From the NCBI GenBank assembly GCA_016699795.1, contig CP065011.1:687318-751317 (forward strand): a stretch of DNA of 64,000 nucleotides. Direction: 5' to 3'. The translations under genes were made by a program, and so were the position numbers. Source of the stretch: Candidatus Moraniibacteriota bacterium (GTDB lineage: Bacteria; Patescibacteriota; Minisyncoccia; Moranbacterales; GCA-2747515). The notes beneath the pieces were generated by a model. That model was not told where the DNA came from, made no database searches, and saw only the letters and a program-made list of their open reading frames with translations. How positions within the stretch are numbered: the first letter of the stretch is position 1; every line of letters starts with the position of its first letter. This document shows positions 1 to 64,000 of this stretch, piece after piece.

Positions 1-692
1 CTCCCCGAGAAGAAATAGAAAAGGCGGTAGAAAGAAGTATTCGATGGGCACTTCGATGTAAAGAAGAGTATGAAAAACAATGTCGACTTCGAGCATTGGA
101 AAATGACAAAATACCTCTTTTGTTCGGAGTAATTCAAGGAGGACCTTATCGAGATTTGAGAAAAAAAAATGTGGAGGGAATACAAGAATTTGATTTTGAT
201 GGTTATGGATTTGGAGCGAGGCATATTGATGAACAAGGAAATTTTTTGAGTGATATTATTTCCTATACAGCTTCTATTTTACCTCAAGATAAACTTCGAT
301 TTGCATTAGGAGTGGGGACTCCTCTTGATATAATCCGATGTTTTTTGGCCGGTTGGGATATGTTTGATTGTGTTATTCCAACAAGAGAGGGAAGGCACGG
401 AAGAATTTTCTTTTTTAAAAAAGAAGAAATAAATTTGAATGAACCTACGAAAATAGATTCCTCTTGGTATGATACATTTTCCGTAATGAATAAAAAATAT
501 CAAGATGATACTCAGCCACTAGAAGAGGGTTGTGATTGTCATACATGTTTATCTCGATATTCTCGAGGATATATTCAACATCTCTTTCGTGCTCAAGAAA
601 TGCTTGGTCCGAAATTGGCCACTATTCATAATTTACGTTTCTTTTCTCGACTTATGGAAAAACTTCGAAAAAAGAAAACGGAGAAAGATTGA
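1..692 (+). CDS. tgt: queuine tRNA-ribosyltransferase, 5'-partial (frame open from window start, in frame with listed ORF 96..692)
   Basis: LFGVIQGG motif and CDCHTC zinc-binding motif typical of Tgt; reading frame is open from position 3 upstream of the TTG listed as start, so the gene begins before the window. Confidence 0.85.
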   Translation, partial: PREEIEKAVERSIRWALRCKEEYEKQCRLRALENDKIPLLFGVIQGGPYRDLRKKNVEGIQEFDFDGYGFGARHIDEQGNFLSDIISYTASILPQDKLRFALGVGTPLDIIRCFLAGWDMFDCVIPTREGRHGRIFFFKKEEINLNEPTKIDSSWYDTFSVMNKKYQDDTQPLEEGCDCHTCLSRYSRGYIQHLFRAQEMLGPKLATIHNLRFFSRLMEKLRKKKTEKD

Positions 693-806
693 TTTTTTGT
701 CGTTTTTTATTTTTAGGTGTATACTAAAAATAATATATATTTTGTAATTAAAGGTGGATAATTTTTAGTATAAAAAATCCACGATGAAATCAAAAAAAGA
801 AAAAGT

Positions 807-2741
807 ATGAGTGGATTGAAGAACTCCCTTTTCCCGGTTCTCGGGGTATTTTTTTCCAAAGGAATAACGTATCTTTTTGTTCGACAGAAAGAATCAAAAA
901 CAAAATTTCTTTTGAAAGGCGAATTGAATAAAGGAGATGGATTTTCTCTTTTGGAAAAAGATCTTGTAATTATTGATTTGGAAGAAAAAGAAGAAGATAT
1001 ATCTTTGTGTCGTGATTTTCGTTGTTTTAATGTTTCAGGAAGAACGCTTCGATTTGCTCTTACTTATATAAGTCTTGCTTCAGGGAGGGCAGAGCTTCGG
1101 ATTGCCCACTCCATGGATATGATACATTGGAAGACGGTATCTATACTTCCTTATATTCATTCCCCGGGAGCTCTTATTTATATAAAAGAATCAAATCAAT
1201 ACATTCTCTATCATGGGAAAAATTCTCTTTCTTCTTCCTTTTCTTTTGATTTACGAACATTTGAAACTAAAGGAGTCGCCTCTTCACTTCCCCCTATGAG
1301 CACGAAGAACACTCTTCGCGTTGCTGATGTGAAACGTGTCCCGGAAGGTTTATTAGTTCTTTATTTTGCATATAGTGAAACGGAGCTATTTCAAGCAAAA
1401 AATTGTGCTATTTATGGAGTACTTTTCGATAGAAAATTACCAGAAAAAATTCTTTGGCAAAGTGAAGAACCTCTTTGGGTTGTTTCTGATCGACATGCTG
1501 AACTTCGAGATCCGATATCTTTGGTGTTTCTTGATGATGAACATATTATTTCCTATTGGAGGGGAATGGATAATAAGTTGTACGCGTTTCAACATTGGAT
1601 AGGTGCTAAACAAAAAAAATCTCTCAAAAGAAAAGAGCTCAAAGAAACTGTTCATAAAGAAATTTCTTTGCCTTTAGAAAACCCACAGCCTTTGATTCAA
1701 CGACATATTGAAAATCCTATACTTTTACCAAAGAACGAAAATGAGTGGGAAACAAAGGCGGCTTTTAATCCCACAGCACTCTGTGATGACGAAGGTCGTG
1801 TACATATTGTTTATCGAGCTATTGGAGAAGGAGATGTTTCTGTTTTGGGATATGCCTTGAGTTATGACGGCGTTACTATTTTTGAACGGGAAGAAAAACC
1901 AATGTATGTGCCAAGAACGGTACATGAAGGCCTCTGCGAAAATGTTTTAAAAATGAGTGATTCTCTTTTTTCTCCTTATTCTTCTGGAGGAGGTGCTTGG
2001 GGAGGGTGTGAAGATCCTAAACTTACCAGAATAGAGGATACTGTCTATATGACATATGTAGCCTATAATGGTTGGGGACCTCCTCGTATAGCGTTAACTT
2101 CAATTCCTATGGAGGACTTTTTGAATCGAAATTGGGAAAATTGGAAGTACCCTATTCTTATCTCTCCTCCTGGAAAAGTTGCAAAAAGCGCGGCGATTTT
2201 GCCGGAAAAAATCAATGGTAAGTATGTTGTTTTTTATAGAATATTTCCCGATGTATTGGTGGATTTTGTTGATTCCCTTGATGATTTTGATGGAGAAAAT
2301 ACTTTCTTACAAAATATTCACCAAATAAGTCCAAGAGAGGGATTTTGGGATGCGGGAAAGTTTTCTTTTGGAGCTGCTCCTATTCGAACAAGTGAGGGTT
2401 GGTTGGTTATATACCATGCAGTAACAGGACGCCAAGAGTGGCCAGGAAGTGATCTTCGCTACAAAATAGGGGCCATGCTTTTGGACTTAGAGCATCCTGA
2501 GCGTGTTATCTGTCGAAGTTCTCGCCCTATATTAGAGCCAGATCTTGATTATGAAAATGGAGGTTGGAAAGCGGGTGTAATTTATCCATGCGGAGCTATA
2601 GTGCGAGAAGATATTTTGTATGTATATTATGGAGGTGCTGATACCGTGACGTGCGTTGCATCTGCTCCACTTCAGGAATTTTTGAAAATACTTTTGCAGT
2701 ATGGAGATCCTGAACTTACTCTTATAGAGGAAACATTTTGA
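807..2741 (+). CDS. GH130-like (DUF377, beta-mannoside phosphorylase family) protein with two tandem beta-propeller-type domains
   Basis: Second half has NPILLP..WE..AFNP..RVHIVYRAIG and C-terminal LYVYYGGADT signatures of GH130; N-terminal half is a more divergent copy; 644 aa is about twice a single GH130 domain. Confidence 0.6.
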   Translation: MSGLKNSLFPVLGVFFSKGITYLFVRQKESKTKFLLKGELNKGDGFSLLEKDLVIIDLEEKEEDISLCRDFRCFNVSGRTLRFALTYISLASGRAELRIAHSMDMIHWKTVSILPYIHSPGALIYIKESNQYILYHGKNSLSSSFSFDLRTFETKGVASSLPPMSTKNTLRVADVKRVPEGLLVLYFAYSETELFQAKNCAIYGVLFDRKLPEKILWQSEEPLWVVSDRHAELRDPISLVFLDDEHIISYWRGMDNKLYAFQHWIGAKQKKSLKRKELKETVHKEISLPLENPQPLIQRHIENPILLPKNENEWETKAAFNPTALCDDEGRVHIVYRAIGEGDVSVLGYALSYDGVTIFEREEKPMYVPRTVHEGLCENVLKMSDSLFSPYSSGGGAWGGCEDPKLTRIEDTVYMTYVAYNGWGPPRIALTSIPMEDFLNRNWENWKYPILISPPGKVAKSAAILPEKINGKYVVFYRIFPDVLVDFVDSLDDFDGENTFLQNIHQISPREGFWDAGKFSFGAAPIRTSEGWLVIYHAVTGRQEWPGSDLRYKIGAMLLDLEHPERVICRSSRPILEPDLDYENGGWKAGVIYPCGAIVREDILYVYYGGADTVTCVASAPLQEFLKILLQYGDPELTLIEETF

Positions 2742-2780
2742 AAAAATTAATGAGGCCTATTATTTATTTTTCTATAGCAT

Positions 2781-4703
2781 ATGAGAATTAAACGTCATCC
2801 CAATAATCCTCTCCTCGGACCCGACATTGATCACGAATGGGAATCTGAAGCGGTATTCAATCCTTGTGTCGTAGAAAGAAATGGGGAAAAACATTTTTTT
2901 TATCGAGCATTATCCGTTTTGAAACCGCACAATGGAGTGGAAATGAAAGTTTCTACTATTGGATATGTAAAGGGTGATGGAGATTGTTTGTCAGAAAGAA
3001 GTCTTCTTATTGAACCTCAAGAAGTTTGGGATTCTTTTGGTTGTGAAGATCCTCGAGTTACTTATATAGATGGTAAATATTATATTTTTTATACAGCACT
3101 TTCAAATTTCCCCCATACTCCAGAAGGAATAAAAATAGGAGTGGCAATATCGAAAGATCTTAAAACTTTTGAAAGACATTTAGTAACACCTTTTAATGCG
3201 AAGGCAATGGCGTTATTTCCAGAAAAAATAGGAGGAAAATTTGTTGCTGTTTTGAGTGTTGATACGGATCGATTGCCCGCTAAAATTGCCATAGCTGAAT
3301 TTGAAAAAGAAGAGGATATGTGGTCGAATGAATATTGGAAGGAATGGTATGAACATATCGATGAACATCTTTTGGATTTACAAAGAAAATTTCGAGACCA
3401 TATTGAAGTGGGCGCTGCCCCAGTAAAAACTGATGCTGGTTGGGTTTTCGTACATTCTTATATCTATGATTACAAAACAAACAAACCAAATTTTACGGTA
3501 GAAGTAGCTTTATTGGATCGGGAAAATCCTCGAAAAATTTTGGGACGAACACCTTCCCCAATACTATACCCAGAAAAAATGTACGAGCTAAATGGACAAG
3601 TTCCTCAAATCGTTTTTCCTTCTGGAGCACTTATTCAGGATGATATTCTTCATATTTATTACGGAGCAGCAGATACCCGCTGTTGTGAAGCTTCAGTTCA
3701 TTTAGCAGATCTTTTGGAGCAATTACAACAACATCCACCACGGATTAAATGTAAGCGTTTTGAACAAAATCCTATTATTTCTCCTCTCAAAGATCATTCA
3801 TGGGAAACAAAATATACTTTGAATCCAGGGGCTATTCGCTTGGAGGGATCAACACATATATTGTATAGAGCGATGGGTGAGGAAGATACTTCGGTATTGG
3901 GTTATGCGAGATCATCGGACAATGTACATATCGAAGAGCGTTTGAGTGATCCTATTTATGTACCAAGGAAAAATTTTGAAATTAAAAAAAAGGAAGGTTT
4001 TTCTGGTTGTGAAGATCCACGACTTACTTTGATAGATGATCGTATTTATATGTGCTATACAGCTTTTAATGGACAAGATACTGCGGGCGTTGGATTTACC
4101 TCTATTGCAAAAGATGATTTTCTTTCACGAAAATGGTTTTGGGAAGAACCTAAACTTATTTCTCCCGCAGGAAGATTTGATAAGAATGCATCTCTTTTAT
4201 CCAAAAAAGTTTATGGAAAATATATTTTTCTTCATAGGCTTGATGATTGTATTTGGGGAGATTATAGAGATAGCCTTGACATTTCTCAAGAGATAAATCC
4301 TTTGGGAGGAGAGATTCTTATGGATGTTCGCCCTGAATCTTGGGATAGTTTGAAAATTGGTATTGCTGGACCACTACTTCCTCTTAACGAAGAAGGAACC
4401 CAATGGTTACTCCTTTATCACGGAGTATCTAAATATGATAGTCAATACCGTATCGGAGCTGCTATTATAGAAGTTCTTCCTGGAGATGCGAATATAACGC
4501 ATCGATTGCCTTATCCTATCCTTGAGCCAGAAGAGGAATATGAACATCAAGGATATCGACCTGGAACAGTTTTTGCTTGTGGTTCAGTGGAATCTGAAGA
4601 AAAAATTTATATTTATTATGGAGCAGCTGATCAATATTGTGCAGGAGCTTTTGTTTCAAAGAAAAAACTTGTAGAAGAAGTTATGAAATTTTCAGTGAAA
4701 TAA
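2781..4703 (+). CDS. GH130-like protein, two tandem GH130 domains (paralogue of upstream gene)
   Basis: HPNNPLLGP..WESEAVFNP..FFYRA at N-terminus and NPIISP..WETKYTLNP..ILYRAMG in second half; both halves end with IYYGAAD-type motif. Confidence 0.65.
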   Translation: MRIKRHPNNPLLGPDIDHEWESEAVFNPCVVERNGEKHFFYRALSVLKPHNGVEMKVSTIGYVKGDGDCLSERSLLIEPQEVWDSFGCEDPRVTYIDGKYYIFYTALSNFPHTPEGIKIGVAISKDLKTFERHLVTPFNAKAMALFPEKIGGKFVAVLSVDTDRLPAKIAIAEFEKEEDMWSNEYWKEWYEHIDEHLLDLQRKFRDHIEVGAAPVKTDAGWVFVHSYIYDYKTNKPNFTVEVALLDRENPRKILGRTPSPILYPEKMYELNGQVPQIVFPSGALIQDDILHIYYGAADTRCCEASVHLADLLEQLQQHPPRIKCKRFEQNPIISPLKDHSWETKYTLNPGAIRLEGSTHILYRAMGEEDTSVLGYARSSDNVHIEERLSDPIYVPRKNFEIKKKEGFSGCEDPRLTLIDDRIYMCYTAFNGQDTAGVGFTSIAKDDFLSRKWFWEEPKLISPAGRFDKNASLLSKKVYGKYIFLHRLDDCIWGDYRDSLDISQEINPLGGEILMDVRPESWDSLKIGIAGPLLPLNEEGTQWLLLYHGVSKYDSQYRIGAAIIEVLPGDANITHRLPYPILEPEEEYEHQGYRPGTVFACGSVESEEKIYIYYGAADQYCAGAFVSKKKLVEEVMKFSVK

Positions 4704-4787
4704 AATTTTTGCAAAAAAGTATAATGCGAAATATATTCTTTTAGAAAGAAAAAATTGAATACACAGATTATATATAATAGGTTTTCT

Positions 4788-5231
4788 ATGAGAAAAAAAA
4801 TATTAAAAAAAATGCTACTCGTTTTTATTTTTGGTTTGATTTTTAGCATCCCTGTGATTTCAAAGGCCGCTCCGACAGGGGAGGGTGAGGGATTAGTTCC
4901 TTGTGGAGCTACTTCAAAACATTCAGATATGTGCAATTTATGCCATCTCGTCGTGGGAGTTGATAATATCGTTGATTATGTTTTGATGGTATTCGCAATT
5001 ATTGGCTTTCTTATGCTTGTTGTTGGAGGTATTACCTATATTGTTTCGGGAGGGAATCAATCAATAATAGGAGCTGCAAAAAAAACTATCTGGAGTGCTC
5101 TTGTAGGCTTTGCGATTGTTCTTTTGGCTTGGGTTATTATAAATACTGTTCTTCTTTATTTACTACCTCTCTCGGGTAATACGATTGGAGAAAAACTAAA
5201 AGCATGGTCTGAATTTAGTTGTGAGACTTAG
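4788..5231 (+). CDS. small secreted/membrane protein, signal peptide plus Cys-rich segment plus two C-terminal TM helices (VirB2/TrbC-pilin-like topology)
   Basis: MRKKILKK..signal peptide, CGA..CNLCH cysteine cluster, two hydrophobic helices; start chosen at internal Met 4788 rather than ORF start 4755. Confidence 0.4.
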   Translation: MRKKILKKMLLVFIFGLIFSIPVISKAAPTGEGEGLVPCGATSKHSDMCNLCHLVVGVDNIVDYVLMVFAIIGFLMLVVGGITYIVSGGNQSIIGAAKKTIWSALVGFAIVLLAWVIINTVLLYLLPLSGNTIGEKLKAWSEFSCET

Positions 5232-5457
5232 GATCTTTTTTAGACATTCAAAAAAATACAAATGTGTTTTTAGTAAGGATTATAAAATTTCGTTCGTAAA
5301 TTTTTAAAATCTTTCTGTCTTTTTGAAAATTTTTAAAGAGAATAAAAATAATAGAGAAAGTGGTGACTTTCTTTAGATAAATTTTGTTTCGAAGTCTTTT
5401 ATTTTACTTAAAAAGATACTTATTTTTTGAGAGTACTTTTCGATTTTACAGAAATCT

Positions 5458-6306
5458 TTATTTTGCTTTTTCTGGAGGAATGTCAGTTGGAGAGATAGAA
5501 GCTATAATATCATCATATCCACCATCAAGTGTATAAACTTGAAAAAATCCCATATCAAAAAGACGAACACCTGCCTGAAAACTTTCTAAAGCATTGGATC
5601 CAAAAACAACAATAGTTTGTCCTCGAGAAAGAGAATCTTTTTCAATTTCAAGTTTTTGAAGAGGGATATTTTTGGTGATATCAAGATGATCTTTTGTATA
5701 ATCAGAGGGATTACGCACATCGATAGTGAGAATATTTGTTTTCGAAGTAATAAAGGTAAGTATTTCTGAAGATTTTATATATTCAACTTTCGTTTGATCT
5801 ATAGGATTTGTAGGGTCACCTGCGCGAAGAGTAGGGTAGGAGGCATTTTTCCAAGCTTCAAAACCGCCAGAGAGTGAAAAAACTTTTATACCTGGTAGTG
5901 CTGTTGTGAAATATTTAGTAATAACGGAGAGGCTTTCTGATTTCTCAGCATAAGTTACTAAAAGAATAACTTTTTTTGTTTCATTTTTGGAGCGAAGTGT
6001 TTCTATGTATTTCGTAATTTCATTTTGAGTGAGATTGATTGAATTAATAAGATGTTCTCTATAAAAATCAGATTCTGAACGGAGATCAAGAGCTTCTAGA
6101 TTTCCAGATCCTAAGAGCATATTAGCTTCTTTAAGGGATATAAATTCAATATCTTTAAGAGAATAAACAGGTTCTTCTCCTTTTGGATCAGTAATCTTTT
6201 CTTGAGAGAAGCGAGGAATACCAAAAGAAAAAATGAGTGTTATTGCAATAAGGATAACTCCCACAAGAAGAACATAAGCTTCATTATTTTTTTGAGGGGC
6301 GGACAT
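5458..6306 (-). CDS. membrane-anchored tandem rhodanese-like domain protein (no catalytic Cys evident)
   Basis: N-terminal TM helix; two rhodanese-like repeats (LDLRSESDFYREHL.. and IDVRNPSDYTKDHL..) but positions of the active-site Cys loop lack cysteine. Confidence 0.6.
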   Translation of the reverse strand: MSAPQKNNEAYVLLVGVILIAITLIFSFGIPRFSQEKITDPKGEEPVYSLKDIEFISLKEANMLLGSGNLEALDLRSESDFYREHLINSINLTQNEITKYIETLRSKNETKKVILLVTYAEKSESLSVITKYFTTALPGIKVFSLSGGFEAWKNASYPTLRAGDPTNPIDQTKVEYIKSSEILTFITSKTNILTIDVRNPSDYTKDHLDITKNIPLQKLEIEKDSLSRGQTIVVFGSNALESFQAGVRLFDMGFFQVYTLDGGYDDIIASISPTDIPPEKAK

Positions 6307-6330
6307 ATTTTAATTTTTTAGAATTATTTT

Positions 6331-7302
6331 TTAAAAAAGAAGAGTATTTAGTGTATTCCTATAGCCAGAAAGAAATAAATCTGAGGAAATAGGGTTTTTC
6401 CCTTCAACTTGAATTTTTTTTATGATAATACTTTTTCTATCCCCGGTAACAACGAAAAGTTTTTTTTCGAACTGTTGTATTGTTCCAGGAGGATTGGAAT
6501 GAATAGTTATACTATCGGTAGTAATGTCAAGAAATTTTATACGTAAAGATTTATCTTTTATTTTTAGGAAAGCATGAATTCCCGGCCAAGGAGTGAATGC
6601 TCTAAAGGTATTATACACGGAATCTGCCGTTTGATTCCAGTTAATATGGCCGTCTTCTTTGTGTATTATTTTGCAGTAGGTAGCTAATTTATCATCTTGC
6701 TTCTTTGGCTCAATACAGTTTTTTATCCAATCGGGCAATATCTCTAAGACGAGCTCCGATCCTAAATAAGCAAGTTTTGGGGTAAGTGTTTCGGTTGTAT
6801 CATTTTTCTCAATAAGAATACTTTTACTTTTAAGTATGGGTCCTGTATCGAGACCTGGCTCCATAATCATGAGAGTTATGCCTGTTTCTGTTTTTCCATC
6901 TAAAATTGCATTTTGAATAGGAGAAGCGCCTCTATAGAAAGGAAGAAGGGATGCATGTATATTGAGACATCCTTTTTTGGGAAGAGAAAGAAGTTCTTTG
7001 GGAAATATTTTTCCGTAGGCACAAACAATGGCTATATCTGTTTGAAAGGAAGAATAGAGGGAAAAAAAATCAGCATCTAATTTTTTTGGAGTAAGTGTGG
7101 GTATGTTTAAGGATTGAGCATTTTGCTTAACAATACTTGAAGTAAGTATTTTTTTTCTTCCAACAAGTGCATCTGGTTTAGTAACGATGACAACAGGAAG
7201 ATGACCAGCTTTAACAAGGGCTTTGAGAAGTATGTTTGAAAATTCTGGAGTGCCAAAAAAACCTATTCGCAAAGATAATTTATCGTTTTTTATTTTGTTC
7301 AT
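6331..7302 (-). CDS. fmt: methionyl-tRNA formyltransferase
   Basis: RIGFFGTPEFS, HASLLPFYRGASPIQ, C-terminal Fmt domain; start placed at Met giving MNKIKNDKLSLRIGFFG (7302), which overlaps def stop as in def-fmt operons. Confidence 0.85.
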   Translation of the reverse strand: MNKIKNDKLSLRIGFFGTPEFSNILLKALVKAGHLPVVIVTKPDALVGRKKILTSSIVKQNAQSLNIPTLTPKKLDADFFSLYSSFQTDIAIVCAYGKIFPKELLSLPKKGCLNIHASLLPFYRGASPIQNAILDGKTETGITLMIMEPGLDTGPILKSKSILIEKNDTTETLTPKLAYLGSELVLEILPDWIKNCIEPKKQDDKLATYCKIIHKEDGHINWNQTADSVYNTFRAFTPWPGIHAFLKIKDKSLRIKFLDITTDSITIHSNPPGTIQQFEKKLFVVTGDRKSIIIKKIQVEGKNPISSDLFLSGYRNTLNTLLF

Positions 7303-7753
7303 GATAGCGGTCAAGAATAATAATTCCATTAAGATGATCAAGTTCGTGTTGGACGGCTCGGGCCAAGAGTCCAGATGCTCGCATTTTTCGTTCAACACCT
7401 TCTTCATCGGTATAGCGAACCGTTACTTTCCAATGACGTTCGATGGGAAAAAATTTTCGAGGAATACTCAGACACCCTTCATCATCGGTGTGCATATTTC
7501 GGGAGAAAGATGTGATTTTTGGATTAATGAGTGTATGGAGGTTTCCATCAACGTCAATGACGCATATTTGTAAAGCTTTTCCTATTTGTTGGGCCGCAAG
7601 ACCCACACCCTTAGATTCGTACATAGTTTTCGTCATTTCTTTTGCAAGCTGACGCATACTTTCCAGATCTGAAGTGGATATTTTGGTTCCCGTCGTTTCG
7701 AGTACGGGATGAGGATAGAATGTGAGGGGAAGAGTAGTATTTTTCATACGCAT
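7280..7753 (-). CDS. def: peptide deformylase
   Basis: GVGLAAQQIG, EGCLSIP and HELDHLNG metal-binding motifs. Confidence 0.9.
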   Translation of the reverse strand: MRMKNTTLPLTFYPHPVLETTGTKISTSDLESMRQLAKEMTKTMYESKGVGLAAQQIGKALQICVIDVDGNLHTLINPKITSFSRNMHTDDEGCLSIPRKFFPIERHWKVTVRYTDEEGVERKMRASGLLARAVQHELDHLNGIIILDRYHEQNKKR

Positions 7754-7839
7754 AAAAGGGATAGTATTATTGAAGAAAAAATAAAATAAACTTGTGTAAG
7801 GAAATTATTTTATAAAAACCTTAGTATAAGGGGATTATC

Positions 7840-9807
7840 TCATACAATTCCTTCAGAATCAATATCTGAGACCCAATTGATAGGAAGTGATTGAAGATCT
7901 TTTATGATTTCCTTTTCAAGAGGATTTGTCCAAATAGTAAAAATTTTTAGAACAAGAGCAAGGTGCTGAAAATGGAGATCTTTTTTTTGAATAGGAATAA
8001 AAGATTCTCCAAGATTTAGAATATCTGATGAATATTTTGAAAAAATTTTTCGAATAAAATCAGATTGTTTAAGGAGAAGCGTAGTATCATTATGTTTGCC
8101 TAAGAGTGTTATTCTTTTTGCAAAGGGAGGGTATTGTAAAACACGACGTTCTTCGAGAAGTTCTGTTTCGAAAGAATCTTTTCCTTCTTGAGAAAGGAGC
8201 GCTTTAATGACTCGGTGATGAGGTTGGTATGTTTGAAGTGTGAATGTGAGTGATTTTTCGGCCAGGTGAGAAAAAAGGTGGAAAGCATTTTCTTCCGCAA
8301 GATAATCAGGCCATTTCCAGAAAGAATCTGTATCAATAACGCCGGATCCTCCTATTCTTTTTCCAAAATATCGATAGATGGCTGTGGGTGTTCCTATAAT
8401 AATGTCATTTTTTGAGAAAAAATCATCCGTTCTTTCTAAATTCTTTATATCTGAATCAATTCGCATGATTGAAGCGTGAGGAAACTGTTGTTTTATGAGC
8501 TTTTCTACTGTTTGAGTTCCTTCGATTTTTCGAGTAAATTCCATTTCATGACAGGAAGGACAATGAGCAAATATATCTAAAGTGTAGGAACAATGACCGC
8601 AATAATAAGTTCCATTAGAACGTGCTATAAGAGCATGATCGCACTTTGGACAAGAGAGTATGTTCTTACATTGATTACAAACATTAAGAGCTCCCATTCC
8701 TCGTCGAGAAACAAGGAGGAAGAAATTACGTTTTTTTTCAAGAGTTCTTTGAATAGTATTTTTAAGGTCATTGGAAATATGAACTGATCCAAAAGGAATC
8801 TTTTTATTTTTTGTATAATATTTCTTTTGAAGAATTTTTCTTGGGTACGTGACGTGAAGAGATGGTATAAATCTCGTTTGAATTTTTTGGATGAGCCATT
8901 TTTCTTTTTTTGCAAGGAAAAGGGAAGAGATGCTTATAGTAGTGCTTGTAAAAAGAAGTTGAGCAGAATAGATATCGGCAAGTTTTCGAACAACTCTTTT
9001 TGTGTCATAACGAGGTGTTATTTCTCTTTGTTTATGAGAAGATCTTTGTTCTTCTTCCAAGATAATAAAACCGAGATTTCTAAAAGGACAGAAAAGAGCG
9101 CTTTTGGTTCCAAGTATGAATCGAATTTCTTTTTTTTCTTTTATTGAAGTAAGGGCGAAAAATTTCTTTCTTGGAGTGAGAGATCCATGAAAAATCACGA
9201 ATGTTTTTGGATCCAAAAATTTTTTTATGAAAGATTCGGCAAAAAAAAGAGATGCTTTATCTGGAAAAAGTATAAGATGTTGTTTTTCAGGTTTTGTTTT
9301 TTCTCGTAATGCGAAGAAAATAGCTTGTAATCTTTCTTCACTAGGAGGACTTATAAGGAGTGAATGCCTTTTCTTTTGAAAAAGATCAAGGAAGGAAGTT
9401 TCAACCTCGAGATAATTTTTTGGAAGATAAAGCTGTCTGAGAGGAAGATGAGAAAGAGATTCTTTTTCAGGTTTTTTTGGTTTTTTGGGAAGAAGAAAAG
9501 ATCGGAAGATTTTTTCAGGAGGGGTGAGATATTCTTCTGAAAAGAAACGTGCAAGCTGAATTTGCTTTTTTGTAAGCATATTTTTTTGAAGAACTTTTCT
9601 AATGGCTCGGTACTTTCTTTCTTCTGGCTGTTTTTTGTGAAGAGAAACAACAATTCCGGAAAGAATTCTTCGACTAAAAGGAATTTGCACATAATCCCCA
9701 CACTGAATATTTTTGTCGCAAGTATAGGTAAAGAAAATATATTTTTGTATACCAAAAATTTTAGCAAAAACAGCCACATCAGCAAAATATTGTAATTCAG
9801 ATTTCAT
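7840..9807 (-). CDS. priA: primosomal protein N' (PriA)-like, zinc-finger retained, Walker A degenerate
   Basis: CPKCDHALIARSNGTYYCGHCSY..CPSCH Cys4 zinc-binding region and overall PriA architecture; expected GxTGSGKT is replaced by SPPSEERL, DEEH by LEEEQ. Confidence 0.6.
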   Translation of the reverse strand: MKSELQYFADVAVFAKIFGIQKYIFFTYTCDKNIQCGDYVQIPFSRRILSGIVVSLHKKQPEERKYRAIRKVLQKNMLTKKQIQLARFFSEEYLTPPEKIFRSFLLPKKPKKPEKESLSHLPLRQLYLPKNYLEVETSFLDLFQKKRHSLLISPPSEERLQAIFFALREKTKPEKQHLILFPDKASLFFAESFIKKFLDPKTFVIFHGSLTPRKKFFALTSIKEKKEIRFILGTKSALFCPFRNLGFIILEEEQRSSHKQREITPRYDTKRVVRKLADIYSAQLLFTSTTISISSLFLAKKEKWLIQKIQTRFIPSLHVTYPRKILQKKYYTKNKKIPFGSVHISNDLKNTIQRTLEKKRNFFLLVSRRGMGALNVCNQCKNILSCPKCDHALIARSNGTYYCGHCSYTLDIFAHCPSCHEMEFTRKIEGTQTVEKLIKQQFPHASIMRIDSDIKNLERTDDFFSKNDIIIGTPTAIYRYFGKRIGGSGVIDTDSFWKWPDYLAEENAFHLFSHLAEKSLTFTLQTYQPHHRVIKALLSQEGKDSFETELLEERRVLQYPPFAKRITLLGKHNDTTLLLKQSDFIRKIFSKYSSDILNLGESFIPIQKKDLHFQHLALVLKIFTIWTNPLEKEIIKDLQSLPINWVSDIDSEGIV

Positions 9808-9853
9808 AAAATCATTGTGAATGGCTTTTTTGTGTTTGACAAGATAAAATTAT

Positions 9854-10687
9854 TTAAAAAATCTCGTGTTTATCTTTTGAAATGGTTTTTTCTTTTATTA
9901 ACTTTTTGAGTTGGGGAAGTATGTTTTTTGTTGCTTTTTCCCCGAAAAGAATTTTATCCTGACCATTAACAAATGTATACCATCGATTTTTTTCAAGATT
10001 AATTTCTATGGTGATATCAGCACTTTCTGAATTAAGAAGCGCTAAATGATGCCGAAGAATACGAAGGGAATCATTAGCTATATCGTACCAACCAGGTTTC
10101 CATTGTATATTTAAGTAATGCTTGTCTAAATTGACAGCAATAACAATATCAGCTCCCATACCCCGTACGATTCTCGCTGGTACAGGAGAAGATAATCCTC
10201 CATCAGCAAGAATTTTCCCTTCTTTTTCTGTTGGTTTGAATACAAGAGGAATGGACATACTTGCTTTAATAGCCGATGCCATAGCACCCTTATTAAGAAG
10301 AACACATTCTCCAGTTTTTAAATCAGTAGCTACGGCAGTAAAAGGAATTCGGCATTTTTCTATAGTTTTTTCTTTGAGGGTATCGTTGAGAAAACTTTCA
10401 ACTTTCCCTCCATTAAGAAGTCCATGCCGAAGATTGGGATCGAAAAGTACAGAAAGGAGCTTTCTCCAATTTGTTCCAGAAGCAAGAGATTCTATTTCAG
10501 ACACAGACAATCCTGATGCATAATATCCTCCTATCATAGAGCCAATACTAGACCCTGCTATGCAATGAATAGGAATATTATTTTCTTCTAAAATCTTAAG
10601 AACTCCAATATGGGCTAAACCTCTCGTTCCTCCACTTCCTAATGCGAGGCCGATAATAGGGGATGAGGAGGATGATTTTTCTGGCAT
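9854..10687 (-). CDS. patatin-like phospholipase
   Basis: GSGGTRG oxyanion motif and GSSIG (GxSxG) nucleophile motif, DGG near C-terminus; start set to Met 10687. Confidence 0.8.
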   Translation of the reverse strand: MPEKSSSSSPIIGLALGSGGTRGLAHIGVLKILEENNIPIHCIAGSSIGSMIGGYYASGLSVSEIESLASGTNWRKLLSVLFDPNLRHGLLNGGKVESFLNDTLKEKTIEKCRIPFTAVATDLKTGECVLLNKGAMASAIKASMSIPLVFKPTEKEGKILADGGLSSPVPARIVRGMGADIVIAVNLDKHYLNIQWKPGWYDIANDSLRILRHHLALLNSESADITIEINLEKNRWYTFVNGQDKILFGEKATKNILPQLKKLIKEKTISKDKHEIF

Positions 10688-10903
10688 ATAATTTTTTGTG
10701 AAGAAGTAGAAATATTTTTTGAAAATATATACTGGTGGACTGTTACCAATTTCCATTTTCTATTGCAATTTTCAAATTTTCACTGCAAATTCGATAAAGA
10801 TTTCATTTACGAAAAGAGATTGACAATAGTTCTATACTAACTTTTATCCAAATAGAGTCTTTTGTCAAAATTTTAAGAGTATAGAGAAAGATGAAAAATT
10901 TTT

Positions 10904-10931
10904 TTGAAAAATCGTAAATATTGTGTATACT
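10904..10931 (+). promoter_or_regulatory. sigma70-like promoter TTGAAA-16-TG-TATACT upstream of 10956 gene
   Basis: TTGAAA at 10904-10909, 16-nt spacer ending in TG, TATACT at 10926-10931, 24 nt before ATG. Confidence 0.45.
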
Positions 10932-10955
10932 CTAAGAAAAGACTAAGATGGAAGT

Positions 10956-11504
10956 ATGGTACGAAAACTTTTTATAGGGATACAAATAGATGGAAGAGCA
11001 AATGCTGTAATAGAGAGAAATCTTAAAGAATTTTCTTCTTTTCAAGTTTTTTGGACAGAGGCCCAACAAAGATATATTACATTGCTTTTTTTGGGAAATG
11101 TAGATGATGAATATCTTCCTCATATAAGTGAGGGAATCCTTCGCGCTGTTGAGGGAATGGAGGTGTTTGATATTTTTTTAGAAAAAATTTCATCTGGTCC
11201 GGACAAGAACAATCCTAAATCAATTCGCGCTTGGGGTGAAGAATCTGATGAATTAAGTAAATTACATGATAGATTAGCAAAAGAATTAAATTCATTTGCG
11301 AAAATAGAAAAAAAACGTTTTTGTTCACACGTAACACTGGGACGATTTCGTCGCATAAAAAATAGGAGTGATTTAGGTGAAGAAGATTATTTTTTTGAAA
11401 AAAAAATTCATATTCCCGTTTCTGTTTCTACTGTAACACTTTTTGAAAGTGCGGAAGAAAATGGAAAAAGAGAATATTTCCCAGTAGATGTTTTTGATTT
11501 ATAA
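10956..11504 (+). CDS. 2H phosphoesterase family (ThpR/LigT-like RNA 2',3'-cyclic phosphodiesterase); first HxTx motif reads YITL
   Basis: Two-lobed 2H architecture with SHVTLGRF second motif; first motif position has Tyr instead of His. Confidence 0.5.
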   Translation: MVRKLFIGIQIDGRANAVIERNLKEFSSFQVFWTEAQQRYITLLFLGNVDDEYLPHISEGILRAVEGMEVFDIFLEKISSGPDKNNPKSIRAWGEESDELSKLHDRLAKELNSFAKIEKKRFCSHVTLGRFRRIKNRSDLGEEDYFFEKKIHIPVSVSTVTLFESAEENGKREYFPVDVFDL

Positions 11505-11536
11505 AAAAGAAAAAGTTTCGAAAAAAATAAAAATAT

Positions 11537-14005
11537 ATGGAATTTTTTTTGTGGTATTATCATGATGGATTAAAAAGCTTTTTCCGTGTTTGGAGAAATT
11601 ATCTTGAACACGGATGGGATTTTTTTTCTACGAAGGATCTCTTGAAAACACTCTTTTCTCCATGGAGAAAAGACATAACCCCCAAAACATGGAGAGGTCT
11701 TGCTCCCTTGAGATCAATGCGAAGATTTATAGAAAATATTTTTTCTCGATTTATCGGATTAATTGTTCGATTCTCAGTAATTATATTTACAATTGTTTGG
11801 GAATTTTTTATTTTCTGTATTGGTTCTATTCTACTTTTCATTTGGCTAAGCGCACCCTTTTTGCTTTTAGTTGGTCTTCCTTTGGGATTTCTCTTTGAAA
11901 CTTTTTTCTTACTTTTCTTTGTAACGTTTTTTGTTTTTCTTTTTTCTTTATTTTGTTTTTTTCAATCAAAGAAGGTGTTTTTTTCGAGAATGGATCTTGC
12001 TGACCTATACGAATTCCCAGTATTTTCACGAGTATTGGCGAGAGTGGATATAGATCGTTCTGAAATAAAAAAAGAGGATCTTCTTTCTAAGAAATCAATT
12101 ATTGCTTTTTTGGAAACGAAAAATGTTCGTTGGGAAAATTTTGTAAAAGCTCTTGATTGGGAAACTTCTTTGGCTGATGAAAAATTTCGAAAATCTTTAT
12201 TTTGGACTAAAAGTCAGCTTTTTCGTATTCAACCGATAGGAAGACAATGGAAATTTGGATACACACCTCAACTCGATGATGTGAGTGAAGATGTTATTTT
12301 TTCTTTATCTGGGGAATTTTCTTCTATGCGAGTATGCTCTCATAAGAGAAATCTTGAAGTTTTGACGCTTATTCTTTCAAGATCGGATCAAGATAATGCT
12401 CTTCTTGTAGGAAGATCTGGATCGGGACGAAAAACAATCGTGAATTGGTTTGCTAAATATATACATGAGAGGGTGCTTGAGGGATCTTTTCGAGACGTAA
12501 GAATTCTTCGCCCCAACATGGAACAAATTTTTTCTTTGGGATCTCAGATGGGATCTGTCGCGACTTATATTGAACATCTTTTTGCTCAAGCCGCATTTGC
12601 GGGCAATGTTATTCTTGTTATAGATAATCTTGAAAACTATATTGGTGAAGGTGCTATAAAAAATGGAAATCCTGACATTACTCCCACGTTAGAAAAATTT
12701 CTTCCTCTGGGAAGTTTTCGTCTTATCGCTACTGTTTCTGAAGAGGGTTTTCATTCTTACATAGAAAGAAATAGTTCCATCGTTAAACATATGGAACGTA
12801 TTGATGTGGAAGAAATTTCTGAAGAAACCGCTATAGATATTCTTTTGGACGAGTTTACTCAGCTCGAAGAGAAAGAAATTGTTTTTACGGTAAAAGCCTT
12901 TCGATACATTGTAAGTCAATCAGGAAGATTTAATTCTGGAGTTCCTCTTCCTGAACGAGCATTGGATCTTGCTAAAGAAGTCCTTATTTATAGATCGAAC
13001 CATCCCAAGGGAGGAAGAATTGATTCTCACGCTGTGAATGAATATATTACTCTTAAAACGGGAATACCTATCGGAGCTATATCAGAACAAGAGCGAGAAA
13101 AACTTACTGATTTGGAAGTCCTTATGGCTCAGCGCATAGTAGGACAAAAACATGCGGTTTCGCAGTTGGCGAAATCTCTTCGAAAAGCACGAAGTGGTGT
13201 TGAGGAGTCATTTCGTCCTATAGGATCTTTTCTTTTTCTTGGACCTACTGGAGTAGGAAAAACAGAGATGGCTAAAGTGCTCGCAACTACTTATTTTGGA
13301 GGAGATGCTCGTATGGTACGTTTGGATATGAGTGAGTTTCAATTGCCCTCTTCTTTGGGAGATCTTATTGGTTCGAGAGAAATGGAAATGACAGGAAAAT
13401 TAGCTTCTCTCGTTCGAGATAACCCTTACGGAGTTCTTCTCTTGGATGAATTAGAAAAAGCTGATCGCAGGGTTTTGGATATTTTCTTACAGATTTTGGA
13501 TGAGGGTTTTTTTACGGATGCATTTGGTTCGAAGGTTCGTTTTAATAATCTTATTATTATTGCCACATCTAATGCTGGATCTGTTTTGATAAAAGAATAT
13601 TATGAAAAAAATCCTGATGGAAATGTTGAGGAAATAGAAAAAAAGGTTTTAAGCGCAATGGTGAATGAAGGAACTTTTCGGGTAGAATTTCTCAATCGTT
13701 TTGATGATGTTATTTTCTTTTTTCCGCTTTCTCAAGAAGAGCTTTTGCAGGTTACTGAAATACTTTTAAAGGAATTTGCTCAAAATGTCTGGAAAAATAA
13801 ACATATACGAGTTTCTTTTGACACAGACATTGCTCAACTTATAGTTACTCATGGCTATGAAGCTTCGTTTGGAGCCCGATCTATTCGAAGATATATAACT
13901 GATTCGGTAGAAGCTTTTATTGTAGACGCTATAATTTCTCGGAGTATGAATGAAGGGGAAGAGCTTTTCGTTACGGCTAAAGATTTACAAATTATTTTTT
14001 CATAA
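11537..14005 (+). CDS. ClpA/ClpB-family double AAA+ ATPase with N-terminal transmembrane region
   Basis: D1 Walker A GRSGSGRKT, D2 GPTGVGKTE..DMSEF.., sensor GARSIRRY; N-terminal ~150 aa highly hydrophobic (multiple TM helices), no Clp N-domain. Confidence 0.65.
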   Translation: MEFFLWYYHDGLKSFFRVWRNYLEHGWDFFSTKDLLKTLFSPWRKDITPKTWRGLAPLRSMRRFIENIFSRFIGLIVRFSVIIFTIVWEFFIFCIGSILLFIWLSAPFLLLVGLPLGFLFETFFLLFFVTFFVFLFSLFCFFQSKKVFFSRMDLADLYEFPVFSRVLARVDIDRSEIKKEDLLSKKSIIAFLETKNVRWENFVKALDWETSLADEKFRKSLFWTKSQLFRIQPIGRQWKFGYTPQLDDVSEDVIFSLSGEFSSMRVCSHKRNLEVLTLILSRSDQDNALLVGRSGSGRKTIVNWFAKYIHERVLEGSFRDVRILRPNMEQIFSLGSQMGSVATYIEHLFAQAAFAGNVILVIDNLENYIGEGAIKNGNPDITPTLEKFLPLGSFRLIATVSEEGFHSYIERNSSIVKHMERIDVEEISEETAIDILLDEFTQLEEKEIVFTVKAFRYIVSQSGRFNSGVPLPERALDLAKEVLIYRSNHPKGGRIDSHAVNEYITLKTGIPIGAISEQEREKLTDLEVLMAQRIVGQKHAVSQLAKSLRKARSGVEESFRPIGSFLFLGPTGVGKTEMAKVLATTYFGGDARMVRLDMSEFQLPSSLGDLIGSREMEMTGKLASLVRDNPYGVLLLDELEKADRRVLDIFLQILDEGFFTDAFGSKVRFNNLIIIATSNAGSVLIKEYYEKNPDGNVEEIEKKVLSAMVNEGTFRVEFLNRFDDVIFFFPLSQEELLQVTEILLKEFAQNVWKNKHIRVSFDTDIAQLIVTHGYEASFGARSIRRYITDSVEAFIVDAIISRSMNEGEELFVTAKDLQIIFS

Positions 14006-14022
14006 GAAAAAAAATGGATATT

Positions 14023-14050
14023 TTGAAATTTTTCTAGTAAATGGTAAAAT
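14023..14050 (+). promoter_or_regulatory. sigma70-like promoter TTGAAA-16-TAAAAT upstream of fba-gap
   Basis: TTGAAA 14023-14028, TAAAAT 14045-14050. Confidence 0.4.
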
Positions 14051-14078
14051 GAAGATATAATTTTGGAATAAAAATAGT

Positions 14079-14933
14079 ATGATAGAGAATGTTGCAGATA
14101 TGCTTGTGGAAGCTCGTCGGGAAAGATATGCTGTTGGGGCTTTTAATGTTATGAATTTAGAAACAACACACGCTGTTTTGTTGGCTGCAAAGAAAATAAG
14201 AGTCCCGGTCATTCTTCAGTTTACAGAAAGTACTATGAGGTATATTGGGGGGCGTGCAATTTTTTATACAATTAAAAATCTTAGTGAATGGTATTATCCT
14301 GATGTTCGAGTGGGTATCCATTTGGATCATGGAAAAAATATAAAAGTAATTCAACGATGTTTGGAAATGGGACTTCCCTCCGTTATGTTTGACGGGTCTC
14401 GAAGAGACTATGAAGAGAATATTCGCCTTACTGCTGAAGTTGTTCGTATGGGACATAATCGAGGAGCCTCTGTTCAAGGAGAACTCGGTTCAGTTCCTTA
14501 TTCTAGTGAAATGAAAGATATTGAAATAGATTGGGATAAATATATGACAGATCCTGATCAGGCGAGAGACTTTGTGGCAAGAACGGGAGTAAATACTCTT
14601 GCCGTTGCTATTGGGAATGCTCATGGATTGGCTAGAGAACGAGTAACGCCTGATTATGATCGATTAAGTCGTATCGTTGAAAAAATAAATATTCCTATTG
14701 TTATGCACGGCGCTTCTGATTGGGAAAAAGATCGTGTTCACGAAGTCGTTTCTCGAGGAGTTTCTTGTTTTAATGTGGATACTAACTCTAGAGTAGCTTT
14801 TGCAGGGAGTCTTTCTCGGGCATTTCAAAAAGAAATAAAATTAAATACGGACTTGCGTCAAATCCTTGGAGATGCTCGAGACACCATGCAAGAAGCTGTT
14901 GAGAAAAAAATGCGAATGTTTTCTATGGAATAA
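14079..14933 (+). CDS. fba: class II fructose-bisphosphate aldolase
   Basis: N-terminal FbaA-type motif, GIHLDHG zinc site, characteristic class II FBA length. Confidence 0.85.
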   Translation: MIENVADMLVEARRERYAVGAFNVMNLETTHAVLLAAKKIRVPVILQFTESTMRYIGGRAIFYTIKNLSEWYYPDVRVGIHLDHGKNIKVIQRCLEMGLPSVMFDGSRRDYEENIRLTAEVVRMGHNRGASVQGELGSVPYSSEMKDIEIDWDKYMTDPDQARDFVARTGVNTLAVAIGNAHGLARERVTPDYDRLSRIVEKINIPIVMHGASDWEKDRVHEVVSRGVSCFNVDTNSRVAFAGSLSRAFQKEIKLNTDLRQILGDARDTMQEAVEKKMRMFSME

Positions 14934-14956
14934 ATATAAATAATCTAAAAATAAAT

Positions 14957-15949
14957 ATGAAAAAAATAGCTATAAATGGGTTTGGACGAATTGGTCGAGC
15001 TGCATTTAAAATTGCACTTTCTAAAAATGATATTAAAGTTGTTGCTATAAATGATTTGGCAGATGTCTCGTCTTTGGCACATCTTCTTAAATATGATACG
15101 GCGTACGGAAGATACGAAAGAGAAATTTCAAGCAAAGAAAAAACTCTTGTTGTAAATGGTGTTCAATTTCCGGTTTTTTGTGAATCAGATCCAAAGAATC
15201 TCCCATGGAGAGATCTTGATGTGGATGTTGTTTTGGAGTGTACTGGAAAATTTGTAAAACATGATGATGCAAAAATGCATCTTGATGCTGGAGCAAAAAA
15301 AGTAATTCTTTCAGCTCCTTCTAAAGGAGGCGAAGTCCCAACGGCTATTTTGGGAGTAAGTGATGAGTCGATATTTCAAGAGGGGGATTTTTTTTCTAAT
15401 GCATCTTGCACAACAAATTGCATTACTCCAGTAGTAGAAGTGATAGAAAGAATCTTTGGTATAGAAAAAGCTATGATGACAACTATTCATTCTTATACTG
15501 CTGATCAAAGACTTCAAGATTCTCCTCATGATGATATGAGAAGAGCTCGAGCTGCTGGGGCTAATATTGTTCCCACAACTACGGGTGCGGCTATTGCAAC
15601 AACGGAAGTTATTCCGAGTCTTTCGGGAAAATTTGATGGACTTTCAATGAGAGTTCCTACTATTGTAGTATCTTTGAGTGATATGACATTTGTCTTGAAA
15701 CGAAACACTACAGTTGAAGAAATAAATAATGCTTTAACAGAGGCTTCGAGAGAAAATCGTTATCGGGGAATTTTGGGAGTTACTGACAAACCTTTAGTTT
15801 CATCTGATTTTATAGGAGATTCTCGATCATCAATTGTTGATTTGGCACTTACTAAAGTGGTGGATGGTAATCTTGTGAAGGTGGTTTCTTGGTATGATAA
15901 TGAATGGGGATATTCTCAACGATTGGTTGAAATGGCACAAAAAGTATAG
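14957..15949 (+). CDS. gap: glyceraldehyde-3-phosphate dehydrogenase
   Basis: NGFGRIGR NAD-binding motif, ASCTTNC catalytic Cys region, WYDNEWGYS C-terminus. Confidence 0.95.
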   Translation: MKKIAINGFGRIGRAAFKIALSKNDIKVVAINDLADVSSLAHLLKYDTAYGRYEREISSKEKTLVVNGVQFPVFCESDPKNLPWRDLDVDVVLECTGKFVKHDDAKMHLDAGAKKVILSAPSKGGEVPTAILGVSDESIFQEGDFFSNASCTTNCITPVVEVIERIFGIEKAMMTTIHSYTADQRLQDSPHDDMRRARAAGANIVPTTTGAAIATTEVIPSLSGKFDGLSMRVPTIVVSLSDMTFVLKRNTTVEEINNALTEASRENRYRGILGVTDKPLVSSDFIGDSRSSIVDLALTKVVDGNLVKVVSWYDNEWGYSQRLVEMAQKV

Positions 15950-15999
15950 ATTGAAATTTCTTAGTAATATCCTGATTTAAAATTCTAAATACAGCCATT

Positions 16000-16026
16000 T
16001 TGAAGCAAAAACACTTCAATTTTATT
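16000..16026 (+). terminator. weak hairpin plus T-run after gap
   Basis: TTGAAG-8nt-CTTCAA followed by TTTTATT. Confidence 0.25.
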
Positions 16027-16284
16027 GGTTAAAGTTCTAGAATTTCGGTTTTAAGTTTAAAAAATTTTCTCAAAATATCTGGATATTCTGTTAAACTTTC
16101 ATCGAAATCACAGTAAAAATTTGAAAATCGCACTAGAAAACGGAGAGACCTTTAATATTTCTCAAAATTTTTGTGAATTTATTTCAGAAATTATTTGATT
16201 CATACTTTGAAATAAGAATTTTAAAAAACAATCTCTTGCATAAAGGGTCTTTTTAGGCTTGAATGAATTTTTAAGAATTATTAT

Positions 16285-17550
16285 ATGAATGAAATGAAAA
16301 AAATAGCAGAAATTATGGCGCCGGCTGGAAACTTTGAATCTTTAGAGGTTGCGATCCAGGCAGGGGCTGATAGTGTGTATTTTGGTGTGACACAACTGAA
16401 TATGCGAGCAGGATCTTCTTCGGCAAGTTTTGCTTTGAAGGATATAGAGAAAATCGTAGAACGCTGTAAAAAGGCAAAAGTAAAAACATATATTGCAGTA
16501 AATACACTTCTCTATGATCATGATATGGAAGTTGCTAAAAAAATAATTAATAGCGCCAAGGAATTTGGAGTGGATGCTGTTATTGCTTTTGACTTTGCTG
16601 TGTTGCAATACGCACAAGAAATTTCAATGCCGGCACATATTTCTGTTCAATTTTCTGTATCAAATTATGAAGCGCTTAAATTTTTTGCACCACTTACGAA
16701 TAGAGTAGTTTTGGCTCGTGAACTTACATTAGAGCAAATAAAAGCAATTCACGAAAAAATTCAAGAAGAACAACTTATGGGAAATGAGGGGCGATTGATG
16801 GAAATAGAAGCTTTCGCTCATGGGGCGCTTTGTGTAGCGCAATCGGGAAGATGCTATATGAGCCTTTTTACTGATAATGCTTCTGCTAATCGGGGTGTTT
16901 GTCGACAAAATTGTCGTGCTCAATATAAAGTTACGGATGTGGAAACGGGAAAGGAACTCGTTATTGATAATCACTACGTAATGAGCGCTTCTGATATTTG
17001 TACTATTGATTTTTTGGATAAACTTATTGACGCTGGTGTGAGTGTGCTGAAAATTGAAGGAAGGGGGCGTTCCCCAGAATATGTTTCTATTGTAGTTTCT
17101 ACATATAAAAAAGCTCTTAAAGATATTGAAAAAGGTAACTATACCCAAGAAAAAATAGAGAATTATTATAAAGATTTGAAGAAAGTTTTTAACCGAGGAC
17201 TTTCTCGAGGGAATTATTATCTTGGCCAAGAATTAGGTTCTTATAGCGGAAGCTATGGTTCACAGGCTCAGGAGTCTAAGGAATATATTGGGGAAGTGAC
17301 GAATTATTTTGGAAAAATATATATTGCTGAAATGAGAATGGATTCTGGAACTTTAGCGTGTGACGATGAGATATACGTTATCGGAGAAACTACAGGAATA
17401 CTTCGTATAAAGATTCAAGAATTAAGAATTGATAATGGTGAGAAAAGAAATAGCGTAGAAAAGGGTGGGCTTATAAGCTTTCCTTCAAAAGAAAAGCTTC
17501 GCAGAAAAGATCGTGTTTATAAAATTGTTTTGGCAAATCGTGAAAAATAA
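16285..17550 (+). CDS. peptidase U32 family protein
   Basis: MAPAGN..ADSVYFG.. N-terminal U32 signature and overall length/fold pattern. Confidence 0.8.
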   Translation: MNEMKKIAEIMAPAGNFESLEVAIQAGADSVYFGVTQLNMRAGSSSASFALKDIEKIVERCKKAKVKTYIAVNTLLYDHDMEVAKKIINSAKEFGVDAVIAFDFAVLQYAQEISMPAHISVQFSVSNYEALKFFAPLTNRVVLARELTLEQIKAIHEKIQEEQLMGNEGRLMEIEAFAHGALCVAQSGRCYMSLFTDNASANRGVCRQNCRAQYKVTDVETGKELVIDNHYVMSASDICTIDFLDKLIDAGVSVLKIEGRGRSPEYVSIVVSTYKKALKDIEKGNYTQEKIENYYKDLKKVFNRGLSRGNYYLGQELGSYSGSYGSQAQESKEYIGEVTNYFGKIYIAEMRMDSGTLACDDEIYVIGETTGILRIKIQELRIDNGEKRNSVEKGGLISFPSKEKLRRKDRVYKIVLANREK

Positions 17551-17650
17551 TTTTTTAAAAAAGGGGAGGTAAAAATTTGAAAATTTCATGATAGAAAGAG
17601 TTTGATGAGGATAGTTTCATAAAGGGAAGGTTTAAAAATACAGAGAAAAT

Positions 17651-19510
17651 ATGGATATTCAAAAAATTGAAGAAATTTCACGTAAAATTCGAAATTGGTG
17701 CGTAAAAATGACAACTATTGCGGGTTCAGGACACCTAACATCATCTCTTAGCGCTGTAGAAGCTATGGTGGTTTTGATGTTTTCCAAGAAGCATTTTTTT
17801 CGTTACGAACTAGAAAATCCTGAGCGTATAGATAATGACCGATTAATCTTTTCAAAAGGACATGCTTCGCCATTATTTTATTCACTTTGGGCTATGGCTG
17901 GTGGTGTGAATGTGGAAGATCTCAAAACATTCCGAACATTCGAAAGTGTTCTTGAAGGGCATCCCACAAGAAGATTTCCTTTTACGGAGGTTCCCACTGG
18001 ATCTCTTGGGCAAGGTATTGGTATTGGTGTAGGAGAAGCACTTTATGTAAAAAAATTTTTTAAGGAAAATCAGAATATTCCTCGTGTGTTTGTTCTCTTG
18101 GGGGATAGTGAATTGACTGAAGGTTCAGTTTGGGAATCAGCGATGATAGCTTCTCATTACAAACTTGATAATCTCGTGGCTATTGTGGATGTGAATCGTC
18201 TTGGTCAACGTGGAGAAACTGTAGATGGCTGGAATCTTAGTGTGATAGGAAAAAAATTTGAAGCATTTGGTTGGAATGTTGTAAATGTGGAAGATGGACA
18301 TTCTCCAGAACAAATTGAGAATGCTTACGAACTTGCAAGAGAAAAGAAAAAACCATGTGCAATACTTATGAAAACTTTGAAAGGAAAGGGAATTTCTTTT
18401 CTAGAAAATAAAAATAATTGGCATGGAAAAGCGCTTAATGATGATGAAGCAAAGCGGGCTTTGGAAGAAATTGATGATAGGAAAGAGGACTTTTTTTTGA
18501 AACTTCCGAAACCTGAAGAATATGAAAAGAGAGAGATTCTTGTTGATCTTTCAGAATATCAACAAGAAACTTTTACTAAAGGCTTACGAATGGCCCCTCG
18601 GAGAGTGTGTGGAAAGACTCTTGCTCGTATGGGGAAATATGATGAGCGGATCGTGGTTCTTGATGCAGAGGTGAGTAACTCTACTTCAAGCGAAGATTTT
18701 GGAAAGATATACCCAGAGAGATTTCTAGAAATGTTTATTGCTGAACAAAATATGGTTTCGGTCGCAACTGGCATGGCAAGACGTGGGGCGATACCTTTCA
18801 TTTTTACATTCGGAGCTTTTTTTTCTCGAGCATTCGATCAGATTCGTATGGCTGGCTATAGTGATGTCTCGATGATTTTCATTGGATCGCATGTAGGTGT
18901 TTCTATCGGTGAAGATGGTGTTTCGCAAATGGCTTTAGAGGATATGGCTATGTTTTCAACTATTGAAAATGTTCATATTTTTTCTCCTTCAGATGCTGTT
19001 TCTATGGAAAAATGTTTATATCTCGGAAAAGATTTAAAGGGGTTAACATATATTCGTTCTACGCGAGCTGAGCTCCCTGTTCTCTATCAAGAGAATGAAA
19101 TATTTTCCTTGGGCGGATCTAAAACACTTCAAGAAAGTAAGCAAGATGTTGTTACGGTTATTGTTTGTGGAATAACTGTACACGAAGCACTTCGTGCGTA
19201 TGAGATATTAAAAAAAGAGAATATCTTTATTCGTATTGTAGATGCTTATAGCATCCGGCCTTTAGATAAAGAGATGATTCTTCGAAATGGAGAAGAAACG
19301 AGTGCTATCATCACTGTAGAAGATCATAGAGGGCATGGAGGGCTTGCGGATGCTGTGAAAGAGATATTATGTGAAATTGAAGGAATGTCTGTAAGATTTC
19401 GATCCCTTGCTGTTCGTAAAAGGCCTCAAAGTGGAAAACCAGAACAACTTCTTCATTGGGAAGAAATTGACGCAGAGGCAATTGTAAAAACAGTAAAAGA
19501 TCTTTTATAG
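17651..19510 (+). CDS. tkt: transketolase (single-chain)
   Basis: GSGHLTSS..GHASP thiamine-PP binding N-domain, central pyrimidine-binding and C-terminal domains all present. Confidence 0.85.
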   Translation: MDIQKIEEISRKIRNWCVKMTTIAGSGHLTSSLSAVEAMVVLMFSKKHFFRYELENPERIDNDRLIFSKGHASPLFYSLWAMAGGVNVEDLKTFRTFESVLEGHPTRRFPFTEVPTGSLGQGIGIGVGEALYVKKFFKENQNIPRVFVLLGDSELTEGSVWESAMIASHYKLDNLVAIVDVNRLGQRGETVDGWNLSVIGKKFEAFGWNVVNVEDGHSPEQIENAYELAREKKKPCAILMKTLKGKGISFLENKNNWHGKALNDDEAKRALEEIDDRKEDFFLKLPKPEEYEKREILVDLSEYQQETFTKGLRMAPRRVCGKTLARMGKYDERIVVLDAEVSNSTSSEDFGKIYPERFLEMFIAEQNMVSVATGMARRGAIPFIFTFGAFFSRAFDQIRMAGYSDVSMIFIGSHVGVSIGEDGVSQMALEDMAMFSTIENVHIFSPSDAVSMEKCLYLGKDLKGLTYIRSTRAELPVLYQENEIFSLGGSKTLQESKQDVVTVIVCGITVHEALRAYEILKKENIFIRIVDAYSIRPLDKEMILRNGEETSAIITVEDHRGHGGLADAVKEILCEIEGMSVRFRSLAVRKRPQSGKPEQLLHWEEIDAEAIVKTVKDLL

Positions 19511-19575
19511 CGAAGGATTGCTTTGCGAATAGCTATAAATTTATAAAACAAAAAGATATAGACGGGACATACTTT

Positions 19576-20193
19576 ATGAAGATACATGATATAACACAAA
19601 TGCTTTCTCCTAAGATGTCGATTTATCCTGGAAACCCTCCGGTAGAGTTTGAAATATTTGAAGGAGAAACCTCGACTCATACTAAGGTATCTTTTGGAAC
19701 ACATACGGGAACGCATATTGATGCACCTAAACATGTTTTCAAAGATGGTCTTGGTGTAGATAAAATTCCTTTGGAAGCTCTTTATGGTGTGTGCCGAGTT
19801 CTGGATCTTTGTCAGGTAAAGGAATCTATAAAAAAATCTGATTTAGAACTTTACAATATACAAAAAGGAGAACGAATTTTGGTTCGTACAAAAAATAGCA
19901 CCCTTGATTCTTCATATTTTTATCCTGAATATATCTATTTAGATGGAGATGCTGCTGATTGGCTTGCAAAAAAAGAAATAGCACTTTTTGGTATTGATTA
20001 TCTTTCGGTTAAAAAGCGTGGAGGAGCTGATCATCGACCACATACAGCACTTCTTGAAAAAGGTATTATTATTTTTGAGGGATTATGTCTTCAGGATATA
20101 AAAGAGGGAACGTATGTATTTATAGGGCTTCCTCTTAAATTTGAAGGACTTGATGGAGCTCCTGCTCGAGTTATTCTGATAGAGGAAGAATAA
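19576..20193 (+). CDS. cyclase-family protein (kynurenine formamidase-like)
   Basis: HTGTHIDAPKH motif of PF04199 cyclase family. Confidence 0.75.
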   Translation: MKIHDITQMLSPKMSIYPGNPPVEFEIFEGETSTHTKVSFGTHTGTHIDAPKHVFKDGLGVDKIPLEALYGVCRVLDLCQVKESIKKSDLELYNIQKGERILVRTKNSTLDSSYFYPEYIYLDGDAADWLAKKEIALFGIDYLSVKKRGGADHRPHTALLEKGIIIFEGLCLQDIKEGTYVFIGLPLKFEGLDGAPARVILIEEE

Positions 20194-20448
20194 AAATTTT
20201 CTTGTATGAGATTAAGAAACTTTTTTAGTCTCTCTAAAATAAAAACTTTCTATTTTAGGTTTATGAAAATCGTACAAGAATTTATAGAACTGTGTCATAA
20301 ATGAGACAGGAATGTTTTTAAGTCATTTTGTTTTAACTCTAAGGCAAATCGAGGTAATGATACAATCTATTGTAAGAATATTTCACGTATGCTACATTAA
20401 AAATAGCTTTTTTAATAAAAAAATAAAATAAATACATAAATAATATAT

Positions 20449-21120
20449 ATGTCAAAAACATATCTAGGTTTCAAAAGTAAAAGAATATTCCTGTTTTCTG
20501 TTTTTCTTGCTCTTTGTACTATCTCTCTTTTTGTCTATCAGATGTCTGGAAAATTATTTCAAGGCTGGTTTATGAAAGAAGAATCAGCTAACAATCTTTC
20601 TTTAGAAAATAAAATAGAAACCATTACTATTATTCCTCAAGAAAAAACTATTCTCAATAGTGATTATTTCTTTATGGAACTCAAATTGGGAGACGTTCAT
20701 AAAGAAGAAGAAGCTACTTGGAAGTCTTCTGATACTACTATAGCTAATGTGTCAAATACTCCCGGAACAAAAGGTCAAGTGACTACGGGAGGAAAAGCAG
20801 GATCAGTTATTATTACTGCTGAGTATGAAGGGAAGATATACACAAGCAAGCTTCAAGTAGAAAATGCAGGATTGGAAGTTTCTTGTTTTCCTCGTAAAAA
20901 TCCTATAAAAGTAGGGGAAAAAGTTGAATGGGTTCTTCTCTACAAAGAAATAGGTGTCCCTAATTATACCTATGAATGGACAGGAGATATTACTTCGAAT
21001 ATTGCACTGCCTGAAACAAGTTTTGACACTCCGGGAATAAAAAATGTTCATGCAAAAACAGAAGATGTAGTAGGGAATATGGCAGAAGCTCAGTGTGATC
21101 CTCTGAAAGTAATACAATAA
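20449..21120 (+). CDS. secreted protein with Big_2 (bacterial Ig-like) and PKD-like domains
   Basis: N-terminal TM/signal segment; WKSSDTTIANVS..G.VTTGGKAGSVIITAEYEGK Big_2-like pattern; YTYEWTGD PKD-like. Confidence 0.55.
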   Translation: MSKTYLGFKSKRIFLFSVFLALCTISLFVYQMSGKLFQGWFMKEESANNLSLENKIETITIIPQEKTILNSDYFFMELKLGDVHKEEEATWKSSDTTIANVSNTPGTKGQVTTGGKAGSVIITAEYEGKIYTSKLQVENAGLEVSCFPRKNPIKVGEKVEWVLLYKEIGVPNYTYEWTGDITSNIALPETSFDTPGIKNVHAKTEDVVGNMAEAQCDPLKVIQ

Positions 21121-21139
21121 TTTTTTTAAAAACAGAAAT

Positions 21140-22879
21140 ATGAAGAATAAATATCTTTTTTCACTGGTTAAACCAATTATTTTTTTTGTAATATTTGTTT
21201 TTAGTTTTGTCTTTTCAGATTCTGTTTCAGCTGATTTGAGAGCAATATCGGGCACTTCTTATTGTCGTGGTCAGGATAATAAATATCCTTCGTGGGGTTA
21301 TCTTTGTGGTGAACAAGCGAATCTTTCTTCTATTGAACACGGGAAAACCTTTGAACCAGGAGATTCGGTTACTTTTAGAGGCTTTGTTCTAGCAAGAGAT
21401 ACGGATATCGCTTGTAAGGCTTCTGTTGGATTTGGTACACAATGGAGTGGGGAGGGTCCACAGGGGAATCAATGGAGTGAAAGTCCAGAAAGAATAAAAT
21501 ATGCTTTAGGTATTATACCGGGCAATCTCGTGGTTCATAGTGATGGGAAAACATATTGCGAATTTAATGAAACACTTACTATTCCCAATGTAGAATTTCG
21601 TGAGGATAAGAAATTTAGAGCTATGGTGTATGCTCTTTACCAAGAAGGGGGAATGAGCTCTTACTCAAATCGTGGTACATTTTGGGAACATGTCTATATT
21701 AATCCTCCAGGAGGAGAGCGTCCCGTAATGAGAATTCAACTTGATGCTCATGGTTGTTCCGCAGTTACCCTAGAAAGACTTAGTGTTTCAAAGGCTAAAA
21801 AAAATGCTCAGCCATGCACCTTTACTTCAACTCCAGATAATGAAGATTGGAATAGTCTCATTCTTACGACAGGTGCGGATGGATCGGGAAGTATCCCTCA
21901 GAGTAAGTCTATAAAAACGCCAGATTTTAATAATGGGAGATTAACATTAAATGTCTCTTGCGTAGATGATAATGGGCAATCAGCAAGTTCTTCCGTTGTG
22001 ACAACTTCTCAGACACCCTGCGCTTGTACTCCTCCTAAGCCAGTTAGTACACTTTGGCATCCAGGTGATAATGAAAATTTAACTGAATCTCAATCTTCGA
22101 AATATTCTGAATTTGATAATGAAGAACAATGCGAATTTTATTGTCCAACGGGATCTACTTGGAATGGATTTGCCTGCGTAGTTATTCCTTCCTATTCATG
22201 TACAGGGCTCGATCCCGCGAACGCCTTATTGTGTTCAGGCGACGATACTGATCTTTCTGAAAATAGAGCAAAAACTTTAGTAAATAGCTGTAGTCTTCCT
22301 GTAGGCTCAGCACCAAAATGCGAATTCATTTGTAAATTTGGATTTACTTTTGACTTAACTTCAAATTCCTGTATTGATAGTACCCCACAATACTCACTTA
22401 ACGTTTCAAAAGATGGTCCTGGGTCGGTGAGTTGTACACCTACTAATTGTTCTTCAACAAACGTCAATAAGGGAGTTTCTATTACTCTTAGAGCTACAAA
22501 GGACGCTAATGCAATTTTTAACGGATGGACTTCTGATGGAGAAAATAAATGTCCTAATATTCTTGAAAATTGTTCTTTTCTTATGACTAAGGACGAAACT
22601 ATAGTAGCTCATTTTGATTGTGAAAATGGTTATACTCTAATTGGAGGAATATGCCGAGCCGTTGAAGGAAAATGTAATACTACCTATACTACTTCTTGTT
22701 ATGAAGGGGATCTTTCCGAAAAGGGTGCTGATGAGCTTTGTATTAATTCGAGGTTTGGTTCTCCTAGTGATCCAAAATACGCTTCTGGAAAATGGTCATG
22801 GACATGTCAAGGAGGTACTGGAAGTGCTGTTACCTGCGAAACAAATCAATGCGCACGATACAAAGAAGTAACTCCCTAA
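21140..22879 (+). CDS. secreted cysteine-rich protein (EGF-like Cys spacing), hypothetical surface protein
   Basis: Signal peptide MKNKYLFSLVKPIIFFVIFVFSFVFS; repeated C..C..C patterns (CEFYCPTGSTWNGFAC, CEFICKFGFTF..SC). Confidence 0.5.
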   Translation: MKNKYLFSLVKPIIFFVIFVFSFVFSDSVSADLRAISGTSYCRGQDNKYPSWGYLCGEQANLSSIEHGKTFEPGDSVTFRGFVLARDTDIACKASVGFGTQWSGEGPQGNQWSESPERIKYALGIIPGNLVVHSDGKTYCEFNETLTIPNVEFREDKKFRAMVYALYQEGGMSSYSNRGTFWEHVYINPPGGERPVMRIQLDAHGCSAVTLERLSVSKAKKNAQPCTFTSTPDNEDWNSLILTTGADGSGSIPQSKSIKTPDFNNGRLTLNVSCVDDNGQSASSSVVTTSQTPCACTPPKPVSTLWHPGDNENLTESQSSKYSEFDNEEQCEFYCPTGSTWNGFACVVIPSYSCTGLDPANALLCSGDDTDLSENRAKTLVNSCSLPVGSAPKCEFICKFGFTFDLTSNSCIDSTPQYSLNVSKDGPGSVSCTPTNCSSTNVNKGVSITLRATKDANAIFNGWTSDGENKCPNILENCSFLMTKDETIVAHFDCENGYTLIGGICRAVEGKCNTTYTTSCYEGDLSEKGADELCINSRFGSPSDPKYASGKWSWTCQGGTGSAVTCETNQCARYKEVTP

Positions 22880-22924
22880 AAAGTACAAAAACGTAAGAAT
22901 TTAAAGAATAAAAACTTAGAATAG

Positions 22925-22954
22925 AAGACTCTTCCTGAGGGAGGAGTCTTTTTG
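22925..22954 (+). terminator. rho-independent terminator after 21140..22879
   Basis: AAGACTCTTCC-TGAG-GGAGGAGTCTT hairpin followed by TTTTTG. Confidence 0.5.
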
Positions 22955-23101
22955 AGAGAATGTGTGTTTTAAGGAGAGGGGATTTGGATGCTTATGGAAA
23001 CAACGTACGACGATTGTTCTCTTTGTATAACAAATGTAGGTTTGAGACTTTACTTTAAATCATTTTCTGTTAGTATATAAGGATTTTTTAAGATATATTC
23101 T

Positions 23102-24205
23102 ATGCGTTTAGCATGTTTGGTTTCAGGGGGTGTGGACAGCTCTGTAGCTCTGACTCTTGCCAAAGATTCAGGTCATGAAGTTCATGCTTTTTATCTTAAA
23201 ATTTGGCTTGAAGATGAAATGGCATTTCTCGGAGAATGTCCATGGGAAAATGACCTTACTTTCGTTCGTTCAGTTTGTAAAAAACTAAACGTTCCTCTTA
23301 CGATTGTTCCTCTTCAAAAAGAATATCATGATCGAGTTATTTCGTATGCACTTTCTGAGGTTCGAGAAGGGCGAACTCCTAATCCGGATATTATGTGCAA
23401 TTCTTTGATAAAATTTGGAGCATTTCAAGAATGGCTTGAAAAGAATGATACTTCGTTTGAAAAAATTGTTACTGGCCATTATGCCCGTTCAGGAGAATAC
23501 AAAAAAGTTCATGGAGAAACTTTTTCGATTATGAAACTTGCCTGTGATAGAGTAAAAGACCAGACTTATTTTCTCTCTCGACTCACAAAAGAACAACTTA
23601 GGAGAACGTGGTTTCCTTTGGGAGAATATGAAAAATCTAAAGTTCGAGAAATGGCAAAAGAGAAAAACCTCCTTACTTTCGATAGACCAGACTCTCAAGG
23701 TTTATGTTTTTTGGGAAAGATAAGGTATTCAAGTTTTATTAAACATCATCTCGGAACGATGATGGGAGATATTGTGGATATTTCTACAGGAAGGATTCTT
23801 GGAAAACATGAGGGTCACTGGTTTCATACCGTTGGACAACGACACGGATTAGACCTTTCTGGGGGTCCTTGGTATGTAGTGGGGAAGGATATTCAAAAAA
23901 ATAATATTCTTGTTTCTCATCGACTTAAAATGCCTGAAACGGAAAGAGCCTTTTTTGGTGTACGAAATACTTCATGGTTTTTGGACGAAGAAGATCTTCA
24001 AAAAAATTTCTTACAAAAAAAGCTTTTTTGTAAAATTCGACATGGAGAGAAAAGATATCAAGTTATTTTAGAAGGGGTTTCTCAAAATATTTCAGATTTT
24101 TCTGTTCGAATTCTTAAAGAAAAAGAAAGAGGAATTACACCTGGGCAATTTGCAGTTTTTTATTCTGATGATATGTGTTTAGGAAGTGGTGTAATTGTAG
24201 AATAA
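23102..24205 (+). CDS. mnmA: tRNA-specific 2-thiouridylase
   Basis: SGGVDSS PP-loop at N-terminus, conserved catalytic Cys region, length. Confidence 0.9.
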   Translation: MRLACLVSGGVDSSVALTLAKDSGHEVHAFYLKIWLEDEMAFLGECPWENDLTFVRSVCKKLNVPLTIVPLQKEYHDRVISYALSEVREGRTPNPDIMCNSLIKFGAFQEWLEKNDTSFEKIVTGHYARSGEYKKVHGETFSIMKLACDRVKDQTYFLSRLTKEQLRRTWFPLGEYEKSKVREMAKEKNLLTFDRPDSQGLCFLGKIRYSSFIKHHLGTMMGDIVDISTGRILGKHEGHWFHTVGQRHGLDLSGGPWYVVGKDIQKNNILVSHRLKMPETERAFFGVRNTSWFLDEEDLQKNFLQKKLFCKIRHGEKRYQVILEGVSQNISDFSVRILKEKERGITPGQFAVFYSDDMCLGSGVIVE

Positions 24206-24215
24206 AAGAAAAAGA

Positions 24216-24245
24216 GCAATCTTTAAAAAAGATTACTCTTTGTGA
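24216..24245. terminator. possible bidirectional hairpin between mnmA and minus-strand small ORF
   Basis: AATCTTT-AAAA-AAGATT inverted repeat. Confidence 0.25.
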
Positions 24246-24310
24246 ATGAAAGCGTCCTCGAATTGGATAGGATAGAAAGAATGGGAAAAGTTGATACTGG
24301 GAATTAAGTA

Positions 24311-24694
24311 TTAAGAAACCCAGAATATCAAGAGATCCCAGAAAATACTTATAAATCCTAGAAAGGCAGCTGCCCAATATTTTTTTATTAGGACTGCAAA
24401 GCCAGAGAGTATTACAAATAGCAAGGAAAGAACAGCATAAAGCCCAATAGAAGAACTCATTATAAAACCCTCTCTTTGTATTATGAGATCCAAGAAAATA
24501 CTTATAAATCCAAGGAAGGTAGCTGTCCAATACTTCTTTATTAAAGCAGCAAAGCCGGAGAGTATTACAAACAGCAAGGAAAGAACAGCGTAAAGTCCGA
24601 TAGAAGAACTCATTGTAAAACCCTCTCTTTGTGTGAAAAAAAAACATATTCGCCAAATAAAAGCGAACGAATTAGAAAATAAATGGATTTTCAT
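24311..24694 (-). CDS. small membrane protein made of two tandem copies of a 51-aa unit (two predicted TM helices each)
   Basis: Protein repeats QREGF-MSSSIGLYAVLSLLFVILSGFA-LIKKYW-A-FLGFISIF-DL twice; encoded by a 153-bp tandem DNA duplication. Confidence 0.4.
   Translation of the reverse strand: MKIHLFSNSFAFIWRICFFFTQREGFTMSSSIGLYAVLSLLFVILSGFAALIKKYWTATFLGFISIFLDLIIQREGFIMSSSIGLYAVLSLLFVILSGFAVLIKKYWAAAFLGFISIFWDLLIFWVS
24333..24638. repeat. 153-bp tandem direct duplication (2 copies, ~85-90% identical)
   Basis: gagatccc..ataaatcc..cagctg.ccaata..attacaaa.agcaaggaaagaacagc.taaag.cc.atagaagaactcatt.taaaaccctctctttgt repeats with period 153. Confidence 0.8.
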
Positions 24695-24790
24695 AATTTG
24701 TCAAGATGTTTTTTGTCTGATATAGTAAATAAAATTTTGAAAAACTCTATTTTTGAGAATACATTAAAGAAAGAAATTATTATATTTTTT

Positions 24791-25889
24791 ATGATACATG
24801 ATGATTATCCGGAAAGACTGACCTATTTACAAGATAAACTCCCGCTCGTGCGGGACTCTCTTTGACGTTCCTAAGAAAAAAGAAAAACTTAAAGAGCTCG
24901 AACAACTTTCTTTGGCTGGAAACTTTTGGGAAAATAATGATAATGCCAAGGCCATTCTTCAACAAGCAGAAGCTCTTCGAAAAATAATTATACGCTTTGA
25001 AAAACTCTCAGAAGACATTTCTGATATCAAGGAATTTTTGGAAATATCTAAAACAGATGAAGAAAAAAGACAGATTGGAGAAATGCTTCGAGTGGGAGAA
25101 AAGGAGATGGAGGATTTTGAAAGATTTGTACTTTTTTCTGGTGAATATGATGAAAACAATATTTTTCTTACCATACAAAGTGGAGCTGGTGGAGTGGATG
25201 CTCAAGATTGGGCGGAAATGTTGTTACGAATGTATCTTAGATGGTGTGAATTGTCCGATTATAACGCAAGGATTATTGATGAATCTCGGGGGACTGAAGC
25301 TGGGATTAAAAGTGTAACCGTTCAAATCGAAGGGATATATGCATATGGAAATCTTAAGCATGAAGCGGGTATTCATCGACTTGTCAGGCTTTCACCATTT
25401 AATGCGGACCAGCTTCGTCAGACATCTTTTGCTCGAGTTGAAGTATTGCCAATTATTGATTCTTTGAAAGAAATAATGATTGAAGAAAAAGACCTTCGGA
25501 TTGATACTTTTCGCGCTTCAGGGGCGGGGGGTCAACATGTTAATAAAACAGACAGTGCTGTTCGTATAACACATCTTCCCTCAGGAATAGTAACAAGTTG
25601 TCAGAACGAGCGATCTCAATCGCAAAATAAAGAGCGTGCTATAGCTCTTCTTTTGGCAAAACTTCATCAGCAAGCAATAGAAGTTAAAAAACAAGAAACG
25701 AATGAAATTCGAGGAGAAGCAAAAAGTGCGCAGTGGGGAAATCAAATTCGTTCCTACGTACTTCATCCTTATATGCTCGTAAAAGATCATCGAACAGGCG
25801 AAGAAACCCCACATACTCGAGAGGTTTTAAATGGAAGTATCGATCGTTTTATCCAGGCATCACTTCGAGGGCAGAAAAAACAAATGTAA
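24791..25889 (+). CDS. prfB: peptide chain release factor 2, requires programmed +1 frameshift at 24860-24866
   Basis: GGQ motif (SGAGGQHVNKTDSAVRITHLPSGIV); ORFs 24683..24865 and 24912..25889 are joined by the canonical CTT TGA C shifty stop; after +1 shift the frame reads LDVPKKKEKLKELEQLSLAGNFWEN continuous with downstream ORF. Confidence 0.9.
24860..24866 (+). promoter_or_regulatory. RF2 autoregulatory +1 frameshift site CTT-TGA-C
   Basis: Exact match to the conserved bacterial prfB frameshift heptamer; upstream GCGGGA is a weak SD-like element. Confidence 0.85.
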
Positions 25890-26001
25890 ATATTAAAGAA
25901 GACATTTAAATATTTTCACGTTTTCATTGACAAATAACCTAAATTGTGATTTAAAGAATAGGAGTTTTTTTACAACAACCCATAACCTATCGGAGATTTC
26001 A

Positions 26002-27108
26002 ATGAAACAATTTTTTGTTTCCGTTGTCGTAACTCTACTTTTTCTTTTGAATGCGGGATTAAGTAATGCTTCAGAAGAGAGTTTTACTCTTAGCAGAGGT
26101 GAGACTCTTTTCGCTCTCTGTGCCAAGATTCGTCCGAATATGACGAAGGATGCCTGCTCTAAGGAAATTCTTTTTGCTAATAAAGATCGACTCAATGCTT
26201 CGTGGAATACTGTTTCCGAAGTAGAGCTTTCTTTTGGAAAGAAACTTTGGGCAGGTTATGCATATAACCTTCCAAATGAATTTATTAGTAAAGCCACTGA
26301 CACTCCGTCACCGTCAGTACCAGCTAAAGAGGGGGATCTTGTCGTTCAAGAGAAACCGATTTCGCAGAAAGAAATCATTAAAGAATCTGGTGAAAAGAAG
26401 GAGGGGGGAAATTCTGTGGTGAAGACCCCAGAAACAAAGAATGACCTTTCTTCGGTGGTAAACCAAGAGAAAAAAACGGAAGGCGCAATAATTTCGATAG
26501 AGGTAACAAAACTAGAGGAAAATTTAAAGAAAAAGGATGCTATCCTTTTTCAGATTAAGGAGGAAAATTTTCGCCTTCAGCGAGAGTTTGATCGAGTGAA
26601 GCAATCCGAAGAAGCCTTGAAAGTTTCTTTGAAGGAGAATACTACTCGTTTGGAAAAACTAAATTCTTCTTCGGGAACACTTCTTCTTGTTTCTCTTGTA
26701 ACCTCTCTCCTTTTACTTCTCGGAGGAATAGGATTCTTTTTCTCTCGAAGGAATTTGAAGAAAAATGGATTTACTAGGAAAAAAAGGATAGATTCTTTCT
26801 ATCAAATTCCTAATGAAGAGTTAGAAGAAGATTCTCTTGAAGAAGAAACGTTGCAAAAAGAGAATGAGGAACTCAGGAGAAAAATCACTTCTCTAGAAGA
26901 GGAGAATGAAATTCTTTTCGAAAAAAAAGTTTATCTCTCTATTGGAGGAGAAACTCACGCCTTCGAGGTTAAAAGATTCATTCGGGATAAGTGGGGTGGT
27001 ATCGTTCCGATGATTGCCGTTGATGGGGGTGTTTTATACAAAGCTCAAGGGAAGAAAGTTCCAAAGCAATGGGAAGAACGCCTCAAAAATTTAAAAATGG
27101 CAGCTTAA
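26002..27108 (+). CDS. hypothetical membrane protein: signal peptide, coiled-coil ectodomain, TM helix, cytoplasmic tail
   Basis: Start at MKQFFVSVVVTLLFLLNAG; heptad-rich region (EENLKKKDAILFQIKEENFRLQREFDRVKQSEEALK), TM LLLVSLVTSLLLLLGGIGFFF. Confidence 0.5.
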   Translation: MKQFFVSVVVTLLFLLNAGLSNASEESFTLSRGETLFALCAKIRPNMTKDACSKEILFANKDRLNASWNTVSEVELSFGKKLWAGYAYNLPNEFISKATDTPSPSVPAKEGDLVVQEKPISQKEIIKESGEKKEGGNSVVKTPETKNDLSSVVNQEKKTEGAIISIEVTKLEENLKKKDAILFQIKEENFRLQREFDRVKQSEEALKVSLKENTTRLEKLNSSSGTLLLVSLVTSLLLLLGGIGFFFSRRNLKKNGFTRKKRIDSFYQIPNEELEEDSLEEETLQKENEELRRKITSLEEENEILFEKKVYLSIGGETHAFEVKRFIRDKWGGIVPMIAVDGGVLYKAQGKKVPKQWEERLKNLKMAA

Positions 27109-27145
27109 GTATAGGATAGAAAATCTATTCATACTCTTTTTTTAA

Positions 27146-27178
27146 AAACGCATTTTCTTTAGGAAGATGCGTTTTTTT
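27146..27178 (+). terminator. rho-independent terminator
   Basis: AAACGCAT..ATGCGTTTTTTT hairpin plus 7-T run. Confidence 0.55.
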
Positions 27179-27212
27179 CTTGCCAGAAAAGATATTTTTT
27201 GATAGTCTTTTT

Positions 27213-27239
27213 TTGTGGGGTTTTCTATTTTAAGATAAT
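27213..27239 (+). promoter_or_regulatory. candidate promoter for tRNA-Gln (TTGTGG-15-GATAAT)
   Basis: -10-like GATAAT 6 nt upstream of tRNA 5' end. Confidence 0.3.
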
Positions 27240-27244
27240 GTGTT

Positions 27245-27316
27245 TGGGGAATCGCCAAGTGGTAAGGCAACGGGTTCTGGTCCCGTCATTCGGGGGTTCG
27301 AATCCCTCTTCCCCAG
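27245..27316 (+). tRNA. tRNA-Gln (anticodon CUG)
   Basis: Cloverleaf: acceptor TGGGGAA/TTCCCCA, D-arm GCCAAGTGGTAAGGC, anticodon stem ACGGG/CCCGT with loop TTCTGGT, T-arm GGGGG-TTCGAAT-CCCTC; close to E. coli tRNA-Gln; CCA not encoded. Confidence 0.9.
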
Positions 27317-27325
27317 CTAAGATAA

Positions 27326-27353
27326 AAATCCCTCCTTTGTGGAGGATTTTTTA
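27326..27353 (+). terminator. rho-independent terminator after tRNA-Gln
   Basis: ATCCCTCC-TTTGT-GGAGGAT followed by TTTTTTATTT. Confidence 0.6.
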
Positions 27354-27354
27354 T

Positions 27355-27493
27355 TTGAGTATGAGAAGGGATTCGAACGGGTGGAAATGAGTCCTCGAAT
27401 GTCGACAGACGCGAATGAATGAGCGTTTGGCGCCACCCCGGACAACGAAACGTCGTTTCGACGGTGAGGCGAAAATCCCTCTTCCCCAGCAAT
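27355..27493. repeat. tRNA-Gln 3'-half fragments: inverted degraded copy (27362-27386) and direct 17-nt copy of the 3' end (27476-27493), plus perfect palindrome CGAAACG-T-CGTTTCG
   Basis: minus strand of 27362-27386 reads CACCCGTTCGAATCCCTTCTCA (cf. tRNA GGGGGTTCGAATCCCTCTTCCCCA); 27476-27493 AATCCCTCTTCCCCAGC identical to tRNA 3' end. Confidence 0.7.
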
Positions 27494-27576
27494 AAACCAA
27501 AACACATTCTTTCTAAATGAAGGTAAAAATTAAGAAATTTTAAAGGCATTTCTTGAAATGAAATGAACTAGGGGAA

Positions 27577-28239
27577 TTATACAATTACGCCATCTTTTAA
27601 ATTAATGTGACGTGAAGCAAAACTAGCTGTGAAAGTATCATGAGTAACTAAGATTATAGTTTTTCCTTCTTTTTCATTTAAGATTTTTAGGGTCTCCATT
27701 ACCTCTGAAGAGGAATGACTGTCCAAATTTCCCGTTGGTTCATCTGCTAGAATAATACTCGGATTATTAATAAGTGCTCTCGCAATAGCTACTTTTTGTT
27801 TTTGCCCTCCAGAGAGTTCATTGGGATAATGAGAAATCCGATCATGTATTCCAAATTTTTTAGCTAATTCAATAGCTTTTTGTTTATCTTCTTTGCCTGC
27901 GTATAAACTTGGTATAGTAATATTTTCGAGGACTGTTAAATCAGGGATTAAATTAAAATTTTGGAAAATAAAACCAATCAAATCGTTTCGAATTTCAGAC
28001 AAAGAATCTTCCGAAAGTTTGGAAACATCCATACCTTCCAAATAATATTCTCCAGTATCAGGGACATCCAAACACCCGATTATATTCATGAGAGTGGATT
28101 TACCACTTCCAGAAGGCCCCATTAAAGCTATAAATTCACCATTTTGTATAGAAATAGTAATAGTATGAATAACGGGAACTAATGTTTTGCCAAGTGTGTA
28201 ACCTTTGGAAACATTCTTCAGATAGATGCTGTTTTCCAT
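27577..28239 (-). CDS. ABC transporter ATP-binding protein (MacB/LolD-type)
   Basis: Walker [10 protein letters not shown], signature [15 protein letters not shown], Walker B ILADEPT. Confidence 0.9.
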
Positions 28240-28247
28240 AGGTATTT

Positions 28248-29438
28248 TTATTTGAGAATAACAACCTCATCTCCTTGTTCTAATCCGCTTTTTATTTCAA
28301 CCTTTTTTCCATTTGTGAAACCTGTTTGAATCTCTCGTTCGGAAAAATTATCACCATTTTTTAGAGTGACGGTTTGTTTTCCTTTGACGTTTTTTACGGC
28401 ACCATTAGAAATCATCAAAACATTTTTCGCTTCTTTCGAAATAATTTCTGCTGATCCAGACATGTCACTTAAAAATGTAGTATCTCCATTATTGAGTATC
28501 TGTATTATTACTTTATAACTAGACAAACCATTCGTATCTATTTCTGGCACTATAGAAATAAACTCTACTTTAGCCTCGAATTCTTTGTCGGGATAAGCAT
28601 CTAATGTTAGAGAAACGAGCATATCTTTTTGTGTTTTGAGAGCGTCAGTATCTTCTAATAAAGCTTCAAACCAAAAATTATCTTTATTGATAAGTGTTAT
28701 AAATCCAGCATTGTTATCTTCTGAATTTGTATTGTTTTGAGTTGCCACATCTCCAACATTGCCATGTATACTGTCTACGACAATATCATTTCTGGGAGCT
28801 ATTATATTGAAGGCATTGGTATTTTCTAAAGCCAAAGCATAGGTGGAAGAATTTTTTGATGATTCAAGTTTCGCTTTTTTATAATTTTCTTCCACTTGTT
28901 TCATTTGATATTTTGCATTATTAACATCAGCTTTGGCCGAAGAAACTTTTACTTTTTGGGCTAATGCTTGTGAGGAATTTTTCCCATTATCTTGAACATA
29001 CTCATCATACAAATCCTCTTCTTTATCTAATTGATCAAGAGCATCATCATAAGCAACCTTTTTTATCTTATAGTCGACGCCATTCTTGGAAAGCCTATCC
29101 AAATCAACGTAAGAAGCTTCCAATATTGATTTTGCTTGCAATGCTTGATTATTGCTCTTTTCGATATCGAGGCTGGCGAGAATTTGTCCTTTTTTGACGA
29201 TATCACCAAGCTTTACATTGATCGTGTCTACAATGCCTGAATTAAGAAAATTTAATTCCCATTTTTCATAGACAACTTTTCCATCCACCGAAAAAGAAAC
29301 AGCAACATTGCCACGAACAACTTTCTCAATGGTATATTCAGGGGTTTCAGTATTTTTTTTAAGATCGTTTTTCCAAAATTGCCAAATTCCTACAAAAAAA
29401 ATAAAGATAACAATAAAGATTATTACAATTTTTTTCAT
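28248..29438 (-). CDS. efflux periplasmic adaptor (HlyD/MacA-like membrane fusion protein)
   Basis: N-terminal TM anchor, long coiled-coil hairpin region, beta-barrel/lipoyl-like C-terminal segments, position in ABC efflux operon. Confidence 0.7.
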   Translation of the reverse strand: MKKIVIIFIVIFIFFVGIWQFWKNDLKKNTETPEYTIEKVVRGNVAVSFSVDGKVVYEKWELNFLNSGIVDTINVKLGDIVKKGQILASLDIEKSNNQALQAKSILEASYVDLDRLSKNGVDYKIKKVAYDDALDQLDKEEDLYDEYVQDNGKNSSQALAQKVKVSSAKADVNNAKYQMKQVEENYKKAKLESSKNSSTYALALENTNAFNIIAPRNDIVVDSIHGNVGDVATQNNTNSEDNNAGFITLINKDNFWFEALLEDTDALKTQKDMLVSLTLDAYPDKEFEAKVEFISIVPEIDTNGLSSYKVIIQILNNGDTTFLSDMSGSAEIISKEAKNVLMISNGAVKNVKGKQTVTLKNGDNFSEREIQTGFTNGKKVEIKSGLEQGDEVVILK

Positions 29439-29444
29439 GAAATT

Positions 29445-29945
29445 CTAATTTAAACCTTTTATTTTGACGGCTTCTATACCAGTTTCTGTTGCCCAAATGG
29501 ATAGATAAGTTCCTTTTTTTATTTCACTTAAATCTGATTTTAGTAATCCACCAGTACCCGTGCCATCAGCTTTGTAGATAGGGACACCAACAGGAATAGT
29601 TAGGGGGGTATCTTCAGTTTTAACATCTGCTAACTCTGAAGCACGAAGAGCCTGACGTTCTACCTCGGTTAATTTTTGTCTCTCAGCTTTCCTTTGTGCC
29701 ATTTGTTCTTCAGTTAAACTTTCTTTTCCAATTTCTTTTTTTATAATAATTTCATTTCCCTCAATCGAGGAAACAACACCATTTATTTCGGATGCACGAG
29801 TCGGAAGAGTCATTTCATCCTGTGATAAAAGTATATTCTTTTGGGATTCTGATTCAACAGTAATCTGATCTTCATTTGTTCCAATACATCCACTAAGGAA
29901 GAATACTGAAATTAAGAATGATCCAATGAGAGGTAACTTTTTCAT
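29445..29945 (-). CDS. lipoprotein of unknown function within efflux operon
   Basis: Lipobox LSGC after signal peptide MKKLPLIGSFLISVFF. Confidence 0.55.
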   Translation of the reverse strand: MKKLPLIGSFLISVFFLSGCIGTNEDQITVESESQKNILLSQDEMTLPTRASEINGVVSSIEGNEIIIKKEIGKESLTEEQMAQRKAERQKLTEVERQALRASELADVKTEDTPLTIPVGVPIYKADGTGTGGLLKSDLSEIKKGTYLSIWATETGIEAVKIKGLN

Positions 29946-29968
29946 AGCGTTATTTTTTATAATATTAC

Positions 29969-31207
29969 TTATTCGTATCTAATAGTATCTATAGGTTTGA
30001 GTTTAGCTGCTTTTAATGCCGGATAATAGCCAAAGAATATGCCAATGCTAACGGTAAAAATTGCGGAAAGTCCATAACTCCACCATATAAAAATAATATC
30101 TAATCCATATTTTTTCAATGCATAATAAAGAAGAGAGGCAAGGAGAAGGCCAATAAAAGCACTAAAAAAGCTTAAAATAAAAGCTTCTGTTAAAAAGTGA
30201 AAAAGAATATAATTTTTCTTTGCACCGATAGCTTTTCTAATTCCTATTTCTTTGGTTCTTTCTTTAACGACAATACTCATTACATTCATAATTCCAATAC
30301 CTCCAACTAATAAAACTACCAATCCAACACTTCCTAATAATAAGGCCATAGTTTGGGCGCTGTCTTTAGCTGCTTGCACATTAACACCCATATCTCTTAC
30401 GCGAAAATCTTCTGGCATATCCGGACGTAAATTGTGCTCTTCACGTAGGATAGCACTAACGTCCTCAATAGCGCTATTAATGCTTTTAATATCTTTGGCC
30501 TGTAAGTTTAAATTAAATTTACCATTTATACCGAGGACATAACGATAAGAAGAAAAGTAGGGCATAATAATGCTATCATCTAAAGAAATCGGTCCCAATG
30601 AACCACCTTTATATTTGGAAATGCCAATAATTTCAAATTGTTTTTTTCCTATTGTTATTTCTTGCCCGATTACATTAGGATTGGCTGTTCCAAATAATTC
30701 TTCTGCTACCGTTGAGCCAAGCACTGCTACTTTGAGGTGCGTATCCTCTTCTTCCTGAGAGAAAAAACGACCCCTTATTAATTCTATATTAGCTAAATCT
30801 TTAAGTTCAGTGGTGCTACCAAGAATACCAGCTTGATAGATAGTTTCTTTTGACTGAGTTTGAACTTTTCCTGTTAATTGGGGTACAGCAGAAGAAATAA
30901 AAGGACTTTTCATAACAGCTGAAACATCATCAATATTTAAGCGAGAAGCAGCACCTCCTTCAGTTGGAGATGGTGCATTAACGAGGATGGTCGTGACACT
31001 CATATTGGAATATTGTTTTTCGATTTCAGCCTTTGCGCCAGCTCCCATTTCGATCACAAGAACGATAGTGGCTGAACCAATAATTATTCCGAGAGAAGTT
31101 AGAAAAGAGCGAAATTTATTTTTATTTAAGCTTCGCCAAGCTATTTCGAGAGTTTTTAGGTAAACGTAGGCATTTTTTCCTATGTATTTTGAACGAAGTT
31201 TTTTCAT
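29969..31207 (-). CDS. ABC transporter permease (MacB/FtsX-like)
   Basis: N-terminal TM, large periplasmic domain, C-terminal FtsX-type 3-TM bundle; 412 aa. Confidence 0.8.
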   Translation of the reverse strand: MKKLRSKYIGKNAYVYLKTLEIAWRSLNKNKFRSFLTSLGIIIGSATIVLVIEMGAGAKAEIEKQYSNMSVTTILVNAPSPTEGGAASRLNIDDVSAVMKSPFISSAVPQLTGKVQTQSKETIYQAGILGSTTELKDLANIELIRGRFFSQEEEDTHLKVAVLGSTVAEELFGTANPNVIGQEITIGKKQFEIIGISKYKGGSLGPISLDDSIIMPYFSSYRYVLGINGKFNLNLQAKDIKSINSAIEDVSAILREEHNLRPDMPEDFRVRDMGVNVQAAKDSAQTMALLLGSVGLVVLLVGGIGIMNVMSIVVKERTKEIGIRKAIGAKKNYILFHFLTEAFILSFFSAFIGLLLASLLYYALKKYGLDIIFIWWSYGLSAIFTVSIGIFFGYYPALKAAKLKPIDTIRYE

Positions 31208-31387
31208 GAGATTTTCGATAGAATAGATTAGTATTGTAATAGGAAATGAAATCTATTTCAATTTTTGTTCAGTTGCAGAGTTAAAGTTATTTTTTGAAAG
31301 CTTGGTGTATAGCGAAAATCTTTTATAAAAGGTGAAATGCTTAAAAATAGATAAGAATAAAAATGATGAATATTTTTTAGTATTTAA

Positions 31388-32158
31388 TTAATGAGAAATA
31401 GCCTTTCTAGATTTTTTCTGAGCATGTTCTTTTTCAAAAGCTTCAAGAGCTAAATAAAGTGAGACCATAAGGAGCCCAACAATATCCCAGCCGATAAAAA
31501 TATAAGAAGGAACGCCAAAAATAGTATTTTCAACAGAATAAGACCAACGACTAATATTAACAGCAACAAGATCTCCCAATGCTCCGCAACCAAGGGCATT
31601 TATGCCAACAATAGCGAAGGGAGCGCTTCTTATTATAAAAACAAGAAAGATATCAATGAGAATAAATAAAATAAAGACAAGAGATGGCTCGCTCCAAAAA
31701 AAGTAAATACTTAAAATGGAAAAAATAAAAGCAAAAATAAATGCCAAAAAGATAGTGGAGGATTTTGGAGGATTATGGGGTAAAGATTGAAAAATTTTAA
31801 GAGTAAAAATTCCCTTATAAAGACTAATACAGAGAATGCTTATATTTCCCCAAACGAAAGGAAGATAGAGAGGAATTGAAAGAAAAGATGTTTTATCGTA
31901 AGTCCAAACATTCATGGAAATAAAAAACATTTCATGAAGGCTTCCAATAAGAGCAAATGTATAATAAACAATGAGGAGTTTTTTACTTTTGGAAGCATAA
32001 AGCGCAAGAATCCCAGAAAGTAATATGGGGATTGTTGCAAGCCAGGGAGTGTGCCCAAGAAGCCAAACAGAAAGTAAATTTATAAAAAGAAAACAAAGAA
32101 GAATGATAAAATTTTTGAGAGGTGAGTTTTTCTTATGAGAGAAAAGAAAAGAAAACAT
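31388..32158 (-). CDS. polytopic integral membrane protein, unknown function
   Basis: At least 7 hydrophobic segments; no recognisable catalytic motif. Confidence 0.5.
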   Translation of the reverse strand: MFSFLFSHKKNSPLKNFIILLCFLFINLLSVWLLGHTPWLATIPILLSGILALYASKSKKLLIVYYTFALIGSLHEMFFISMNVWTYDKTSFLSIPLYLPFVWGNISILCISLYKGIFTLKIFQSLPHNPPKSSTIFLAFIFAFIFSILSIYFFWSEPSLVFILFILIDIFLVFIIRSAPFAIVGINALGCGALGDLVAVNISRWSYSVENTIFGVPSYIFIGWDIVGLLMVSLYLALEAFEKEHAQKKSRKAISH

Positions 32159-32294
32159 AAAAAATAAATTACTATATTAGCAAAGATAGTATACAAGAGA
32201 GATGTGGAAGAAGAAAGATTTTTTATATACTTAAAATCATAGCATAAAGCTTGAAAATGAATTGTATAGATAGCCTCTTTAAAAAGAAAGTTTT

Positions 32295-32756
32295 TTATTG
32301 GTAGCTGAGGACGTCACGAAGTATCTCACTTGCATGTTCTTCGGGTTTAATTTTTTCGTATATTTTTTGGATTTTTCCTTCCGTATTAATAAGGAAAGAT
32401 ATTCTTTCTGTCCCCATATATTCACGTCCCATAAATTTTTTCTTTCTCCAAGCCCCAAACATTTCTACAAGTTTTCTGTCTTCATCAACAAGAAGGGGAA
32501 AGGGAATTTGATATTTTTCTCTAAATTTTTGATGAGATGTAGCATTTTGGATACTTACACCAAGAACTGAAATATTTGCTTCTTTAAATTCTTTCCAAGA
32601 ATCTCGGATGGCGCAAGCTTCTTTTGTACATCCGGGAGTGTCGTCTTTGGGATAAAAATAAAGAAGGAGCCAACGGCCAAGATATGTTTTTTGTGAGTAT
32701 TCGAAACCCTTTTCATCAAATGCTTGGAACTGTATTTTTTTGCCAATGGAAATCAT
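32295..32756 (-). CDS. bcp: peroxiredoxin Bcp (thiol peroxidase)
   Basis: PKDDTPGCTKEACA peroxidatic/resolving Cys motif. Confidence 0.9.
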   Translation of the reverse strand: MISIGKKIQFQAFDEKGFEYSQKTYLGRWLLLYFYPKDDTPGCTKEACAIRDSWKEFKEANISVLGVSIQNATSHQKFREKYQIPFPLLVDEDRKLVEMFGAWRKKKFMGREYMGTERISFLINTEGKIQKIYEKIKPEEHASEILRDVLSYQ

Positions 32757-33055
32757 ATTATTTTTTTGAATGTATATAGTATCTCGAGTATAGCAAAAAA
32801 AGAATGAAATACATAAAGGAGTTGTTACTAATTTTCATTTTTTACTGAGCATCGTTGAAGATTTCGTAACAGAAGAAAACTAACAATGATCTTATGTAAT
32901 AACTTTTCGCAAATAATAGTGTAACGATGTATACTAAAAAAGAAATTTTAGTAACCAGATTGTGCGGAGATTATGATGGTGTGAGGAACGCTTTTGCTTT
33001 TTTAATAATTTTTAAAAGCAATTTCAAAAAAAAGTAATAAAAACATATAAATACT

Positions 33056-34897
33056 ATGATAGAAAAATTTTTTGGTTCCCCATGGTATGCTGGAGGAAGT
33101 ATTATTATTTCTTCTCTTTTTTTAGGGATTGATATATTTTTTCCTTTCCCAATGAGTTCTTTTTTATTAGGAACAGCTGTTGTGATAGGAGGTGCTCCTG
33201 TTTTTCTTTTAGGAATTCGCTCACTTTTTCAATGGCATCTTTCTATAGAAGTTTTCAATGCATTTGCTATTATTTTTGCCTTTTCTATAGGAGAATTTCG
33301 ATCTGCTTGTTTTATTGTTCTTATGCTTGCATTCGCTTCGATTTTGGAATGGAGAACAGAAAGGCGCTCTTCTCGATCAATAGAAGAACTTTTAGCCCTT
33401 CGACCGCGTATCGCATTTCGTGAAAGGCAGGGAAAAATTCAAGAAATATCTGTAAATGAAGTTCAGAAAGATGATATTCTTCTTGTTCATACGGGTGAAC
33501 GAATTCCAGTAGATGGTGTTGTGATTTTTGGTTTTGGAAGTATAAATGAATCTTCAGTAACAGGTGAATCGAAATTAGTAGAAAAAATAGTTGGCGATTT
33601 CGTTTTGGGATCAACTCTTAATGAAGGAAATCCTTTAAGAATTCGTGCCACGAGAGTGGGAAAGGATTCAACTCTCGAAAGAATGATTGCTTTGGTTTTA
33701 GAAGCTGGTAAAAATAAATCAAAACCAGAGCGTTTGGCTGATCGTTTTGCTGGGATATTTCTTCCTTTCGTTTTACTTTTGGGTGCGATTGCTTTTTGGA
33801 TTACAAAAGACGCATCGGTAACAGCAGCGATTTTTCTTGTAGCATGTGCAGATGATATCGCCGTTGCTATTCCTCTTGCTGTTACAGCGACCATAGGATA
33901 TGTGGCGAAAAATGGCGTGATTGTAAAGGGTGGAGGACGTCTTTCTCTTTTGGCGCAAGTAAAAACTATTGTTTTTGATAAAACAGGAACACTTACATTT
34001 GGATCTTTAGAGCTTCGAGATATTCACATAGAACCATGGATTCCCCAGAAAGAATTTTGGAAATATTTAGCTATTGCTGAGAAATTTTCGGATCACCCTG
34101 TTGGACGCGCAGCATTTCGAAGGGCAAATCGAGAGTATGGAGAAGACGTTCCTGACTCAGATGCTGTGGAAGTTTTAAAAGGAGTGGGAATAACTGTTTC
34201 AGTAGAAGGAAAAAAAATATCAATAGGGAAAAATATTCTTTTTGAACCTTTTCTTTCCAAAGATTTACGAACGGCATTATTGGATACCTATGGACAAGAT
34301 TGGCTTTATTCGGCAGATGCTGTGGTAATAGATGAAAAAATAGCAGGATTTTTCGTTGTAGAAGACATTCCCCGATTAGAGTCAAAAGAAAGTTTAGAAA
34401 GACTTCGATCTTTGGGAATTGAGCATCTTGTGATGCTTACAGGAGATGATGAAAAAACTGCTCGAAAAATAGCTTCGGAATTGGGAATAACTGAAGTTTT
34501 GGCAGATATGACGCCAGAGCTAAAACTTCGTGTTATAGAAAAATTTTCAAAGAATTCTATTACAGCTATGATCGGCGATGGTGTGAATGATGCTCCATCA
34601 CTTGCCCGTGCTGATATTGGCATTGCTATGGGAGGAGGAACGGCATCAGCTATTGAAACGGCTGATATTGTTATTCTTTCTGATAATCTTTCTCATCTCG
34701 GTGATGCTATAGAGGTAGCCCGAAGAATGCGATCAGTCATATTTTTTGATATGGGTATTTGGTTTGTGACGAATATGATTGGAATAATACTTGTTTTTAT
34801 GGGAGTTTTCGGTCCAGCACTTGCAGCTTTCTATAATTTTTTTACGGACTTTTTGCCAGTAATTAATTCTCTCCGATTATTTTGGAAAAAAACATAG
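33056..34897 (+). CDS. P-type ATPase, P1B-like without N-terminal metal-binding domain; TM6 motif CAD instead of CPC
   Basis: DKTGTLT phosphorylation motif, TGES actuator motif, GDGVNDAPSLARADIGIAMG hinge; TM6 reads LVACADDIAVAIP. Confidence 0.75.
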   Translation: MIEKFFGSPWYAGGSIIISSLFLGIDIFFPFPMSSFLLGTAVVIGGAPVFLLGIRSLFQWHLSIEVFNAFAIIFAFSIGEFRSACFIVLMLAFASILEWRTERRSSRSIEELLALRPRIAFRERQGKIQEISVNEVQKDDILLVHTGERIPVDGVVIFGFGSINESSVTGESKLVEKIVGDFVLGSTLNEGNPLRIRATRVGKDSTLERMIALVLEAGKNKSKPERLADRFAGIFLPFVLLLGAIAFWITKDASVTAAIFLVACADDIAVAIPLAVTATIGYVAKNGVIVKGGGRLSLLAQVKTIVFDKTGTLTFGSLELRDIHIEPWIPQKEFWKYLAIAEKFSDHPVGRAAFRRANREYGEDVPDSDAVEVLKGVGITVSVEGKKISIGKNILFEPFLSKDLRTALLDTYGQDWLYSADAVVIDEKIAGFFVVEDIPRLESKESLERLRSLGIEHLVMLTGDDEKTARKIASELGITEVLADMTPELKLRVIEKFSKNSITAMIGDGVNDAPSLARADIGIAMGGGTASAIETADIVILSDNLSHLGDAIEVARRMRSVIFFDMGIWFVTNMIGIILVFMGVFGPALAAFYNFFTDFLPVINSLRLFWKKT

Positions 34898-34969
34898 AAA
34901 ATGAGAAATATATTTTGGAATTTTTCTTTTGTATGGTATTCTTAAAAAAGAAAATGTTCTCATTATTTT

Positions 34970-37900
34970 TTGGGAAATCACAACATGGGTATGGCTATTG
35001 AAAATGAAAATGAAAAGGGTGCGGAACAATTGGAAAAACAACAAAAACAGTTTAATGATAGAATAGTTACAGTAAGAAATTCCATACGAAATAAATTGCA
35101 AGAGACGCGAAAAAAAGAGGGTTTGGAAGAAGGAAATAATTCAGTCGAAAGAGAAAATCCATGGAAGCTTCTTTTTAATGATATAAACTATCATCAAGGA
35201 ATGTCTTCTCTTACAGAAGAACTGGTAATGGATTTTGAAAAAAGATTTCAGGAGCTTTCGGATAATTCTGTTGGAATGAAAAATGAAGCAACTTCGGAAA
35301 ATACAAAAGAAAAAATAGCAAATGATTTTTCTAAAGAGATTCAAGAAATGGAAGTATTGGATGTAAAACTCCAAGAAAAACAACGTAGTTTGGATGATAT
35401 TGATGAACAAATCGAAGAACTTCTTGGTCAGGGTAAAAATATTCAGTTGGATATAGATCAATTGGAAGAAAGAATGGGGACTATTCCGGAAAAAGAATGG
35501 TTTGAGGCTTTAAGAGATGTGGAAAATATAAATCATGATATAAAAACAAAACATAGAAGAAAAAGTGAAATTGAAAAAGAAGTAAATACTTTGCATTCGC
35601 AAGTTTTGGAACGTTTTGAAAAAATTCCCGAAGAAAAAAAACAAGAACTGAAATTGAGAGAAAGTCTTTTTTCTATAAGGATTTTTGGTGAGCATAAAGA
35701 GAAGAAAGTAAATAAAAATGAAGATATGGAGAATTTTTTGAGAGAAAAAGGTGAGCAATTACCCTCCGGGGAGTCTCAAAAAAAACAGGTGAATGAAAAA
35801 AGTAATCCTCAAGAGGAGGAAATAGTTCTTTCTTCTCATGATACGCAAGAAGGAAAGAAACATGAAGAACTTCGAGAAAAGATGAGTGATGCAATGCAGG
35901 AATTGGCGAAGAAAAAAACTGAAAGAGAGAGGTTTGTGGAGGAGAAACGAGAACTTGAAGATAGGAGTAGAAAATATGGCATAGAATTGAATGAAGATTT
36001 TGATAATATTGAAAAACAAATTGAAATAATTGAAAAAGATATACAAAAGCAAGAAGAGTTTGTGCAGGTGATGCAGAAAGAATTTGAAGGGGGTTTTGTG
36101 AATAATTCTGGAGGCACCCCGAATGATTTTGAAAAAGAAACTCTCTCACAGTCTTCAGGTGAAACTGAAAAAACACAAGAGGAAGAAAAAGAAAGTAAAG
36201 AAAGTGAAATTCTTGAGGGAGAGTATATTCCCAAAAACAAAGTTTCAGGGAGTTCGGAAAGAGAAGAGCGGGTTGTTATTAACGGTGAATACTCGAGAGT
36301 GGACGATAAAGAAGAAACAAACTCTTCGCAAAAATCCGAAAAAGGCGAGCAGCGTTTTTCTCCAGAAGAATTTTCAAATCGAAAACAACGTATAGAGGAT
36401 ATTCAAAAGAAAATTGATGGCTATGAGGAAGAGAAGAATAAATTACAAAAAGAATTAAATCTTTTGGGAGGTGAGCAAAAAGAAATCGAAGCAGAATTAA
36501 GTTCCTTGGAAGGGGGGATGAAACAAGAGGAGCGAGGCGGAAAGACTGTCTATAGAGGAACGCTTTCAGTGGGAGAGATTGAAGAATTAAAAAAGAGAAG
36601 AGATGAAAATAATCGAAAAATACAAGAAAAAAAGGCGTCTATAGAGGTAATTCAAATATCCATCCAAAATGCACAAGATGAACAAAAAGCTCTAAAAGAA
36701 AAGTTTATTGCGGATTTTGATATGTACGCGGGTAGAGTTTCTCCGGGGGAAGAAGCTCAGACATTACTTGATTTTTTTGAAGATGCGGAGAGATACCGGA
36801 AAGAACTTGATGGTTCTTTAGATATTTTGCCTAAGAATGTTTCTGAAAATAAGGAGGGACCATCAGAAAAAACAGAAGAAAAACCTCTTTCTGCTACGGA
36901 CGAAAAAAAGAACTCTGAGAAGGGGGATGAAGAAGGTGAATTTTTGCGAAAACTTACGAAGGATTTGGAAGATGCTCGAGAGGCATTTGCTTTGGATATG
37001 AAAAATCCCGAGAAGAAAAAAAAGTATGATGAATATTTGCAAAACTACAATAGCGAAGTGGCGAAAAGATTTTCGGATTATATGGAAGCGAAAGAATTTG
37101 AACAGATGATGCGTGCCAACGAAATAGGTGAACAAATAAAAATAAAAGAAGCGATAGCGGACGATCGATTGAAGGATGTTTCTTTTATGGGCAAGGCAAA
37201 AAATATGTTTATGAGTGGGATAGAGAAGTATCAAAAACTTCCATTCAAACAAAAAATTGCTCTTAGTGTTGGACTTATAGGTGCCGGAGCTTTAGGAGGT
37301 GCTGCTGTGGGTGCGACAGCAATAGGCATGACTGCTGCCGGACTTGGAATGCGAGCCCTTTCTTTTACATCGTCTTCTGTGGGTTTCAATACTTTTTTTA
37401 AGGATATTTCCGAAAAACTTTATAGTGGTGCAGATAGAGAAAGGGTTGATAATGCAAGAGATTCTTTCGGTGAAATTTATGGGAAAAAAAGTGAATTCTA
37501 TAAAGAAAATCCTTTAGAAAAAGCGAAATATATTCAGAATTTGTTGGGACAATCTTCTTCTCAAATTGCGGATCGAATAGAAAAAAGAAATTATCGAGAT
37601 AAATATTTACGATGGACAGGGTCGGTAGGATCCGCTCTTGCTTTAACTATGGCGTCTCGATGTTTGGGAGAAGCTGCTGCAAGTAAAATTGGAGAATGGT
37701 TTTCAGACGCGCCTACTTTAAAAATTTCCCCTGAATATATCCAAACGCCACCATCAGATCCTATTACAGGGGGTGGAATGGCGTTGGATGATGCATCTTG
37801 GAATAATGATTCAGATTTTCCAAATGGGGGTGATGATGGAGGACAAAGCTCGTTTACACCAGAAACTTCGCAGGGAGTTTCTTCGGAAACTATTCCTGGA

Positions 37901-39799
37901 GGGGGAGTTTCTTTAGATGAATCATCATGGGAGCAAAATCTTTCGGACAAGAGTCCTGATATGGAGAAGACATTTGAAACTGTTGAAATGAAAATGTCTC
38001 CTGAAGAATATGCGAAGGCACATCCAGAACTTTTTAAATCTTTGGAAGGACGTGTTTGGATGGATAATGATACTCAATTAAGAGTTGGTACTGATGGTAT
38101 GATAACGGGTGCTGATAGGAATGAATTAAGTCTTCGTTGGGGAGGTGGCGGTGATGGCGTAGACGCTCGAGGCAATTATGTTTTTAGTGTGGCTAAAATG
38201 ACTTCTGATGGTTCTTTTCATAAAGGATTGTCTGAAGATGCAATCAAGGCTATACAAAGTGGAGAATTAAAAATGATTTTTACTTTAAATGAAAACCTTC
38301 AGGGACAATATATAGAAGTTCCTGTAGAATCTAATGGAAACATTATAATTGATCCTCAATCTTCTGCAGGAAAAATATTATTTTCTCAAAATGGAGGAAG
38401 ATCTGTTTTCCTTGGACATACAGCAGAAGTTGGTATTTTTGGAGACGACGGAAAATTCACCGTTCTCGCAACTCATAAAGGAAACGGTTTGGAATCTATT
38501 ATGGAGAGCGTGCAGAATGAAATTCCTGAGGAAGTTACTTCGAATATTACTACAGAAACAGCTCTTCCTGAGGACTTGTCTATAAAACCATCTCCTGAAA
38601 TTCCTGAAAAAATGCATTTTGAGGAGTCAAGATTTTTTGGAGAAGATATGCAACATAGGGTAAAAAGTGGTGATCGAATATGGAATATTTTAGGAGAAAG
38701 GACAGAGAACTTTTTTTCAGATCGTCCAGATATTTCCTCTGAACAAAGGAAAATATTCATAGATTCTTTGAAAGATTCCTTAGAAAATATGAAGCCTGAG
38801 GAATTAAAAGCAGGAGGAATATCGAGTGGAAATATTGATAGAATTTTTGCAGGTCGCGATACTATTGATTTTTCAAAACTTCTCGATGATGAGGATTATC
38901 TTCGCGCCATAAAACAATCAGGTATTACTTTGGAGGCGCAAGAAACTATGGCAAGTGAAATACCTTCCCAAATAGAAGTAACTCCTGAGATAACGGAAGC
39001 ACCTGCCACGTCGTCAGAAGAAGTTTTACAAGCGCAACCAGAAATGGTTACAGAAGAATTTCCTTCAGAAACAGCCACAGAGGAAGTTCTTGAAACAGCG
39101 GAAGAAACAATCCCACAAGACGTAGAAACTTCTCCAATTCCAGAAACTTTACCAAAAGAAGAAATTCCTTCAGAAACAGATATAGAGGAAATTCTTGAGA
39201 CAGTGGAAGAAACAACTCCACAAGACGTAGAAACTTCTCCAATTCCAGAAACCTTACCAACACCAGAAATTCTTTCAATTGGAGAAAGTCGTCCTTTTGG
39301 AGAGTTAATCGGGGAGGGTCCTATTACGGAGCAAGGACTTAAGTCTTTGGGTTCTGTGGGAGAGGATATTTGGAAATATGTGAGCACTTCTTTGGAAAGA
39401 AATTATCTAGATGTACAAAACTCTACAATACAAGACACATTAAAGGCATTAGAAGTACAGAGACTTTCTGATGGTAGTATCTCTCTTGTTTCAGAAGGAG
39501 AGACGTCTTTTCTGGAAGTTATGAGAGAATTTCCCAAAGATGCTCTTGCTTTTGATAGATATGAAGAATTTTTTGATTCTATTTCAGATAAGGATAGAAA
39601 TGATATTTCCCTTATAGTGGAACAGAATATAAATGATCCTTCAAAATTTGAAAAAAATCTAAGAAGCATATTCTCTTTTAATGGAGTTTCAGAGAATAAA
39701 ATTGAAGAATTATTAAGATCAAGAATTGGTGAAAGTAGAGAACAATTTTTCCAAAGAACAGTAACTCAAATAGCTATGCTTAAAAATATTAGTAAATAA
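34970..39799 (+). CDS. giant (1609 aa) hypothetical protein: N-terminal acidic coiled-coil (~750 aa), Gly/Ala-rich TM segment, Gly/Asp-rich middle, C-terminal tandem PETLP repeats
   Basis: Continuous ORF; KIALSVGLIGAGALGGAAVGATAIGMTAAGLGMRALSF hydrophobic segment; EEVLETAEETIPQDVETSPIPETLP repeated twice near C-terminus. Confidence 0.6.
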   Translation: MGNHNMGMAIENENEKGAEQLEKQQKQFNDRIVTVRNSIRNKLQETRKKEGLEEGNNSVERENPWKLLFNDINYHQGMSSLTEELVMDFEKRFQELSDNSVGMKNEATSENTKEKIANDFSKEIQEMEVLDVKLQEKQRSLDDIDEQIEELLGQGKNIQLDIDQLEERMGTIPEKEWFEALRDVENINHDIKTKHRRKSEIEKEVNTLHSQVLERFEKIPEEKKQELKLRESLFSIRIFGEHKEKKVNKNEDMENFLREKGEQLPSGESQKKQVNEKSNPQEEEIVLSSHDTQEGKKHEELREKMSDAMQELAKKKTERERFVEEKRELEDRSRKYGIELNEDFDNIEKQIEIIEKDIQKQEEFVQVMQKEFEGGFVNNSGGTPNDFEKETLSQSSGETEKTQEEEKESKESEILEGEYIPKNKVSGSSEREERVVINGEYSRVDDKEETNSSQKSEKGEQRFSPEEFSNRKQRIEDIQKKIDGYEEEKNKLQKELNLLGGEQKEIEAELSSLEGGMKQEERGGKTVYRGTLSVGEIEELKKRRDENNRKIQEKKASIEVIQISIQNAQDEQKALKEKFIADFDMYAGRVSPGEEAQTLLDFFEDAERYRKELDGSLDILPKNVSENKEGPSEKTEEKPLSATDEKKNSEKGDEEGEFLRKLTKDLEDAREAFALDMKNPEKKKKYDEYLQNYNSEVAKRFSDYMEAKEFEQMMRANEIGEQIKIKEAIADDRLKDVSFMGKAKNMFMSGIEKYQKLPFKQKIALSVGLIGAGALGGAAVGATAIGMTAAGLGMRALSFTSSSVGFNTFFKDISEKLYSGADRERVDNARDSFGEIYGKKSEFYKENPLEKAKYIQNLLGQSSSQIADRIEKRNYRDKYLRWTGSVGSALALTMASRCLGEAAASKIGEWFSDAPTLKISPEYIQTPPSDPITGGGMALDDASWNNDSDFPNGGDDGGQSSFTPETSQGVSSETIPGGGVSLDESSWEQNLSDKSPDMEKTFETVEMKMSPEEYAKAHPELFKSLEGRVWMDNDTQLRVGTDGMITGADRNELSLRWGGGGDGVDARGNYVFSVAKMTSDGSFHKGLSEDAIKAIQSGELKMIFTLNENLQGQYIEVPVESNGNIIIDPQSSAGKILFSQNGGRSVFLGHTAEVGIFGDDGKFTVLATHKGNGLESIMESVQNEIPEEVTSNITTETALPEDLSIKPSPEIPEKMHFEESRFFGEDMQHRVKSGDRIWNILGERTENFFSDRPDISSEQRKIFIDSLKDSLENMKPEELKAGGISSGNIDRIFAGRDTIDFSKLLDDEDYLRAIKQSGITLEAQETMASEIPSQIEVTPEITEAPATSSEEVLQAQPEMVTEEFPSETATEEVLETAEETIPQDVETSPIPETLPKEEIPSETDIEEILETVEETTPQDVETSPIPETLPTPEILSIGESRPFGELIGEGPITEQGLKSLGSVGEDIWKYVSTSLERNYLDVQNSTIQDTLKALEVQRLSDGSISLVSEGETSFLEVMREFPKDALAFDRYEEFFDSISDKDRNDISLIVEQNINDPSKFEKNLRSIFSFNGVSENKIEELLRSRIGESREQFFQRTVTQIAMLKNISK

Positions 39800-39811
39800 A
39801 AACAATTTTTT

Positions 39812-40168
39812 ATGAATGAAATCATGACTTTTCCTTTGGAGGAAGAAACAAAAAAAGATATTCTTCGAGATCTCGGTGTAGAAAATATACCTCAAGAAAA
39901 ACAAGAAGAAATACTCTCAGGGATCGGAGAACTTCTTTTAAAAGAGATTTTCTTGGCGACGATAGATCGTCTGTCAAAGGAGCAGCAAGATGAATACGAA
40001 GAATTACTTTCCAAAGAAGTCTCTCCTGAAGAGGTTGAAAATTTTTTGAAAAATGCTATTCCTGATTATGAAATGGTTGTAGCTACTGTAACAAAAGATC
40101 TCATGGAAGATCTAAAGAAAGATGCGGGTGAAAATATTTCAGAGGAAATGAAAAACCTTGAAGAATAA
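39812..40168 (+). CDS. small acidic hypothetical protein (118 aa)
   Basis: Tightly spaced after giant ORF (12-nt gap), same strand; highly acidic, helical. Confidence 0.45.
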   Translation: MNEIMTFPLEEETKKDILRDLGVENIPQEKQEEILSGIGELLLKEIFLATIDRLSKEQQDEYEELLSKEVSPEEVENFLKNAIPDYEMVVATVTKDLMEDLKKDAGENISEEMKNLEE

Positions 40169-40249
40169 TTTTTCTAGAAATATTACTTATTTTGGTGTAT
40201 AGTGAAAAATAGATGAGAGTTGTTTTTTAATGAGAAATAGAATAATCAT

Positions 40250-40693
40250 ATGGCAGTAACACCTTATAATTTAGAACCGATAGAAGATGATTTGAAAATA
40301 AAAAATGAGTCTGTTTTGGAAAAAAAAGAAAATGAAGAAGAAAAAGAGATACTACCCGCAGCAGAAACGCTTGTTGAATCGGAAAATCCTTCTTTAAAAG
40401 AAGCGTCTTTTGAAAAGTTTTTGGAGAAAACAAAAATGCAAATAAGTGATCAAATGAATGCTTCTGAACAAGTTCATGCAAAAGAAAATGCGCATGTAGA
40501 TGAATTATTGGAAACGGATATTGCTACACGAATAACAAAACTTATCGCTGTAGCAGAAGAGCAAGGTATTACGCAGGCTTTTGAAATAGCATTAAAATTT
40601 GATGATCTTTATACTATTGATACATTGCACGATACTCTGTCTGGCTCTTTGTATGAAGAGCTAAAGAAAAAAGGTTTGATACACGAAGAATGA
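40250..40693 (+). CDS. small acidic hypothetical protein (147 aa)
   Basis: Same strand, acidic, no motif recognised. Confidence 0.45.
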   Translation: MAVTPYNLEPIEDDLKIKNESVLEKKENEEEKEILPAAETLVESENPSLKEASFEKFLEKTKMQISDQMNASEQVHAKENAHVDELLETDIATRITKLIAVAEEQGITQAFEIALKFDDLYTIDTLHDTLSGSLYEELKKKGLIHEE

Positions 40694-40757
40694 TGGTAGA
40701 ATAGAGGCTGAGAGTGGTTTCGAAAGAGGTGTTTAAGACAAAAACAAATGAAAAAAA

Positions 40758-43217
40758 ATGCAACAAGAAACTGTTAATATTATTTTCCTTTTTATTTCTA
40801 TAGCGTTAGGTCTTTTTGCTTTGGGAAGCGGTGCTTATATTATGTTGTCAGGACTATTTGGTCTCAAGAAAAAAATTGAGATGTCTTTGCAATTTAGTAC
40901 GGAATTAGTCCGGATGGTTTTAAATGATGTAAAGAGATCGGATGAACGAGAAGTGGGTCCTGAAAAATGGAGAGAAGAAATAGGTGCTATGGAACAACTT
41001 TTTTCTTCTTTCGCTAACATGCGTTCGAAGAGAGCTTTTCTTGGATCGTCTATACCTTTTATAATATCGTTAGAAATCGCCAATCCCTCTGATAGTGAAG
41101 AGATATTCTTTTATCTATCTTTTCCTCGAAAATATAGAGAGGATATCGAAAAACAAGTGCATAGCTTTTTTCCTCACGCATCTATTGAATCTATAGAAGA
41201 TTATACTATTTTTCGACCAAAGAGTTTTGTTGCCACAGCAACGTTGGCACTAAAATCAACCTCAGCATTGCCCGTACTTACATATCAAGAAATGAACACG
41301 GATCCTCTTAATGAGATAACTAATGCTATGAGCAAACTTCAGACTGAGACGGAAGGAGCTGCTTTGCAATTAATTTTATATCCAGCTGGAGGTTCTTGGC
41401 GAAATGAAGGACGAAGTATCGCTCATGAAATGCAACAAGGAAAACGATTAAAAGATGCAAGAAAACAATCTTTCCTTGCAAAATTAGGAGATGGATTAGG
41501 CTCAGTATTTCTGAGTGCTTTTTTGGGAAAAAAGATCGAATCTCAAAAAGATGATAAATATATACAACTCACTCCTGAAGAGCAGGATCTTGTAAAAGCT
41601 ATCGAACAAAAAACAAGGAAACCTGCTTTTTATACGAATATACGAATTCTTTCTTCTGGGGATACACAAGAAAGAGCGACACAAATTCTTTCTCAGATGG
41701 AAAATGCTTTCTCTCAATTTGAAAGATCGGATATTAACTTTTTTCGCATAAAAGAACGATCTGAAACAAAAAAAATTGGTTTTCAATACATAATGAGATT
41801 TTTTAATCGGCGGGGAGCTATGCTTCTTGGAGTTGAAGAGATTGCTAGTATTTACCATTTCCCCATATCATCTACGAAAACCCCGAAAATAAAATGGCTT
41901 AAGGCTGGAAGCGCACCTCCACCCACACTTATTCCTCGAGAGGGAATTTTATTAGGACATAATGATTATAGGAATGTCATAACGGATGTGAGGCTTTCTC
42001 AGGCTGACCGAAGGAGACATCTTTATGTCATAGGTCAAACTGGTGTTGGAAAATCTGTTTTTCTTACGGAGCTTATTAAACAAGACGTTCGAGAGGGCCG
42101 AGGCGTTTGCTATATCGATCCTCATGGAGATGCTATAGAAGAAATTCTTTCTGCTGTTCCTAAGGAGAGAATTGAAGATGTTATACATTTTGATCCTGCT
42201 GATACAGGGAGACCTTTCGGTCTTAATATGCTCGAATATGATAAACCTGAACAGAAGACATTTGTTATAAATGAGATGATTAATATTTTTGATAAATTGT
42301 ACGACCTACGTCAAACAGGAGGTCCAATGTTTGAGCAGTATATGAGAAACGCCATGCTTCTCATTATGGAGGATACTGAATCAGGATCGACACTTTTGGA
42401 AATTCCACGCGTTTTGTCTGACGAGCAATTTCGTCGCATGAAGCTTTCAAAATGTAACAATCCTATTGTAAAGAACTTCTGGATAAAGGAAGCAGAAAAG
42501 GCTGGTGGAGATGCAGCTTTAGCTAATGTTGTTCCTTATATAACTTCAAAATTGACACAATTTATTTCTAACGACATGATGCGCCCTATCATTTCACAGC
42601 AACGTTCCACTATTGATTTTCGAAAATGCATGGATGAAGAGAAGATACTTCTTATTAACCTATCAAAAGGAAGAATTGGAGAAATTAATAGTTATCTTTT
42701 AGGAATGATTATTGTTGGGAAAATTCTCATGGCTTCACTTTCTCGTGTTGATATATCTGAAAACGAACGAAAGGATTTTTATTTATACATCGACGAGTTT
42801 CAAAATGTTACAACAGATTCTATATCGCAAATTCTTTCAGAGGCAAGAAAATATCGATTAAGCTTGACCATCGCTCATCAATTTATAGGACAGCTTAGCG
42901 AGGGCATTTCTAAGGCAGTTTTTGGTAATGTGGGTTCAATGGCAGCATTTCGAGTTGGTCCGGAAGATGCAGAATTTTTAGAAAAACAGTTTGCTCCCAT
43001 ATTCTCAGCAAGCGATCTTCTTAATGTGGATAATTATAGTTGTTTTGTTCGTCTTCTGCTTAATAATGAATCAACGAAGCCTTTTAATATAAAAACATAC
43101 CCTTCAACTCAGGGAAATATAGATCAAGTTTCTTTAATAAAACAATATTCTCGCCTTCGATATGGGAGAGACGCTAAGATAATCGAAGAAGAAATACGAA
43201 ATCGTATTGTTATGTAA
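40758..43217 (+). CDS. membrane-anchored P-loop ATPase of the VirD4/TraD/TraG coupling-protein (AAA_10/DUF87-like) family
   Basis: N-terminal TM helices; Walker A GQTGVGKS, DPHGD motif (CYIDPHGDAIEEI), Walker B-like YLYIDEFQN, TIAHQ sensor; ~300-aa N-terminal domain of unknown function. Confidence 0.6.
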   Translation: MQQETVNIIFLFISIALGLFALGSGAYIMLSGLFGLKKKIEMSLQFSTELVRMVLNDVKRSDEREVGPEKWREEIGAMEQLFSSFANMRSKRAFLGSSIPFIISLEIANPSDSEEIFFYLSFPRKYREDIEKQVHSFFPHASIESIEDYTIFRPKSFVATATLALKSTSALPVLTYQEMNTDPLNEITNAMSKLQTETEGAALQLILYPAGGSWRNEGRSIAHEMQQGKRLKDARKQSFLAKLGDGLGSVFLSAFLGKKIESQKDDKYIQLTPEEQDLVKAIEQKTRKPAFYTNIRILSSGDTQERATQILSQMENAFSQFERSDINFFRIKERSETKKIGFQYIMRFFNRRGAMLLGVEEIASIYHFPISSTKTPKIKWLKAGSAPPPTLIPREGILLGHNDYRNVITDVRLSQADRRRHLYVIGQTGVGKSVFLTELIKQDVREGRGVCYIDPHGDAIEEILSAVPKERIEDVIHFDPADTGRPFGLNMLEYDKPEQKTFVINEMINIFDKLYDLRQTGGPMFEQYMRNAMLLIMEDTESGSTLLEIPRVLSDEQFRRMKLSKCNNPIVKNFWIKEAEKAGGDAALANVVPYITSKLTQFISNDMMRPIISQQRSTIDFRKCMDEEKILLINLSKGRIGEINSYLLGMIIVGKILMASLSRVDISENERKDFYLYIDEFQNVTTDSISQILSEARKYRLSLTIAHQFIGQLSEGISKAVFGNVGSMAAFRVGPEDAEFLEKQFAPIFSASDLLNVDNYSCFVRLLLNNESTKPFNIKTYPSTQGNIDQVSLIKQYSRLRYGRDAKIIEEEIRNRIVM

Positions 43218-43239
43218 TTTTATTTTTACAAGAATTCAG

Positions 43240-45630
43240 TTAAGGGAGAACTATTTTTAGTATATCTCCTGAAGTATTTTCTGTATAAATGGTATTTTCT
43301 TGGACTGCGAGTATTCGCTTTGTTTGAAAAAAAGATTTACTCATAAGCTGAGATTGTATTTCTCCGGTATCTTTTTTTGTGAGAACAAAACGACCATTTT
43401 CAGAATCAAGAATGAGAAAATTATTCTTTGTTATAGCAATATCTTTTGGATGAGGGGTGGGGGCTGAAGATGATTCTAAAGAAAAATTGGTTTTCTTTCC
43501 TTGAAAGTAAGATTCAATAGTTTCTTTATGGGTTATAAAATAGATACTTTCTTCCACATTCCACTTGAAGGGATTTTCTTGTATAGGTGTAGATTTGAAC
43601 CAAGTTGTGGATTTATCAAAACCTCCTGCTATACGAGGAAAACGAAGAATATTTTTGGTCTTAGTATCAAAGATGTACAGATAAGTAAGGTAGGACTCTA
43701 ATAGATGAGGACTTGTTCCTGATGGAAGTGGTATTTTGTTTTTTGTATAAGATTGTTTTGCAGGACTAAATTCATACAAATCATTATTTTTAGTAAGAAT
43801 AAAAAGAAGATTAAGATCTTCCATAAAAGTTGCAAGTGTAAATATTTCATTTCCATTGGGAGGAGGGTAAGATTCCATGGAATTATTTAAAAGGTTGAGA
43901 ATGACAACGGCATCAGAGGTGACAGCGAGAATCCGATTGTCCCAATACGTTACTTGTAATGTTTTATTTAAAATACTCGGAGGAATTCCTGAAATTGTTT
44001 CTATAGCATCTTCTTTTTGAAAAATAACATTTTTTTCTTTTTCCCATTGTTCTGTCCAAGTATCAGGAGACTCTTTTTGGTTTAAAACAAGAGCTGCTTC
44101 ATCAAATTCAGAAGATATATTTTCTTTTTTGTCGGGTATTATTTTAGGGAGAAAGAAGGGGATAAGAATCATTATTAAAAGAAGAAAAAGAGCGTAAATT
44201 TTTTGGCGTTTGTTTAAAGAGAAAAAAAGATGTTTTATTTTATAAAAACTTGGAAGAAACGTTGATTTTGAAGAAATTTCTAATGGTGAATGAATCGTAT
44301 CCTTCTTGTTTTTCAAAAAGAATAATTTCTCTTTTAAAAACAAGAGAATATTTTTTCTTATTTTTATTTTCTCCAAGAGATTTCTTGTTGAGGTCAAGAG
44401 AAGGGTAATGTTTTTTTTGGAAAAAGTTTTTTTATTTGTTAAAAAAAAATCTTTTATCTTTTTTTTTACGTTAGAAAAATCTCTCTTTTTAGATTTTTTA
44501 TCTTTTTTTTTAGAAGTGAAAGACTGAGCCTTCTTTTGAAGAATTTTTTGAATTTTTTTTGTTGCGTTTGTTAAAAGAGACTCGATTGTTTCCAAAGTAA
44601 GGAGCGCTCGTTCTTTCAGTGCTTCTATATGAGGATCTGAACCTGAATGTGTTTGTGAATCAAGAGATTCTTTTATGTGAATATTTCTTCCTTTACTTTT
44701 CTCTTCGGGTAAATTTTCTATCTGTGTAGAGATTTCTTCCTCTTTGTTTTCATTTTCTTCTAACAGGGAGTCTTTTAGAATTTCTTTAGAAAGAGCTTTT
44801 TTTAGGGATATATTTTTTTGCGTATCTAAGGTGTCTCTACCAAATAAATTTCTTGGCAAAATGAGATCATGAGAAGTTTTTGTATGAACTATGGGCGATG
44901 GTGTGTCATCTTGGATCATATCAAGAAGTATGGCTCCAGCGTGTTCGCATTCATTTACAAGGGCTGTATAAAGAAGGGTATAAAATGAATCATAATCTGG
45001 AGAACGTGAAATCTCTTTTTTGAGTTGTTCAGGAGAAAAAATCTTAAGAAGCTGACGATCACAGAGAAGAAAAATATCATGAGAAAGAATTTTTCCTGAA
45101 GCTATATCTTCAAATGTTCTCAGTGGATGGGGGGCACTCTCTTCTTCATTGGATTCTGTAAGATTAAGGAATTTGTTTTCTCGAAAAAGGAAAAGACGAC
45201 CTTTTCCACAAGAAGAAAAATGAATAGTATCCTTACTAATAACAACAATCACGCCATCAAGATTTTCTAGCCAAGAAACATTACCCTTGCGAAATGTTTC
45301 TCCAAGAATAATATCAATTATTTTTAGAGTTGATTCAAAACTGTCTTCAGCTGAACGTTGAGGTTTTGAATAATATTCTTTTTTTACAACTGAAGCTAAA
45401 TGATTTGTTATATAGAGAGCCTCTTTCTTTGAAGGATCTATTGAGAAAATACCAAAAATAGTCCCTAAATGTTTTTGAGTTATATTATTGGGAGAAAATT
45501 GAAAAACATCGAGAAAAGGTTCTCGTTTTTCCTGAGAAATAGTGATGGGTCGCAAACGAGGAATCATGCAAGTTAAGCATTTTCCCGAATCGCATTTTTT
45601 CTTTACCATACTGTTTTTAAAGTATAACAT
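43240..45630 (-). CDS. large hypothetical membrane protein (796 aa): cytoplasmic N-domain (possible degenerate PP2C/SpoIIE-like fold), basic linker, one TM helix, extracellular C-domain
   Basis: Pattern GIFSID..VVISKDTIHFSSCGKGRLFLFRENK..SHDIFLLCDRQLLK loosely resembles PP2C-like fold; TM IYALFLLLIMILIPFFLP. Confidence 0.4.
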   Translation of the reverse strand: MLYFKNSMVKKKCDSGKCLTCMIPRLRPITISQEKREPFLDVFQFSPNNITQKHLGTIFGIFSIDPSKKEALYITNHLASVVKKEYYSKPQRSAEDSFESTLKIIDIILGETFRKGNVSWLENLDGVIVVISKDTIHFSSCGKGRLFLFRENKFLNLTESNEEESAPHPLRTFEDIASGKILSHDIFLLCDRQLLKIFSPEQLKKEISRSPDYDSFYTLLYTALVNECEHAGAILLDMIQDDTPSPIVHTKTSHDLILPRNLFGRDTLDTQKNISLKKALSKEILKDSLLEENENKEEEISTQIENLPEEKSKGRNIHIKESLDSQTHSGSDPHIEALKERALLTLETIESLLTNATKKIQKILQKKAQSFTSKKKDKKSKKRDFSNVKKKIKDFFLTNKKTFSKKNITLLLTSTRNLLEKIKIRKNILLFLKEKLFFLKNKKDTIHSPLEISSKSTFLPSFYKIKHLFFSLNKRQKIYALFLLLIMILIPFFLPKIIPDKKENISSEFDEAALVLNQKESPDTWTEQWEKEKNVIFQKEDAIETISGIPPSILNKTLQVTYWDNRILAVTSDAVVILNLLNNSMESYPPPNGNEIFTLATFMEDLNLLFILTKNNDLYEFSPAKQSYTKNKIPLPSGTSPHLLESYLTYLYIFDTKTKNILRFPRIAGGFDKSTTWFKSTPIQENPFKWNVEESIYFITHKETIESYFQGKKTNFSLESSSAPTPHPKDIAITKNNFLILDSENGRFVLTKKDTGEIQSQLMSKSFFQTKRILAVQENTIYTENTSGDILKIVLP

Positions 45631-45724
45631 TTTTTTCTTTTTATGGGTAGTTGCTAAGAGAAAGGATTTTTTCTATACTTGAAATAAATACATTTGATTA
45701 AGTAATGATTGGTAAAAGAATGAT

Positions 45725-46339
45725 ATGGCAACGACAATTGATATTTTTGATGAATTGTTTGGATCAAAAGAAAAAGCGAGACTTATTCGTTTTTTTCTTT
45801 TCAATGAAAACCCAAATTTATCGGTAATAGAATTGGCTCAAAAAAATAAGCTGAAATTGGATGAAACTCGTAAAGCAATACGGTCATTGGTAAAAATTGA
45901 TATGCTTCGGGAGCAGATAAAAAAACGTCGAAAAGTATTTTCTCTCAATGAAAACTTTCCTTATAACGCACAATTGCATAATTTAATTTCTGCCTCAAAC
46001 ACTTTCGGACAATGCAAAAATCTTTCACGTCTTCGTAGATCAGCAGCGGTGAGATATGCTGCAGTAAGTGGATTATTTACGGATAACCCTAAATCTATTG
46101 TTGATCTTCTTGTTGTGGTAAGTGATTCTCGTCGTGCCAAGGTTCAACAAGCTATTGAATTTATTGAAGCGGAAGTTGGAAAAGAGATTCGTTATGTTCT
46201 TCTGGATGTAGAGGAATTTAAGTATCGAATGGAAATGCTTGATCGTTTTCTTAAGGATTTTTTCGAAGGAAAGCATGAAGAAATCGTAAATAAAATGCCA
46301 GGCCTTTCTCGAAACATACAATTATTGCAACAGAAATAA
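45725..46339 (+). CDS. hypothetical protein (possible wHTH plus minimal nucleotidyltransferase-like core)
   Basis: ORF only; weak GS..D.L.VVVSD pattern. Confidence 0.35.
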   Translation: MATTIDIFDELFGSKEKARLIRFFLFNENPNLSVIELAQKNKLKLDETRKAIRSLVKIDMLREQIKKRRKVFSLNENFPYNAQLHNLISASNTFGQCKNLSRLRRSAAVRYAAVSGLFTDNPKSIVDLLVVVSDSRRAKVQQAIEFIEAEVGKEIRYVLLDVEEFKYRMEMLDRFLKDFFEGKHEEIVNKMPGLSRNIQLLQQK

Positions 46340-46348
46340 AAAGATATC

Positions 46349-46729
46349 ATGTCTGAATCTTTAGACTCGTCACTTCGTTTGAGAGAATTTCTGGGAAACC
46401 ATTTTGTTCAATGGACTGTTCTTTTTGCTTTTATAGCAAATGGAATCTCTTGGATTCTTCTTATTTTATTTATAGAACCATCAGAAGCTCCTATTTTTCT
46501 TCGTTATAATATCTATTTAGGATCCGATCTTAGTTATGTAGTTCCTTGGTATGAATCCTATCGAATTTTATTATTTTCTTTCATTTTTTTCTTGTTAAAT
46601 TGCATTATTGCTTTTTTATTTTTTCGTAAAACGGATCGATTTACTTCTCATACAATTCTTTTGGGTAATATTTTTGTTCAATTATTTGTTGTTATTTCTG
46701 TAATAGCTATTGTTTTGGTGAATTTGTAA
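46349..46729 (+). CDS. small polytopic membrane protein preceding GT2 gene
   Basis: Four hydrophobic segments; abuts GT2 ORF by 7 nt. Confidence 0.45.
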   Translation: MSESLDSSLRLREFLGNHFVQWTVLFAFIANGISWILLILFIEPSEAPIFLRYNIYLGSDLSYVVPWYESYRILLFSFIFFLLNCIIAFLFFRKTDRFTSHTILLGNIFVQLFVVISVIAIVLVNL

Positions 46730-46735
46730 ATAAAT

Positions 46736-48466
46736 GTGAAAATTATGTCAGAACAAGAAAAAGTTTTTATATTTCCCGATCCTAAAACGAAAGATCCCGA
46801 TGAAAGATTTGTACAGAGAATTTTTGAAATTTTTCCTGGAGCAATAACATGGATGATTCTCTTAGGACTTCCATTATTGGCTTTTTTACAACCTATTTGG
46901 GTTGCGGTTTTCGTTATTGCTTTCGATCTTTTGTGGATACATAAAAGCTTTTATATTTCTTTGTATACTATTGCTGCATATAAAAGACTTCGAAGGGGGA
47001 TTAGTATCGATTGGTATGGTCTTTTAAAAGATACAGAAAATATAGTTGAATCCATTAAACGGCGGGAGCGAGAGATGAAAGATATTAAAAAAAATCTTCA
47101 GAAGCATTCTTTTTTTTCTTCTGAATTTAGAAAAATAAGAAATATTTTAAAAGATAGAAAATTTGAATTTTCTTTGATAAAGCCTCTTTCTGATAAACAA
47201 GAGGAAGTTATACAACACAAAGATATTGTTCATATTGTTTTATTTCCTACGGCAACCGAAGGTGCTGAGATTATTGAGCCTGCTATACGAGCTGTAAAGG
47301 AGAGTGATTTTCCTAATGAGCAAATTATTATCGTCCTTGCAACGGAGGAAAATGAAGAAAAGGAGAAAAGGGAAGAGAAAATTCGAATTCTTCGTAAGAA
47401 ATTCAAAAATGTTTTTCGAGATTTTTTGGTTACGGTGCACAAAGTTAAGGATGGAGAAATGAAATGCAAGGCATCAAATGCTACCTATGCGGCTAAAGAA
47501 TTATGCCTCTATTTGAATGAAAGAGATATTGATTATAAGAGAGTTATTCTTTCTAACTTTGATTGTGATACTGTTTGTCATAAGAAATATTTTTCAGCAC
47601 TTACTTTTCTTTATACAACAGATAAAGATAGGTTATGTCACGCATACCAACCATTGCCTATGTATAATAATAATATTTGGGATACAAATGCTATTGTTCG
47701 TATTGTTGTTTTTAATTCTACTTTCTGGCACATGTTCAAGAGTACGCGTGATCGAATGGTGACATTTTCATCTCACAGTGAACCTTTTGACACTATCGTG
47801 AAATTGAATTTTTGGCCTGTGAATATGATTAGTGAGGATTCAATTATTTATTGGAAAGGATATTCTTATTTTGATGGTAAATACACAACTAAAATTGTTC
47901 CATTACCTGTTTCTATGGATGCAGCATTGGCAGACACATATGGAAAAACTCTTGTTAATCAATATAAACAATTACGTCGTTGGGCGTATGGAATGGAGAA
48001 TCTCGCATTAATAATGAGGTCAAATTTACCGAATAAAAATATTTCTTTTTGGAAAAAATGGCTTGTTGCTCTGGAACTTGTAGAGGGGCATGTTCTTTGG
48101 GCAACTGCTCCTATTATCCTAGGATTTATGGGCTGGCTTCCACTTTGGTTTGGTGGAGCAGAGTTTAAAGAAAGCGTTTTAGCACATAATCTTCCTTTTA
48201 TTTCAGGAACACTTATGTCTATAGCGATGATTGGTCTCTTGATTATTGTATCTCTTAATTTTCTTCTTCTTCCACCAAAACCAAAAGAATATTCTCGATG
48301 GAGATATTCCTTTTTTGTTTTTCAATGGCTATTAGTTCCTTTTATGGGGCCGTTTTTTGCAGCACTTCCTGCTATAGATGCTCAAACACGTTTATTACTG
48401 GGAAAATATTTCGGCTCTTTTTGGGTTACTGAGAAGATTCGAAAAAAATCAATATCTATGCAATAG
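46736..48466 (+). CDS. processive family-2 glycosyltransferase (cellulose/chitin-synthase-like) with C-terminal TM helices
   Basis: QLRRWAYG (QxxRW) motif, DCD (D,D,D-type) motifs, N- and C-terminal TM segments. Confidence 0.65.
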   Translation: MKIMSEQEKVFIFPDPKTKDPDERFVQRIFEIFPGAITWMILLGLPLLAFLQPIWVAVFVIAFDLLWIHKSFYISLYTIAAYKRLRRGISIDWYGLLKDTENIVESIKRREREMKDIKKNLQKHSFFSSEFRKIRNILKDRKFEFSLIKPLSDKQEEVIQHKDIVHIVLFPTATEGAEIIEPAIRAVKESDFPNEQIIIVLATEENEEKEKREEKIRILRKKFKNVFRDFLVTVHKVKDGEMKCKASNATYAAKELCLYLNERDIDYKRVILSNFDCDTVCHKKYFSALTFLYTTDKDRLCHAYQPLPMYNNNIWDTNAIVRIVVFNSTFWHMFKSTRDRMVTFSSHSEPFDTIVKLNFWPVNMISEDSIIYWKGYSYFDGKYTTKIVPLPVSMDAALADTYGKTLVNQYKQLRRWAYGMENLALIMRSNLPNKNISFWKKWLVALELVEGHVLWATAPIILGFMGWLPLWFGGAEFKESVLAHNLPFISGTLMSIAMIGLLIIVSLNFLLLPPKPKEYSRWRYSFFVFQWLLVPFMGPFFAALPAIDAQTRLLLGKYFGSFWVTEKIRKKSISMQ

Positions 48467-48494
48467 ACGAGCGTTGTTTATTTGAAATATTTCT

Positions 48495-49541
48495 ATGCGA
48501 GAAATACCTCTTTTTTTAACTTTTTTTTCATCACTGAGCTTGTCAATTGTTCTTTTTTCTTTGATTATTTGGGCATACTTGTACACATCAATATTTTCTC
48601 GTTTCTATAGAAGAGAAAAAGGAAGATCTAGAAGTAAAATCTTTTTTCGATTAGGAGGATTTTTCGCTATTTTATTTTTTTTGGTAGCTCTTTTGGGAAA
48701 TTCTTACCTTGTACTTTCAATAGACATTATGTGGCTTTTTTGGGGATCTTTGGCTTTTCTCATTCTTGGTTTTTGGGATGACTTAAAGTCTATTTCTTGG
48801 AAATGGCAACTTTATTGGCAAAGTGTTATCATTTTTGTTATCATTTTTTTTGCAAAGATTCGAATAGAAAGTATCCCTTCTCTTTTTTTGGATGAGCGTA
48901 TATTTTTTGTTGAGAGATGGGAGATTTTAGGATATATTTTTGCTTTTTTATGGTTTTTATTGGTTATAAACTCTCTTAATTGGATTGATGGAATTGATGG
49001 TCTTGCGCCAGGGATAATTGTTATTTCCGGGGCTTCTATTGCTGCCGTCAGTCTTCGTCCGGAAGTTTTTCAACCGCCTATCTTTCTTCTCGCATGTATT
49101 CTTTGTGGTTCTTTTTTGGGTCTTTGGCTATTCAATATACATCCTGCTCATTTTTTTTCTGGAACAGCGGGAATTTTTGTGGCTGGTTTTATTTTGGCAT
49201 ATCTGTCACTTTTTTCTGGAGTAAAAATTGCAACCCTTTTTCTTGTTTTAGCCCTTCCAATTCTCGATGCTTTACGTGTTCTTTTTTGGAGAATAACCAC
49301 TTCACAATCTTTAACAAAGCCGGATAGAAATCATATTCATTACACATTGCTTGAATGGGGTTGGAATAAAAAGTATGTAAGTTTTTTTCTTTTAAGTATT
49401 GCAACATTTTTTTCTTTTTCAACATTCTTTTTTCAGACTCGAGGAAAAATAATGACAATTTGTATGATAAGTTTTATTTTTTTCGGTTGCTTAATAGCTG
49501 AGTATATGTACCGGAAAAAAGATAAAACCCCCGTCAGTTGA
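48495..49541 (+). CDS. polyprenyl-phosphate N-acetylhexosamine-1-phosphate transferase (WecA/MraY family)
   Basis: NSLNWIDGIDGLAPG motif and polytopic membrane topology. Confidence 0.8.
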   Translation: MREIPLFLTFFSSLSLSIVLFSLIIWAYLYTSIFSRFYRREKGRSRSKIFFRLGGFFAILFFLVALLGNSYLVLSIDIMWLFWGSLAFLILGFWDDLKSISWKWQLYWQSVIIFVIIFFAKIRIESIPSLFLDERIFFVERWEILGYIFAFLWFLLVINSLNWIDGIDGLAPGIIVISGASIAAVSLRPEVFQPPIFLLACILCGSFLGLWLFNIHPAHFFSGTAGIFVAGFILAYLSLFSGVKIATLFLVLALPILDALRVLFWRITTSQSLTKPDRNHIHYTLLEWGWNKKYVSFFLLSIATFFSFSTFFFQTRGKIMTICMISFIFFGCLIAEYMYRKKDKTPVS

Positions 49542-49550
49542 CGGAGGTTT
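49523..49550. terminator. 13-bp-stem hairpin spanning wecA-like stop; likely bidirectional terminator between convergent genes
   Basis: AAAACCCCCGTCA-GT-TGACGGAGGTTTT. Confidence 0.5.
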
Positions 49551-49583
49551 TATCCACTAAAGAACAAACATTATACAGGAAAA

Positions 49584-50294
49584 TTAAGGAGAGGAAACGA
49601 GAACGGAATATTTATGGAGATTCTTAATTTGCATATCCGTTAACCCTTTCGAGGCTTCAATAGCCTGACGAATTAAATCCTTAGAAAAATTAACCTGTGT
49701 GCCTACAGCAACTTTTCCCTTATGACCAACTGCTTTTCGAACATAATCTTCAATATAAATTTTATGTTCAGCTGTGAGTGATGCATCTGGGTTTTGAGTC
49801 AAATAATCAGCTGTCGCTTTTCTTGCCATATGAGTCAAACCATCGCCTCTCTGAGCTGTTATAAGAAAACCTCCCGAAGTCTCTTGACTGGGTGTTTCTT
49901 GTTTGGGCTGTTCGGGAATTTTTACTTCTTCCTTTTGCTCCTTGACTTCTTCAACGGCAACAATTTCTTGGGAAGTTTCTGTTTGCGCGGAACTTACTTC
50001 TTCCTTGGGTGTTTCAGCCTTTTCAGTTGAAGGTTCTTCTGTCAAAGATTCAGATTCGGTTATTTCTTCCTCATCAAACGCGTCTTCTTCGAGAAGTATT
50101 TGCTCTTGAGTAGGTTCATTGATGGCTATCTTGTTTTCTTGCCCACGCTTGGAGTAGGAATTAATTCCACCAGCAATAGCGAGAACAATAAAAACACTTA
50201 CGATGAGTCGAAGATTCTCTTCGAACCAAGCTTTTGTCTTGGATCCAGTCAATTCATCGGTTTCAGCGTCGCGTATTTCTTTATCTTTTGTCAT
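49584..50294 (-). CDS. membrane-anchored hypothetical protein with acidic linker
   Basis: Start moved to Met preceded by strong SD (GGAAAGGAGGTGGAAAAGA-ATG); TM LIVSVFIVLAIAGG; Glu/Thr/Pro-rich linker. Confidence 0.5.
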   Translation of the reverse strand: MTKDKEIRDAETDELTGSKTKAWFEENLRLIVSVFIVLAIAGGINSYSKRGQENKIAINEPTQEQILLEEDAFDEEEITESESLTEEPSTEKAETPKEEVSSAQTETSQEIVAVEEVKEQKEEVKIPEQPKQETPSQETSGGFLITAQRGDGLTHMARKATADYLTQNPDASLTAEHKIYIEDYVRKAVGHKGKVAVGTQVNFSKDLIRQAIEASKGLTDMQIKNLHKYSVLVSSP

Positions 50295-50703
50295 TCTTTT
50301 CCACCTCCTTTCCGTATTGCATTTCGAGACCTTCATTGAAGGTATTTTGCATATTTCTTGATATTCGACCTTTTCAGGGCTCATTGTACCTGCCCTTTTT
50401 AAAAGCGTCAAACAGAGAGGGATAATTATCGAAATTGGGAGGTTTTTTGCAAAGAAAATGATCATTTTTTATGTATAAATAAGGATTAATGGTGTTGTTT
50501 TAAAAATACTAAGATGATAACTTATGGATAAAGGGGGTTAATTTTAATTTTTGAAAAATATAGAAAGGTATGAAAAAAATAAAAAAGAAGAATAAAAGTT
50601 AAGGAAATATTTTCTTTATAAAGAGAATTTTTTAGATTTATTTTATTTTCCTTACGATTTTTAAAAAAGATGCTAGAATGAAAATATTATCTTTCTTAAG
50701 CAT

Positions 50704-52005
50704 ATGGTAAAAAAATGGTTAGAAATAATGCGTTCGAGTTTGTTTTTGAAAAATAGCTTTGTCTTGTTTCTTGGTGTTATGGCAACGAATTTTTTTAATT
50801 ACATCTTTCATTTTGCTATAGGAAGGATGGTAACTCCTTCTGTATATGGAGAAATGGAGATGATTGTGTCTTTACTTGCTATTGTTTCTGTTCCTGGCTC
50901 AGCAATAGCACTTATTGCAAGTCGCTATGCAGCGAATGCTAAAGCAAAAAATGATCCTGGTTTAAGTAAAGAAATCTTTCATTGGCTGAATGGGAAGATT
51001 ATTCGATATGGTTTGCCGGTGTTTGCTATTTCTCTTTTATCGACTCCCTGGGTAGCAAGTTTTTTGAAGGTTGAGCATGAGATTGCTATAATTTTTCTTT
51101 GGGCTATGATGTTTCTTTCTTTTTTTTCTTCTGTTTCGATAGGAATATTATCGGGTTGGCAAAGTTTTTCTTGGGTGGGTATTATAAATAGTGTGGGGAG
51201 TTTTTTTAAATTAATTCTTGGTGTTTTCTTTGTTTGGATGGGTTTTGCTGTTAATGGAATTATCGGATCTTTTCTCTTATCTTCTTTGATTGGATATATA
51301 TGCACCTTGTGGGTTTTTCAAAAAATTCAAAAAAATAATAAAGAACAGCATAAAGAGAAAGAAAGCTTCTCGGCAAAAGAATTAACCTCCATAAAGCCAT
51401 ACGCAATAAGAGTTTTTTTTGCATCTTTAGCACTTGCTTTGTTGGGAAATATCGACATGATTTCTGCTAAATATCATTTGGATAGTAATGTAGTAGGGAC
51501 ATACGGAGCGTTATTTATTGTTTCGAGGATTATTTTCTTTGTTTCTGGAATTCTTATTTCGGTCATGTTCTCGATGTCATCGGAAGAGCATGATAAAAAA
51601 GCATTAGGAATAAATAAGGGTCAATCAAAGATATTTTTTCATACAGCTTTTCTTATAGGGATTTTTTGTACAGGTTCTTTGATTTTCTTTTTTCTTTTTC
51701 CAGAGTTTGTTATGAAAGTTTTCTTTGGAAATACGTATATTCATGCGGCAAATTATTTGATATGGTTCGGCGTCGTGGCTGCTCTTTATACATTTGTGAA
51801 TCTTTTTATTCAGTATTTTCTTTCTATTAAAGAAACTCGAGTAGTTCGATGGTTACTTTTTATTTCTCTTTTGGAGATCCCATGTATATTTTTCTTTGGG
51901 TATGATATTTTGAGTATAGTAATGATTTCAGGATTTGCTCAGGTTTTAGTTATTGGTGTCGCTTTAATTTTCTTTTTAAGAGGCAAGAATTTTTTAAAAC
52001 GATAA
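50704..52005 (+). CDS. MOP-superfamily polysaccharide flippase (Wzx-like)
   Basis: 12-14 TM segments; N-terminal GRMVTPSVYGEMEMIVSL pattern typical of PF01943 polysaccharide biosynthesis proteins. Confidence 0.6.
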   Translation: MVKKWLEIMRSSLFLKNSFVLFLGVMATNFFNYIFHFAIGRMVTPSVYGEMEMIVSLLAIVSVPGSAIALIASRYAANAKAKNDPGLSKEIFHWLNGKIIRYGLPVFAISLLSTPWVASFLKVEHEIAIIFLWAMMFLSFFSSVSIGILSGWQSFSWVGIINSVGSFFKLILGVFFVWMGFAVNGIIGSFLLSSLIGYICTLWVFQKIQKNNKEQHKEKESFSAKELTSIKPYAIRVFFASLALALLGNIDMISAKYHLDSNVVGTYGALFIVSRIIFFVSGILISVMFSMSSEEHDKKALGINKGQSKIFFHTAFLIGIFCTGSLIFFFLFPEFVMKVFFGNTYIHAANYLIWFGVVAALYTFVNLFIQYFLSIKETRVVRWLLFISLLEIPCIFFFGYDILSIVMISGFAQVLVIGVALIFFLRGKNFLKR

Positions 52006-52022
52006 GAGTAAAGATTTTTAGT

Positions 52023-52958
52023 ATGAAAAAAATGATATCCCTTGTTATTCCTGCTTATAATGAAGAAAAAAACTTACCTCTTATAAAAAAGGCGATAGAA
52101 AAAGTTTTTAAAAAAATGTCGTATTCTTACGAGATCATTTTTGTAAATGACGGAAGCTCGGATAAAAGTCTGGAAGTACTTAAGAAGATTGCAGAAAAAG
52201 ATGACTATATCAAAATAATTGATTTTTCAAGAAATTTTGGTAAAGAAATCGCTACCAGTGCTGGGTGTCATATTGCAAAAGGGGATGCTGTGATAACTAT
52301 GGATGCTGATCTCCAGCATCCACCTGAGCTGATACAGAAATTTTTAGCTCTTTGGGAAGAAGGTGCTGAAGTTGTCTATACAGTCCGTAAAGAAACTTCC
52401 GGTGTGGGTTTTTTTAAGAAAATATCTTCTTCTCTTTTTTATTGGTTATTCAATAAAATATCGGATATGAAATCCGAATCAGGTGCGACAGATTTTCGTC
52501 TTATGGATAAGAAGGTGATAGACACCTTTCGACAGCTTCCTGAACGAGATCGGATGTTTCGAGGACTTATTGATTGGATGGGATTTCGTCGTGTGCGAGT
52601 AGATTTTGTAGCCGCAGAACGAGTAAATGGAAACGCTCGATATTCCTACGGGAAACTTTTTCATTTAGCTATGAATAGCTTCACATCATTCTCTCTTTTT
52701 CCACTTCGTTTTGCTGGATATCTTGGTATTTTCGTTGTATTGGTGAGTGGACTTTTGCTTTCGATAATGTTATTATCTAAGTTTTGGGATCCAGGATTAT
52801 TCACTTCTCTTGCTATATTTACCGTAGGTATTATCTTTCTTGTTGGAATTATCCTTATTTCTTTGGGTTTAATAGCTTTGTACATTGCTAGAATTCATAC
52901 GGAAGTATCTGGAAGACCCTTATACATTGTTCGAGAAAAAGTAAACATTAAAGAATAA
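52023..52958 (+). CDS. polyprenyl-phosphate glycosyltransferase, GT2 (ArnC/GtrB/DPM1-like) with two C-terminal TM helices
   Basis: VIPAYNEE..VNDGSSD..DADLQHPPE motifs; C-terminal hydrophobic hairpin. Confidence 0.85.
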   Translation: MKKMISLVIPAYNEEKNLPLIKKAIEKVFKKMSYSYEIIFVNDGSSDKSLEVLKKIAEKDDYIKIIDFSRNFGKEIATSAGCHIAKGDAVITMDADLQHPPELIQKFLALWEEGAEVVYTVRKETSGVGFFKKISSSLFYWLFNKISDMKSESGATDFRLMDKKVIDTFRQLPERDRMFRGLIDWMGFRRVRVDFVAAERVNGNARYSYGKLFHLAMNSFTSFSLFPLRFAGYLGIFVVLVSGLLLSIMLLSKFWDPGLFTSLAIFTVGIIFLVGIILISLGLIALYIARIHTEVSGRPLYIVREKVNIKE

Positions 52959-52960
52959 TA

Positions 52961-54040
52961 TTATTTTTTTGGGGTGTAGTGAATCTCATCTTCTTTAATA
53001 GCAAAATGACGCATAATAAGATCTTTAAAATCAAAAAGATCTTCCCCCATAAAAATCATTCGGGGAATGCTGTGATTTTTCTTCAGAGATGTAAGTGAAC
53101 AATCTCCGAAAGCACAATTAATAAAAAGGGGAGAATCTTTTTCTTTTACAACACCTTTTATGCGATAAAATTTTTCTTTAGGGAATTCTTTTAGAAGAAT
53201 GGGAAGAAGCGTTTCTCTATCAAAAATTTTAGTAGGGCGAATTTCTATAAGATCAACTTCAAATCCGTGATGATCCTGATTTATTTCAGAAGCACTTTCT
53301 TTTGCAGATTTTTCTGTGGTAAAGAGATTGCTATTGAGGCTAAAAATAATTTCAGGGTGAATATGCCCTCGATCCGTTTTTATTTTTGGAGTGTCAAGAT
53401 TTATTTCATAAAGATCGTCAAGATTTCTTTCTAGAGTAAATTCATCGAGATCCTCATGTTTATTGATAAGTATAAGATCAGTATATTTTGCCTGAATTTT
53501 GAGTGTGGGACTTTTGTGAACATATCCTTGAAAATTTTTGGCATCGATTACGGTAATAACGCCATCCATAACAAGAGAGGGATTCTTTCGTATTTCCCAA
53601 ACAACAGGCGCTGGAGTTGCTGATCCTGATGTTTCTATAATTATGCGATCAGGATTGGTTTTGGCGAGTTCCTTGAGTGCTTCAGAAAGTTGACCAATCA
53701 TAACATGACAAATGCAACCCTGAAGCATTTCCTTTACGGTCGCAGTTCGGGATTCTTGAGCGAGTTCTGTATCTACTTGGGTATTTCCCATTTCATTTTT
53801 TAGCCAAGCGATAGAATAATTTTTGGGCATCTCTTTAATAAGATTGGTGATGACTGTTGTTTTTCCAGCACCAAGATATCCTGTAAAAAGAGTGACCGGT
53901 ATTTTTTTTTCGAGTATTTTTTCGGATTGTTGTGAGGATGTTGTTAAGGAAGGGGAAGCTTTCTTTTTCAAAAAAACTTTCTTTTTTGTATCTTCAGAAA
54001 AAAGAAAAGGACTTTCCATAGGAGAATCGTTTTTGGACAT
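52961..54040 (-). CDS. COG0523 (CobW/ZigA-family) GTPase metallochaperone
   Basis: GYLGAGKTT P-loop, GCICHVM metal-binding motif variant, C-terminal CobW_C-like region. Confidence 0.75.
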   Translation of the reverse strand: MSKNDSPMESPFLFSEDTKKKVFLKKKASPSLTTSSQQSEKILEKKIPVTLFTGYLGAGKTTVITNLIKEMPKNYSIAWLKNEMGNTQVDTELAQESRTATVKEMLQGCICHVMIGQLSEALKELAKTNPDRIIIETSGSATPAPVVWEIRKNPSLVMDGVITVIDAKNFQGYVHKSPTLKIQAKYTDLILINKHEDLDEFTLERNLDDLYEINLDTPKIKTDRGHIHPEIIFSLNSNLFTTEKSAKESASEINQDHHGFEVDLIEIRPTKIFDRETLLPILLKEFPKEKFYRIKGVVKEKDSPLFINCAFGDCSLTSLKKNHSIPRMIFMGEDLFDFKDLIMRHFAIKEDEIHYTPKK

Positions 54041-54145
54041 AGAAATAGAGTTTAAAGACGAGAAATATCTTTTGAATTATAGGGTGTGCAAAAAAAAATA
54101 TCTTTATGATATACTATACCAGTAATTTTCTAAGTAAAAAAGAAT

Positions 54146-54883
54146 ATGACTAAAAAGGTTGGTTCGTTCCTATTTTTGATTATTGTGGTGGCGACATTAT
54201 CAGGCTGTTCTCTCTTGCCTGAAAAAACACAAGAAAATGAGGACTATAAAAAAATTGATTTAAATGAATTGAAGAAAACAATGCAATCAAACGAGGAATC
54301 TCCCACGCCTTCTGAAAAAGATGCGCAAAATAATACGCAAGAAGAAATAGCTAATGTAAATGAAAATATGAAACAATATAAGAGTGCTCCTGAAATGCAA
54401 ATTGATGTAAATAAAGAATACTCAGCAATTTTGCGTACGAGCCAGGGAGATATTAAAATTTCTCTTAACGCCAAACAAGCACCGATAACGGTAAATAATT
54501 TTATCTTTCTTTCTAAGGAGAAATTTTATGAAAACGTTATTTTTCATCGTGTGATAAAAGATTTTATGATTCAAGGAGGTGATCCAACGGGGACGGGCTC
54601 CGGGGGACCAGGATACTCCTTTAAGGACGAGTCTATTGTAGAAGAATATACAAAAGGAACGCTTGCCATGGCTAATTCAGGACCAAATACGAATGGAAGT
54701 CAATTCTTTATTATGCATGTGGATGTATCATTACCTAAAAATTATGTAATTTTTGGAAAAGTAATTTCAGGAATGGATGTTGTTGATGCGATAGCGTCCG
54801 CTCCAGTAAAGGCGGGAATGTTTGGAGAGGCTTCTACACCTGTAAATCCAGTGATTATTCAAAGTGTTGAAATTTCTGAATAA
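54146..54883 (+). CDS. lipoprotein peptidyl-prolyl cis-trans isomerase, cyclophilin type
   Basis: Lipobox LSGC; FHRVIKDFMIQGGDPTGTGSGGPGY cyclophilin signature. Confidence 0.9.
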   Translation: MTKKVGSFLFLIIVVATLSGCSLLPEKTQENEDYKKIDLNELKKTMQSNEESPTPSEKDAQNNTQEEIANVNENMKQYKSAPEMQIDVNKEYSAILRTSQGDIKISLNAKQAPITVNNFIFLSKEKFYENVIFHRVIKDFMIQGGDPTGTGSGGPGYSFKDESIVEEYTKGTLAMANSGPNTNGSQFFIMHVDVSLPKNYVIFGKVISGMDVVDAIASAPVKAGMFGEASTPVNPVIIQSVEISE

Positions 54884-54938
54884 TAATTTCTTTCTGCGAA
54901 CTTGCGTTTTTTCTTGTTTTTCCTTACTTTGAGAGTAT

Positions 54939-56747
54939 ATGGAAAAAATATCTACTTCGGAATTAACGAGAAATTTTTGTATTATTGCACATATTGATCA
55001 TGGAAAATCAACTCTAGCTGATCGATTTTTGGAAGTGACTAAAACGGTAGAAAATCGAAAAATGAAAGAGCAGATGTTGGATCAAATGGATCTAGAGAGA
55101 GAACGTGGAATTACTATCAAACTCCAACCTGTACGAATGAGATACGAAAAAGATGGTTTATTGTATACGTTGAACCTTATAGATACGCCGGGCCATGTTG
55201 ATTTTCAATACGAGGTTTCTCGTTCACTTGCTGCTGTCGAGGGAGCTATACTTTTGGTAGATGCTACGAAAGGAATACAAGCACAGACTTTGTCTAACCT
55301 GTATTTTGCAATGGAGCAGGATCTTACTATTATTCCTGTAATAAACAAAATTGATCTTCCGAATGCACAAGTAGAAAAAACAAAAAGGGAGATATCGCAT
55401 CTTTTGGGTTGTTCGGAAGAAGATATTTTATGCGCTTCAGGAAAAACAGGAATTGGTGTTGAAGCAATTCTTGATGCCGTCATAAAAGAAGTGCCCTTTC
55501 CAAAAGGAGAAAGAGAAAAACCTCTTCGGGCTTTGGTTTTCGATAGCCAGTATGATGATTATAAGGGGGTAATTGCTTATGTTCGAATTGTAGATGGAAA
55601 AATTGGTGTTGGAGAAAAAATTCGTATGATGGCGGCAGATGCTTATACAGAAGCTGGTGAAGTGGGAATTTTTACGCCAAAACTTTTCCCGCAAGAATTT
55701 TTGGAAGCCGGATTGATTGGATATATAGCCACGGGTTTTAAAAGTATCGAACAGTGTCGAGTGGGAGATACCATAACAAGCGCTTCAAAACTAATAGAGA
55801 CTATTCCTCTGGAGGGTTATCAAATTGTTCAGCCCATGGTATATGCTAGTCTTTATCCTAACGATGGGGAAGATTATAATGCTATGCGAGAATCTTTGGG
55901 TAAATTAAAATTGAATGACGCAGCCTTTAGTTTTGAACCAGAAAGTAATCCTGCTCTAGGACGTGGTTTTCGATGTGGTTTTCTGGGCATGCTTCATTTA
56001 GAAATTATTCGAGAACGCTTGGATCGAGAATATGCTTTTGAGCCAACCATAACAACTCCAAGTGTTGTGTATCAAGTTCTTTGTAAAGGTTGGAAAAATT
56101 CTGAAAGTATTTTTTCTGCTTTTGAATATCCAGATCCTTCCGAAATTGAAAAAACATTTGAGCCTTATGTGAAATTGGAAATAGTAACTCCACAAGAATA
56201 TGTTGGGGCTGTTATGGAATTATCAACAAAGGCAAGGTCCACCTATAAAAATACTCACTATTTGGATGAAACTCGTGTTGTAATGGAATTCGAAACACCT
56301 CTGGCTGAAATTATTGTGAATTTTCATGATGATCTTAAAAGTATTTCATCGGGATTTGCTTCAATGAATTATGAGCCAATTGGATATCGTGAAAGTGATT
56401 TGGTGAAATTGGATATTTTTGTAGCAGGAGATATGATAAGTGCTTTTTCTCGAGTTATACCCAAAGAACAAGTTTTTTCCGAAGGAAAACGAACGGTAGA
56501 AAAATTAAGAGATACTATTCCTAGACAGTCATTTGTTATCCCATTGCAAGCTTCTGTAGGAGGAAAGGTGATTGCTCGTGAAACTATACGTCCTTATAGA
56601 AAAGATGTTACGGCAAAATTATATGGTGGAGATATAACTCGAAAAAGAAAGTTGTTGGAAAAGCAGAAGAAAGGAAAGAAAAAAATGCAATCAATGGGAA
56701 AGGTATACATTCCTCCTCAAGCTTTTCTTTCTGTTTTAAAGCGATAA
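54939..56747 (+). CDS. lepA: elongation factor 4
   Basis: AHIDHGKSTL G1 motif, DTPGHVDF, NKID, C-terminal LepA-specific domain. Confidence 0.95.
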   Translation: MEKISTSELTRNFCIIAHIDHGKSTLADRFLEVTKTVENRKMKEQMLDQMDLERERGITIKLQPVRMRYEKDGLLYTLNLIDTPGHVDFQYEVSRSLAAVEGAILLVDATKGIQAQTLSNLYFAMEQDLTIIPVINKIDLPNAQVEKTKREISHLLGCSEEDILCASGKTGIGVEAILDAVIKEVPFPKGEREKPLRALVFDSQYDDYKGVIAYVRIVDGKIGVGEKIRMMAADAYTEAGEVGIFTPKLFPQEFLEAGLIGYIATGFKSIEQCRVGDTITSASKLIETIPLEGYQIVQPMVYASLYPNDGEDYNAMRESLGKLKLNDAAFSFEPESNPALGRGFRCGFLGMLHLEIIRERLDREYAFEPTITTPSVVYQVLCKGWKNSESIFSAFEYPDPSEIEKTFEPYVKLEIVTPQEYVGAVMELSTKARSTYKNTHYLDETRVVMEFETPLAEIIVNFHDDLKSISSGFASMNYEPIGYRESDLVKLDIFVAGDMISAFSRVIPKEQVFSEGKRTVEKLRDTIPRQSFVIPLQASVGGKVIARETIRPYRKDVTAKLYGGDITRKRKLLEKQKKGKKKMQSMGKVYIPPQAFLSVLKR

Positions 56748-56933
56748 GAAAAAGACTTCTTTTTTTATGTATGATATACTTAAAAAAAGAAATGGTACTA
56801 TTTTTTAAGCTTAAAAAAGATAGAGATGGTTTATAATTCAGAAAGTATTCATTCGATATTGTAAGGCGGGTAAAAACTCTAAGAAAAAATATGTTTTAGA
56901 GGTGGAGAATTAAAACTTTTAAGGATTAAAAAT

Positions 56934-57047
56934 ATGAATCGAAAAATGAAGAGAAAGATAGTAAAAATATTTTGGATCATTGCATCAGTTTTGATTATTA
57001 TTGCTATGGTAGGATTTCTTCTTGCTCCAGCTTTTTATTATAATTAA
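56934..57047 (+). CDS. possible 37-aa single-TM peptide
   Basis: ATG preceded by AAGGA; MNRKMKRKIVKIFWIIASVLIIIAMVGFLLAPAFYYN; below ORF-track length cutoff. Confidence 0.3.
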   Translation: MNRKMKRKIVKIFWIIASVLIIIAMVGFLLAPAFYYN

Positions 57048-57051
57048 AAAT

Positions 57052-57459
57052 ATGCGTTTTGTTTCTTTTTTTATAATTATTTTGGTAATCATTGGAGCAT
57101 TTTCAGGCGCATTCTTTTTGGGACGATCGGGTTATGAAGCATATCGAAAGAACCAAACTATAGAAGAAGAAATTGCTAGATTAGAAAGTGAAGCGAAGAG
57201 GCTTTCTGTAGAGAATGAAGAATTAGAAAAAAAGATTGTCTATTTTGGAACAGATTCATTTACTGAGCGTGAAGCTAAGGAAAAGTTAAATTTGAAACAT
57301 CCTGAAGAAAAAGTCGTTCTTGTAAAAGGAAGAGCTGTTGAAAACTTAGAAGAAGATCCAAAAAAACAAGATCCAAAAATTACAATAAATGGAAAAGAAA
57401 AGGATTACATTCCTCTTTATAAAAGATGGTGGACCATTTTCTTTTCTCCAAGGAAATAA
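57052..57459 (+). CDS. septum formation initiator family protein (FtsB/DivIC-like)
   Basis: N-terminal TM helix followed by coiled-coil IEEEIARLESEAKRLSVENEELEKKI. Confidence 0.6.
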   Translation: MRFVSFFIIILVIIGAFSGAFFLGRSGYEAYRKNQTIEEEIARLESEAKRLSVENEELEKKIVYFGTDSFTEREAKEKLNLKHPEEKVVLVKGRAVENLEEDPKKQDPKITINGKEKDYIPLYKRWWTIFFSPRK

Positions 57460-57491
57460 TAAATATATGTATAAAGATTTTTATTTACTCT

Positions 57492-58613
57492 ATGAAATTT
57501 AAAATAAAAAAAATAGCCGAAAAGAAGAATATTAAACGCATACTGACTTATTTACGACGCCCGCTAGTTCTCTTTTTTGTAATACTTTCTCTCGCGATTA
57601 TTCTTTTTTTGTTTTCTCTTGTTCGCGTGTATATGCGAAGTGATATTACTTTACATGAGCCTTCTTCTGGAATTTTTTGGTATCCAGCTCTTTGGATATC
57701 TCCTTTTTCTTTTATTTCTTACGAAGAAGTCGCAAGAGATGTATTAGCTATTCAGTCTCATTATAATAATCAAGATTTTTCCTCCGCTGGTTTTCGTGTG
57801 GACTTTTCTACTGAAGAAGGAAAAAAACGTCTGAAACTTCGTGAAAAAGAGCTTCTCAATATACTTATTGAGCAAAAAGCTTTTCAAAGAATTGTTCAGG
57901 ATGCTGATCTTCGCGTTACTGATCAAGAAGTTAACGATAGTGTGGAGCGAAAATTAAGCGAATTTGGGACAAAAGAAAATGTAAAAGAAACCCTCAATCG
58001 TCTTTATGGTTGGAATTTGGATGATTTTAAAAATTATATTGTAAAGAATGAAATTTATCGAGAAAAAGCAAAATTTGTTTTTTCTAAAAAAACTGATCAC
58101 GAGACTGATAAGGAGGCTAAAAAAACTATAGAAAAAGTAAAAGCGGAATTAGATTCCGGAGAAGATTTTGCTGTTTTAGCTGAGAAATACTCCGAAGGAG
58201 TGACATCAAAAAATGGGGGTCGTTTTGGCTGGTTGCTTTTAGGGGAAATTATGGAACCTTCTGTAGCAAAGGCTATTATTTCTATGGAAGCGGGATCAAC
58301 AAGTTCCATTATCGAGAGTGACTTGGGATATCACATTGTTAAAGTGCATGATTCGAAGAAAGATTCTTCAGGAATTCTTTATGATATAAGTCAAATATTT
58401 ATTAAAAAAATGACTTTTTCTCAATGGATTGAGGACTATATAAAAGCATTGAACGTCAAAGTTTTTCTTAAGGGATATACATGGGAAGCTTCAGAAGGGC
58501 TTGTTGTTTTTTCGGATGAAAATATGAAAACCTTTGAGTTGAATCTGCTCAATAATCAACAAATCCCGAAAAATGAAAGTGAAGATGTAAAAAAAGAATC
58601 TGAAAAGAAATAA
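57492..58613 (+). CDS. parvulin-type peptidyl-prolyl isomerase (PrsA/SurA-like), membrane anchored
   Basis: TM anchor; FAVLAEKYSEG..GGRFGWL..GYHIVKV PpiC rotamase motifs. Confidence 0.8.
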   Translation: MKFKIKKIAEKKNIKRILTYLRRPLVLFFVILSLAIILFLFSLVRVYMRSDITLHEPSSGIFWYPALWISPFSFISYEEVARDVLAIQSHYNNQDFSSAGFRVDFSTEEGKKRLKLREKELLNILIEQKAFQRIVQDADLRVTDQEVNDSVERKLSEFGTKENVKETLNRLYGWNLDDFKNYIVKNEIYREKAKFVFSKKTDHETDKEAKKTIEKVKAELDSGEDFAVLAEKYSEGVTSKNGGRFGWLLLGEIMEPSVAKAIISMEAGSTSSIIESDLGYHIVKVHDSKKDSSGILYDISQIFIKKMTFSQWIEDYIKALNVKVFLKGYTWEASEGLVVFSDENMKTFELNLLNNQQIPKNESEDVKKESEKK

Positions 58614-58755
58614 TGAAAGAAAATAATTTCTTTCTCGTATTAAAAAATTGTGGGAAGAAAAAAATTTTTTTTAAAGATTTTTTCTCTTTTTAGATTTGTA
58701 GTATAGTAAGAAAACGTTCTGATATTTTTTATAGATTTAAAATATTTTTACATAT

Positions 58756-60009
58756 ATGGATGAAGAAATTAAACAACAACAAGTATTTAATAAAGGATCT
58801 TTTCTTTTTTCTATTGTTCTTTCGATTCTTTCTGGTATATTGGGCGGTGTTTTCGTTTTACTTTTGGCAAATCCTATAGTAACAAAAGAATCTTTAGAGA
58901 AATCTCCTTTGGAGAATAATAAAGAAATGGAATCATCTAAAACTACGGTTATCGCTGAAGATGATGCTATTATTCAAGTAGTTGAAAAAGTTTCTCCTAG
59001 TGTTGTGAGTATTGTAGTTACGAAAGATCTCTCCCAAATGCAAAGATATTTCAGTAGTCCTTTTGATATGTTTTTTGGAGGAGATCCTTATGCACAAAAA
59101 AATGAAGAAGGTCCTTCCGAAATGCAACAAATAGGAGGCGGTACAGGATTTTTTGTCTCTTCTGAAGGTATGGTGGTAACCAATGCTCATGTAGTTGAAG
59201 ATACATCAGCAACATACACCGTAGTGACACAATCAGGCGATAAATACGAAGCCAAAATATTGGCTACGGATCCTACTCGAGATGTAGCAGTTATTAAAGT
59301 AGAAGGAACAAATTTTCCTGTAGCGGAATTGGGAGATAGTGAAGCTCTTCGTTTAGGTCAAACTGTTGTTGCTATTGGATATTCTCTTGGGGAATTCGCT
59401 AATTCAGTAAGTAAAGGTATTATTTCGGGAACACAAAGAAGTATTTTCGCTGGGTCTTCTCGCGGACAATCAGAACAGCTTAGCAATGTTATTCAGACCG
59501 ATGCCGCAATCAATCCAGGAAATTCCGGAGGACCTCTTTTGAATATTCAGGGGAAAGTTATAGGTGTTAATGTCGCTATGGCACAAGGCGCTGAGAATAT
59601 AGGATTTGCCCTTCCTATTAATTCTGTGCGAAAAGTTATAGATCAAGTTCGTGAAACCGGAAAAATTGTAACACCATTTCTGGGTATTCGTTATCTCATT
59701 ATCAATGAAGAAATTGCCAAAAAAAATAATCTTGAATATAACTATGGAGCGCTTATTATGAGAGGGGAACAACGGTCTGATTTGGCTGTAATGCCTGCTT
59801 CTCCTGCTGATCGCGCAGGTCTTAAAGAAGGGGATGTTATTTTGGAAATTGCGGGTGAGAAAATTACTGAAGAAAAACCTCTAAATTTTCTTATTTCAGA
59901 ACATAGCATTGGAGAAGAAGTAGCTTTTAAAGTTTGGAGCGATGGAGAGATAAAAGATATGACCATTCTCCTTGAAGCTCGAAAAGAAGATACAAAAGAG
60001 AAAAAATAA
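58756..60009 (+). CDS. htrA: HtrA/DegP-family serine protease with PDZ domain
   Basis: TNAHVV (His), D, GNSGGPL (Ser) catalytic triad motifs; C-terminal PDZ. Confidence 0.9.
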   Translation: MDEEIKQQQVFNKGSFLFSIVLSILSGILGGVFVLLLANPIVTKESLEKSPLENNKEMESSKTTVIAEDDAIIQVVEKVSPSVVSIVVTKDLSQMQRYFSSPFDMFFGGDPYAQKNEEGPSEMQQIGGGTGFFVSSEGMVVTNAHVVEDTSATYTVVTQSGDKYEAKILATDPTRDVAVIKVEGTNFPVAELGDSEALRLGQTVVAIGYSLGEFANSVSKGIISGTQRSIFAGSSRGQSEQLSNVIQTDAAINPGNSGGPLLNIQGKVIGVNVAMAQGAENIGFALPINSVRKVIDQVRETGKIVTPFLGIRYLIINEEIAKKNNLEYNYGALIMRGEQRSDLAVMPASPADRAGLKEGDVILEIAGEKITEEKPLNFLISEHSIGEEVAFKVWSDGEIKDMTILLEARKEDTKEKK

Positions 60010-60016
60010 AATAAAT

Positions 60017-60514
60017 ATGGAAGATATAATTGGAAGCCTCCCGTCTTTTTCCGAGTTTCTTACGGGGGATGTTGTCTTGTTCCTTGTTGTTATCGGTGGT
60101 GCTATTGCTTTGAGTATAATTTTTGGAAAGTCTCGCTTTGTTCGTTTTGTGTTGTCTATTTATTTGGCATATGCCTTTTTGGCAGTCTTTCCAAAATCTA
60201 TTCTTATTAAAATTCCTTATGGAGAAGCTCTTATTTTTTTAGGAGCACTTATTCTTCTTGTTTTTTTGGGAAAAAATCTTTTTAACATTTACTATCGTTC
60301 TGAAATTCAGGGATGGATACCCACCTTTTTCTTTGCCTTCTTTGTTTCGGGCTTTCTTTTGGGTATTTTTTTCCGTCTTCTTCCCGGGGATGCCTTCTTT
60401 TGGGATTTCCTATCCTATCGATCAGCTCAATATCTTATTGGTGAATGGACCTTTCTTATTTGGTTTATTGCTCCTTTGATTATTTTAACAATACTTAATA
60501 CGAGAAAATCTTAA
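60017..60514 (+). CDS. small polytopic membrane protein (CvpA-like?)
   Basis: Four TM segments; start set at Met 60017 just after htrA stop. Confidence 0.45.
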   Translation: MEDIIGSLPSFSEFLTGDVVLFLVVIGGAIALSIIFGKSRFVRFVLSIYLAYAFLAVFPKSILIKIPYGEALIFLGALILLVFLGKNLFNIYYRSEIQGWIPTFFFAFFVSGFLLGIFFRLLPGDAFFWDFLSYRSAQYLIGEWTFLIWFIAPLIILTILNTRKS

Positions 60515-60541
60515 TAAAAACTCCTATAAAAAGAGTAGGGT

Positions 60542-60570
60542 TTGACTTAGGTTAATTTCTTCGATATAAT
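60542..60570 (+). promoter_or_regulatory. canonical sigma70 promoter TTGACT-17-TATAAT for tRNA-Lys
   Basis: TTGACT 60542-60547, 17-nt spacer, TATAAT 60565-60570, 24 nt upstream of tRNA. Confidence 0.6.
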
Positions 60571-60594
60571 CGCATACGTATTTTTAGAATTTTT

Positions 60595-60667
60595 GCGCGC
60601 ATAGCTCAGTCGGTAGAGCAGTGGCCTTTTAAGCCAACGGTCGGGGGTTCGAATCCCTCTGCGCGCA
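60595..60667 (+). tRNA. tRNA-Lys (anticodon UUU)
   Basis: Acceptor GCGCGCA/TGCGCGC, D-arm GCTCAGTCGGTAGAGC, anticodon loop CTTTTAA, T-arm GGGGG-TTCGAAT-CCCTC; resembles E. coli tRNA-Lys. Confidence 0.9.
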
Positions 60668-60893
60668 CGAAGTAAGCGCTAAGCATGCAAACTGCTTTGC
60701 ATGCGTGAGGGATGAGAAAGACGGAACGATGTTTCGCATATGTATGTATGCGAAACCGTGAGTCGGGGTCGAGAAATATTTTCTTAAAATATATTCGTGA
60801 CCGAATCCCTCTGCGCGCACGAAGTAAGCGCTAAGCATGCAAACTGCTTTGCATGCGTGAGGGATGAGAAAGACGGAACGATGTTTCGCATGT
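60651..60893 (+). repeat. tandem direct duplication (~90 bp, period 152) containing the last 17 nt of tRNA-Lys plus downstream hairpins
   Basis: gaatccctctgcgcgcacgaagtaagcgctaagcatgcaaactgctttgcatgcgtgagggatgagaaagacggaacgatgtttcgcat occurs at 60651 and again at 60803. Confidence 0.85.
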
Positions 60894-60916
60894 ATGCGAA
60901 ATTTTTTTTGTTTTTT
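60884..60916 (+). terminator. rho-independent terminator at end of second repeat copy
   Basis: TTTCGCAT-GT-ATGCGAAA hairpin followed by TTTTTTTTGTTTTTT. Confidence 0.6.
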
Positions 60917-60980
60917 CCTTCGTACTCAACCTTTTCCCCTGCGAAGGCGGGGAATTATTTGATTCTTTTTCCTTTCCCGT

Positions 60981-61048
60981 CCTTTCGATCGACAAGTCTT
61001 CGAGGAGTGGAGACTTAGTCCGCCTTTGGCGGAAAACTTTCCGGATTT
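60981..61048 (+). repeat. structured repeat family B, copy 1
   Basis: cgacaagtcttcgaggagtggagacttagtccgcctttggcggaaaac ~85% identical to 62560-62630; contains hairpins AAGTCT..AGACTT and TCCGCC-TTTG-GCGGA. Confidence 0.7.
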
Positions 61049-61067
61049 CCTTTTCGTTGTTCGGATT

Positions 61068-61107
61068 CCTCCCCCTTAGAAAAAGGGGGATTGAGGGGGA
61101 TTTTTTT
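61068..61107 (+). terminator. G/C hairpin plus T-run (CCCCCTT-AGAAA-AAGGGGG ..GGGGGATTTTTTT)
   Basis: Inverted repeat followed by 7-T run. Confidence 0.35.
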
Positions 61108-61124
61108 CCGTCTTTGTGAGCATA

Positions 61125-61182
61125 GCGAAGTAATCCAGAAATTCAGATGGACCGCCACGTCGCGGACTCCTCGCGGAGACGG
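61125..61182 (+). repeat. structured repeat family A, copy 1 (core AATCCAGAAATTC.GATGGACCGCCACG-var-CTCGCGGAGACGG)
   Basis: Shares >85% core identity with copies at 61219, 61385, 62761, 62864. Confidence 0.75.
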
Positions 61183-61218
61183 AAAAAGAGTCATTGCGAG
61201 GAGGAGTCTTCGAGTGAA

Positions 61219-61274
61219 GTGGCAATCCAGAAATTCGGATGGACCGCCACGTCGAGGACTCCTCGCGGAATCGG
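61219..61274 (+). repeat. repeat family A, copy 2
   Basis: ggcAATCCAGAAATTCGGATGGACCGCCACGtcgaggactCCTCGCGGAATCGG. Confidence 0.75.
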
Positions 61275-61285
61275 AGATCCAGCAT

Positions 61286-61314
61286 TTCACAAAAAACACA
61301 AAATATTCTATACT
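61286..61314 (+). promoter_or_regulatory. strong sigma70-like promoter TTCACA-17-TATACT (copy 1 of duplicated promoter)
   Basis: Near-consensus -35/-10 with 17-nt spacer; identical architecture duplicated 171 bp downstream. Confidence 0.5.
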
Positions 61315-61384
61315 AAAAAAAGAAAAGAGAGATTTCCATCAAAGGCGAGATGAAACAATCCATTGATCCGTCTTTGCGAGTGTA

Positions 61385-61444
61385 GCGAAGCAATCCAGGA
61401 ATTTCGGATGGACCGCCACGGCTGAGTACAGCCTCGCGGAATCG
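61385..61444 (+). repeat. repeat family A, copy 3 (variable segment forms GGCTG-AGTA-CAGCC hairpin)
   Basis: gcgaagcAATCCAGGAATTTCGGATGGACCGCCACGgctgagtacagcCTCGCGGAATCG. Confidence 0.75.
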
Positions 61445-61456
61445 AAGATCCAGTAT

Positions 61457-61485
61457 TTCACAAAAAACACAAAACATCCTATACT
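61457..61485 (+). promoter_or_regulatory. strong sigma70-like promoter TTCACA-17-TATACT (copy 2), ~60 nt upstream of DUF1566 gene
   Basis: TTCACA 61457-61462, TATACT 61480-61485. Confidence 0.55.
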
Positions 61486-61548
61486 AAAAAAAGAAAAAAG
61501 ATTATTTCACAAACAAAAAAAAGAACATTTATTATACAATAAAATAGT

Positions 61549-62520
61549 ATGATGTTTACGAAAAAAAATACTCCCCCCAAACTACAAAGAACTCTTGATG
61601 GAATACGAAAAGAAAAAAACAATACTTATTCTATAAAAGAAAAAAAAGAAATCTCTCTTTCTTCTTTTTTTTCTTTCCTCTCCAAAAAAAGAAAACTCAC
61701 TTCTACTTTCCTCTTAACCATTCTTATCTTAGGAGGAGTCTCTTTTTTCTTTTCAAAAAATATAAAAGGAGCAACGTATGGATGGATTCAAAGTAGTTGG
61801 ATAGGAGGAGTAACAGTAAATACTGCTACACATACCAATAATCAAGAAAACTGGACGGAGTATGCTTCCAAAGATTCTAATATTCAAGCAGATGCAAGTG
61901 GTGTAACGATTACGGGGACGAATAATAGTTGGGTAGAGACGAGTGATGCGGACTTTAACGATGGATCATTTGCCCAAACCTATACAACGGGAAATGCTAT
62001 TTATACCCAAAAACCTTTTGGTGCTACTTGCACTACGAATGCACAATGCTCTAATGGAGGGGATGAGGGAACTACTGGGGGACTCTGCTCAGGAGGAATA
62101 TGTACCGATCCCTGGCAGACAGGACCATGTGCTGGTATCTATGTTCATGCCTACAATGCATCGGGAACGTATATGTGGAAAACAACACAAACTAACTGTG
62201 ATACTCCTCAGTGCGGACTCAATGGAGGACAAAATGATGATAATCTCGTCGCCGATAATTCCGTAGATTTCTCACTGTACCCTGCGCGAAATGCATGTAA
62301 GAATATGGGAGAAGGAGGAAGGCTTCCTACTCTTTTAGAGTTTCAGTGTATTTATACCAACCGAGCTGTTTATGATGACTATGGTGGACTTTCGACTTAT
62401 CATTGGTTAAACACAGAAAATTCTACTACGTACGCACACTATTTTGACAGTACTGTTGCTCGTGGAGGAGTTTATCATAAGACGAACAGCTATTCCGTCA
62501 GGTGTGTTCGTGGACAATGA
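61549..62520 (+). CDS. secreted DUF1566 / Lcl C-terminal (Fibrobacter major paralogous, C-type-lectin-fold) domain protein with Cys/Gly-rich middle
   Basis: N-terminal TM/signal anchor; C-terminus GGRLPTLLEF..YHWLNTE..YSVRCVRGQ matches DUF1566 hallmarks (RLPT..EL and terminal VRCVR). Confidence 0.65.
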   Translation: MMFTKKNTPPKLQRTLDGIRKEKNNTYSIKEKKEISLSSFFSFLSKKRKLTSTFLLTILILGGVSFFFSKNIKGATYGWIQSSWIGGVTVNTATHTNNQENWTEYASKDSNIQADASGVTITGTNNSWVETSDADFNDGSFAQTYTTGNAIYTQKPFGATCTTNAQCSNGGDEGTTGGLCSGGICTDPWQTGPCAGIYVHAYNASGTYMWKTTQTNCDTPQCGLNGGQNDDNLVADNSVDFSLYPARNACKNMGEGGRLPTLLEFQCIYTNRAVYDDYGGLSTYHWLNTENSTTYAHYFDSTVARGGVYHKTNSYSVRCVRGQ

Positions 62521-62559
62521 TCCCCTCTCTTTTTTTCGACCGACAAACTTTCTTCCCTT

Positions 62560-62630
62560 CGTCTTTTCGACCGACGAGTCTTCGAGGAGTGGAGATTTGG
62601 TCCGCCTTTAGCGAAAAACTCTCAGGATTT
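62560..62630 (+). repeat. structured repeat family B, copy 2
   Basis: cgaccgacgagtcttcgaggagtggagatttggtccgcctttagcgaaaaac; partial third copy ttcgaccgacaaac at 62536. Confidence 0.7.
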
Positions 62631-62760
62631 TTTTCTTTTTCCCCGTGAAGACGGGGATCCAGTATTAAAGGAGTACAGAAGAGAAATTTCTCCACTCGTT
62701 CGCGCTGCTCACTCGGTCGAAAAGACGGAAATCCGAGTCATTGCGATCCCGCCGTGGCGG

Positions 62761-62828
62761 GAGAAGCAATCCAGGAATTCGGATGGACCGCCACGCTTTC
62801 TCGAAGACTCGAAATCTCGCGGAGACGG
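62761..62828 (+). repeat. repeat family A, copy 4
   Basis: gagaagcAATCCAGGAATTCGGATGGACCGCCACGctttctcgaagactcgaaatCTCGCGGAGACGG. Confidence 0.75.
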
Positions 62829-62863
62829 AAAATGCGTCATTGCGAGGAGCGAGTCCGCGAAGT

Positions 62864-62919
62864 GACGAAGCAATCCAGAGTTAATTTCTGGACCGCTTCG
62901 CAGAGCCTCGCGGAGACGG
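62864..62919 (+). repeat. repeat family A, copy 5 (diverged core)
   Basis: gacgaagcAATCCAGagttaatttcTGGACCGCttcgcagagcCTCGCGGAGACGG. Confidence 0.6.
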
Positions 62920-62989
62920 AGTTGAAGATATGTAAAGATGACAAAAAACTTTGGAAATATTCTTTTTTCTATGGTATGCTGTATCTTGT

Positions 62990-64000
62990 ATGAATAGAGT
63001 AAAACAAAAGAAACAGAGAACCTTCTTTTGGATGTATGCGATCGTTTTTTCTTTCGCTTGTTTTGGTATGTTCTCGGGTGAAGTGAGGGCGTATACTATC
63101 AAAACATCGTACACTTCTTCCGTACAAGAATACCCCGCCTCCACGCGATTTGGCACACTCACCTGGACCGATACCTTTACAGGAAATAATCCTGCAACAT
63201 TGGGTTCCAATACCACTATAGAAGTTCGTGGAGGTAACATCCTCGTACCTGATGGATCATGGACTGCGTGGGTAAATATTTCCAAAGGAGGAAGTCTTTC
63301 TCCTATCGATTGGAATCGTTGGGTACAGTATCGAATAAACTTTGACTATGAAGATCCCAATGCCGTCCCCGGAGTTTCCGACGTAACGATTTCTACGTAT
63401 TCGGGAATGCTTACGTCTTCTATTTATGATACAAAAAATTTTACCACGAGAGTGAAATCGCTTTCTTGGGATGAGGTACTTCCCGGTGGAGGCGCAAATG
63501 CTATTTTTCAGATTCGTACTTCACCCAACAATGTGACATGGAGTCCATGGTGCGGACCAGATAATGGCACGTCAGGAACATGTAATAGTTCCGCATGGTT
63601 TGGAGATTCTTCGGGTGCGGAGAATGTAGAAACATTGTTTAGTGGAGTGGATGTATCGGGAATTCAACGAAATCGATATATTCAGTGTCGTTTGGCTCTT
63701 TTTTCCGATGGAGCGAATATCCCGAGCGTTTCTCGTATCTTGGTAGATTATGAAAATGATGAGATGCTTCCTCCTTCTTGGTTAGGAACAGAGAAACTCT
63801 ATAGGGGATCTGTCAAAGACACCGGAGGACCTTCTCGTTTTTCCTCTCTTTCTTTTACGGCGATTCCTTCAGGAAATGCTACGATAAAAATGTTTCTTCG
63901 AGCAGGAAACGTACCAACTCCTGATAATTCATGGAGTGAATTTGTAGAAGTCTCTAATGGAGGATCAGCAGATTCTATCTCGGGCAATCGCTATGTTCAA
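62990..64000 (+). CDS. secreted hypothetical protein, 3'-partial (runs off window end); not in ORF track because no stop within window
   Basis: ATG at 62990, open frame for 337 codons to position 64000; MNRVKQKKQRTFFWMYAIVFSFACFGMFSGEVRA signal peptide; Thr/Ser/Asn/Trp-rich. Confidence 0.6.
   Translation, partial: MNRVKQKKQRTFFWMYAIVFSFACFGMFSGEVRAYTIKTSYTSSVQEYPASTRFGTLTWTDTFTGNNPATLGSNTTIEVRGGNILVPDGSWTAWVNISKGGSLSPIDWNRWVQYRINFDYEDPNAVPGVSDVTISTYSGMLTSSIYDTKNFTTRVKSLSWDEVLPGGGANAIFQIRTSPNNVTWSPWCGPDNGTSGTCNSSAWFGDSSGAENVETLFSGVDVSGIQRNRYIQCRLALFSDGANIPSVSRILVDYENDEMLPPSWLGTEKLYRGSVKDTGGPSRFSSLSFTAIPSGNATIKMFLRAGNVPTPDNSWSEFVEVSNGGSADSISGNRYVQ

Follow-up and report, generated by a model that had tools for sequence, protein, structure and literature searches.

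A gene pair encoding four GH130-fold propellers

Two adjacent genes, g1 and g2, lie on the forward strand of a 64,000-nucleotide stretch of DNA (the window, taken here at its full length) from a Candidatus Moraniibacteriota MAG. Patescibacteria (CPR) are bacteria with tiny genomes. The g1 protein exactly matches NCBI IPN70_03330, an entry labeled as a hypothetical protein, and g2 shares ~50% identity with homologues from many Patescibacteria lineages. Promoter-like sites, one of which precedes g1 (Table 1), were not more numerous across the region than the shuffled expectation, and no terminator-like site was found between g1 and g2.

The original prediction held that each gene encodes two GH130-like halves, giving four propellers in a row, and this was confirmed by profile, fold and residue evidence. 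The five-bladed beta-propeller fold is closest to solved GH130 structures, and g1C, g2N and g2C scored 165.6, 144.3 and 136.8 bits against the GH130 HMM PF04041 (gathering score, 26 bits). The expected profile match held for these three halves and failed for g1N, which had no match in Pfam, PF04041 included, and was connected to the GH130 domain families by hhalign (E 5e-22). Multi-GH130 proteins are indeed unusual, with >99% of predicted phosphorylases being monomodular (PMC7660257). Judging by their residues, the four domains look different in kind: g1C and g2C appear phosphorylase-like, g2N lacks the phosphate pocket, and g1N is degenerate. The N-termini of both proteins belong to the propeller, g2 beginning directly with it (MRIKRHPNNPLLGP), and no signal peptide is present; all domains are predicted to be cytoplasmic. 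The GH130 enzymes described in a CPR genome paper likewise lack signal peptides.

Table 1. Features of the g1/g2 locus, numbered from the first nucleotide of the window
Feature	Position	Strand	Residues	Description
Promoter-like site TTGTCG-17-TATACT	697..725	+		5′ of g1; weak evidence
g1	807..2741	+	644 aa	Degenerate GH130-like propeller plus GH130 phosphorylase-type propeller
g1N	807..1610	+	aa 1-268	GH130-derived five-bladed propeller
g1 inter-propeller linker	1611..1691	+	aa 269-295	Lys/Glu-rich, low confidence
g1C	1692..2708	+	aa 296-634	GH130 domain, Pfam E 2e-48
g2	2781..4703	+	640 aa	Two full GH130 domains
g2N	2781..3740	+	aa 1-320	GH130 domain, altered phosphate site
g2C	3744..4697	+	aa 322-639	Canonical beta-1,2-mannoside-phosphorylase-type GH130, Pfam E 1e-39

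Phosphorylase-type signatures in g1C and g2C

Residues were read by the criteria of Li et al. 2020 (Table 2; PMC7660257), in which an Asp is the proton donor, an Arg/His pair binds Pi, and a Glu plus a Lys mark beta-1,2 specificity. The reference positions were the invariant GH130 proton-donor Asp (UhgbMP D104, BT3780 D142), the phosphorylase Pi pair (UhgbMP R168 and H231) and a third basic residue at the Uhgb_MS R242 position; in Uhgb_MS, mutagenesis indicates that K184, R202 and R242 hold phosphate or diphosphate (PMC12814180). The g1C, g2N and g2C families all keep, without exception, the Glu beside the catalytic Asp and a Lys where UhgbMP has R150.

g1C carries a phosphorylase-type signature consisting of R337, E402, D403, K460, R478, K518, H537 and D612, and its proton donor, D403, is invariant in 114 homologues. 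The phosphate-binding basic residues R478, K518 and H537 are all present in this copy, and in the wider family the His231 position is Gln in 56 of 114 members. Directly before the catalytic motif lies a family-specific insertion of 22 residues (SPYSSGGGAWGG), and the closest PDB entries are 9FJ8 and 7FIP (Foldseek TM 0.86). The signature of g2C (R363, E411, D412, K468, R486, H547 and D617) is kept at all seven positions in 114-119 of 119 homologues, with R486, H547 and a Lys at the R242 position as the phosphate-binding residues, and its best PDB match is the beta-1,2-mannobiose phosphorylase 7FIP (E 2e-49). Both g1C and g2C are predicted to be inverting phosphorylases. All halves fall far under the NCBIfam equivalog cut-offs (25-215 versus 450-550 bits), the four scoring 25, 215, 182 and 208 bits against the beta-1,2-mannobiose phosphorylase model NF052550 (cut-off, 450), and the substrate assignment therefore rests on a handful of residues.

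g2N retains its catalytic Asp and has a rebuilt phosphate pocket

g2N keeps R42, E89, the proton donor D90, K141 and D298, and in its family the catalytic Asp, the adjacent Glu and the subsite Arg, Lys and Asp are invariant in 119 of 119 homologues, as is D412 of g2C in its own set of 119. With the numbering checked against Uhgb_MS, the substitutions are S159 at the Arg168/R202 position, E209 at the R242 position and S226 at the His231/H261 position. They are shared across the family: the phosphate-site Arg is Thr or Ser in all 119 homologues, the phosphate-site His is kept in a single one (Ser or Cys in 116, Ala or Gly in 2), and the third basic residue, Lys or Arg elsewhere, is Glu in 98%. 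T162-D163 is a conserved insertion, and Glu209 and Asp163 are thus acidic residues fixed in the former phosphate pocket. Because all three phosphate-contacting basic residues are replaced, we conclude that g2N is not a phosphorylase; it is most likely hydrolase-like, and use of GDP-mannose is unlikely. A possible loss of catalysis in some halves had been suggested, and losses were found at family level for all key residues of g1N and, in g2N, for the phosphate pocket.

Conservation does not set g2N apart from g2C: mean identity is 0.53 in g2N and 0.54 in g2C, columns with ≥90% conservation number 77 and 79, respectively, and selection on g2N is as strong as on g2C. A swap of basic residues for carboxylates has a precedent in turning a GH130 phosphorylase into a hydrolase (Cuskin 2015). 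Against the BT3780 model NF058598, g2N scored 75 bits (cut-off, 550); the phosphorylase models are closer, nor does g2N lie nearer than the other halves to hydrolases of the BT3780 type.

It is possible, at perhaps one chance in four in our estimation, that g2N is no enzyme and instead binds mannosides, feeding or anchoring the substrate of g2C. The loss of the nucleophile site is consistent with this, an active domain in tandem with an inactive paralogue is a common arrangement, and in g1, the sole tandem modeled, the placement of the domains is not confident (pTM 0.61). However, a pure binding domain has no need for a catalytic Asp, which g2N retains along with the invariant Glu and subsite residues, the fresh acidic residues in the old phosphate pocket have become fixed, and genuine decay looks like g1N instead.

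g1N is degenerate

By hhalign, g1N scored 155 to g1C, 145 to g2C and 132 to g2N, and when modeled alone it reached a pTM of 0.89. Its catalytic, phosphate-binding and subsite residues are all unconserved at family level: the equivalent of the proton-donor Asp is D in 52 of 114 members (D70 in the present copy), that of Arg168 is G in 109 of 114, and that of the His is Tyr or Phe. In the same proteins, the mean pairwise identity is 0.28 for g1N versus 0.59 for g1C. On these residues, we regard g1N as a pseudo-enzyme domain, a GH130 relic without catalytic function.

When 1.84 billion representatives were searched with the single g1N sequence, no more than 84 relatives were found. Those of full length (about 600-650 aa) mostly align at the N-terminus, the match in one relative (P0295) is confined to the C-terminal half, and ~30 matches are shorter than 500 aa, which we take for truncated gene calls. 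No clear second architecture was seen among the 84, and a stand-alone form could still exist.

The full-length AlphaFold model of g1 has a pLDDT of 89.9, falling below 50 at residues 268-288. g1N would probably be a structural partner of g1C. It is dispensable, as about half of the lineages lack it, and a scaffold role is a guess, since the model leaves uncertain how the two domains of g1 sit relative to each other (pTM 0.61). Carbohydrate binding, which had been suggested for the odd halves, may be the role of g1N and is less likely for g2N, which keeps its catalytic Asp and is conserved like g2C.

Conservation of the gene pair and origin of its domains

At least 596 species-level genomes, the majority from Patescibacteria, have a g1C gene directly 5′ of a g2N-g2C gene in a tight operon, and about half of the g1 genes in these genomes have no g1N. 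Some loci bear a Saccharibacteria label, which is provisional. In 67 of 80 species loci, g1 immediately precedes g2 in the same orientation, the median distance between the g1 stop and the start of the g2N domain match being 7 nt, and the upstream gene is a single-domain g1C in 29-31 of the 80. Some lineages carry three domains fused in one protein of ~1000 aa (P0009, P0128-P0130), and these triple fusions suggest functional coupling and a g1 + g2 complex.

The flanks of the 80 loci held no conserved neighbors that would name a pathway and no conserved sugar-import genes next to the module; when the flanking ORFs were clustered, the only recurrent groups were transport genes of the ABC/HlyD type (9-12 loci) and a small cupin (7 loci). 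This cupin is related to the PF01050 cupin that follows the triple fusion P0128, and its representative (locus L081) had no Pfam match; a cytidylyltransferase-HAD/PMM fusion follows P0017. Together, these neighbors support a link to mannose phosphate. No phosphomannomutase or mannose-6-phosphate isomerase was found in the window by tblastn or Pfam. Our literature search on tandem GH130 or CPR GH130/DUF377 proteins returned only two passing mentions, one of two GH130 genes in a single Microgenomates genome and one of the four CAZy GH130-GH130 entries described below, and no biochemical data on any CPR GH130 protein.

In a neighbor-joining (NJ) tree, the domain classes were recovered with bootstraps of 100 for g2N, 95 for g1C and only 50 for g2C, the weakest, and the three well-conserved classes appear to be old, separate orthologous groups. 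Forms with and without the N domain are interleaved in the g1C tree; g1N is too divergent for tree placement and by hhalign has no special affinity to g2N. Because the upstream gene is so often a single-domain g1C, g1 did not arise by copying a two-domain g2, and the pair does not appear to be a local duplication. Domain fusion followed by gene duplication, the origin first proposed, is thus unsupported, given the separate old domain groups and a pair conserved across Patescibacteria, and the NJ tree does not settle the deep branching order between fusion first and duplication first. We also rejected g2 as a fused version of an adjacent pair of the Teth514_1788/1789 type, as the two Teth514 proteins cluster together (bootstrap 100), separately from the CPR domain classes, and the CPR domains are therefore not a fusion of that pair.

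Proposed function and alternatives

We propose, with a probability of about 60%, that the g1/g2 operon encodes a cytoplasmic GH130 machine acting on beta-mannosides, in which g1C and g2C are phosphorylases, g2N is hydrolytic and g1N is a relic. Both genes would supply propellers to this one machine, whose target, judging by the residue signature, would be beta-1,2 linkages. In g1C and g2C, phosphate would attack C1 while the conserved Asp protonates the leaving group via the substrate O3, yielding alpha-mannose-1-phosphate, and the two domains may favor different chain lengths, by analogy with the Teth514_1788/1789 pair. g2N would bind the same sugar and hydrolyze it, with Glu209 and/or Asp163 activating water. 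The likely role would be the turnover of beta-mannosides in the cytoplasm to mannose-1-phosphate; we infer this role, as we do the substrate, the division between phosphorolysis and hydrolysis, and the physiological direction, from what the analysis showed directly, namely the domain homology, the fold, the residue patterns, the conserved operon and the lack of a signal peptide.

Two other readings are each improbable, at around one chance in five. The first is that the module does not catabolize imported sugars and instead runs a reserve-polymer cycle, in which an intracellular beta-1,2-mannan, a bacterial counterpart of Leishmania mannogen, is built and broken by the phosphorylase domains and trimmed or primed by g2N. 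Teth514_1788, the closest characterized relative, synthesizes long beta-1,2-mannans and acts as both phosphorylase and transferase (PMC12814180), and Leishmania runs such a cycle with GH130-like enzymes of bacterial origin; in addition, every domain is cytoplasmic, and hundreds of ~1 Mb genomes retain the module without conserved adjacent sugar importers. However, the polymer is unreported in these organisms, no gene forming GDP-mannose or Man-1-P is consistently linked to the module, and the sequence gives no sign of the direction of the reaction. The second is that the substrate is another beta-mannoside or a cell-envelope or host glycoconjugate instead of a free beta-1,2-manno-oligosaccharide, in keeping with the scores well under the equivalog thresholds, with the spread of GH130 over mannosides of beta-1,2, beta-1,3 and beta-1,4 linkage that differ in their +1 sugar (PMC7660257), and with the family-specific insertion beside the active site of g1C. 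Against it, the Glu/Lys pair that marks beta-1,2 activity is invariant in all three conserved domain classes, and the nearest structures are beta-1,2 enzymes throughout.

Still less probable is a composite in which a reserve cycle is joined by g2N as an independently evolved non-phosphorolytic GH130 (hydrolase or transglycosylase), coupled to a phosphorylase within one polypeptide, and by g1N as a pseudo-enzyme partner that takes the place of one subunit of the usual GH130 oligomer. That the double-domain ORFs are assembly or frameshift artefacts fusing single-domain genes can be dismissed: no point in its favor was found, both ORFs are uninterrupted, the same architecture recurs in >200 proteins from independent assemblies, and g2 has its two-domain form in all 80 species loci inspected.

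GH130 proteins are usually regarded as single-module cytoplasmic phosphorylases. Here, across a whole bacterial radiation, three or four differentiated propellers occur together as a constant set, in which one domain has a rebuilt nucleophile pocket and another documents a clear decay from enzyme to pseudo-enzyme. For carbohydrate enzymology, g2 would offer a natural phosphorylase/non-phosphorylase pair in one polypeptide, with S159, E209 and S226 as the switch residues. For CPR biology, this is among the few carbohydrate modules conserved across lineages with ~1 Mb genomes, and its conservation may hint at a substrate or reserve compound that these lineages share. Patescibacteria lack most biosynthetic pathways, and a mannan reserve cycle, if true, would be a reason for them to retain the module.

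Comparison with known systems

The bare two-module architecture has been seen before in four CAZy GH130-GH130 entries (November 2018), which Li et al. 2020 treated as a rarity and whose two modules fell in one node of their sequence network; residue analysis, operon context and taxonomic spread were not given there (PMC7660257).

The best sequence and structure matches of g1C, g2N and g2C (phmmer E 1e-39 to 1e-51) are Teth514_1788 and Teth514_1789, the GH130_6 1,2-beta-oligomannan and beta-1,2-mannobiose phosphorylases of Thermoanaerobacter sp. X-514 (PDB 9FJ8 and 7FIP). They have the E/D, K, R, H and D signature in common with g1C and g2C and are likewise two adjacent paralogues serving one substrate class. 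Unlike g1 and g2, they are single-domain proteins of ~300 aa, and they include no counterpart of g2N, which lacks the phosphate site, or of the degenerate g1N.

The five-bladed fold and the proposed mechanism are also common to the Leishmania mannogen enzymes MTP1-7 (CAZy GT108) and to dual-activity GH130 enzymes such as Uhgb_MS, among which paralogues specialize by changes of the phosphate-pocket Arg and jointly handle beta-1,2-mannan. GT108 is a separate family, and the MTP2 structure 6Q4X was a weak Foldseek match (rank 43). The transferase-only members of GT108 have His at the Arg position, whereas g2N has Ser or Thr plus a Glu and lacks both equivalents of the Arg residues that hold the GDP-mannose diphosphate in Uhgb_MS.

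A parallel to g2N is found in the GH130_3 beta-1,2-mannosidases BT3780 and BACOVA_03624 (PDB 5A7V and 3QC2). As in g2N, the Asp that donates the proton, its neighboring Glu and the Lys linked to beta-1,2 specificity are retained in these enzymes, while the basic residues that bind phosphate are missing and the pocket holds carboxylates (E227 and E268 of BT3780 activate water). g2N has conserved Glu209 and Asp163 in that region, which are possible counterparts of E227 and E268. Those mannosidases are single-domain proteins with signal peptides, either secreted or located in the periplasm, whereas g2N is predicted to be cytoplasmic and is fused to a phosphorylase-type domain. Since g2N is far from the BT3780 model and resembles the phosphorylase models more, a hydrolase function in g2N would be of independent origin.

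Four GH130-like domains in two genes

The neighbouring genes g1 and g2 each encode two domains, here called g1N and g1C (residues 1-268 and 296-634) and g2N and g2C (residues 1-320 and 322-639). Pfam matched GH130 in g2N, g2C, and g1C, and BLASTP identity was 36% between g1C and g2C, 29% between g1C and g2N, and 26% between g2N and g2C. No Pfam GH130 match was found in g1N, even at E≤10, nor any significant BLASTP match to the other halves. A g1N profile built from 114 homologues was colinear over ~250 columns with the profiles of the other three domain classes (probability 99.1-99.4%, E 5e-22 to 1e-18), and a weak colinear match to the NCBIfam beta-1,2-mannobiose phosphorylase model was also detected. 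The AlphaFold model of g1N (pLDDT 91.2, pTM 0.89) contains 19 beta strands, and its 35 best PDB matches in Foldseek were all GH130 structures. g1N is a GH130 derivative despite the absent Pfam match. These results confirm the four propellers of the original prediction, through Pfam for three halves and through profile alignment and Foldseek for g1N, as well as its view that the N-terminal halves, above all that of g1, are the more divergent. An assembly or frameshift artefact was ruled out by >200 homologues of the same architecture from independent assemblies.

A conserved operon and its surroundings

The two genes lie 39 nt apart, and no terminator-like site was found between them. g1 is identical to IPN70_03330 (annotated as hypothetical) from a Candidatus Moraniibacteriota MAG, where it lies on a contig of 1.19 Mb; the window therefore belongs to a Patescibacteria (CPR) genome. 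Relatives of both genes are abundant: among the 8000 candidates scored in each homology search, at least 2006 matched g1 and at least 5791 matched g2; among the matches listed, g2 homologues share ~50% identity across Moranii-, Roizman-, Lipton-, Gottesman-, Levybacteria, and other lineages. With each GTDB species represented by one genome, a g2-type gene was present in at least 596 genomes. Within the best 80 loci, a g1N-g1C gene lies directly upstream of g2N-g2C in 36, a single-domain g1C gene (~370-425 aa) takes the upstream position in 29-31, and g2 stands alone in 13, four of them at contig edges. Gene order and strand are constant across the pair loci, and the g2N domain match begins a median of 7 nt beyond the g1 stop. 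The pair is an operon conserved across species rather than a local duplication. Three complete GH130 domains occur in each of four proteins of 970-1110 aa; domains 2 and 3 of these triple fusions are g2N- and g2C-type, and domain 1, with Ser in place of Arg, falls near the g1C clade, outside it.

Many third-party MAG records with the Patescibacteria (CPR)-type pair are titled "uncultured Gammaproteobacteria" (L010, L016, L018, L023-L027, and ~15 more; locus GC 0.34-0.53), and a few are titled Dehalococcoidia, Omnitrophota, or Babeliales. The Gammaproteobacteria titles look unreliable, and title-based taxonomic counts therefore need care; judged from the named CPR records only, carriers are mostly Patescibacteria.

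Features of the window
Feature	Position	Strand	Description
Promoter-like site	697-725		Weak, ahead of g1
g1	807-2741	+	ORF, 644 aa
g2	2781-4703	+	ORF, 640 aa
Small ORF	4755-5231	+	Directly 3' of g2; type IV secretion system pilin family match (PF18895, E 4e-6)
Central carbon genes	14079-19510	+	Class II fructose-bisphosphate aldolase, GAPDH, transketolase, with U32 peptidase between
Large ORF	34970-39799	+	1609 aa
Large ORF	40758-43217	+	819 aa; sub-threshold AAA_22
Large ORF	43240-45630	-	796 aa
Large ORF	46736-48466	+	576 aa
Glycan-assembly cluster	48495-52958	+	GT4-family (PF00953) phospho-sugar transferase, Polysacc_synt flippase, GT2 glycosyltransferase
tRNA-Lys	60595-60668
GC-shifted stretch	60595-64000		3' of tRNA-Lys; GC climbs from ~33-36% to 39-44%

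The genes flanking the pair are housekeeping (tgt, the T4SS-pilin-like ORF, rhodanese, fmt, def, priA, patatin), with no sugar link evident among them in the window. The T4SS of Patescibacteria has been tied to monoderm conjugation machinery (2025 preprint). The glycan-assembly cluster is 44 kb away from the pair and has no established link to it, and the four large ORFs are essentially without Pfam match, AAA_22 being the sole one. ORFs in the GC-shifted stretch are short or unmatched in Pfam, and the stretch contains neither rRNA nor any other Rfam family; it may be an island integrated at tRNA-Lys. GC skew is positive in nearly all 2-kb bins of the window (1-64000), and cumulative skew rises monotonically irrespective of gene strand; a comparable strand-composition disparity was highlighted in a closed Microgenomates genome (PMC7143001).

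Differentiation of the domains

Domains cut from 239 homologues were aligned with those of Teth514_1788 and Teth514_1789, the characterised Thermoanaerobacter beta-1,2-oligomannan and beta-1,2-mannobiose phosphorylases. The scored positions were taken from literature predictors of mechanism and linkage, in the numbering of the characterised enzyme UhgbMP: the Asp that donates the proton (D104), R168 and H231 for phosphate, R59 and D304 in the +1/-1 subsites, and Glu103 and Lys150 as markers of beta-1,2 linkage (PMC7660257). Scored for catalytic and phosphate residues, the domains differ. The catalytic Asp and subsite residues are all conserved in g2C and g1C. In g2C, R168 is kept in 119/119 and H231 in 114/119, suggesting a canonical phosphorylase type; in g1C, Arg is kept in 111/114 and the His position is split (Gln 56, His 50), and the window copy, with His, also appears to be of phosphorylase type. 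g2N retains the R59, Glu, Asp, Lys, and D304 positions in 119/119 (one Asp-to-Glu at D304), and its phosphate pair is replaced, Arg by Thr/Ser in 119/119 and His by Ser/Cys in 116/119. None of the catalytic or subsite positions is conserved in g1N, where the Asp equivalent is D in 52/114, the Arg equivalent is Gly in 109/114, and the His equivalent is Tyr/Phe; by these residues, g1N is a degenerate domain.

Two further changes were detected when residues fixed specifically in g2N were sought across the domain alignments: 98% of g2N domains carry Glu (Glu209 in the window) where g1C and g2C have a Lys conserved at 92-97%, and a Thr-Asp insertion (162-163) immediately follows the former Arg position. 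With numbering transferred from the direct alignment of Uhgb_MS, another characterised GH130 enzyme, to g1C, its K184, R202, R242, and H261 correspond to K141, S159, E209, and S226 of g2N. In Uhgb_MS, K184, R202, and R242 bind phosphate or diphosphate, and R242A lowered both activities (2025 structural paper, PMC12814180). The replacements at S159, E209, and S226 thus leave g2N without phosphate-contacting basic residues save one Lys, which also reads the +1 sugar, and a carboxylate is gained in the pocket. By these residues, the phosphate pocket of g2N is lost. Because this change is accompanied by conservation as strong as that of g2C (mean pairwise identity 0.53 vs 0.54), the pattern is that of a working domain with an altered nucleophile site, not of decay.

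In g1N the pattern is one of decay: its mean pairwise identity is 0.28, against 0.59 for the g1C domains of those proteins, it lacks any invariant column, and conservation of ≥90% is seen in only 11 columns, all structural in kind. g1N is probably a structural partner, its placement against g1C not being set by the full g1 model (pTM 0.61, linker pLDDT <50).

Evolution of the domain classes

A neighbour-joining tree grouped g2N with the middle triple-fusion domain (bootstrap 100), g1C with the single-domain forms (95), and, more weakly, g2C with the third triple-fusion domain (50). The two Thermoanaerobacter enzymes pair with each other and not with different CPR domain classes, which rules out the CPR domains as a fusion of the Teth514_1788/1789 gene pair. 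On topology alone, g1 forms with and without g1N are intermixed on the g1C tree, and the distribution of g1N fits repeated loss or gain. Profile comparison with each class gave no special similarity of g1N to g2N. The original prediction that fusion came first and the two-domain gene was then duplicated is neither required nor supported, given the old domain clades, the intermixed g1 forms, and the absent g1N-g2N affinity; the tree separates the domain classes, and its deep branching does not resolve the order of the clades or that of fusion and duplication. At its conserved core, the system has three differentiated domains divided between two genes; g1N is an optional fourth domain.

Likely function and comparison with known GH130 proteins

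The nearest characterised proteins to g1C, g2N, and g2C are beta-1,2-oligomannan and beta-1,2-mannobiose phosphorylases, and the Glu/Lys pair marking beta-1,2 specificity is invariant in all three. No domain reaches the NCBIfam equivalog thresholds, so we regard them as new GH130 lineages. Signal peptides are absent from g1 and g2, as the first residues of both proteins are already propeller strands. In one homologous locus (L005, 6001-9689), the gene for a 114-aa PF01050 cupin (mannose-6-P isomerase type) begins 11 nt after that for a triple-GH130 protein of 1110 aa; in another (L006, 6001-9320), 2 nt separate the gene for a 685-aa protein with two GH130 domains from a downstream gene for a cytidylyltransferase-HAD/PMM fusion; and 7/80 loci contain a related small cupin. 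These three context observations point to mannose phosphates.

The best reading of these sequences is that g1 and g2 form a cytoplasmic beta-mannoside-processing set, in which g1C and g2C would carry out phosphorolysis to mannose-1-phosphate and g2N would act without phosphate; the set may serve either catabolism or reserve cycling. A GDP-mannose-dependent transferase role for g2N is disfavoured because both Arg equivalents are lost; by analogy, g2N is most plausibly a hydrolase, since basic-to-acidic replacement in the phosphate pocket makes GH130 hydrolases (Cuskin 2015). Hexose phosphate from Man-1-P could enter through the central carbon genes; tblastn and Pfam found no phosphomannomutase or isomerase in the 64-kb window.

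In the searchable literature, GH130-GH130 proteins appear only as four CAZy oddities (PMC7660257) and GH130 in CPR receives passing mention only; the literature searched held nothing further on tandem GH130 or GH130/DUF377 in CPR bacteria. The fold, family, and chemistry are already known; what is new is that the domains come in a fixed multi-domain arrangement, that g2N has a rebuilt pocket and g1N is a pseudo-enzyme, and that the set is spread across the radiation.

Follow-up and report, generated by a model that had tools for sequence, protein, structure and literature searches.

The locus lies on the chromosome of Candidatus Moraniibacteriota bacterium, a member of the CPR, within a 64-kb stretch of DNA that was analysed as a whole and is referred to here as the window. 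It consists of four genes on the plus strand, separated by gaps of 12, 81 and 64 nt and encoding a giant acidic membrane protein, a small acidic DUF5663 protein, a second small acidic protein and a P-loop ATPase, followed by a gene for a 796-aa protein on the opposite strand [Table 1]. All five ORFs and the gaps between them were found where the original prediction had placed them. That prediction had described the fifth gene as convergent in one place and as divergent in another; relative to the ATPase gene, only the former description holds, the two stop codons facing each other at a distance of 22 nt. Translation of the giant protein likely starts at an ATG at 34985, yielding a product of 1604 aa, since its closest homologue begins with MGIENE.

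Table 1 Features of the locus, with positions counted in nucleotides from the first letter of the window.
Feature	Position	Strand	Basis
Giant acidic membrane protein	34970-39799	+	ORF, 1609 aa
Giant, N-terminal ~750 aa, very acidic	34970-37219	+	Composition, hydropathy, heptad test
Giant, conserved membrane core, aa 691-925	37040-37744	+	Iterative search, hydropathy
Giant, variable acidic C-terminal ~680 aa	37745-39799	+	Composition, hydropathy, comparison with L085
Tandem repeat, 105 nt (35 aa, Glu/Thr/Pro-rich) x 2.2	39052-39277	+	Tandem Repeats Finder score 354, 88% matches
DUF5663 small acidic protein	39812-40168	+	ORF, 118 aa
Small acidic all-alpha protein, new family	40250-40693	+	ORF, 147 aa
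DUF8128 / VirD4-VirB4-like P-loop ATPase	40758-43217	+	ORF, 819 aa
ATPase, N-terminal TM helix, aa 8-36	40779-40865	+	Hydropathy 2.33; AF2 model helix at 4-44
ATPase, N-terminal alpha/beta domain, DUF8128 (PF26449), ~aa 45-395	40890-41942	+	Recorded Pfam hits, confident AF2 model
ATPase, motor domain, aa 396-819	41943-43217	+	
ATPase, Walker A	42033-42056	+	
ATPase, DPHGD	42117-42131	+	
ATPase, Walker B	42783-42806	+	
ATPase, TIAHQ	42867-42881	+	
ATPase, all-alpha insertion in motor, ~aa 497-612	42246-42593	+	
Convergent single-TM protein, probably outside module	43240-45630	-	ORF, 796 aa

Judged from its sequence, the ATPase is a member of a CPR family that is very large, strongly conserved and predicted to combine an N-terminal TM helix, a DUF8128 domain and a P-loop motor of the VirD4/VirB4/HerA type. 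Full-length matches at E<1e-30 amounted to 5785 clusters at 50% identity, and identity across Moranbacteria exceeds 60%; in the closest relative of the locus, L085, the ATPase is 86% identical, compared to 75% for a neighboring P-type ATPase. The hallmarks for which the protein had been singled out were all located, namely the membrane anchor (aa 8-36), Walker A (GQTGVGKS, aa 426-433), DPHGD (454-458) and TIAHQ (704-708), together with a Walker B motif (LYIDEFQN, 676-683). Pfam records the DUF8128 domain, which precedes the P-loop domain, for this very protein as well as for every homologue listed; the domain harbors four invariant residues (E106, P172, Q204 and K285). Searched against the PDB, the family profile matched TrwB at 4e-8, DotL at 1e-5 (1.3e-5) and HerA at 8e-3, while FtsK was not detected, and the ATPase passed the Pfam TrwB_AAD_bind model with 24.8 bits (cutoff 20.5). 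Its assignment to a VirD4/TraD-like group rather than to an FtsK/HerA housekeeping clade was thereby borne out. In fold comparisons it matched VirB4 and TrwB about equally; by sequence, its closest relatives are TrwB and DotL.

The giant protein, which has a net charge of -121 as calculated from its composition, found no match in Pfam, NCBIfam or PADLOC and is 65% identical to a 1579-aa protein encoded at the equivalent position of L085. Its N-terminal ~750 aa, presumed to be cytoplasmic, lack a signal peptide and display segmental heptad periodicity, with 79 heptad windows observed versus 7.4 +/- 8.0 in shuffled sequences and coiled-coil-like stretches at aa 107-219, 323-380, 466-500 and 533-582 in a crude heptad test. 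The acidic, heptad-bearing character expected of this region was thus retained, but the one continuous coil originally proposed gave way to four separate segments. The Gly/Ala-rich membrane segment was recovered by hydropathy at aa 759-806, where it is predicted to form a hairpin within a core of ~200 aa (aa 691-925), together with a pre-TM helix, a loop rich in Lys/Arg and a weak third TM at ~886-911. The topology of this core was deduced from hydropathy and the positive-inside rule, and that of the protein as a whole is a prediction from hydropathy alone. Among the large proteins encoded at this position of Moran-type loci, no other part of the giant is conserved; an iterative search with aa 691-925 recovered L085, L084, L018, L090, L007, L005, L006, L014, L004 and L089. 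In L039 and L056, two unrelated loci, large proteins of the same architecture adjoin the ATPase. Outside the Moran type, the large proteins resemble the giant in architecture, yet no sequence homology to it was detectable. The C-terminal ~680 aa, presumed to be extracytoplasmic, form the region most divergent from L085 (44% identity at the tip, repeat region unalignable) and carry, at aa 1229, a motif resembling LysM (HRVKSGDRIW) that escapes detection by Pfam. As for the surface repeats predicted here, repeats do occur, but they amount to the one tandem repeat listed in Table 1 and two short copies of GGG[MV][AS]LD[DE][AS]SW.

The 118-aa protein (net charge -20) matched Pfam PF18908 (DUF5663) with an E-value of 9.3e-6 and 26.6 bits (cutoff 23.7) over 82 of the 84 profile positions; DUF5663 itself is its only Pfam relative, and no relative was found in the PDB. 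When contigs were independently seeded on DUF5663, a DUF8128 ATPase was encoded less than 3 kb away in all six, which represent at least three to four lineages, and the DUF5663 gene usually came after that of a large acidic membrane protein. The gene orders were big-DUF5663-small-ATPase, ATPase-big-DUF5663-small and big-DUF5663-x-big-small-ATPase, a permutation that argues against mere inherited synteny. Viewed from the ATPase, DUF5663 was detectable within 10 kb in just 10 of 80 genome-scan loci, and a minority of lineages have a large partner next to the ATPase; hence, what we refer to as a module may consist of two looser pairs, one formed by the 147-aa protein and the ATPase, the other by the big protein and DUF5663.

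The 147-aa protein, for which neither Pfam, NCBIfam nor the PDB holds a relative, belongs to a new family and appears to be the cognate partner of the ATPase or an N-terminal domain that can detach from it. Its conserved core spans aa 95-147 (nt 40532-40690). Among 72 assessable loci, the family is encoded directly upstream of the ATPase in 25 and fused to it in 29, its counterpart in the fused form occupying aa ~10-140 of the ATPase and being helical in the structure model of a fused homologue; in 11 loci, a different and unrelated small protein is found upstream of the ATPase. The TM helix of the ATPase is present in 21 of 22 loci of the separate type and in 11 of 11 of type C, but in none of the 29 fused forms, so that fusion correlates perfectly with loss of the helix. 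Since the partner genes accompany the ATPase in various lineages, in changing order and also in fused form, their grouping with it is beyond chance, and the neighbors are indeed co-conserved with the ATPase across genomes.

This recurrent set around the VirD4/TraD-like ATPase comprises the four co-directional genes of the block first put forward; the fifth gene does not belong to it in the same sense. The 796-aa protein has no family match, and its homologues occur only in Moran-type loci, where their gene is always paired with a following 204-aa gene, is separated from the ATPase by inserted genes in L005, L008 and L084, and is absent from L003 and L007, as it is from all other lineages. It is thus probably a lineage-specific neighbor lying outside the module.

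Neither VirB4, VirB6, VirB8 nor a relaxase is encoded in the 64-kb window or in the nine related loci for which Pfam hits are recorded; the VirB4/VirB6-like partners for which a search of the genome had been suggested were, accordingly, missing from both. The VirB2/TrbC-like gene noticed elsewhere in the window does belong to a pilin family, ORF 4755-5231 passing the Pfam T4SS_pilin model with 27.3 bits (cutoff 26.6), but it lies 30 kb away from the block, with no demonstrable link to it. In Paceibacteria, the fused-form ATPase resides inside a housekeeping cluster of the order secY-adk-map-x-ATPase-ndk. This placement and the want of a membrane anchor in 29 related species point to a core cellular role for the ATPase rather than to a device for host attack or conjugation. 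Orphan VirD4-like ATPases of Patescibacteria are known from the literature (PMC12102498), in which their partner genes are not noted.

Because the four genes recur together in other ultra-small bacteria, reshuffled or fused, and no known secretion system is adjacent to them, they probably encode a previously undescribed membrane machine. More specifically, we give about an even chance to the reading that 34970-43217 is a conserved four-part chromosomal CPR module, unlinked to any T4SS gene cluster and made of a membrane-tethered motor, adaptors and the giant protein. The motor would be a P-loop ATPase of the ring type, from the VirD4/VirB4 lineage, with a DUF8128 N-terminus and tethered by one TM helix, and the acidic helical 147-aa protein its detachable N-terminal module, which in other lineages is fused to it in place of that helix. 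The giant would contribute the conserved membrane core with its Gly/Ala-rich segment, a long acidic arm in the cytoplasm and an outer part that evolves fast, with DUF5663 as the small partner of this large membrane protein. We infer that the ATPase may dock through the 147-aa module on the cytoplasmic face of the large protein and use ATP to feed or pull a polymer, be it nucleic acid or protein, at the membrane core or through it, the small acidic proteins acting as adaptors or regulators by analogy with IcmS/IcmW for DotL and CagZ for Cagβ. Far more tentatively, DUF8128 ATPases could represent a third, CPR-specific branch of VirB4/VirD4 motors. Joined by a membrane protein of the Gly/Ala-zipper kind and by two small acidic subunits dedicated to them, they would make up a minimal translocon that suffices by itself in the monoderm envelope of CPR bacteria and does without the canonical T4SS; its cargo, nucleic acid or protein, might pass between the epibiont and either its host or its surroundings.

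Alternatively, the ATPase could be a true T4CP of a chromosomal Patescibacteria T4SS whose VirB4 locus is remote (typically near dnaA), the small acidic proteins being substrate adaptors and the giant an accessory or cargo-related factor. T4CPs are the nearest sequence relatives of the ATPase and commonly act with small acidic or helical partners (DotL-IcmSW, Cagβ-CagZ, TraD-TraM), the Cagβ-CagZ complex (8dol) figures among the fold matches of the ATPase, and a VirB2-like pilin gene is present in the same window. T4CP genes, moreover, often lie far from virB4 (PMC12102498). We nonetheless consider this explanation unlikely, given that all 29 fused relatives are devoid of a TM anchor, that T4SS genes are absent from the 64 kb and the nine annotated related loci, that the family is embedded in housekeeping clusters and that the curated NCBIfam TraD/VirD4 models, of equivalog or subfamily rank, score far under their cutoffs (SXT_TraD, 43 versus 366 bits; conj_TOL_TraD, 35.8 versus 647; conju_CD1115, 29.6 versus 250). 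Patescibacteria also carry about two such genes per genome (5713 VirD4-like genes in 2918 genomes), of which just 148 are found close to virB4; in the sole genetically tractable species, the T4CP homologue was reported to be non-essential, whereas the T4SS is essential (PMC12102498). The non-essential homologue speaks against the proposed four-part module as well.

The TM-less fused ATPases show that membrane anchoring is dispensable, and a soluble DNA- or protein-handling enzyme would fit them as well as a translocon. The ATPase and the 147-aa domain might form a housekeeping motor of the FtsK/HerA kind serving DNA translocation or processing (segregation, repair, DNA uptake), with the giant and DUF5663 as unrelated neighbors; we regard this as quite doubtful. 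An export or assembly system dedicated to the giant itself, comparable to T7SS EssC/EccC and its small helical substrates, in which the ATPase would thread the signal-peptide-less C-terminal region and the small acidic proteins would serve as chaperones, appears improbable: DUF5663 is devoid of tryptophan and hence of a WXG motif, many genomes have the ATPase without a large neighbor, both ends of the Minisyncoccales large partner seem cytoplasmic by hydropathy, no homology to T7SS membrane components was found, and the block has neither a small substrate of the WXG100 type nor a multi-domain ATPase of the FtsK kind, as type VII secretion would have. Finally, PADLOC returned matches of the ATPase to mad8 and HerA, but these were limited to the generic P-loop core; it found no full defence system and matched the giant and the two small proteins to nothing. 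It is, therefore, highly improbable that the block serves anti-phage defence around an ATPase of the HerA/DptH kind, all the more so as no nuclease, Sir2 or methylase partner is present and as the family is nearly universal, shows vertical conservation and resides in housekeeping clusters, which sets it apart from patchy defence islands.

Returning to the proposed four-part module, its motor shares with T4CPs (TrwB of R388, VirD4, TraD, DotL/IcmO and Cagβ) the T4CP-type Walker A, DPxGD, Walker B and Q motifs and an all-alpha domain inserted in the nucleotide-binding domain, but differs from them in its extra N-terminal domain of ~350 aa, in the lack of T4SS or relaxase genes nearby and in having one TM helix, or none in the fused relatives, where T4CPs usually have two. 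Unlike the genes of plasmid T4CPs, that of the DUF8128 ATPase lies on the chromosome and is passed on vertically, and its conservation is far stronger. With VirB4/TrwK, the signature ATPase of T4SSs, the protein has in common the fold of the C-terminal VirB4-type ATPase domain; Foldseek aligned ~900 columns with full-length TrwK, albeit at a global TM-score of only 0.25-0.33, too low to establish that the N-terminal domains are equivalent. In contrast to VirB4, it does not match Pfam CagE_TrbE_VirB and has no VirB3, VirB6 or VirB8 neighbors, and sequence profiles favor T4CPs as its relatives. HerA, which the profile reached only at 8e-3, FtsK and EccC/EssC are set apart by features missing here, namely the HAS-barrel, the NurA partner, the FtsK gamma domain and the WXG100 substrate. 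As to the small proteins, neither the 147-aa family nor DUF5663 resembles the T4CP adaptors in sequence. By analogy, however, IcmS/IcmW/LvgA on DotL, CagZ on Cagβ and TraM on TraD are likewise small proteins (~100-200 aa) of acidic or helical character whose genes neighbor that of the ATPase to which they are dedicated; the 147-aa adaptor-like domain would differ from them in being N-terminal and in exchanging with a TM anchor.

Five open reading frames were found where the original prediction had placed them: four co-directional genes, 12, 81 and 64 nt apart, and a fifth convergent with them. Pfam annotation of the other window ORFs of at least 110 aa revealed an ordinary chromosome around the block, with genes for TGT, PriA, a ClpB-like protein, aldolase, GAPDH, transketolase, MnmA, a release factor (RF), LepA, HtrA and a glycosyltransferase; no gene for VirB4, VirB6, VirB8 or a relaxase was detected by Pfam across the 64-kb window. 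The block itself contained no Rfam families or tRNAs, and a promoter/terminator scan of it yielded counts that were not informatively above those of shuffles.

All of the motifs originally quoted for the ATPase are present in its sequence. Pfam returned weak matches, above cutoff, to TrwB_AAD_bind and DUF87, matches to the NCBIfam TraD and VirD4 models were sub-threshold, and recorded Pfam annotation assigns the N-terminal ~350 residues to PF26449 (DUF8128). An exhaustive search (E<1e-30) delineated a family of 5785 clusters at 50% identity, the matches being mostly full-length. Compared with the PDB, a 40-member profile retrieved TrwB (4e-8) and DotL (1.3e-5), and HerA only at 8e-3. The AF2 model was confident (pLDDT 87.6), and its top Foldseek match was full-length VirB4 (TrwK), aligned over ~900 columns with low TM-scores, followed by TrwB. 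From the Pfam/NCBIfam, PDB-profile and Foldseek results, the ATPase is thus a motor of the VirD4/VirB4 lineage that carries an additional N-terminal domain. Judged by sequence it lies nearer to T4CPs, and the predicted fold alone places it in neither the VirD4 nor the VirB4 subfamily; by both kinds of test it is not an FtsK/HerA housekeeping enzyme. Four DUF8128 ATPases (P0179, P0182, P0190 and P0196) reach 1770-2006 aa, with tails of ~1000-1200 aa; the C-terminal tails of long-tailed homologues are Pro/Ala-rich, apparently disordered and devoid of Pfam domains.

Gene neighbours were surveyed in 80 loci, one genome per species, and in eight more reached by exact-protein look-ups, ORFs in the fetched loci being our own calls checked by six-frame searches. 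The loci carry the lineage labels Moran-, Uhr-, Falkow-, Komeili-, Nomura-, Zambryski-, Staskawicz- and Doudnabacteria and Paceibacterota; several taxon labels of MAGs (e.g. 'Bdellovibrionales', 'Gammaproteobacteria') look unreliable. A homologue of the 147-aa protein lies directly upstream of the ATPase gene and co-directional with it in 25 loci, and another 29 loci carry this domain in fused form, as residues ~10-140 of an ATPase of 910-970 aa. The N-terminal TM helix is missing from all 29 fused ATPases and is found in 21 of the 22 with a separate 147-aa gene, as well as in 11 of 11 that follow a different conserved small protein (type C loci). By this pattern of fusion and fission, the 147-aa protein is recognised as a cytoplasmic module dedicated to the ATPase. 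Since a word-indexed search gave only two proteins, the 147-aa family was assembled from the fetched loci instead. Its conserved core spans the ~55 C-terminal residues, KG[IV]xxA..DPY[IV]LDxFHDxL, and modelling of a fused homologue predicts the domain to be helical; no relative was found in Pfam, NCBIfam or the PDB (profile search included), and hhalign revealed no relationship to DUF5663. The upstream gene of the type C loci (L019-L022, L024, L026, L029, L030, L068, L072 and L073) abuts that of the ATPase, usually with a gap of at most 6 nt, and its product shows no homology to the 147-aa family. The type C proteins form a second, separate family of 150-190 aa, in which the N-terminus is disordered and the C-terminus bears the conserved motif WLxxIPGVNKFFxEQEAKIKTDKI, substituting for the 147-aa protein before TM-anchored DUF8128 ATPases in Uhr/Falkow/Komeili-type lineages.

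Viewed from the ATPase, DUF5663 is detected in only 10 of 80 loci; viewed from DUF5663, a DUF8128 ATPase lies within 3 kb in all six long contigs. Gene order among these loci varies by lineage. The Moran type reads big-DUF5663-small-ATPase, and the Minisyncoccales ATPase-(463-490 aa acidic 2-TM protein)-DUF5663-(~113 aa), the last protein being weakly similar to the 147-aa family, with a weak version of its motif; locus L091 reads 927 aa-DUF5663-58 aa-560 aa (two Gly/Ala TMs)-142 aa-ATPase. The anticipated co-conservation of neighbours was borne out in that the 147-aa protein and DUF5663 recur with the ATPase across lineages, reordered or fused.

The giant protein as a whole is strongly acidic, with a net charge of -121, and the Gly/Ala-rich segment proposed for it is present as a hydrophobic stretch at aa 759-806. 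The single ~750-aa coiled coil of the original prediction was not recovered as such, a crude heptad test revealing four coiled-coil-like stretches, far above shuffles, and the supposed repeat region was reduced to one true repeat (35 aa, 2.2 copies). Hydropathy and the positive-inside rule suggest that the N-terminus is cytoplasmic and aa 912-1609 outside. The giant is fast-evolving, sharing 65% identity with the equivalent protein of the closest relative (L085), where the ATPase retains 86%. Whole-length phmmer/jackhmmer searches found no homologue beyond the nearest relatives; only the membrane core (aa 691-925) was a productive seed, retrieving the large proteins that occupy the corresponding position in ten Moran-type loci. 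Large proteins of giant-like architecture also adjoin the ATPase in two other loci (L039 and L056). Neither the giant nor the 796-aa protein matched a family in whole-length Pfam, NCBIfam and PADLOC searches or in Pfam scans of segments (E up to 10). A possible LysM-like motif in the giant, at aa 1229, drew no Pfam match. In locus L084, from a relative with 75% identity in the ATPase, two overlapping ORFs were called for the giant gene, with the break in the loop that follows the Gly/Ala hairpin; the gene is either genuinely split or frameshifted in the long-read assembly.

The 796-aa gene, originally counted as a component, recurs in Moran-type loci only, always with the 204-aa gene, and other genes sometimes lie between it and the ATPase; it is treated here as a neighbour of the module. 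A PDB sequence search with the 796-aa protein found no match; its N-terminus may be PP2C-like, a tentative impression that the family and PDB searches did not confirm. The 204-aa gene is always divergent from the 796-aa gene in Moran-type loci; its product has no Pfam or NCBIfam match, was assigned by PADLOC to the candidate defence family PDC-M05A (E 3e-14) and shows unusually high conservation, being 91% identical in the closest relative, above the ATPase. Elsewhere in the window, a solitary T4SS_pilin gene of VirB2-like type (27.3 bits in Pfam, cutoff 26.6) is flanked by GH130 and rhodanese genes, with no other T4SS genes nearby. The first GH130 gene encodes its domain in the C-terminal half only, the N-terminal ~300 aa being without assignment. 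Given the rise in G+C past tRNA-Lys and two ORFs without a Pfam match, the right window end could be a foreign insert.

Coordinates of the block, its neighbours and further features (window positions unless a related locus is named)
Feature	Position	Strand	Remark
Giant protein gene	34970-39799	+	start codon probably ATG at 34985
DUF5663 gene	39812-40168	+	
147-aa gene	40250-40693	+	
ATPase gene	40758-43217	+	819 aa
796-aa gene	43240-45630	-	
204-aa gene	45725-46339	+	
Two tandem GH130 genes	807-4703	+	mannoside phosphorylase-like, ~640 aa
T4SS_pilin gene	4755-5231	+	
Right window end	60001-64000		G+C up from ~0.33 to 0.39-0.45
tRNA-Lys	60595-60668		
ORF	61549-62520		no Pfam match
ORF	62881-63285		no Pfam match
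L046, ATPase cluster	5838-14633		secY-adk-map-(~205 aa)-ATPase-ndk-RNase J-like, at tail of ribosomal-protein superoperon
L084, giant gene	4691-9101		575 + 906 aa

The gene set is conserved, its N-terminal module alternates with a TM anchor, its motor is of VirD4/VirB4 type and no T4SS genes lie locally. We infer that the large membrane protein is bound by the motor from the cytoplasm, that the Gly/Ala-rich helices of this protein could form a conduit by oligomerisation, and that ATP hydrolysis would drive the movement of a polymer. A rival reading makes the ATPase a remote T4CP of a canonical CPR T4SS, and its sequence affinity is to be set beside a survey in which 5713 VirD4-like homologues were counted across 2918 Patescibacteria genomes, only 148 of them near virB4 (PMC12102498). 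The same study found the S. epibionticum homologue to be non-essential and suggested that such ATPases were 'exapted for other functions' (PMC12102498); reviews term the function of CPR T4SS unknown. Another rival holds the ATPase to be a DNA motor of housekeeping function whose neighbours are unrelated to it. In Paceibacteria, the fused, TM-less ATPase sits in a secY-adk-map-x-ATPase-ndk-RNase J arrangement, as in L046. Gene sizes in L034, L035, L052 and L081 are as in the L046 cluster. The block might also be a dedicated exporter for the giant protein. A reading of the block as a defence system was rejected.

The ATPase family is already known, as the VirD4-like homologues are covered by PMC12102498. 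The partner set, the alternation of fusion with TM anchor and the housekeeping context appear to be undescribed so far, and the literature searched made no mention of DUF8128 or DUF5663.

Patescibacteria lack the synthesis of nucleotides, lipids and most amino acids, and their route of macromolecule acquisition is an open question. What is gained here is a parts list, namely a 147-aa domain alternating with a TM anchor, DUF5663 and a large protein with a conserved Gly/Ala-rich core, which leads to testable predictions on complex formation. Were the module an autonomous translocon, it would represent a new membrane machine shared by much of bacterial diversity; were the ATPase the T4CP of the essential CPR T4SS, the small proteins would be candidate substrate adaptors. 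Under the translocon reading, too, both small acidic proteins may act as adaptors or regulators, the 147-aa protein and DUF5663 being likened to the small partners of coupling ATPases in DotL-IcmSW and Cagbeta-CagZ.

Follow-up and report, generated by a model that had tools for sequence, protein, structure and literature searches.

The duplicated tail of a tRNA-Lys gene in a Candidatus Moraniibacteriota bacterium is real, and the locus behind it is about 1.5-1.6 copies of a small, gene-less, hairpin-rich unit, not the scar of a lost island. Within the window, by which we mean the whole 64,000-nucleotide stretch of DNA analysed here, the last 18 nt of tRNA-Lys(UUU) return 152 bp downstream as what we call an echo. 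The unit belongs to a family in Patescibacteria, in which spacer type S2 sits behind tRNA-Lys(UUU), the related type S1 behind tRNA-Gln, tRNA-Glu and tRNA-Lys(CUU), and an S1-like form behind tRNA-Arg. What kind of object is this? We give roughly an even chance to a tRNA-anchored, non-autonomous insertion and tandem-repeat element that is co-transcribed with its tRNA.

Architecture of the tRNA-Lys locus

Copies R1 and R2 (Table 1) form a direct repeat of 90 nt, found by a repeat search to be 100% identical at a period of 152, and a gapped alignment that allows one 6-nt indel, located in a hairpin loop, lengthens it to 106/100 nt. ARAGORN and Rfam both place the 3' bound of the tRNA at 60667/8. 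An earlier, sequence-only reading of this DNA had already recognised the duplicated tRNA-Lys end, its spacing of 152 and a gap of about 60 bp between the copies, which measures 62 nt. The starts it gave, 60651 and 60803 with the last 17 nt of the tRNA, fall one base inside a repeat that opens at 60650/60802 with 18 nt, and the ~75 nt of downstream sequence that it took to be repeated are 72 nt of identical trailer before the gapped extension. Outside the two copies, the 64-kb window lacks both the 18-mer and a 48-mer of the trailer, two matches arose in 0/100 shuffles, and blastn of the region against the window returned no further copy.

Table 1. Features of the tRNA-Lys and tRNA-Gln modules, in window positions
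Feature	Position	Strand	Remark
sigma-70-like promoter upstream of tRNA-Lys (TTGACT, 17 nt, TATAAT)	60542..60570	+	11/12 consensus matches; putative function, from the consensus match alone
tRNA-Lys(UUU), intact, without encoded CCA	60595..60667	+	ARAGORN; Rfam tRNA 73.8 bits
repeat copy R1: tRNA C56 (T-loop) to discriminator (18 nt, 60650-60667) plus 72 nt of trailer	60650..60739	+	reaches 60755 with one indel
hairpin hp1 (GCATGCAAA-CTGC-TTTGCATGC)	60683..60704	+	structure kept in relatives through compensatory changes
unpaired conserved block CGTGAGGGATGAGAAAGACGGAACGATG	60704..60731	+	
hairpin hp2, long-loop version	60731..60756	+	no T-run behind
62-nt spacer separating R1 and R2	60740..60801	+	holds conserved block CCGTGAGTCGGGG (60756-60768) and hairpin hp3 (60767-60802)
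echo: last 18 nt of tRNA-Lys again (C56 to A73)	60802..60819	+	preceded by GAC, not GTT
repeat copy R2, partial second unit	60802..60891	+	reaches 60901
hp2, short-loop version, then T8	60883..60909	+	intrinsic-terminator-like end of the tRNA-Lys transcription unit
tRNA-Gln(CUG)	27245..27316	+	bears the window's second module of this kind
S1 element	27368..27473	+	start GGGATTCGAAC is an inverted copy of T-loop plus T-stem 3' strand; helices P1 and P2
tRNA-Gln echo, last 17 nt (AATCCCTCTTCCCCAGC)	27474..27490	+	173 nt past the original

The predicted fold of the region is more stable than those of shuffled sequences (z = -4.4), and the MFE fold predicts that the tRNA 5' acceptor strand could pair with the distal echo. 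Within the block CGTGAGGGATGAGAAAGACGGAACGATG, GAGGGAT (60707-60713) is the complement of ATCCCTC in the echo. GC content rises downstream of tRNA-Lys. The 152-bp insert is without an ORF, and querying alternative contigs with the small ORFs of the module gave no match. A 40-aa ORF at 60712-60834 starts in the conserved block, but its frame is not conserved in the related locus L122 and the hairpins covary; we rejected it as coding. We likewise rejected a decayed second tRNA-Lys: the spacer scores below the shuffle mean against the 5' 55 nt of the tRNA (global alignment, z = -0.2 and -0.95), and neither ARAGORN nor Rfam finds a second tRNA at this locus.

Could the repeat be a product of assembly or polishing in a long-read metagenome-assembled genome? 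Identity of 100% over 90 nt invites the suspicion, as polishing can homogenise near-identical repeats, and the sole independent contig built from short reads of this strain (Logan) ends at 60631, inside tRNA-Lys. That break, however, precedes the repeat and has its explanation in tRNA sequence common to community members, and the same tRNA-spacer-echo layout is present in independent JGI, ENA and NCBI assemblies; we consider an artefact exceedingly unlikely.

A purely local event, in which slippage copied the tRNA 3' end and terminator region in situ with no element involved, would fit the perfect identity of copies 152 bp apart, the terminator supplied by the second copy, and the slippage-like, (ATGT)-type 6-nt indel in the hp2 loop. 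But only 90-106 of the 152 nt are repeated, and the 62-nt spacer has neither a second copy in the window nor a detectable relation to the tRNA. A tandem duplication consists of two full adjacent copies and cannot create a sourceless 62-nt spacer. In addition, the spacer has homologues in other genomes, which contradicts copying in place, the distal flank (CCA) is unlike the proximal one in L118/L091 and L012, and other tRNAs show the same design around a different conserved spacer. A local duplication thus seems decidedly improbable.

S2 units vary in number behind tRNA-Lys

Behind the syntenic tRNA-Lys of Moraniibacteriota-like assemblies, the S2 spacer occurs in 0, 1, about 1.5 or 2.9 tandem copies. 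The empty site is that of L250, where 94 nt without an echo separate tRNA-Lys from the tRNA-Glu downstream of it; L122 and L251 hold 1 unit plus a fraction each, and L242 holds an array of 192 nt x 2.9 (TRF) that starts at TCGAATCCC. The neighbour proteins of L242 and L250, with 2.9 units and 0, are 80% identical. The sequence-only reading had held that an identical arrangement in all relatives would point to a stable terminator duplication; the content between the repeats instead varies (0, 1 and 2.9 units), and an empty site of the kind it proposed to look for exists in L250. That absence could also reflect precise loss rather than a site never entered, a point that we count against the element reading. 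The informative relatives were reached only through a profile search with a membrane protein, not through the directly adjacent proteins, and at the orthologous site of L002 (adjacent protein 74% aa) tRNA-Lys itself is absent.

The 62-nt spacer and the trailer together make up a conserved structured unit common to the window, L122 and L242, and the hybrid module of L251 shares it in part (hp1 and the GAGTGAC junction). Between the window and L122 the S2 sequences are 68% identical, the adjacent proteins only 36%. Divergence is greatest in the last unit of both L242 and L122, a pattern that unequal exchange also leaves in arrays.

In the three S2 assemblies and in the L251 hybrid module, the echo is the genome's own tRNA acceptor sequence: TGCGCGCA in the window and L122, TGCACCCA in L242 and TGCGCCCA in L251. 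In L019 the echo departs from the resident tRNA-Lys at 3/18 positions; this mismatch, and the fractional units in which arrays end, are further observations counted against the element reading. Scans for echo copies covered 596 Gb of genomes and JGI metagenomes, with a follow-up mismatch search, and all eight low-GC echo copies of the 18-mer lie within about 230 nt of a tRNA, none kilobases off.

Other dimensions are looser. The repeat unit measures 152 bp at the tRNA-Lys locus and 83-225 bp in modules elsewhere; the distance from target to echo ranges from 81 to 212 nt; the echo may start at C56, A58 or C62; and the flanking direct repeat is 12-106 nt long. In the window, L022, L046 and L242, identity runs far past the tRNA into trailer or terminator sequence. 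GTT stands before the target and not before the echo. In L118/L091, L012 and the tRNA-Arg module of L019, CCA is missing from the proximal copy and present in the distal one, which keeps a flank of its own, an asymmetry expected if inserted DNA supplied a replacement 3' end.

A related family behind other tRNAs

In the window an S1 element lies behind tRNA-Gln (27245-27490); elsewhere, S1 elements follow tRNA-Glu and tRNA-Lys(CUU). Each carries the echo of its cognate tRNA, and L242 has an S1 array of 133 nt x 3.2. An inverted pair, the anti-echo at the start and the echo at the end, brackets S1, and all copies stand behind tRNA genes. An intrinsic terminator separates tRNA and element in S1 loci; in the window the element directly follows the tRNA-Gln terminator hairpin (about 27327-27352). 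We propose a pairing, P0, in which the echo would be partly base-paired to the anti-echo, a helix that the unconstrained consensus fold does not recover. The tRNA-Arg module of L019 is a divergent, S1-like form with an adapted anti-echo start and its own echo; it is not matched by the S1-core HMM and stands outside the S1 alignment. Its anti-echo, GGACTCGAA, fits the TTCGAGT loop variant of tRNA-Arg.

Across all loci examined, nhmmer matches to the S1 and S2 cores fall solely directly downstream of tRNA genes. Most tRNAs in these same loci are without an echo, and we therefore rejected a universal feature of tRNA maturation. In L244-246, tRNA-Gln is present without a module, although these loci have only the membrane-protein neighbour in common with the window, at about 44% aa identity; at the orthologous site of L125/L126 (51% aa) tRNA-Gln is absent.

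Conserved structure and the case for a host RNA

The helices of both spacers are kept by compensatory substitutions, as structured RNA or single-stranded DNA. In S1, pairing in helices P1 and P2 stands at 90.5%, and their 8 compensatory pairs compare with no more than 1 in slid controls; in S2, hairpins hp1 and hp3 reach 82% and 15 such pairs, where slid controls give no more than 5. These counts come from 4-5 sequences and from structures partly derived from those same sequences. In Rfam 15 only tRNA reaches threshold, and nothing credible appears for S1 or S2 at E<=10. We also rejected tmRNA (GGAUUCGA... motif), hammerhead (GAUGAG...CGAAAC), SRP and RNase P, the cores of which misfit by eye, with nothing in Rfam at E<=10.

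The main rival to the element reading is a structured RNA of the host. Trailer, spacer and echo would make up a non-coding RNA, transcribed together with the tRNA and freed by tRNA 3' processing, with selection holding the duplication identical to the tRNA, and the 3' end of this RNA could mimic the cognate T-arm and acceptor 3' strands, perhaps as a decoy or competitor of factors that recognise the tRNA acceptor/T-arm. Much is consistent with it: the hairpins covary and the unpaired blocks are strongly conserved, the conservation of S2 exceeds that of the neighbouring protein gene, and promoter- and terminator-like sequences enclose the tRNA plus its stably folding module. The echo follows cognate acceptor-stem changes across the S2 assemblies and L251, and the anti-echo, the complement of the T-loop and T-stem 3' strand, adapts to the T-loop variant of the L019 tRNA-Arg. 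Such an RNA would nevertheless be dispensable, as it is missing at tRNA-Lys in L250 and at tRNA-Gln in L244-246; most tRNAs have none, copy number runs from 0 to 3, the S1 loci have their intrinsic terminator between tRNA and element, and no Rfam family matches. On balance we judge a host RNA unlikely. Covariation and block conservation are equally expected of a host-beneficial RNA, which is to be weighed against the element reading.

Recombinases, phages and the downstream island

If units move, what moves them? No integrase or recombinase was found among the 28 window ORFs scanned with Pfam (of 41 listed with at least 170 aa), as the sequence-only reading had stated, nor in the Pfam neighbour tables of L001/L003, which cover about 48.5-60.5 kb. 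Within +-4 kb of the L242, L244, L250 and L251 loci, too, no integrase, transposase or effector was found. Since no recombinase is encoded beside the element, it is termed non-autonomous. That no recombinase, transposase or ORF is linked is itself counted against the element reading, and finding one S1 scaffold at three to four isotypes sits awkwardly with a sequence-specific integrase that works in trans.

Neither the 18-mer (2.9 million viral contigs) nor the junction nor the spacer occurs in IMG/VR, and blastn against INPHARED phages and PLSDB plasmids gave no match. The search for a phage origin comprised four IMG/VR scans; the 114 IMG/VR matches to the S1 3'-end pattern all proved to be one phage coding region or chance, and we rejected this route. 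With no circular, phage or plasmid form found in IMG/VR, INPHARED or PLSDB, mobility is read from distribution only.

These results bear directly on a classical att scar, in which an integrase-bearing phage, ICE or island was deleted to 62 bp, or in which the second copy is the left border of the downstream island. The direct repeat from the T-loop over the tRNA 3' end, the empty site in a relative and the rise in GC downstream all suit this account, and tRNA fragments are a known product of the integration of 9-23 kb elements (10.1101/2022.07.05.498093). Yet the supposed remnant is a conserved structured unit common to distant relatives and tandemly amplified, eight of eight low-GC echo copies lie <=230 nt from a tRNA, the 18-mer is missing from the viral contigs, and neither a third copy nor, among the ORFs scanned, an integrase was found in the window. 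The repeats of the downstream island belong to other families, carry no echo and lie upstream of two secreted-protein genes. We regard an att scar as improbable. Of the sequence-only reading, then, the att-like footprint survives in its T-loop start and extent through the tRNA 3' end, the L250 empty site, the variable content and the CCA asymmetry, and fails in that no integrase was found; the two origins that it offered, a remnant of a larger lost element and the left boundary of the repeat island, give way to a conserved unit that L242 carries in tandem and to island repeats that differ from it. A link to the island through a 16-nt identity with an L242 S1 copy (E = 0.006) was too weak, and we rejected it.

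Guides that home to tRNA genes exist: type V-K CRISPR-associated transposons use a delocalised crRNA, and the omega-RNA of TnpB/IscB has its guide at the right end of the element. By analogy, the spacer might be a guide-RNA scaffold and the echo a 3' guide to a tRNA gene beside a T-rich GTT, with the effector encoded elsewhere. A structured scaffold is indeed followed by 12-19 nt identical to the tRNA, one S1 scaffold carries different 'guides' for Gln, Glu and Lys (and an S1-like one for Arg), and GTT precedes the target but not the echo. Against this, no guide-type effector or transposase gene (CAST V-K / TnpB) was found in the window or in the flanks of related loci, the target-echo distance varies (81-212 nt), the echo start shifts, identity often extends far beyond guide length, and the echo would be partly paired in the proposed P0. 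RNA-guided homing is, in our view, very improbable.

A model for the element

How might a tRNA-anchored, non-autonomous element behave? An incoming unit would recombine within the segment from T-loop to discriminator and bring its own copy of that segment, leaving the tRNA intact and displacing the native 3' end to become the distal echo. The unit register starts at C56, so the first 18 nt of the first unit are the working tRNA 3' end and later units open with an echo. Recombination between echo/trailer repeats would then add or remove whole units and keep copies identical; such exchange may account for both the variation in unit number that we observe among relatives and the perfect copy identity in the window. 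Identity far beyond the tRNA is not predicted by a simple attP x attB event, so later homogenisation is needed. Judging by position, the whole array would be transcribed with the tRNA, from the promoter to the terminator in the last partial unit. Covariation shows that the spacer hairpins are maintained, probably either because the recombination or mobilisation machinery needs DNA or RNA structure or because the trailer RNA must fold off the tRNA. A circular form would show the spacer end ...CGTGAC joined to CGAATCCC, without the 5' part of the tRNA upstream.

More tentatively, S1 and S2 may together represent a class of tRNA-anchored 'echo elements' not described before, which would have no autonomy in coding or in recombination; we would sooner bet against this broader claim than for it. 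Members would be either a new non-autonomous integrative or tandem element with the T-arm as its recombination site, or tRNA-sRNA arrays released by tRNA processing and acting as 3'-end mimics or guides. As part of the same reading, and just as tentatively, each unit could be a module of structured RNA or DNA whose end imitates the T-arm and acceptor 3' strand of the tRNA that hosts it.

Comparison with known systems

Integrative elements that target tRNA genes (prophages, ICEs, islands) offer a close outline: a repeat that begins inside the T-loop and reaches the tRNA 3' end, an intact proximal tRNA, a distal copy that in several relatives retains the native flank or CCA, an uninterrupted site in a relative and the possibility of tandem accretion. 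The echo units differ in being about 80-225 bp long with no integrase or ORF and a conserved hairpin spacer; identity often continues into the trailer or terminator, one spacer family occupies three to four isotypes, and no kilobase version was seen. With REP, BIME, REPIN and MITE sequences they share the gene-less, hairpin-rich and non-autonomous character, compensatory hairpins, a place after genes or terminators, and several copies per genome that are variable and sometimes tandem. In contrast to REP and MITE sequences, they stand strictly behind tRNA genes, each copy ends in the 3' end of the neighbouring tRNA, an ordinary short target-site duplication is lacking, and neither RAYT nor transposase was seen.

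Degenerate or satellite elements flanked by partial tRNA repeats are reported from Prochlorococcus islands (tycheposons; 10.1101/2020.12.28.424599). The echo units could be likened to them, in that partial tRNA repeats would record recurrent integration at the tRNA genes of a streamlined genome without classical mobile elements. Tycheposon elements are reportedly kilobases long and carry cargo and integrase-type genes, unlike echo units.

Two kinds of RNA invite comparison as well. The guide RNAs of V-K, TnpB and IscB systems would be matched in the order of a structured scaffold and then a T-loop-to-3' stretch, with GTT before the target; the units differ from them in the lack of effector or transposase genes, the variable spacing and identity past guide length. 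RNAs from tRNA 3' trailers, such as 3'ETS-leuZ of E. coli, are also structured RNAs in a 3' external spacer, and the 5' end of an RNA from our units would likewise come from tRNA 3' processing. RNAs of the 3'ETS-leuZ type, however, are not known to carry a copy of the tRNA 3' end, nor to be tandem or polymorphic in presence and absence.

Implications

A fragment of a tRNA 3' end beside the tRNA is routinely taken as an island border; island finders delimit elements on this basis, and false tRNA calls are documented to arise from it. The signature can, in candidate-phyla-radiation bacteria, instead mark a conserved, structured, gene-less unit of 100-200 bp. If mobile, the units would be among the smallest tRNA-targeted elements known and would need trans-acting machinery in genomes of about 1 Mb; if RNAs, they would be natural tRNA-linked RNA arrays bearing a mimic of the tRNA acceptor end. 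S1 and S2 are concrete, searchable sequence families on which to test the two ideas. Of the short-read contigs, the two that could be traced into an array of this kind (L001/L003 and L243) end within the tRNA gene.

The tRNA-Lys locus

A repeat search of the window returned a 90-nt direct repeat (100% identical, spacing 152 nt) that begins at T-loop C56 of tRNA-Lys(UUU) and comprises the tRNA's final 18 nt and 72 nt of trailer. The sequence-only reading had described this duplicated tRNA tail as an att-like scar, either the remnant of a lost element or the boundary of an island, and the duplication itself is confirmed. Identity reaches 60755 and 60901 if a gapped alignment allows one 6-nt hairpin-loop indel. 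Neither the 18-mer nor the trailer has another copy anywhere in the 64-kb window (pattern search, blastn), and two 18-mer copies occurred in no shuffled sequence. We call such an extra copy of a tRNA 3' end downstream of that tRNA an echo, and a spacer with its echo a module or unit.

Features of the window discussed in the text
Feature	Position	Remarks
promoter-like site TTGACT-17-TATAAT	60542-60570	upstream of tRNA-Lys
tRNA-Lys(UUU)	60595-60667	ARAGORN; Rfam 73.8 bits
90-nt repeat, first copy	60650-60739
90-nt repeat, second copy	60802-60891
terminator-like hairpin + T8	60883-60909	formed by second repeat copy
tRNA-Gln	27245-27316	then terminator hairpin, ~105-nt element, echo
echo of tRNA-Gln last 17 nt	27474-27490
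GC-rich nested palindromic repeats	60978-61500, 62560-62940	2-5 copies
secreted-protein genes	61549-62520, 62993->	no Pfam match
two overlapping ORFs	24135-24694	minus strand

The second copy forms the sole good terminator-like structure at the locus; in the first copy the loop of this hairpin is longer and the T-run is lacking. Because a promoter-like site precedes the tRNA and the second copy forms the terminator-like hairpin, everything from the tRNA through trailer and 62-nt spacer to the second copy appears to make up a single transcription unit.

A short-read contig of the window strain (L001/L003) stops at 60631, within tRNA-Lys, and therefore cannot serve as an independent check on the duplication. 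This contig and one from a second genome (L243), both from Logan, end inside or right at the tRNA-Lys preceding the echo array, so that short-read assemblies would systematically omit or collapse such modules.

Copy number and direction of the event in relatives

In L002, whose neighbour protein is 74% identical, the upstream genes are kept and tRNA-Lys is absent from the site. Further relatives were found by a profile of the membrane protein adjoining tRNA-Lys. L250 has tRNA-Lys, 94 nt and then tRNA-Glu, with neither echo nor S2 (the spacer family behind tRNA-Lys(UUU)), and thus represents the empty site that the att-like reading called for. L242, whose neighbour protein is 80% identical to that of L250, carries 2.9 tandem 192-nt S2 units behind tRNA-Lys, each starting TCGAATCCC in the T-loop, and then 3.2 units of a 133-nt array of S1(Glu), S1 being the related family behind tRNA-Gln, -Glu and -Lys(CUU). 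One hybrid unit is present in L251 (NCBI Moranbacteria); the intervening content varies, from 0 to 2.9 units. S1 is absent behind tRNA-Gln(CUG) in L244-246. That the duplication is an assembly artefact is less likely, the layout of tRNA, spacer and echo recurring in independent JGI, ENA and NCBI assemblies.

The tRNA-Glu gene is deleted at the S2/S1(Glu) array junction of L242, which suggests that a tRNA gene can be deleted by recombination between arrays. At L242 6380-6960 the tRNA-Glu present in L250 and L122 is gone but for its last 4 nt (..GAGC / GGTA / CGAAGTAAC..).

At the syntenic S2 and hybrid loci the echo is each genome's own tRNA 3' end (TGCGCGCA, TGCACCCA, TGCGCCCA). The most diverged unit of the L242 and L122 arrays is the last, partial one, and the two window copies are identical to each other. 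In L118/L091, L012 and the tRNA-Arg locus of L019, no CCA is encoded after the tRNA-proximal copy, which runs on into element sequence, and it is the distal copy that has CCA and another flank behind it, as expected if inserted DNA carried a replacement 3' end and displaced the native end downstream. Plain slippage, which would copy the tail in place, is less likely; a simple tandem duplication is unable to produce this asymmetry.

The tRNA-Lys(CUU) locus of L019 is an exception, its echo and resident tRNA differing at 3 of 18 positions. There (5553-5765, minus strand) the echo is CGAATCCCTCTGCGCGCA, the generic Patescibacteria form, and the resident end, CGAATCCTCCTGCGCCCA, agrees with the 5' strand of its own tRNA; the echo is therefore foreign to the tRNA before it, unlike all other cases.

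Two structured spacer families

S1 is present at the window tRNA-Gln, L122 tRNA-Glu, L012, L022, L046, L242 and L250. Its proposed structure (P0, P1, P2) has 90.5% of cells paired, and helices P1 and P2 are maintained via compensatory change: 8 pairs are altered on both sides, all within P1/P2, versus at most 1 in slid controls. A divergent S1-like module at L019 tRNA-Arg starts GGACTCGAA, the T-loop there being TTCGAGT; it was excluded from the S1 alignment, and the S1-core HMM gave no match to it. S2, to which the 62-nt spacer of the window belongs, has homologues in L122 and L242 and a partial one in L251, with hairpins hp1 and hp3 retained through 15 two-sided changes and conserved blocks CGTGAGGRATGAGAA... 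and CCGYGAG.... Between the window and L122, S2 is 68% identical and the adjacent membrane protein only 36%. Rfam holds no family matching either spacer, and comparison with the tRNA 5' part ruled out a decayed tRNA 5' part. In the loci analysed, S1- and S2-core profile HMMs match only sites immediately 3' of tRNA genes.

The first bases of S1, GGGATTCGAA, repeat the T-loop and T-stem 3' strand in inverted orientation (the anti-echo). A module homing by RNA guidance, in which the echo would serve as guide, is a less likely reading. The chief competing explanation, a host RNA mimicking the tRNA 3' end, accounts equally well for the covariation, for the anti-echo and for echoes that follow acceptor changes; that close relatives do without it, that it is sporadically distributed and that terminators stand before S1 all speak against an essential role for such an RNA.

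Echoes behind other tRNAs

The phenomenon is not limited to tRNA-Lys: besides the window tRNA-Gln, the L122 tRNA-Glu, the gene after tRNA-Lys, has its own last 15 nt repeated 160 nt later. Echo-bearing loci are the window, L012, L019, L022, L046, L118, L122, L242, L250 and L251, with tRNA-Lys targeted by search design and Gln, Glu and Arg echoes found as neighbours. In a survey of 48 tRNAs in low-GC loci the majority lacked an echo, and echoes were confined to Lys, Gln, Glu and Arg genes, a restriction that may be real or a sampling effect. The echo-bearing tRNAs have a common T-arm, GGGGGTTCGA(A/G)TCCC.

The 18-mer had no match among 2.9 million viral contigs and 69 in 596 Gb of species-representative genomes, most of them ordinary tRNA genes or fortuitous hits to high-GC coding DNA. 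Four were notable: tRNA-Lys(CUU) has a second copy 173 nt downstream in L022 (Patescibacteria) and at 163 nt in L046, in L019 a fragment lies 3' of tRNA-Lys at a start-to-start distance of 137 nt, and at 224 nt L012 carries a 12-nt copy with CCA. A scan of metagenomes, restricted to non-tRNA copies by requiring not T at position -2, added among low-GC contigs L122, where a single additional copy lies at 181 nt, and L113/L118/L091, with a 99-nt tandem array. Every low-GC fragment from these searches had a tRNA no more than about 230 nt away; kilobase distances did not occur.

Some echo units (L118 5326-5542, L113, L091 1-125, L069/L030) have a split T-arm, in which one or two hairpins separate the T-stem 5' strand with TT(CG) from CGAAT with the T-stem and acceptor 3' strands, as in GGTCGGGGGTT[22-nt hairpin][18-nt hairpin]CGAATCCCTC. 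Unrelated spacer types share the insertion point, which falls between positions 55 and 56, and a short 83-nt version occurs in two MAGs labelled Bdellovibrionales (L030, L069). An Agrococcus MAG (L007 1-90) has at its contig end a 14-nt inverted repeat of the 18-mer region (CGAATCCCTCTGCG...CGCAGAGGGATTCG), probably a palindromic contig-end artefact.

A proposed tRNA-anchored repeat element

No integrase, recombinase or transposase was found in Pfam scans of 28 window ORFs and Pfam tables for about 48.5-60.5 kb, which together list housekeeping genes including TGT, MnmA, LepA, HtrA and glycosyltransferases, or at distances of up to 4 kb from the modules of L242, L244, L250 and L251. The spacers had no blastn match in phage and plasmid collections, and viral contigs scanned for an S1 pattern gave chance or coding matches only. 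The classical scar of a lost island, which would leave a duplicated tRNA end, is less likely than a small element in its own right.

What fits best is a non-autonomous, tRNA-anchored insertion and tandem-repeat element with its register set from the T-loop. Entry would be by recombination within the T-loop-to-discriminator segment, given the repeat boundary and the CCA asymmetry; recombination between echoes would then expand, contract and homogenise the array, given the range of 0-2.9 copies and units that are identical inside the arrays and diverged at their edges; and the promoter and terminator positions suggest that the array is co-transcribed with the tRNA. In its working the module resembles an att-flanked tRNA-gene insertion but lacks both an integrase and an episomal form; in appearance it resembles REP/MITE-type structured repeats but lacks an ordinary target-site duplication and dispersed copies. 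A literature search yielded tRNA-fragment cases of kilobase scale only, and no account of such modules from Patescibacteria, which does not itself prove novelty; there is a fair, though less than even, chance that the module represents a distinct class.

Other repeats in the window

The GC-rich palindromic repeats 3' of tRNA-Lys (e.g. AATCCAGRAATTCGGATGGACCGCCACG and CTCGCGGAGACGGAAAA..GTCATTGCGAGGAG) are restricted to this part of the window and, accompanied by duplicated promoter-like TTCACA-17-TATACT sites, lie upstream of the two secreted-protein genes. Sixteen nucleotides at 62845-62860 are identical to part of an L242 S1 copy (E = 0.006), too weak a match to link these repeats to S1. Within 60001-64000, G+C is 0.39-0.445 over the last 4 kb, 3' of tRNA-Lys, versus about 0.33-0.37 over most of the window, and the rise coincides with the repeats and the secreted-protein genes. 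Elsewhere, the two overlapping ORFs carry an internally duplicated peptide segment (..REGFTMSSSIGLYAVLSLLFVILSGFA.. twice), which points to a tandem DNA duplication of about 150 bp between an MnmA-like gene and prfB.
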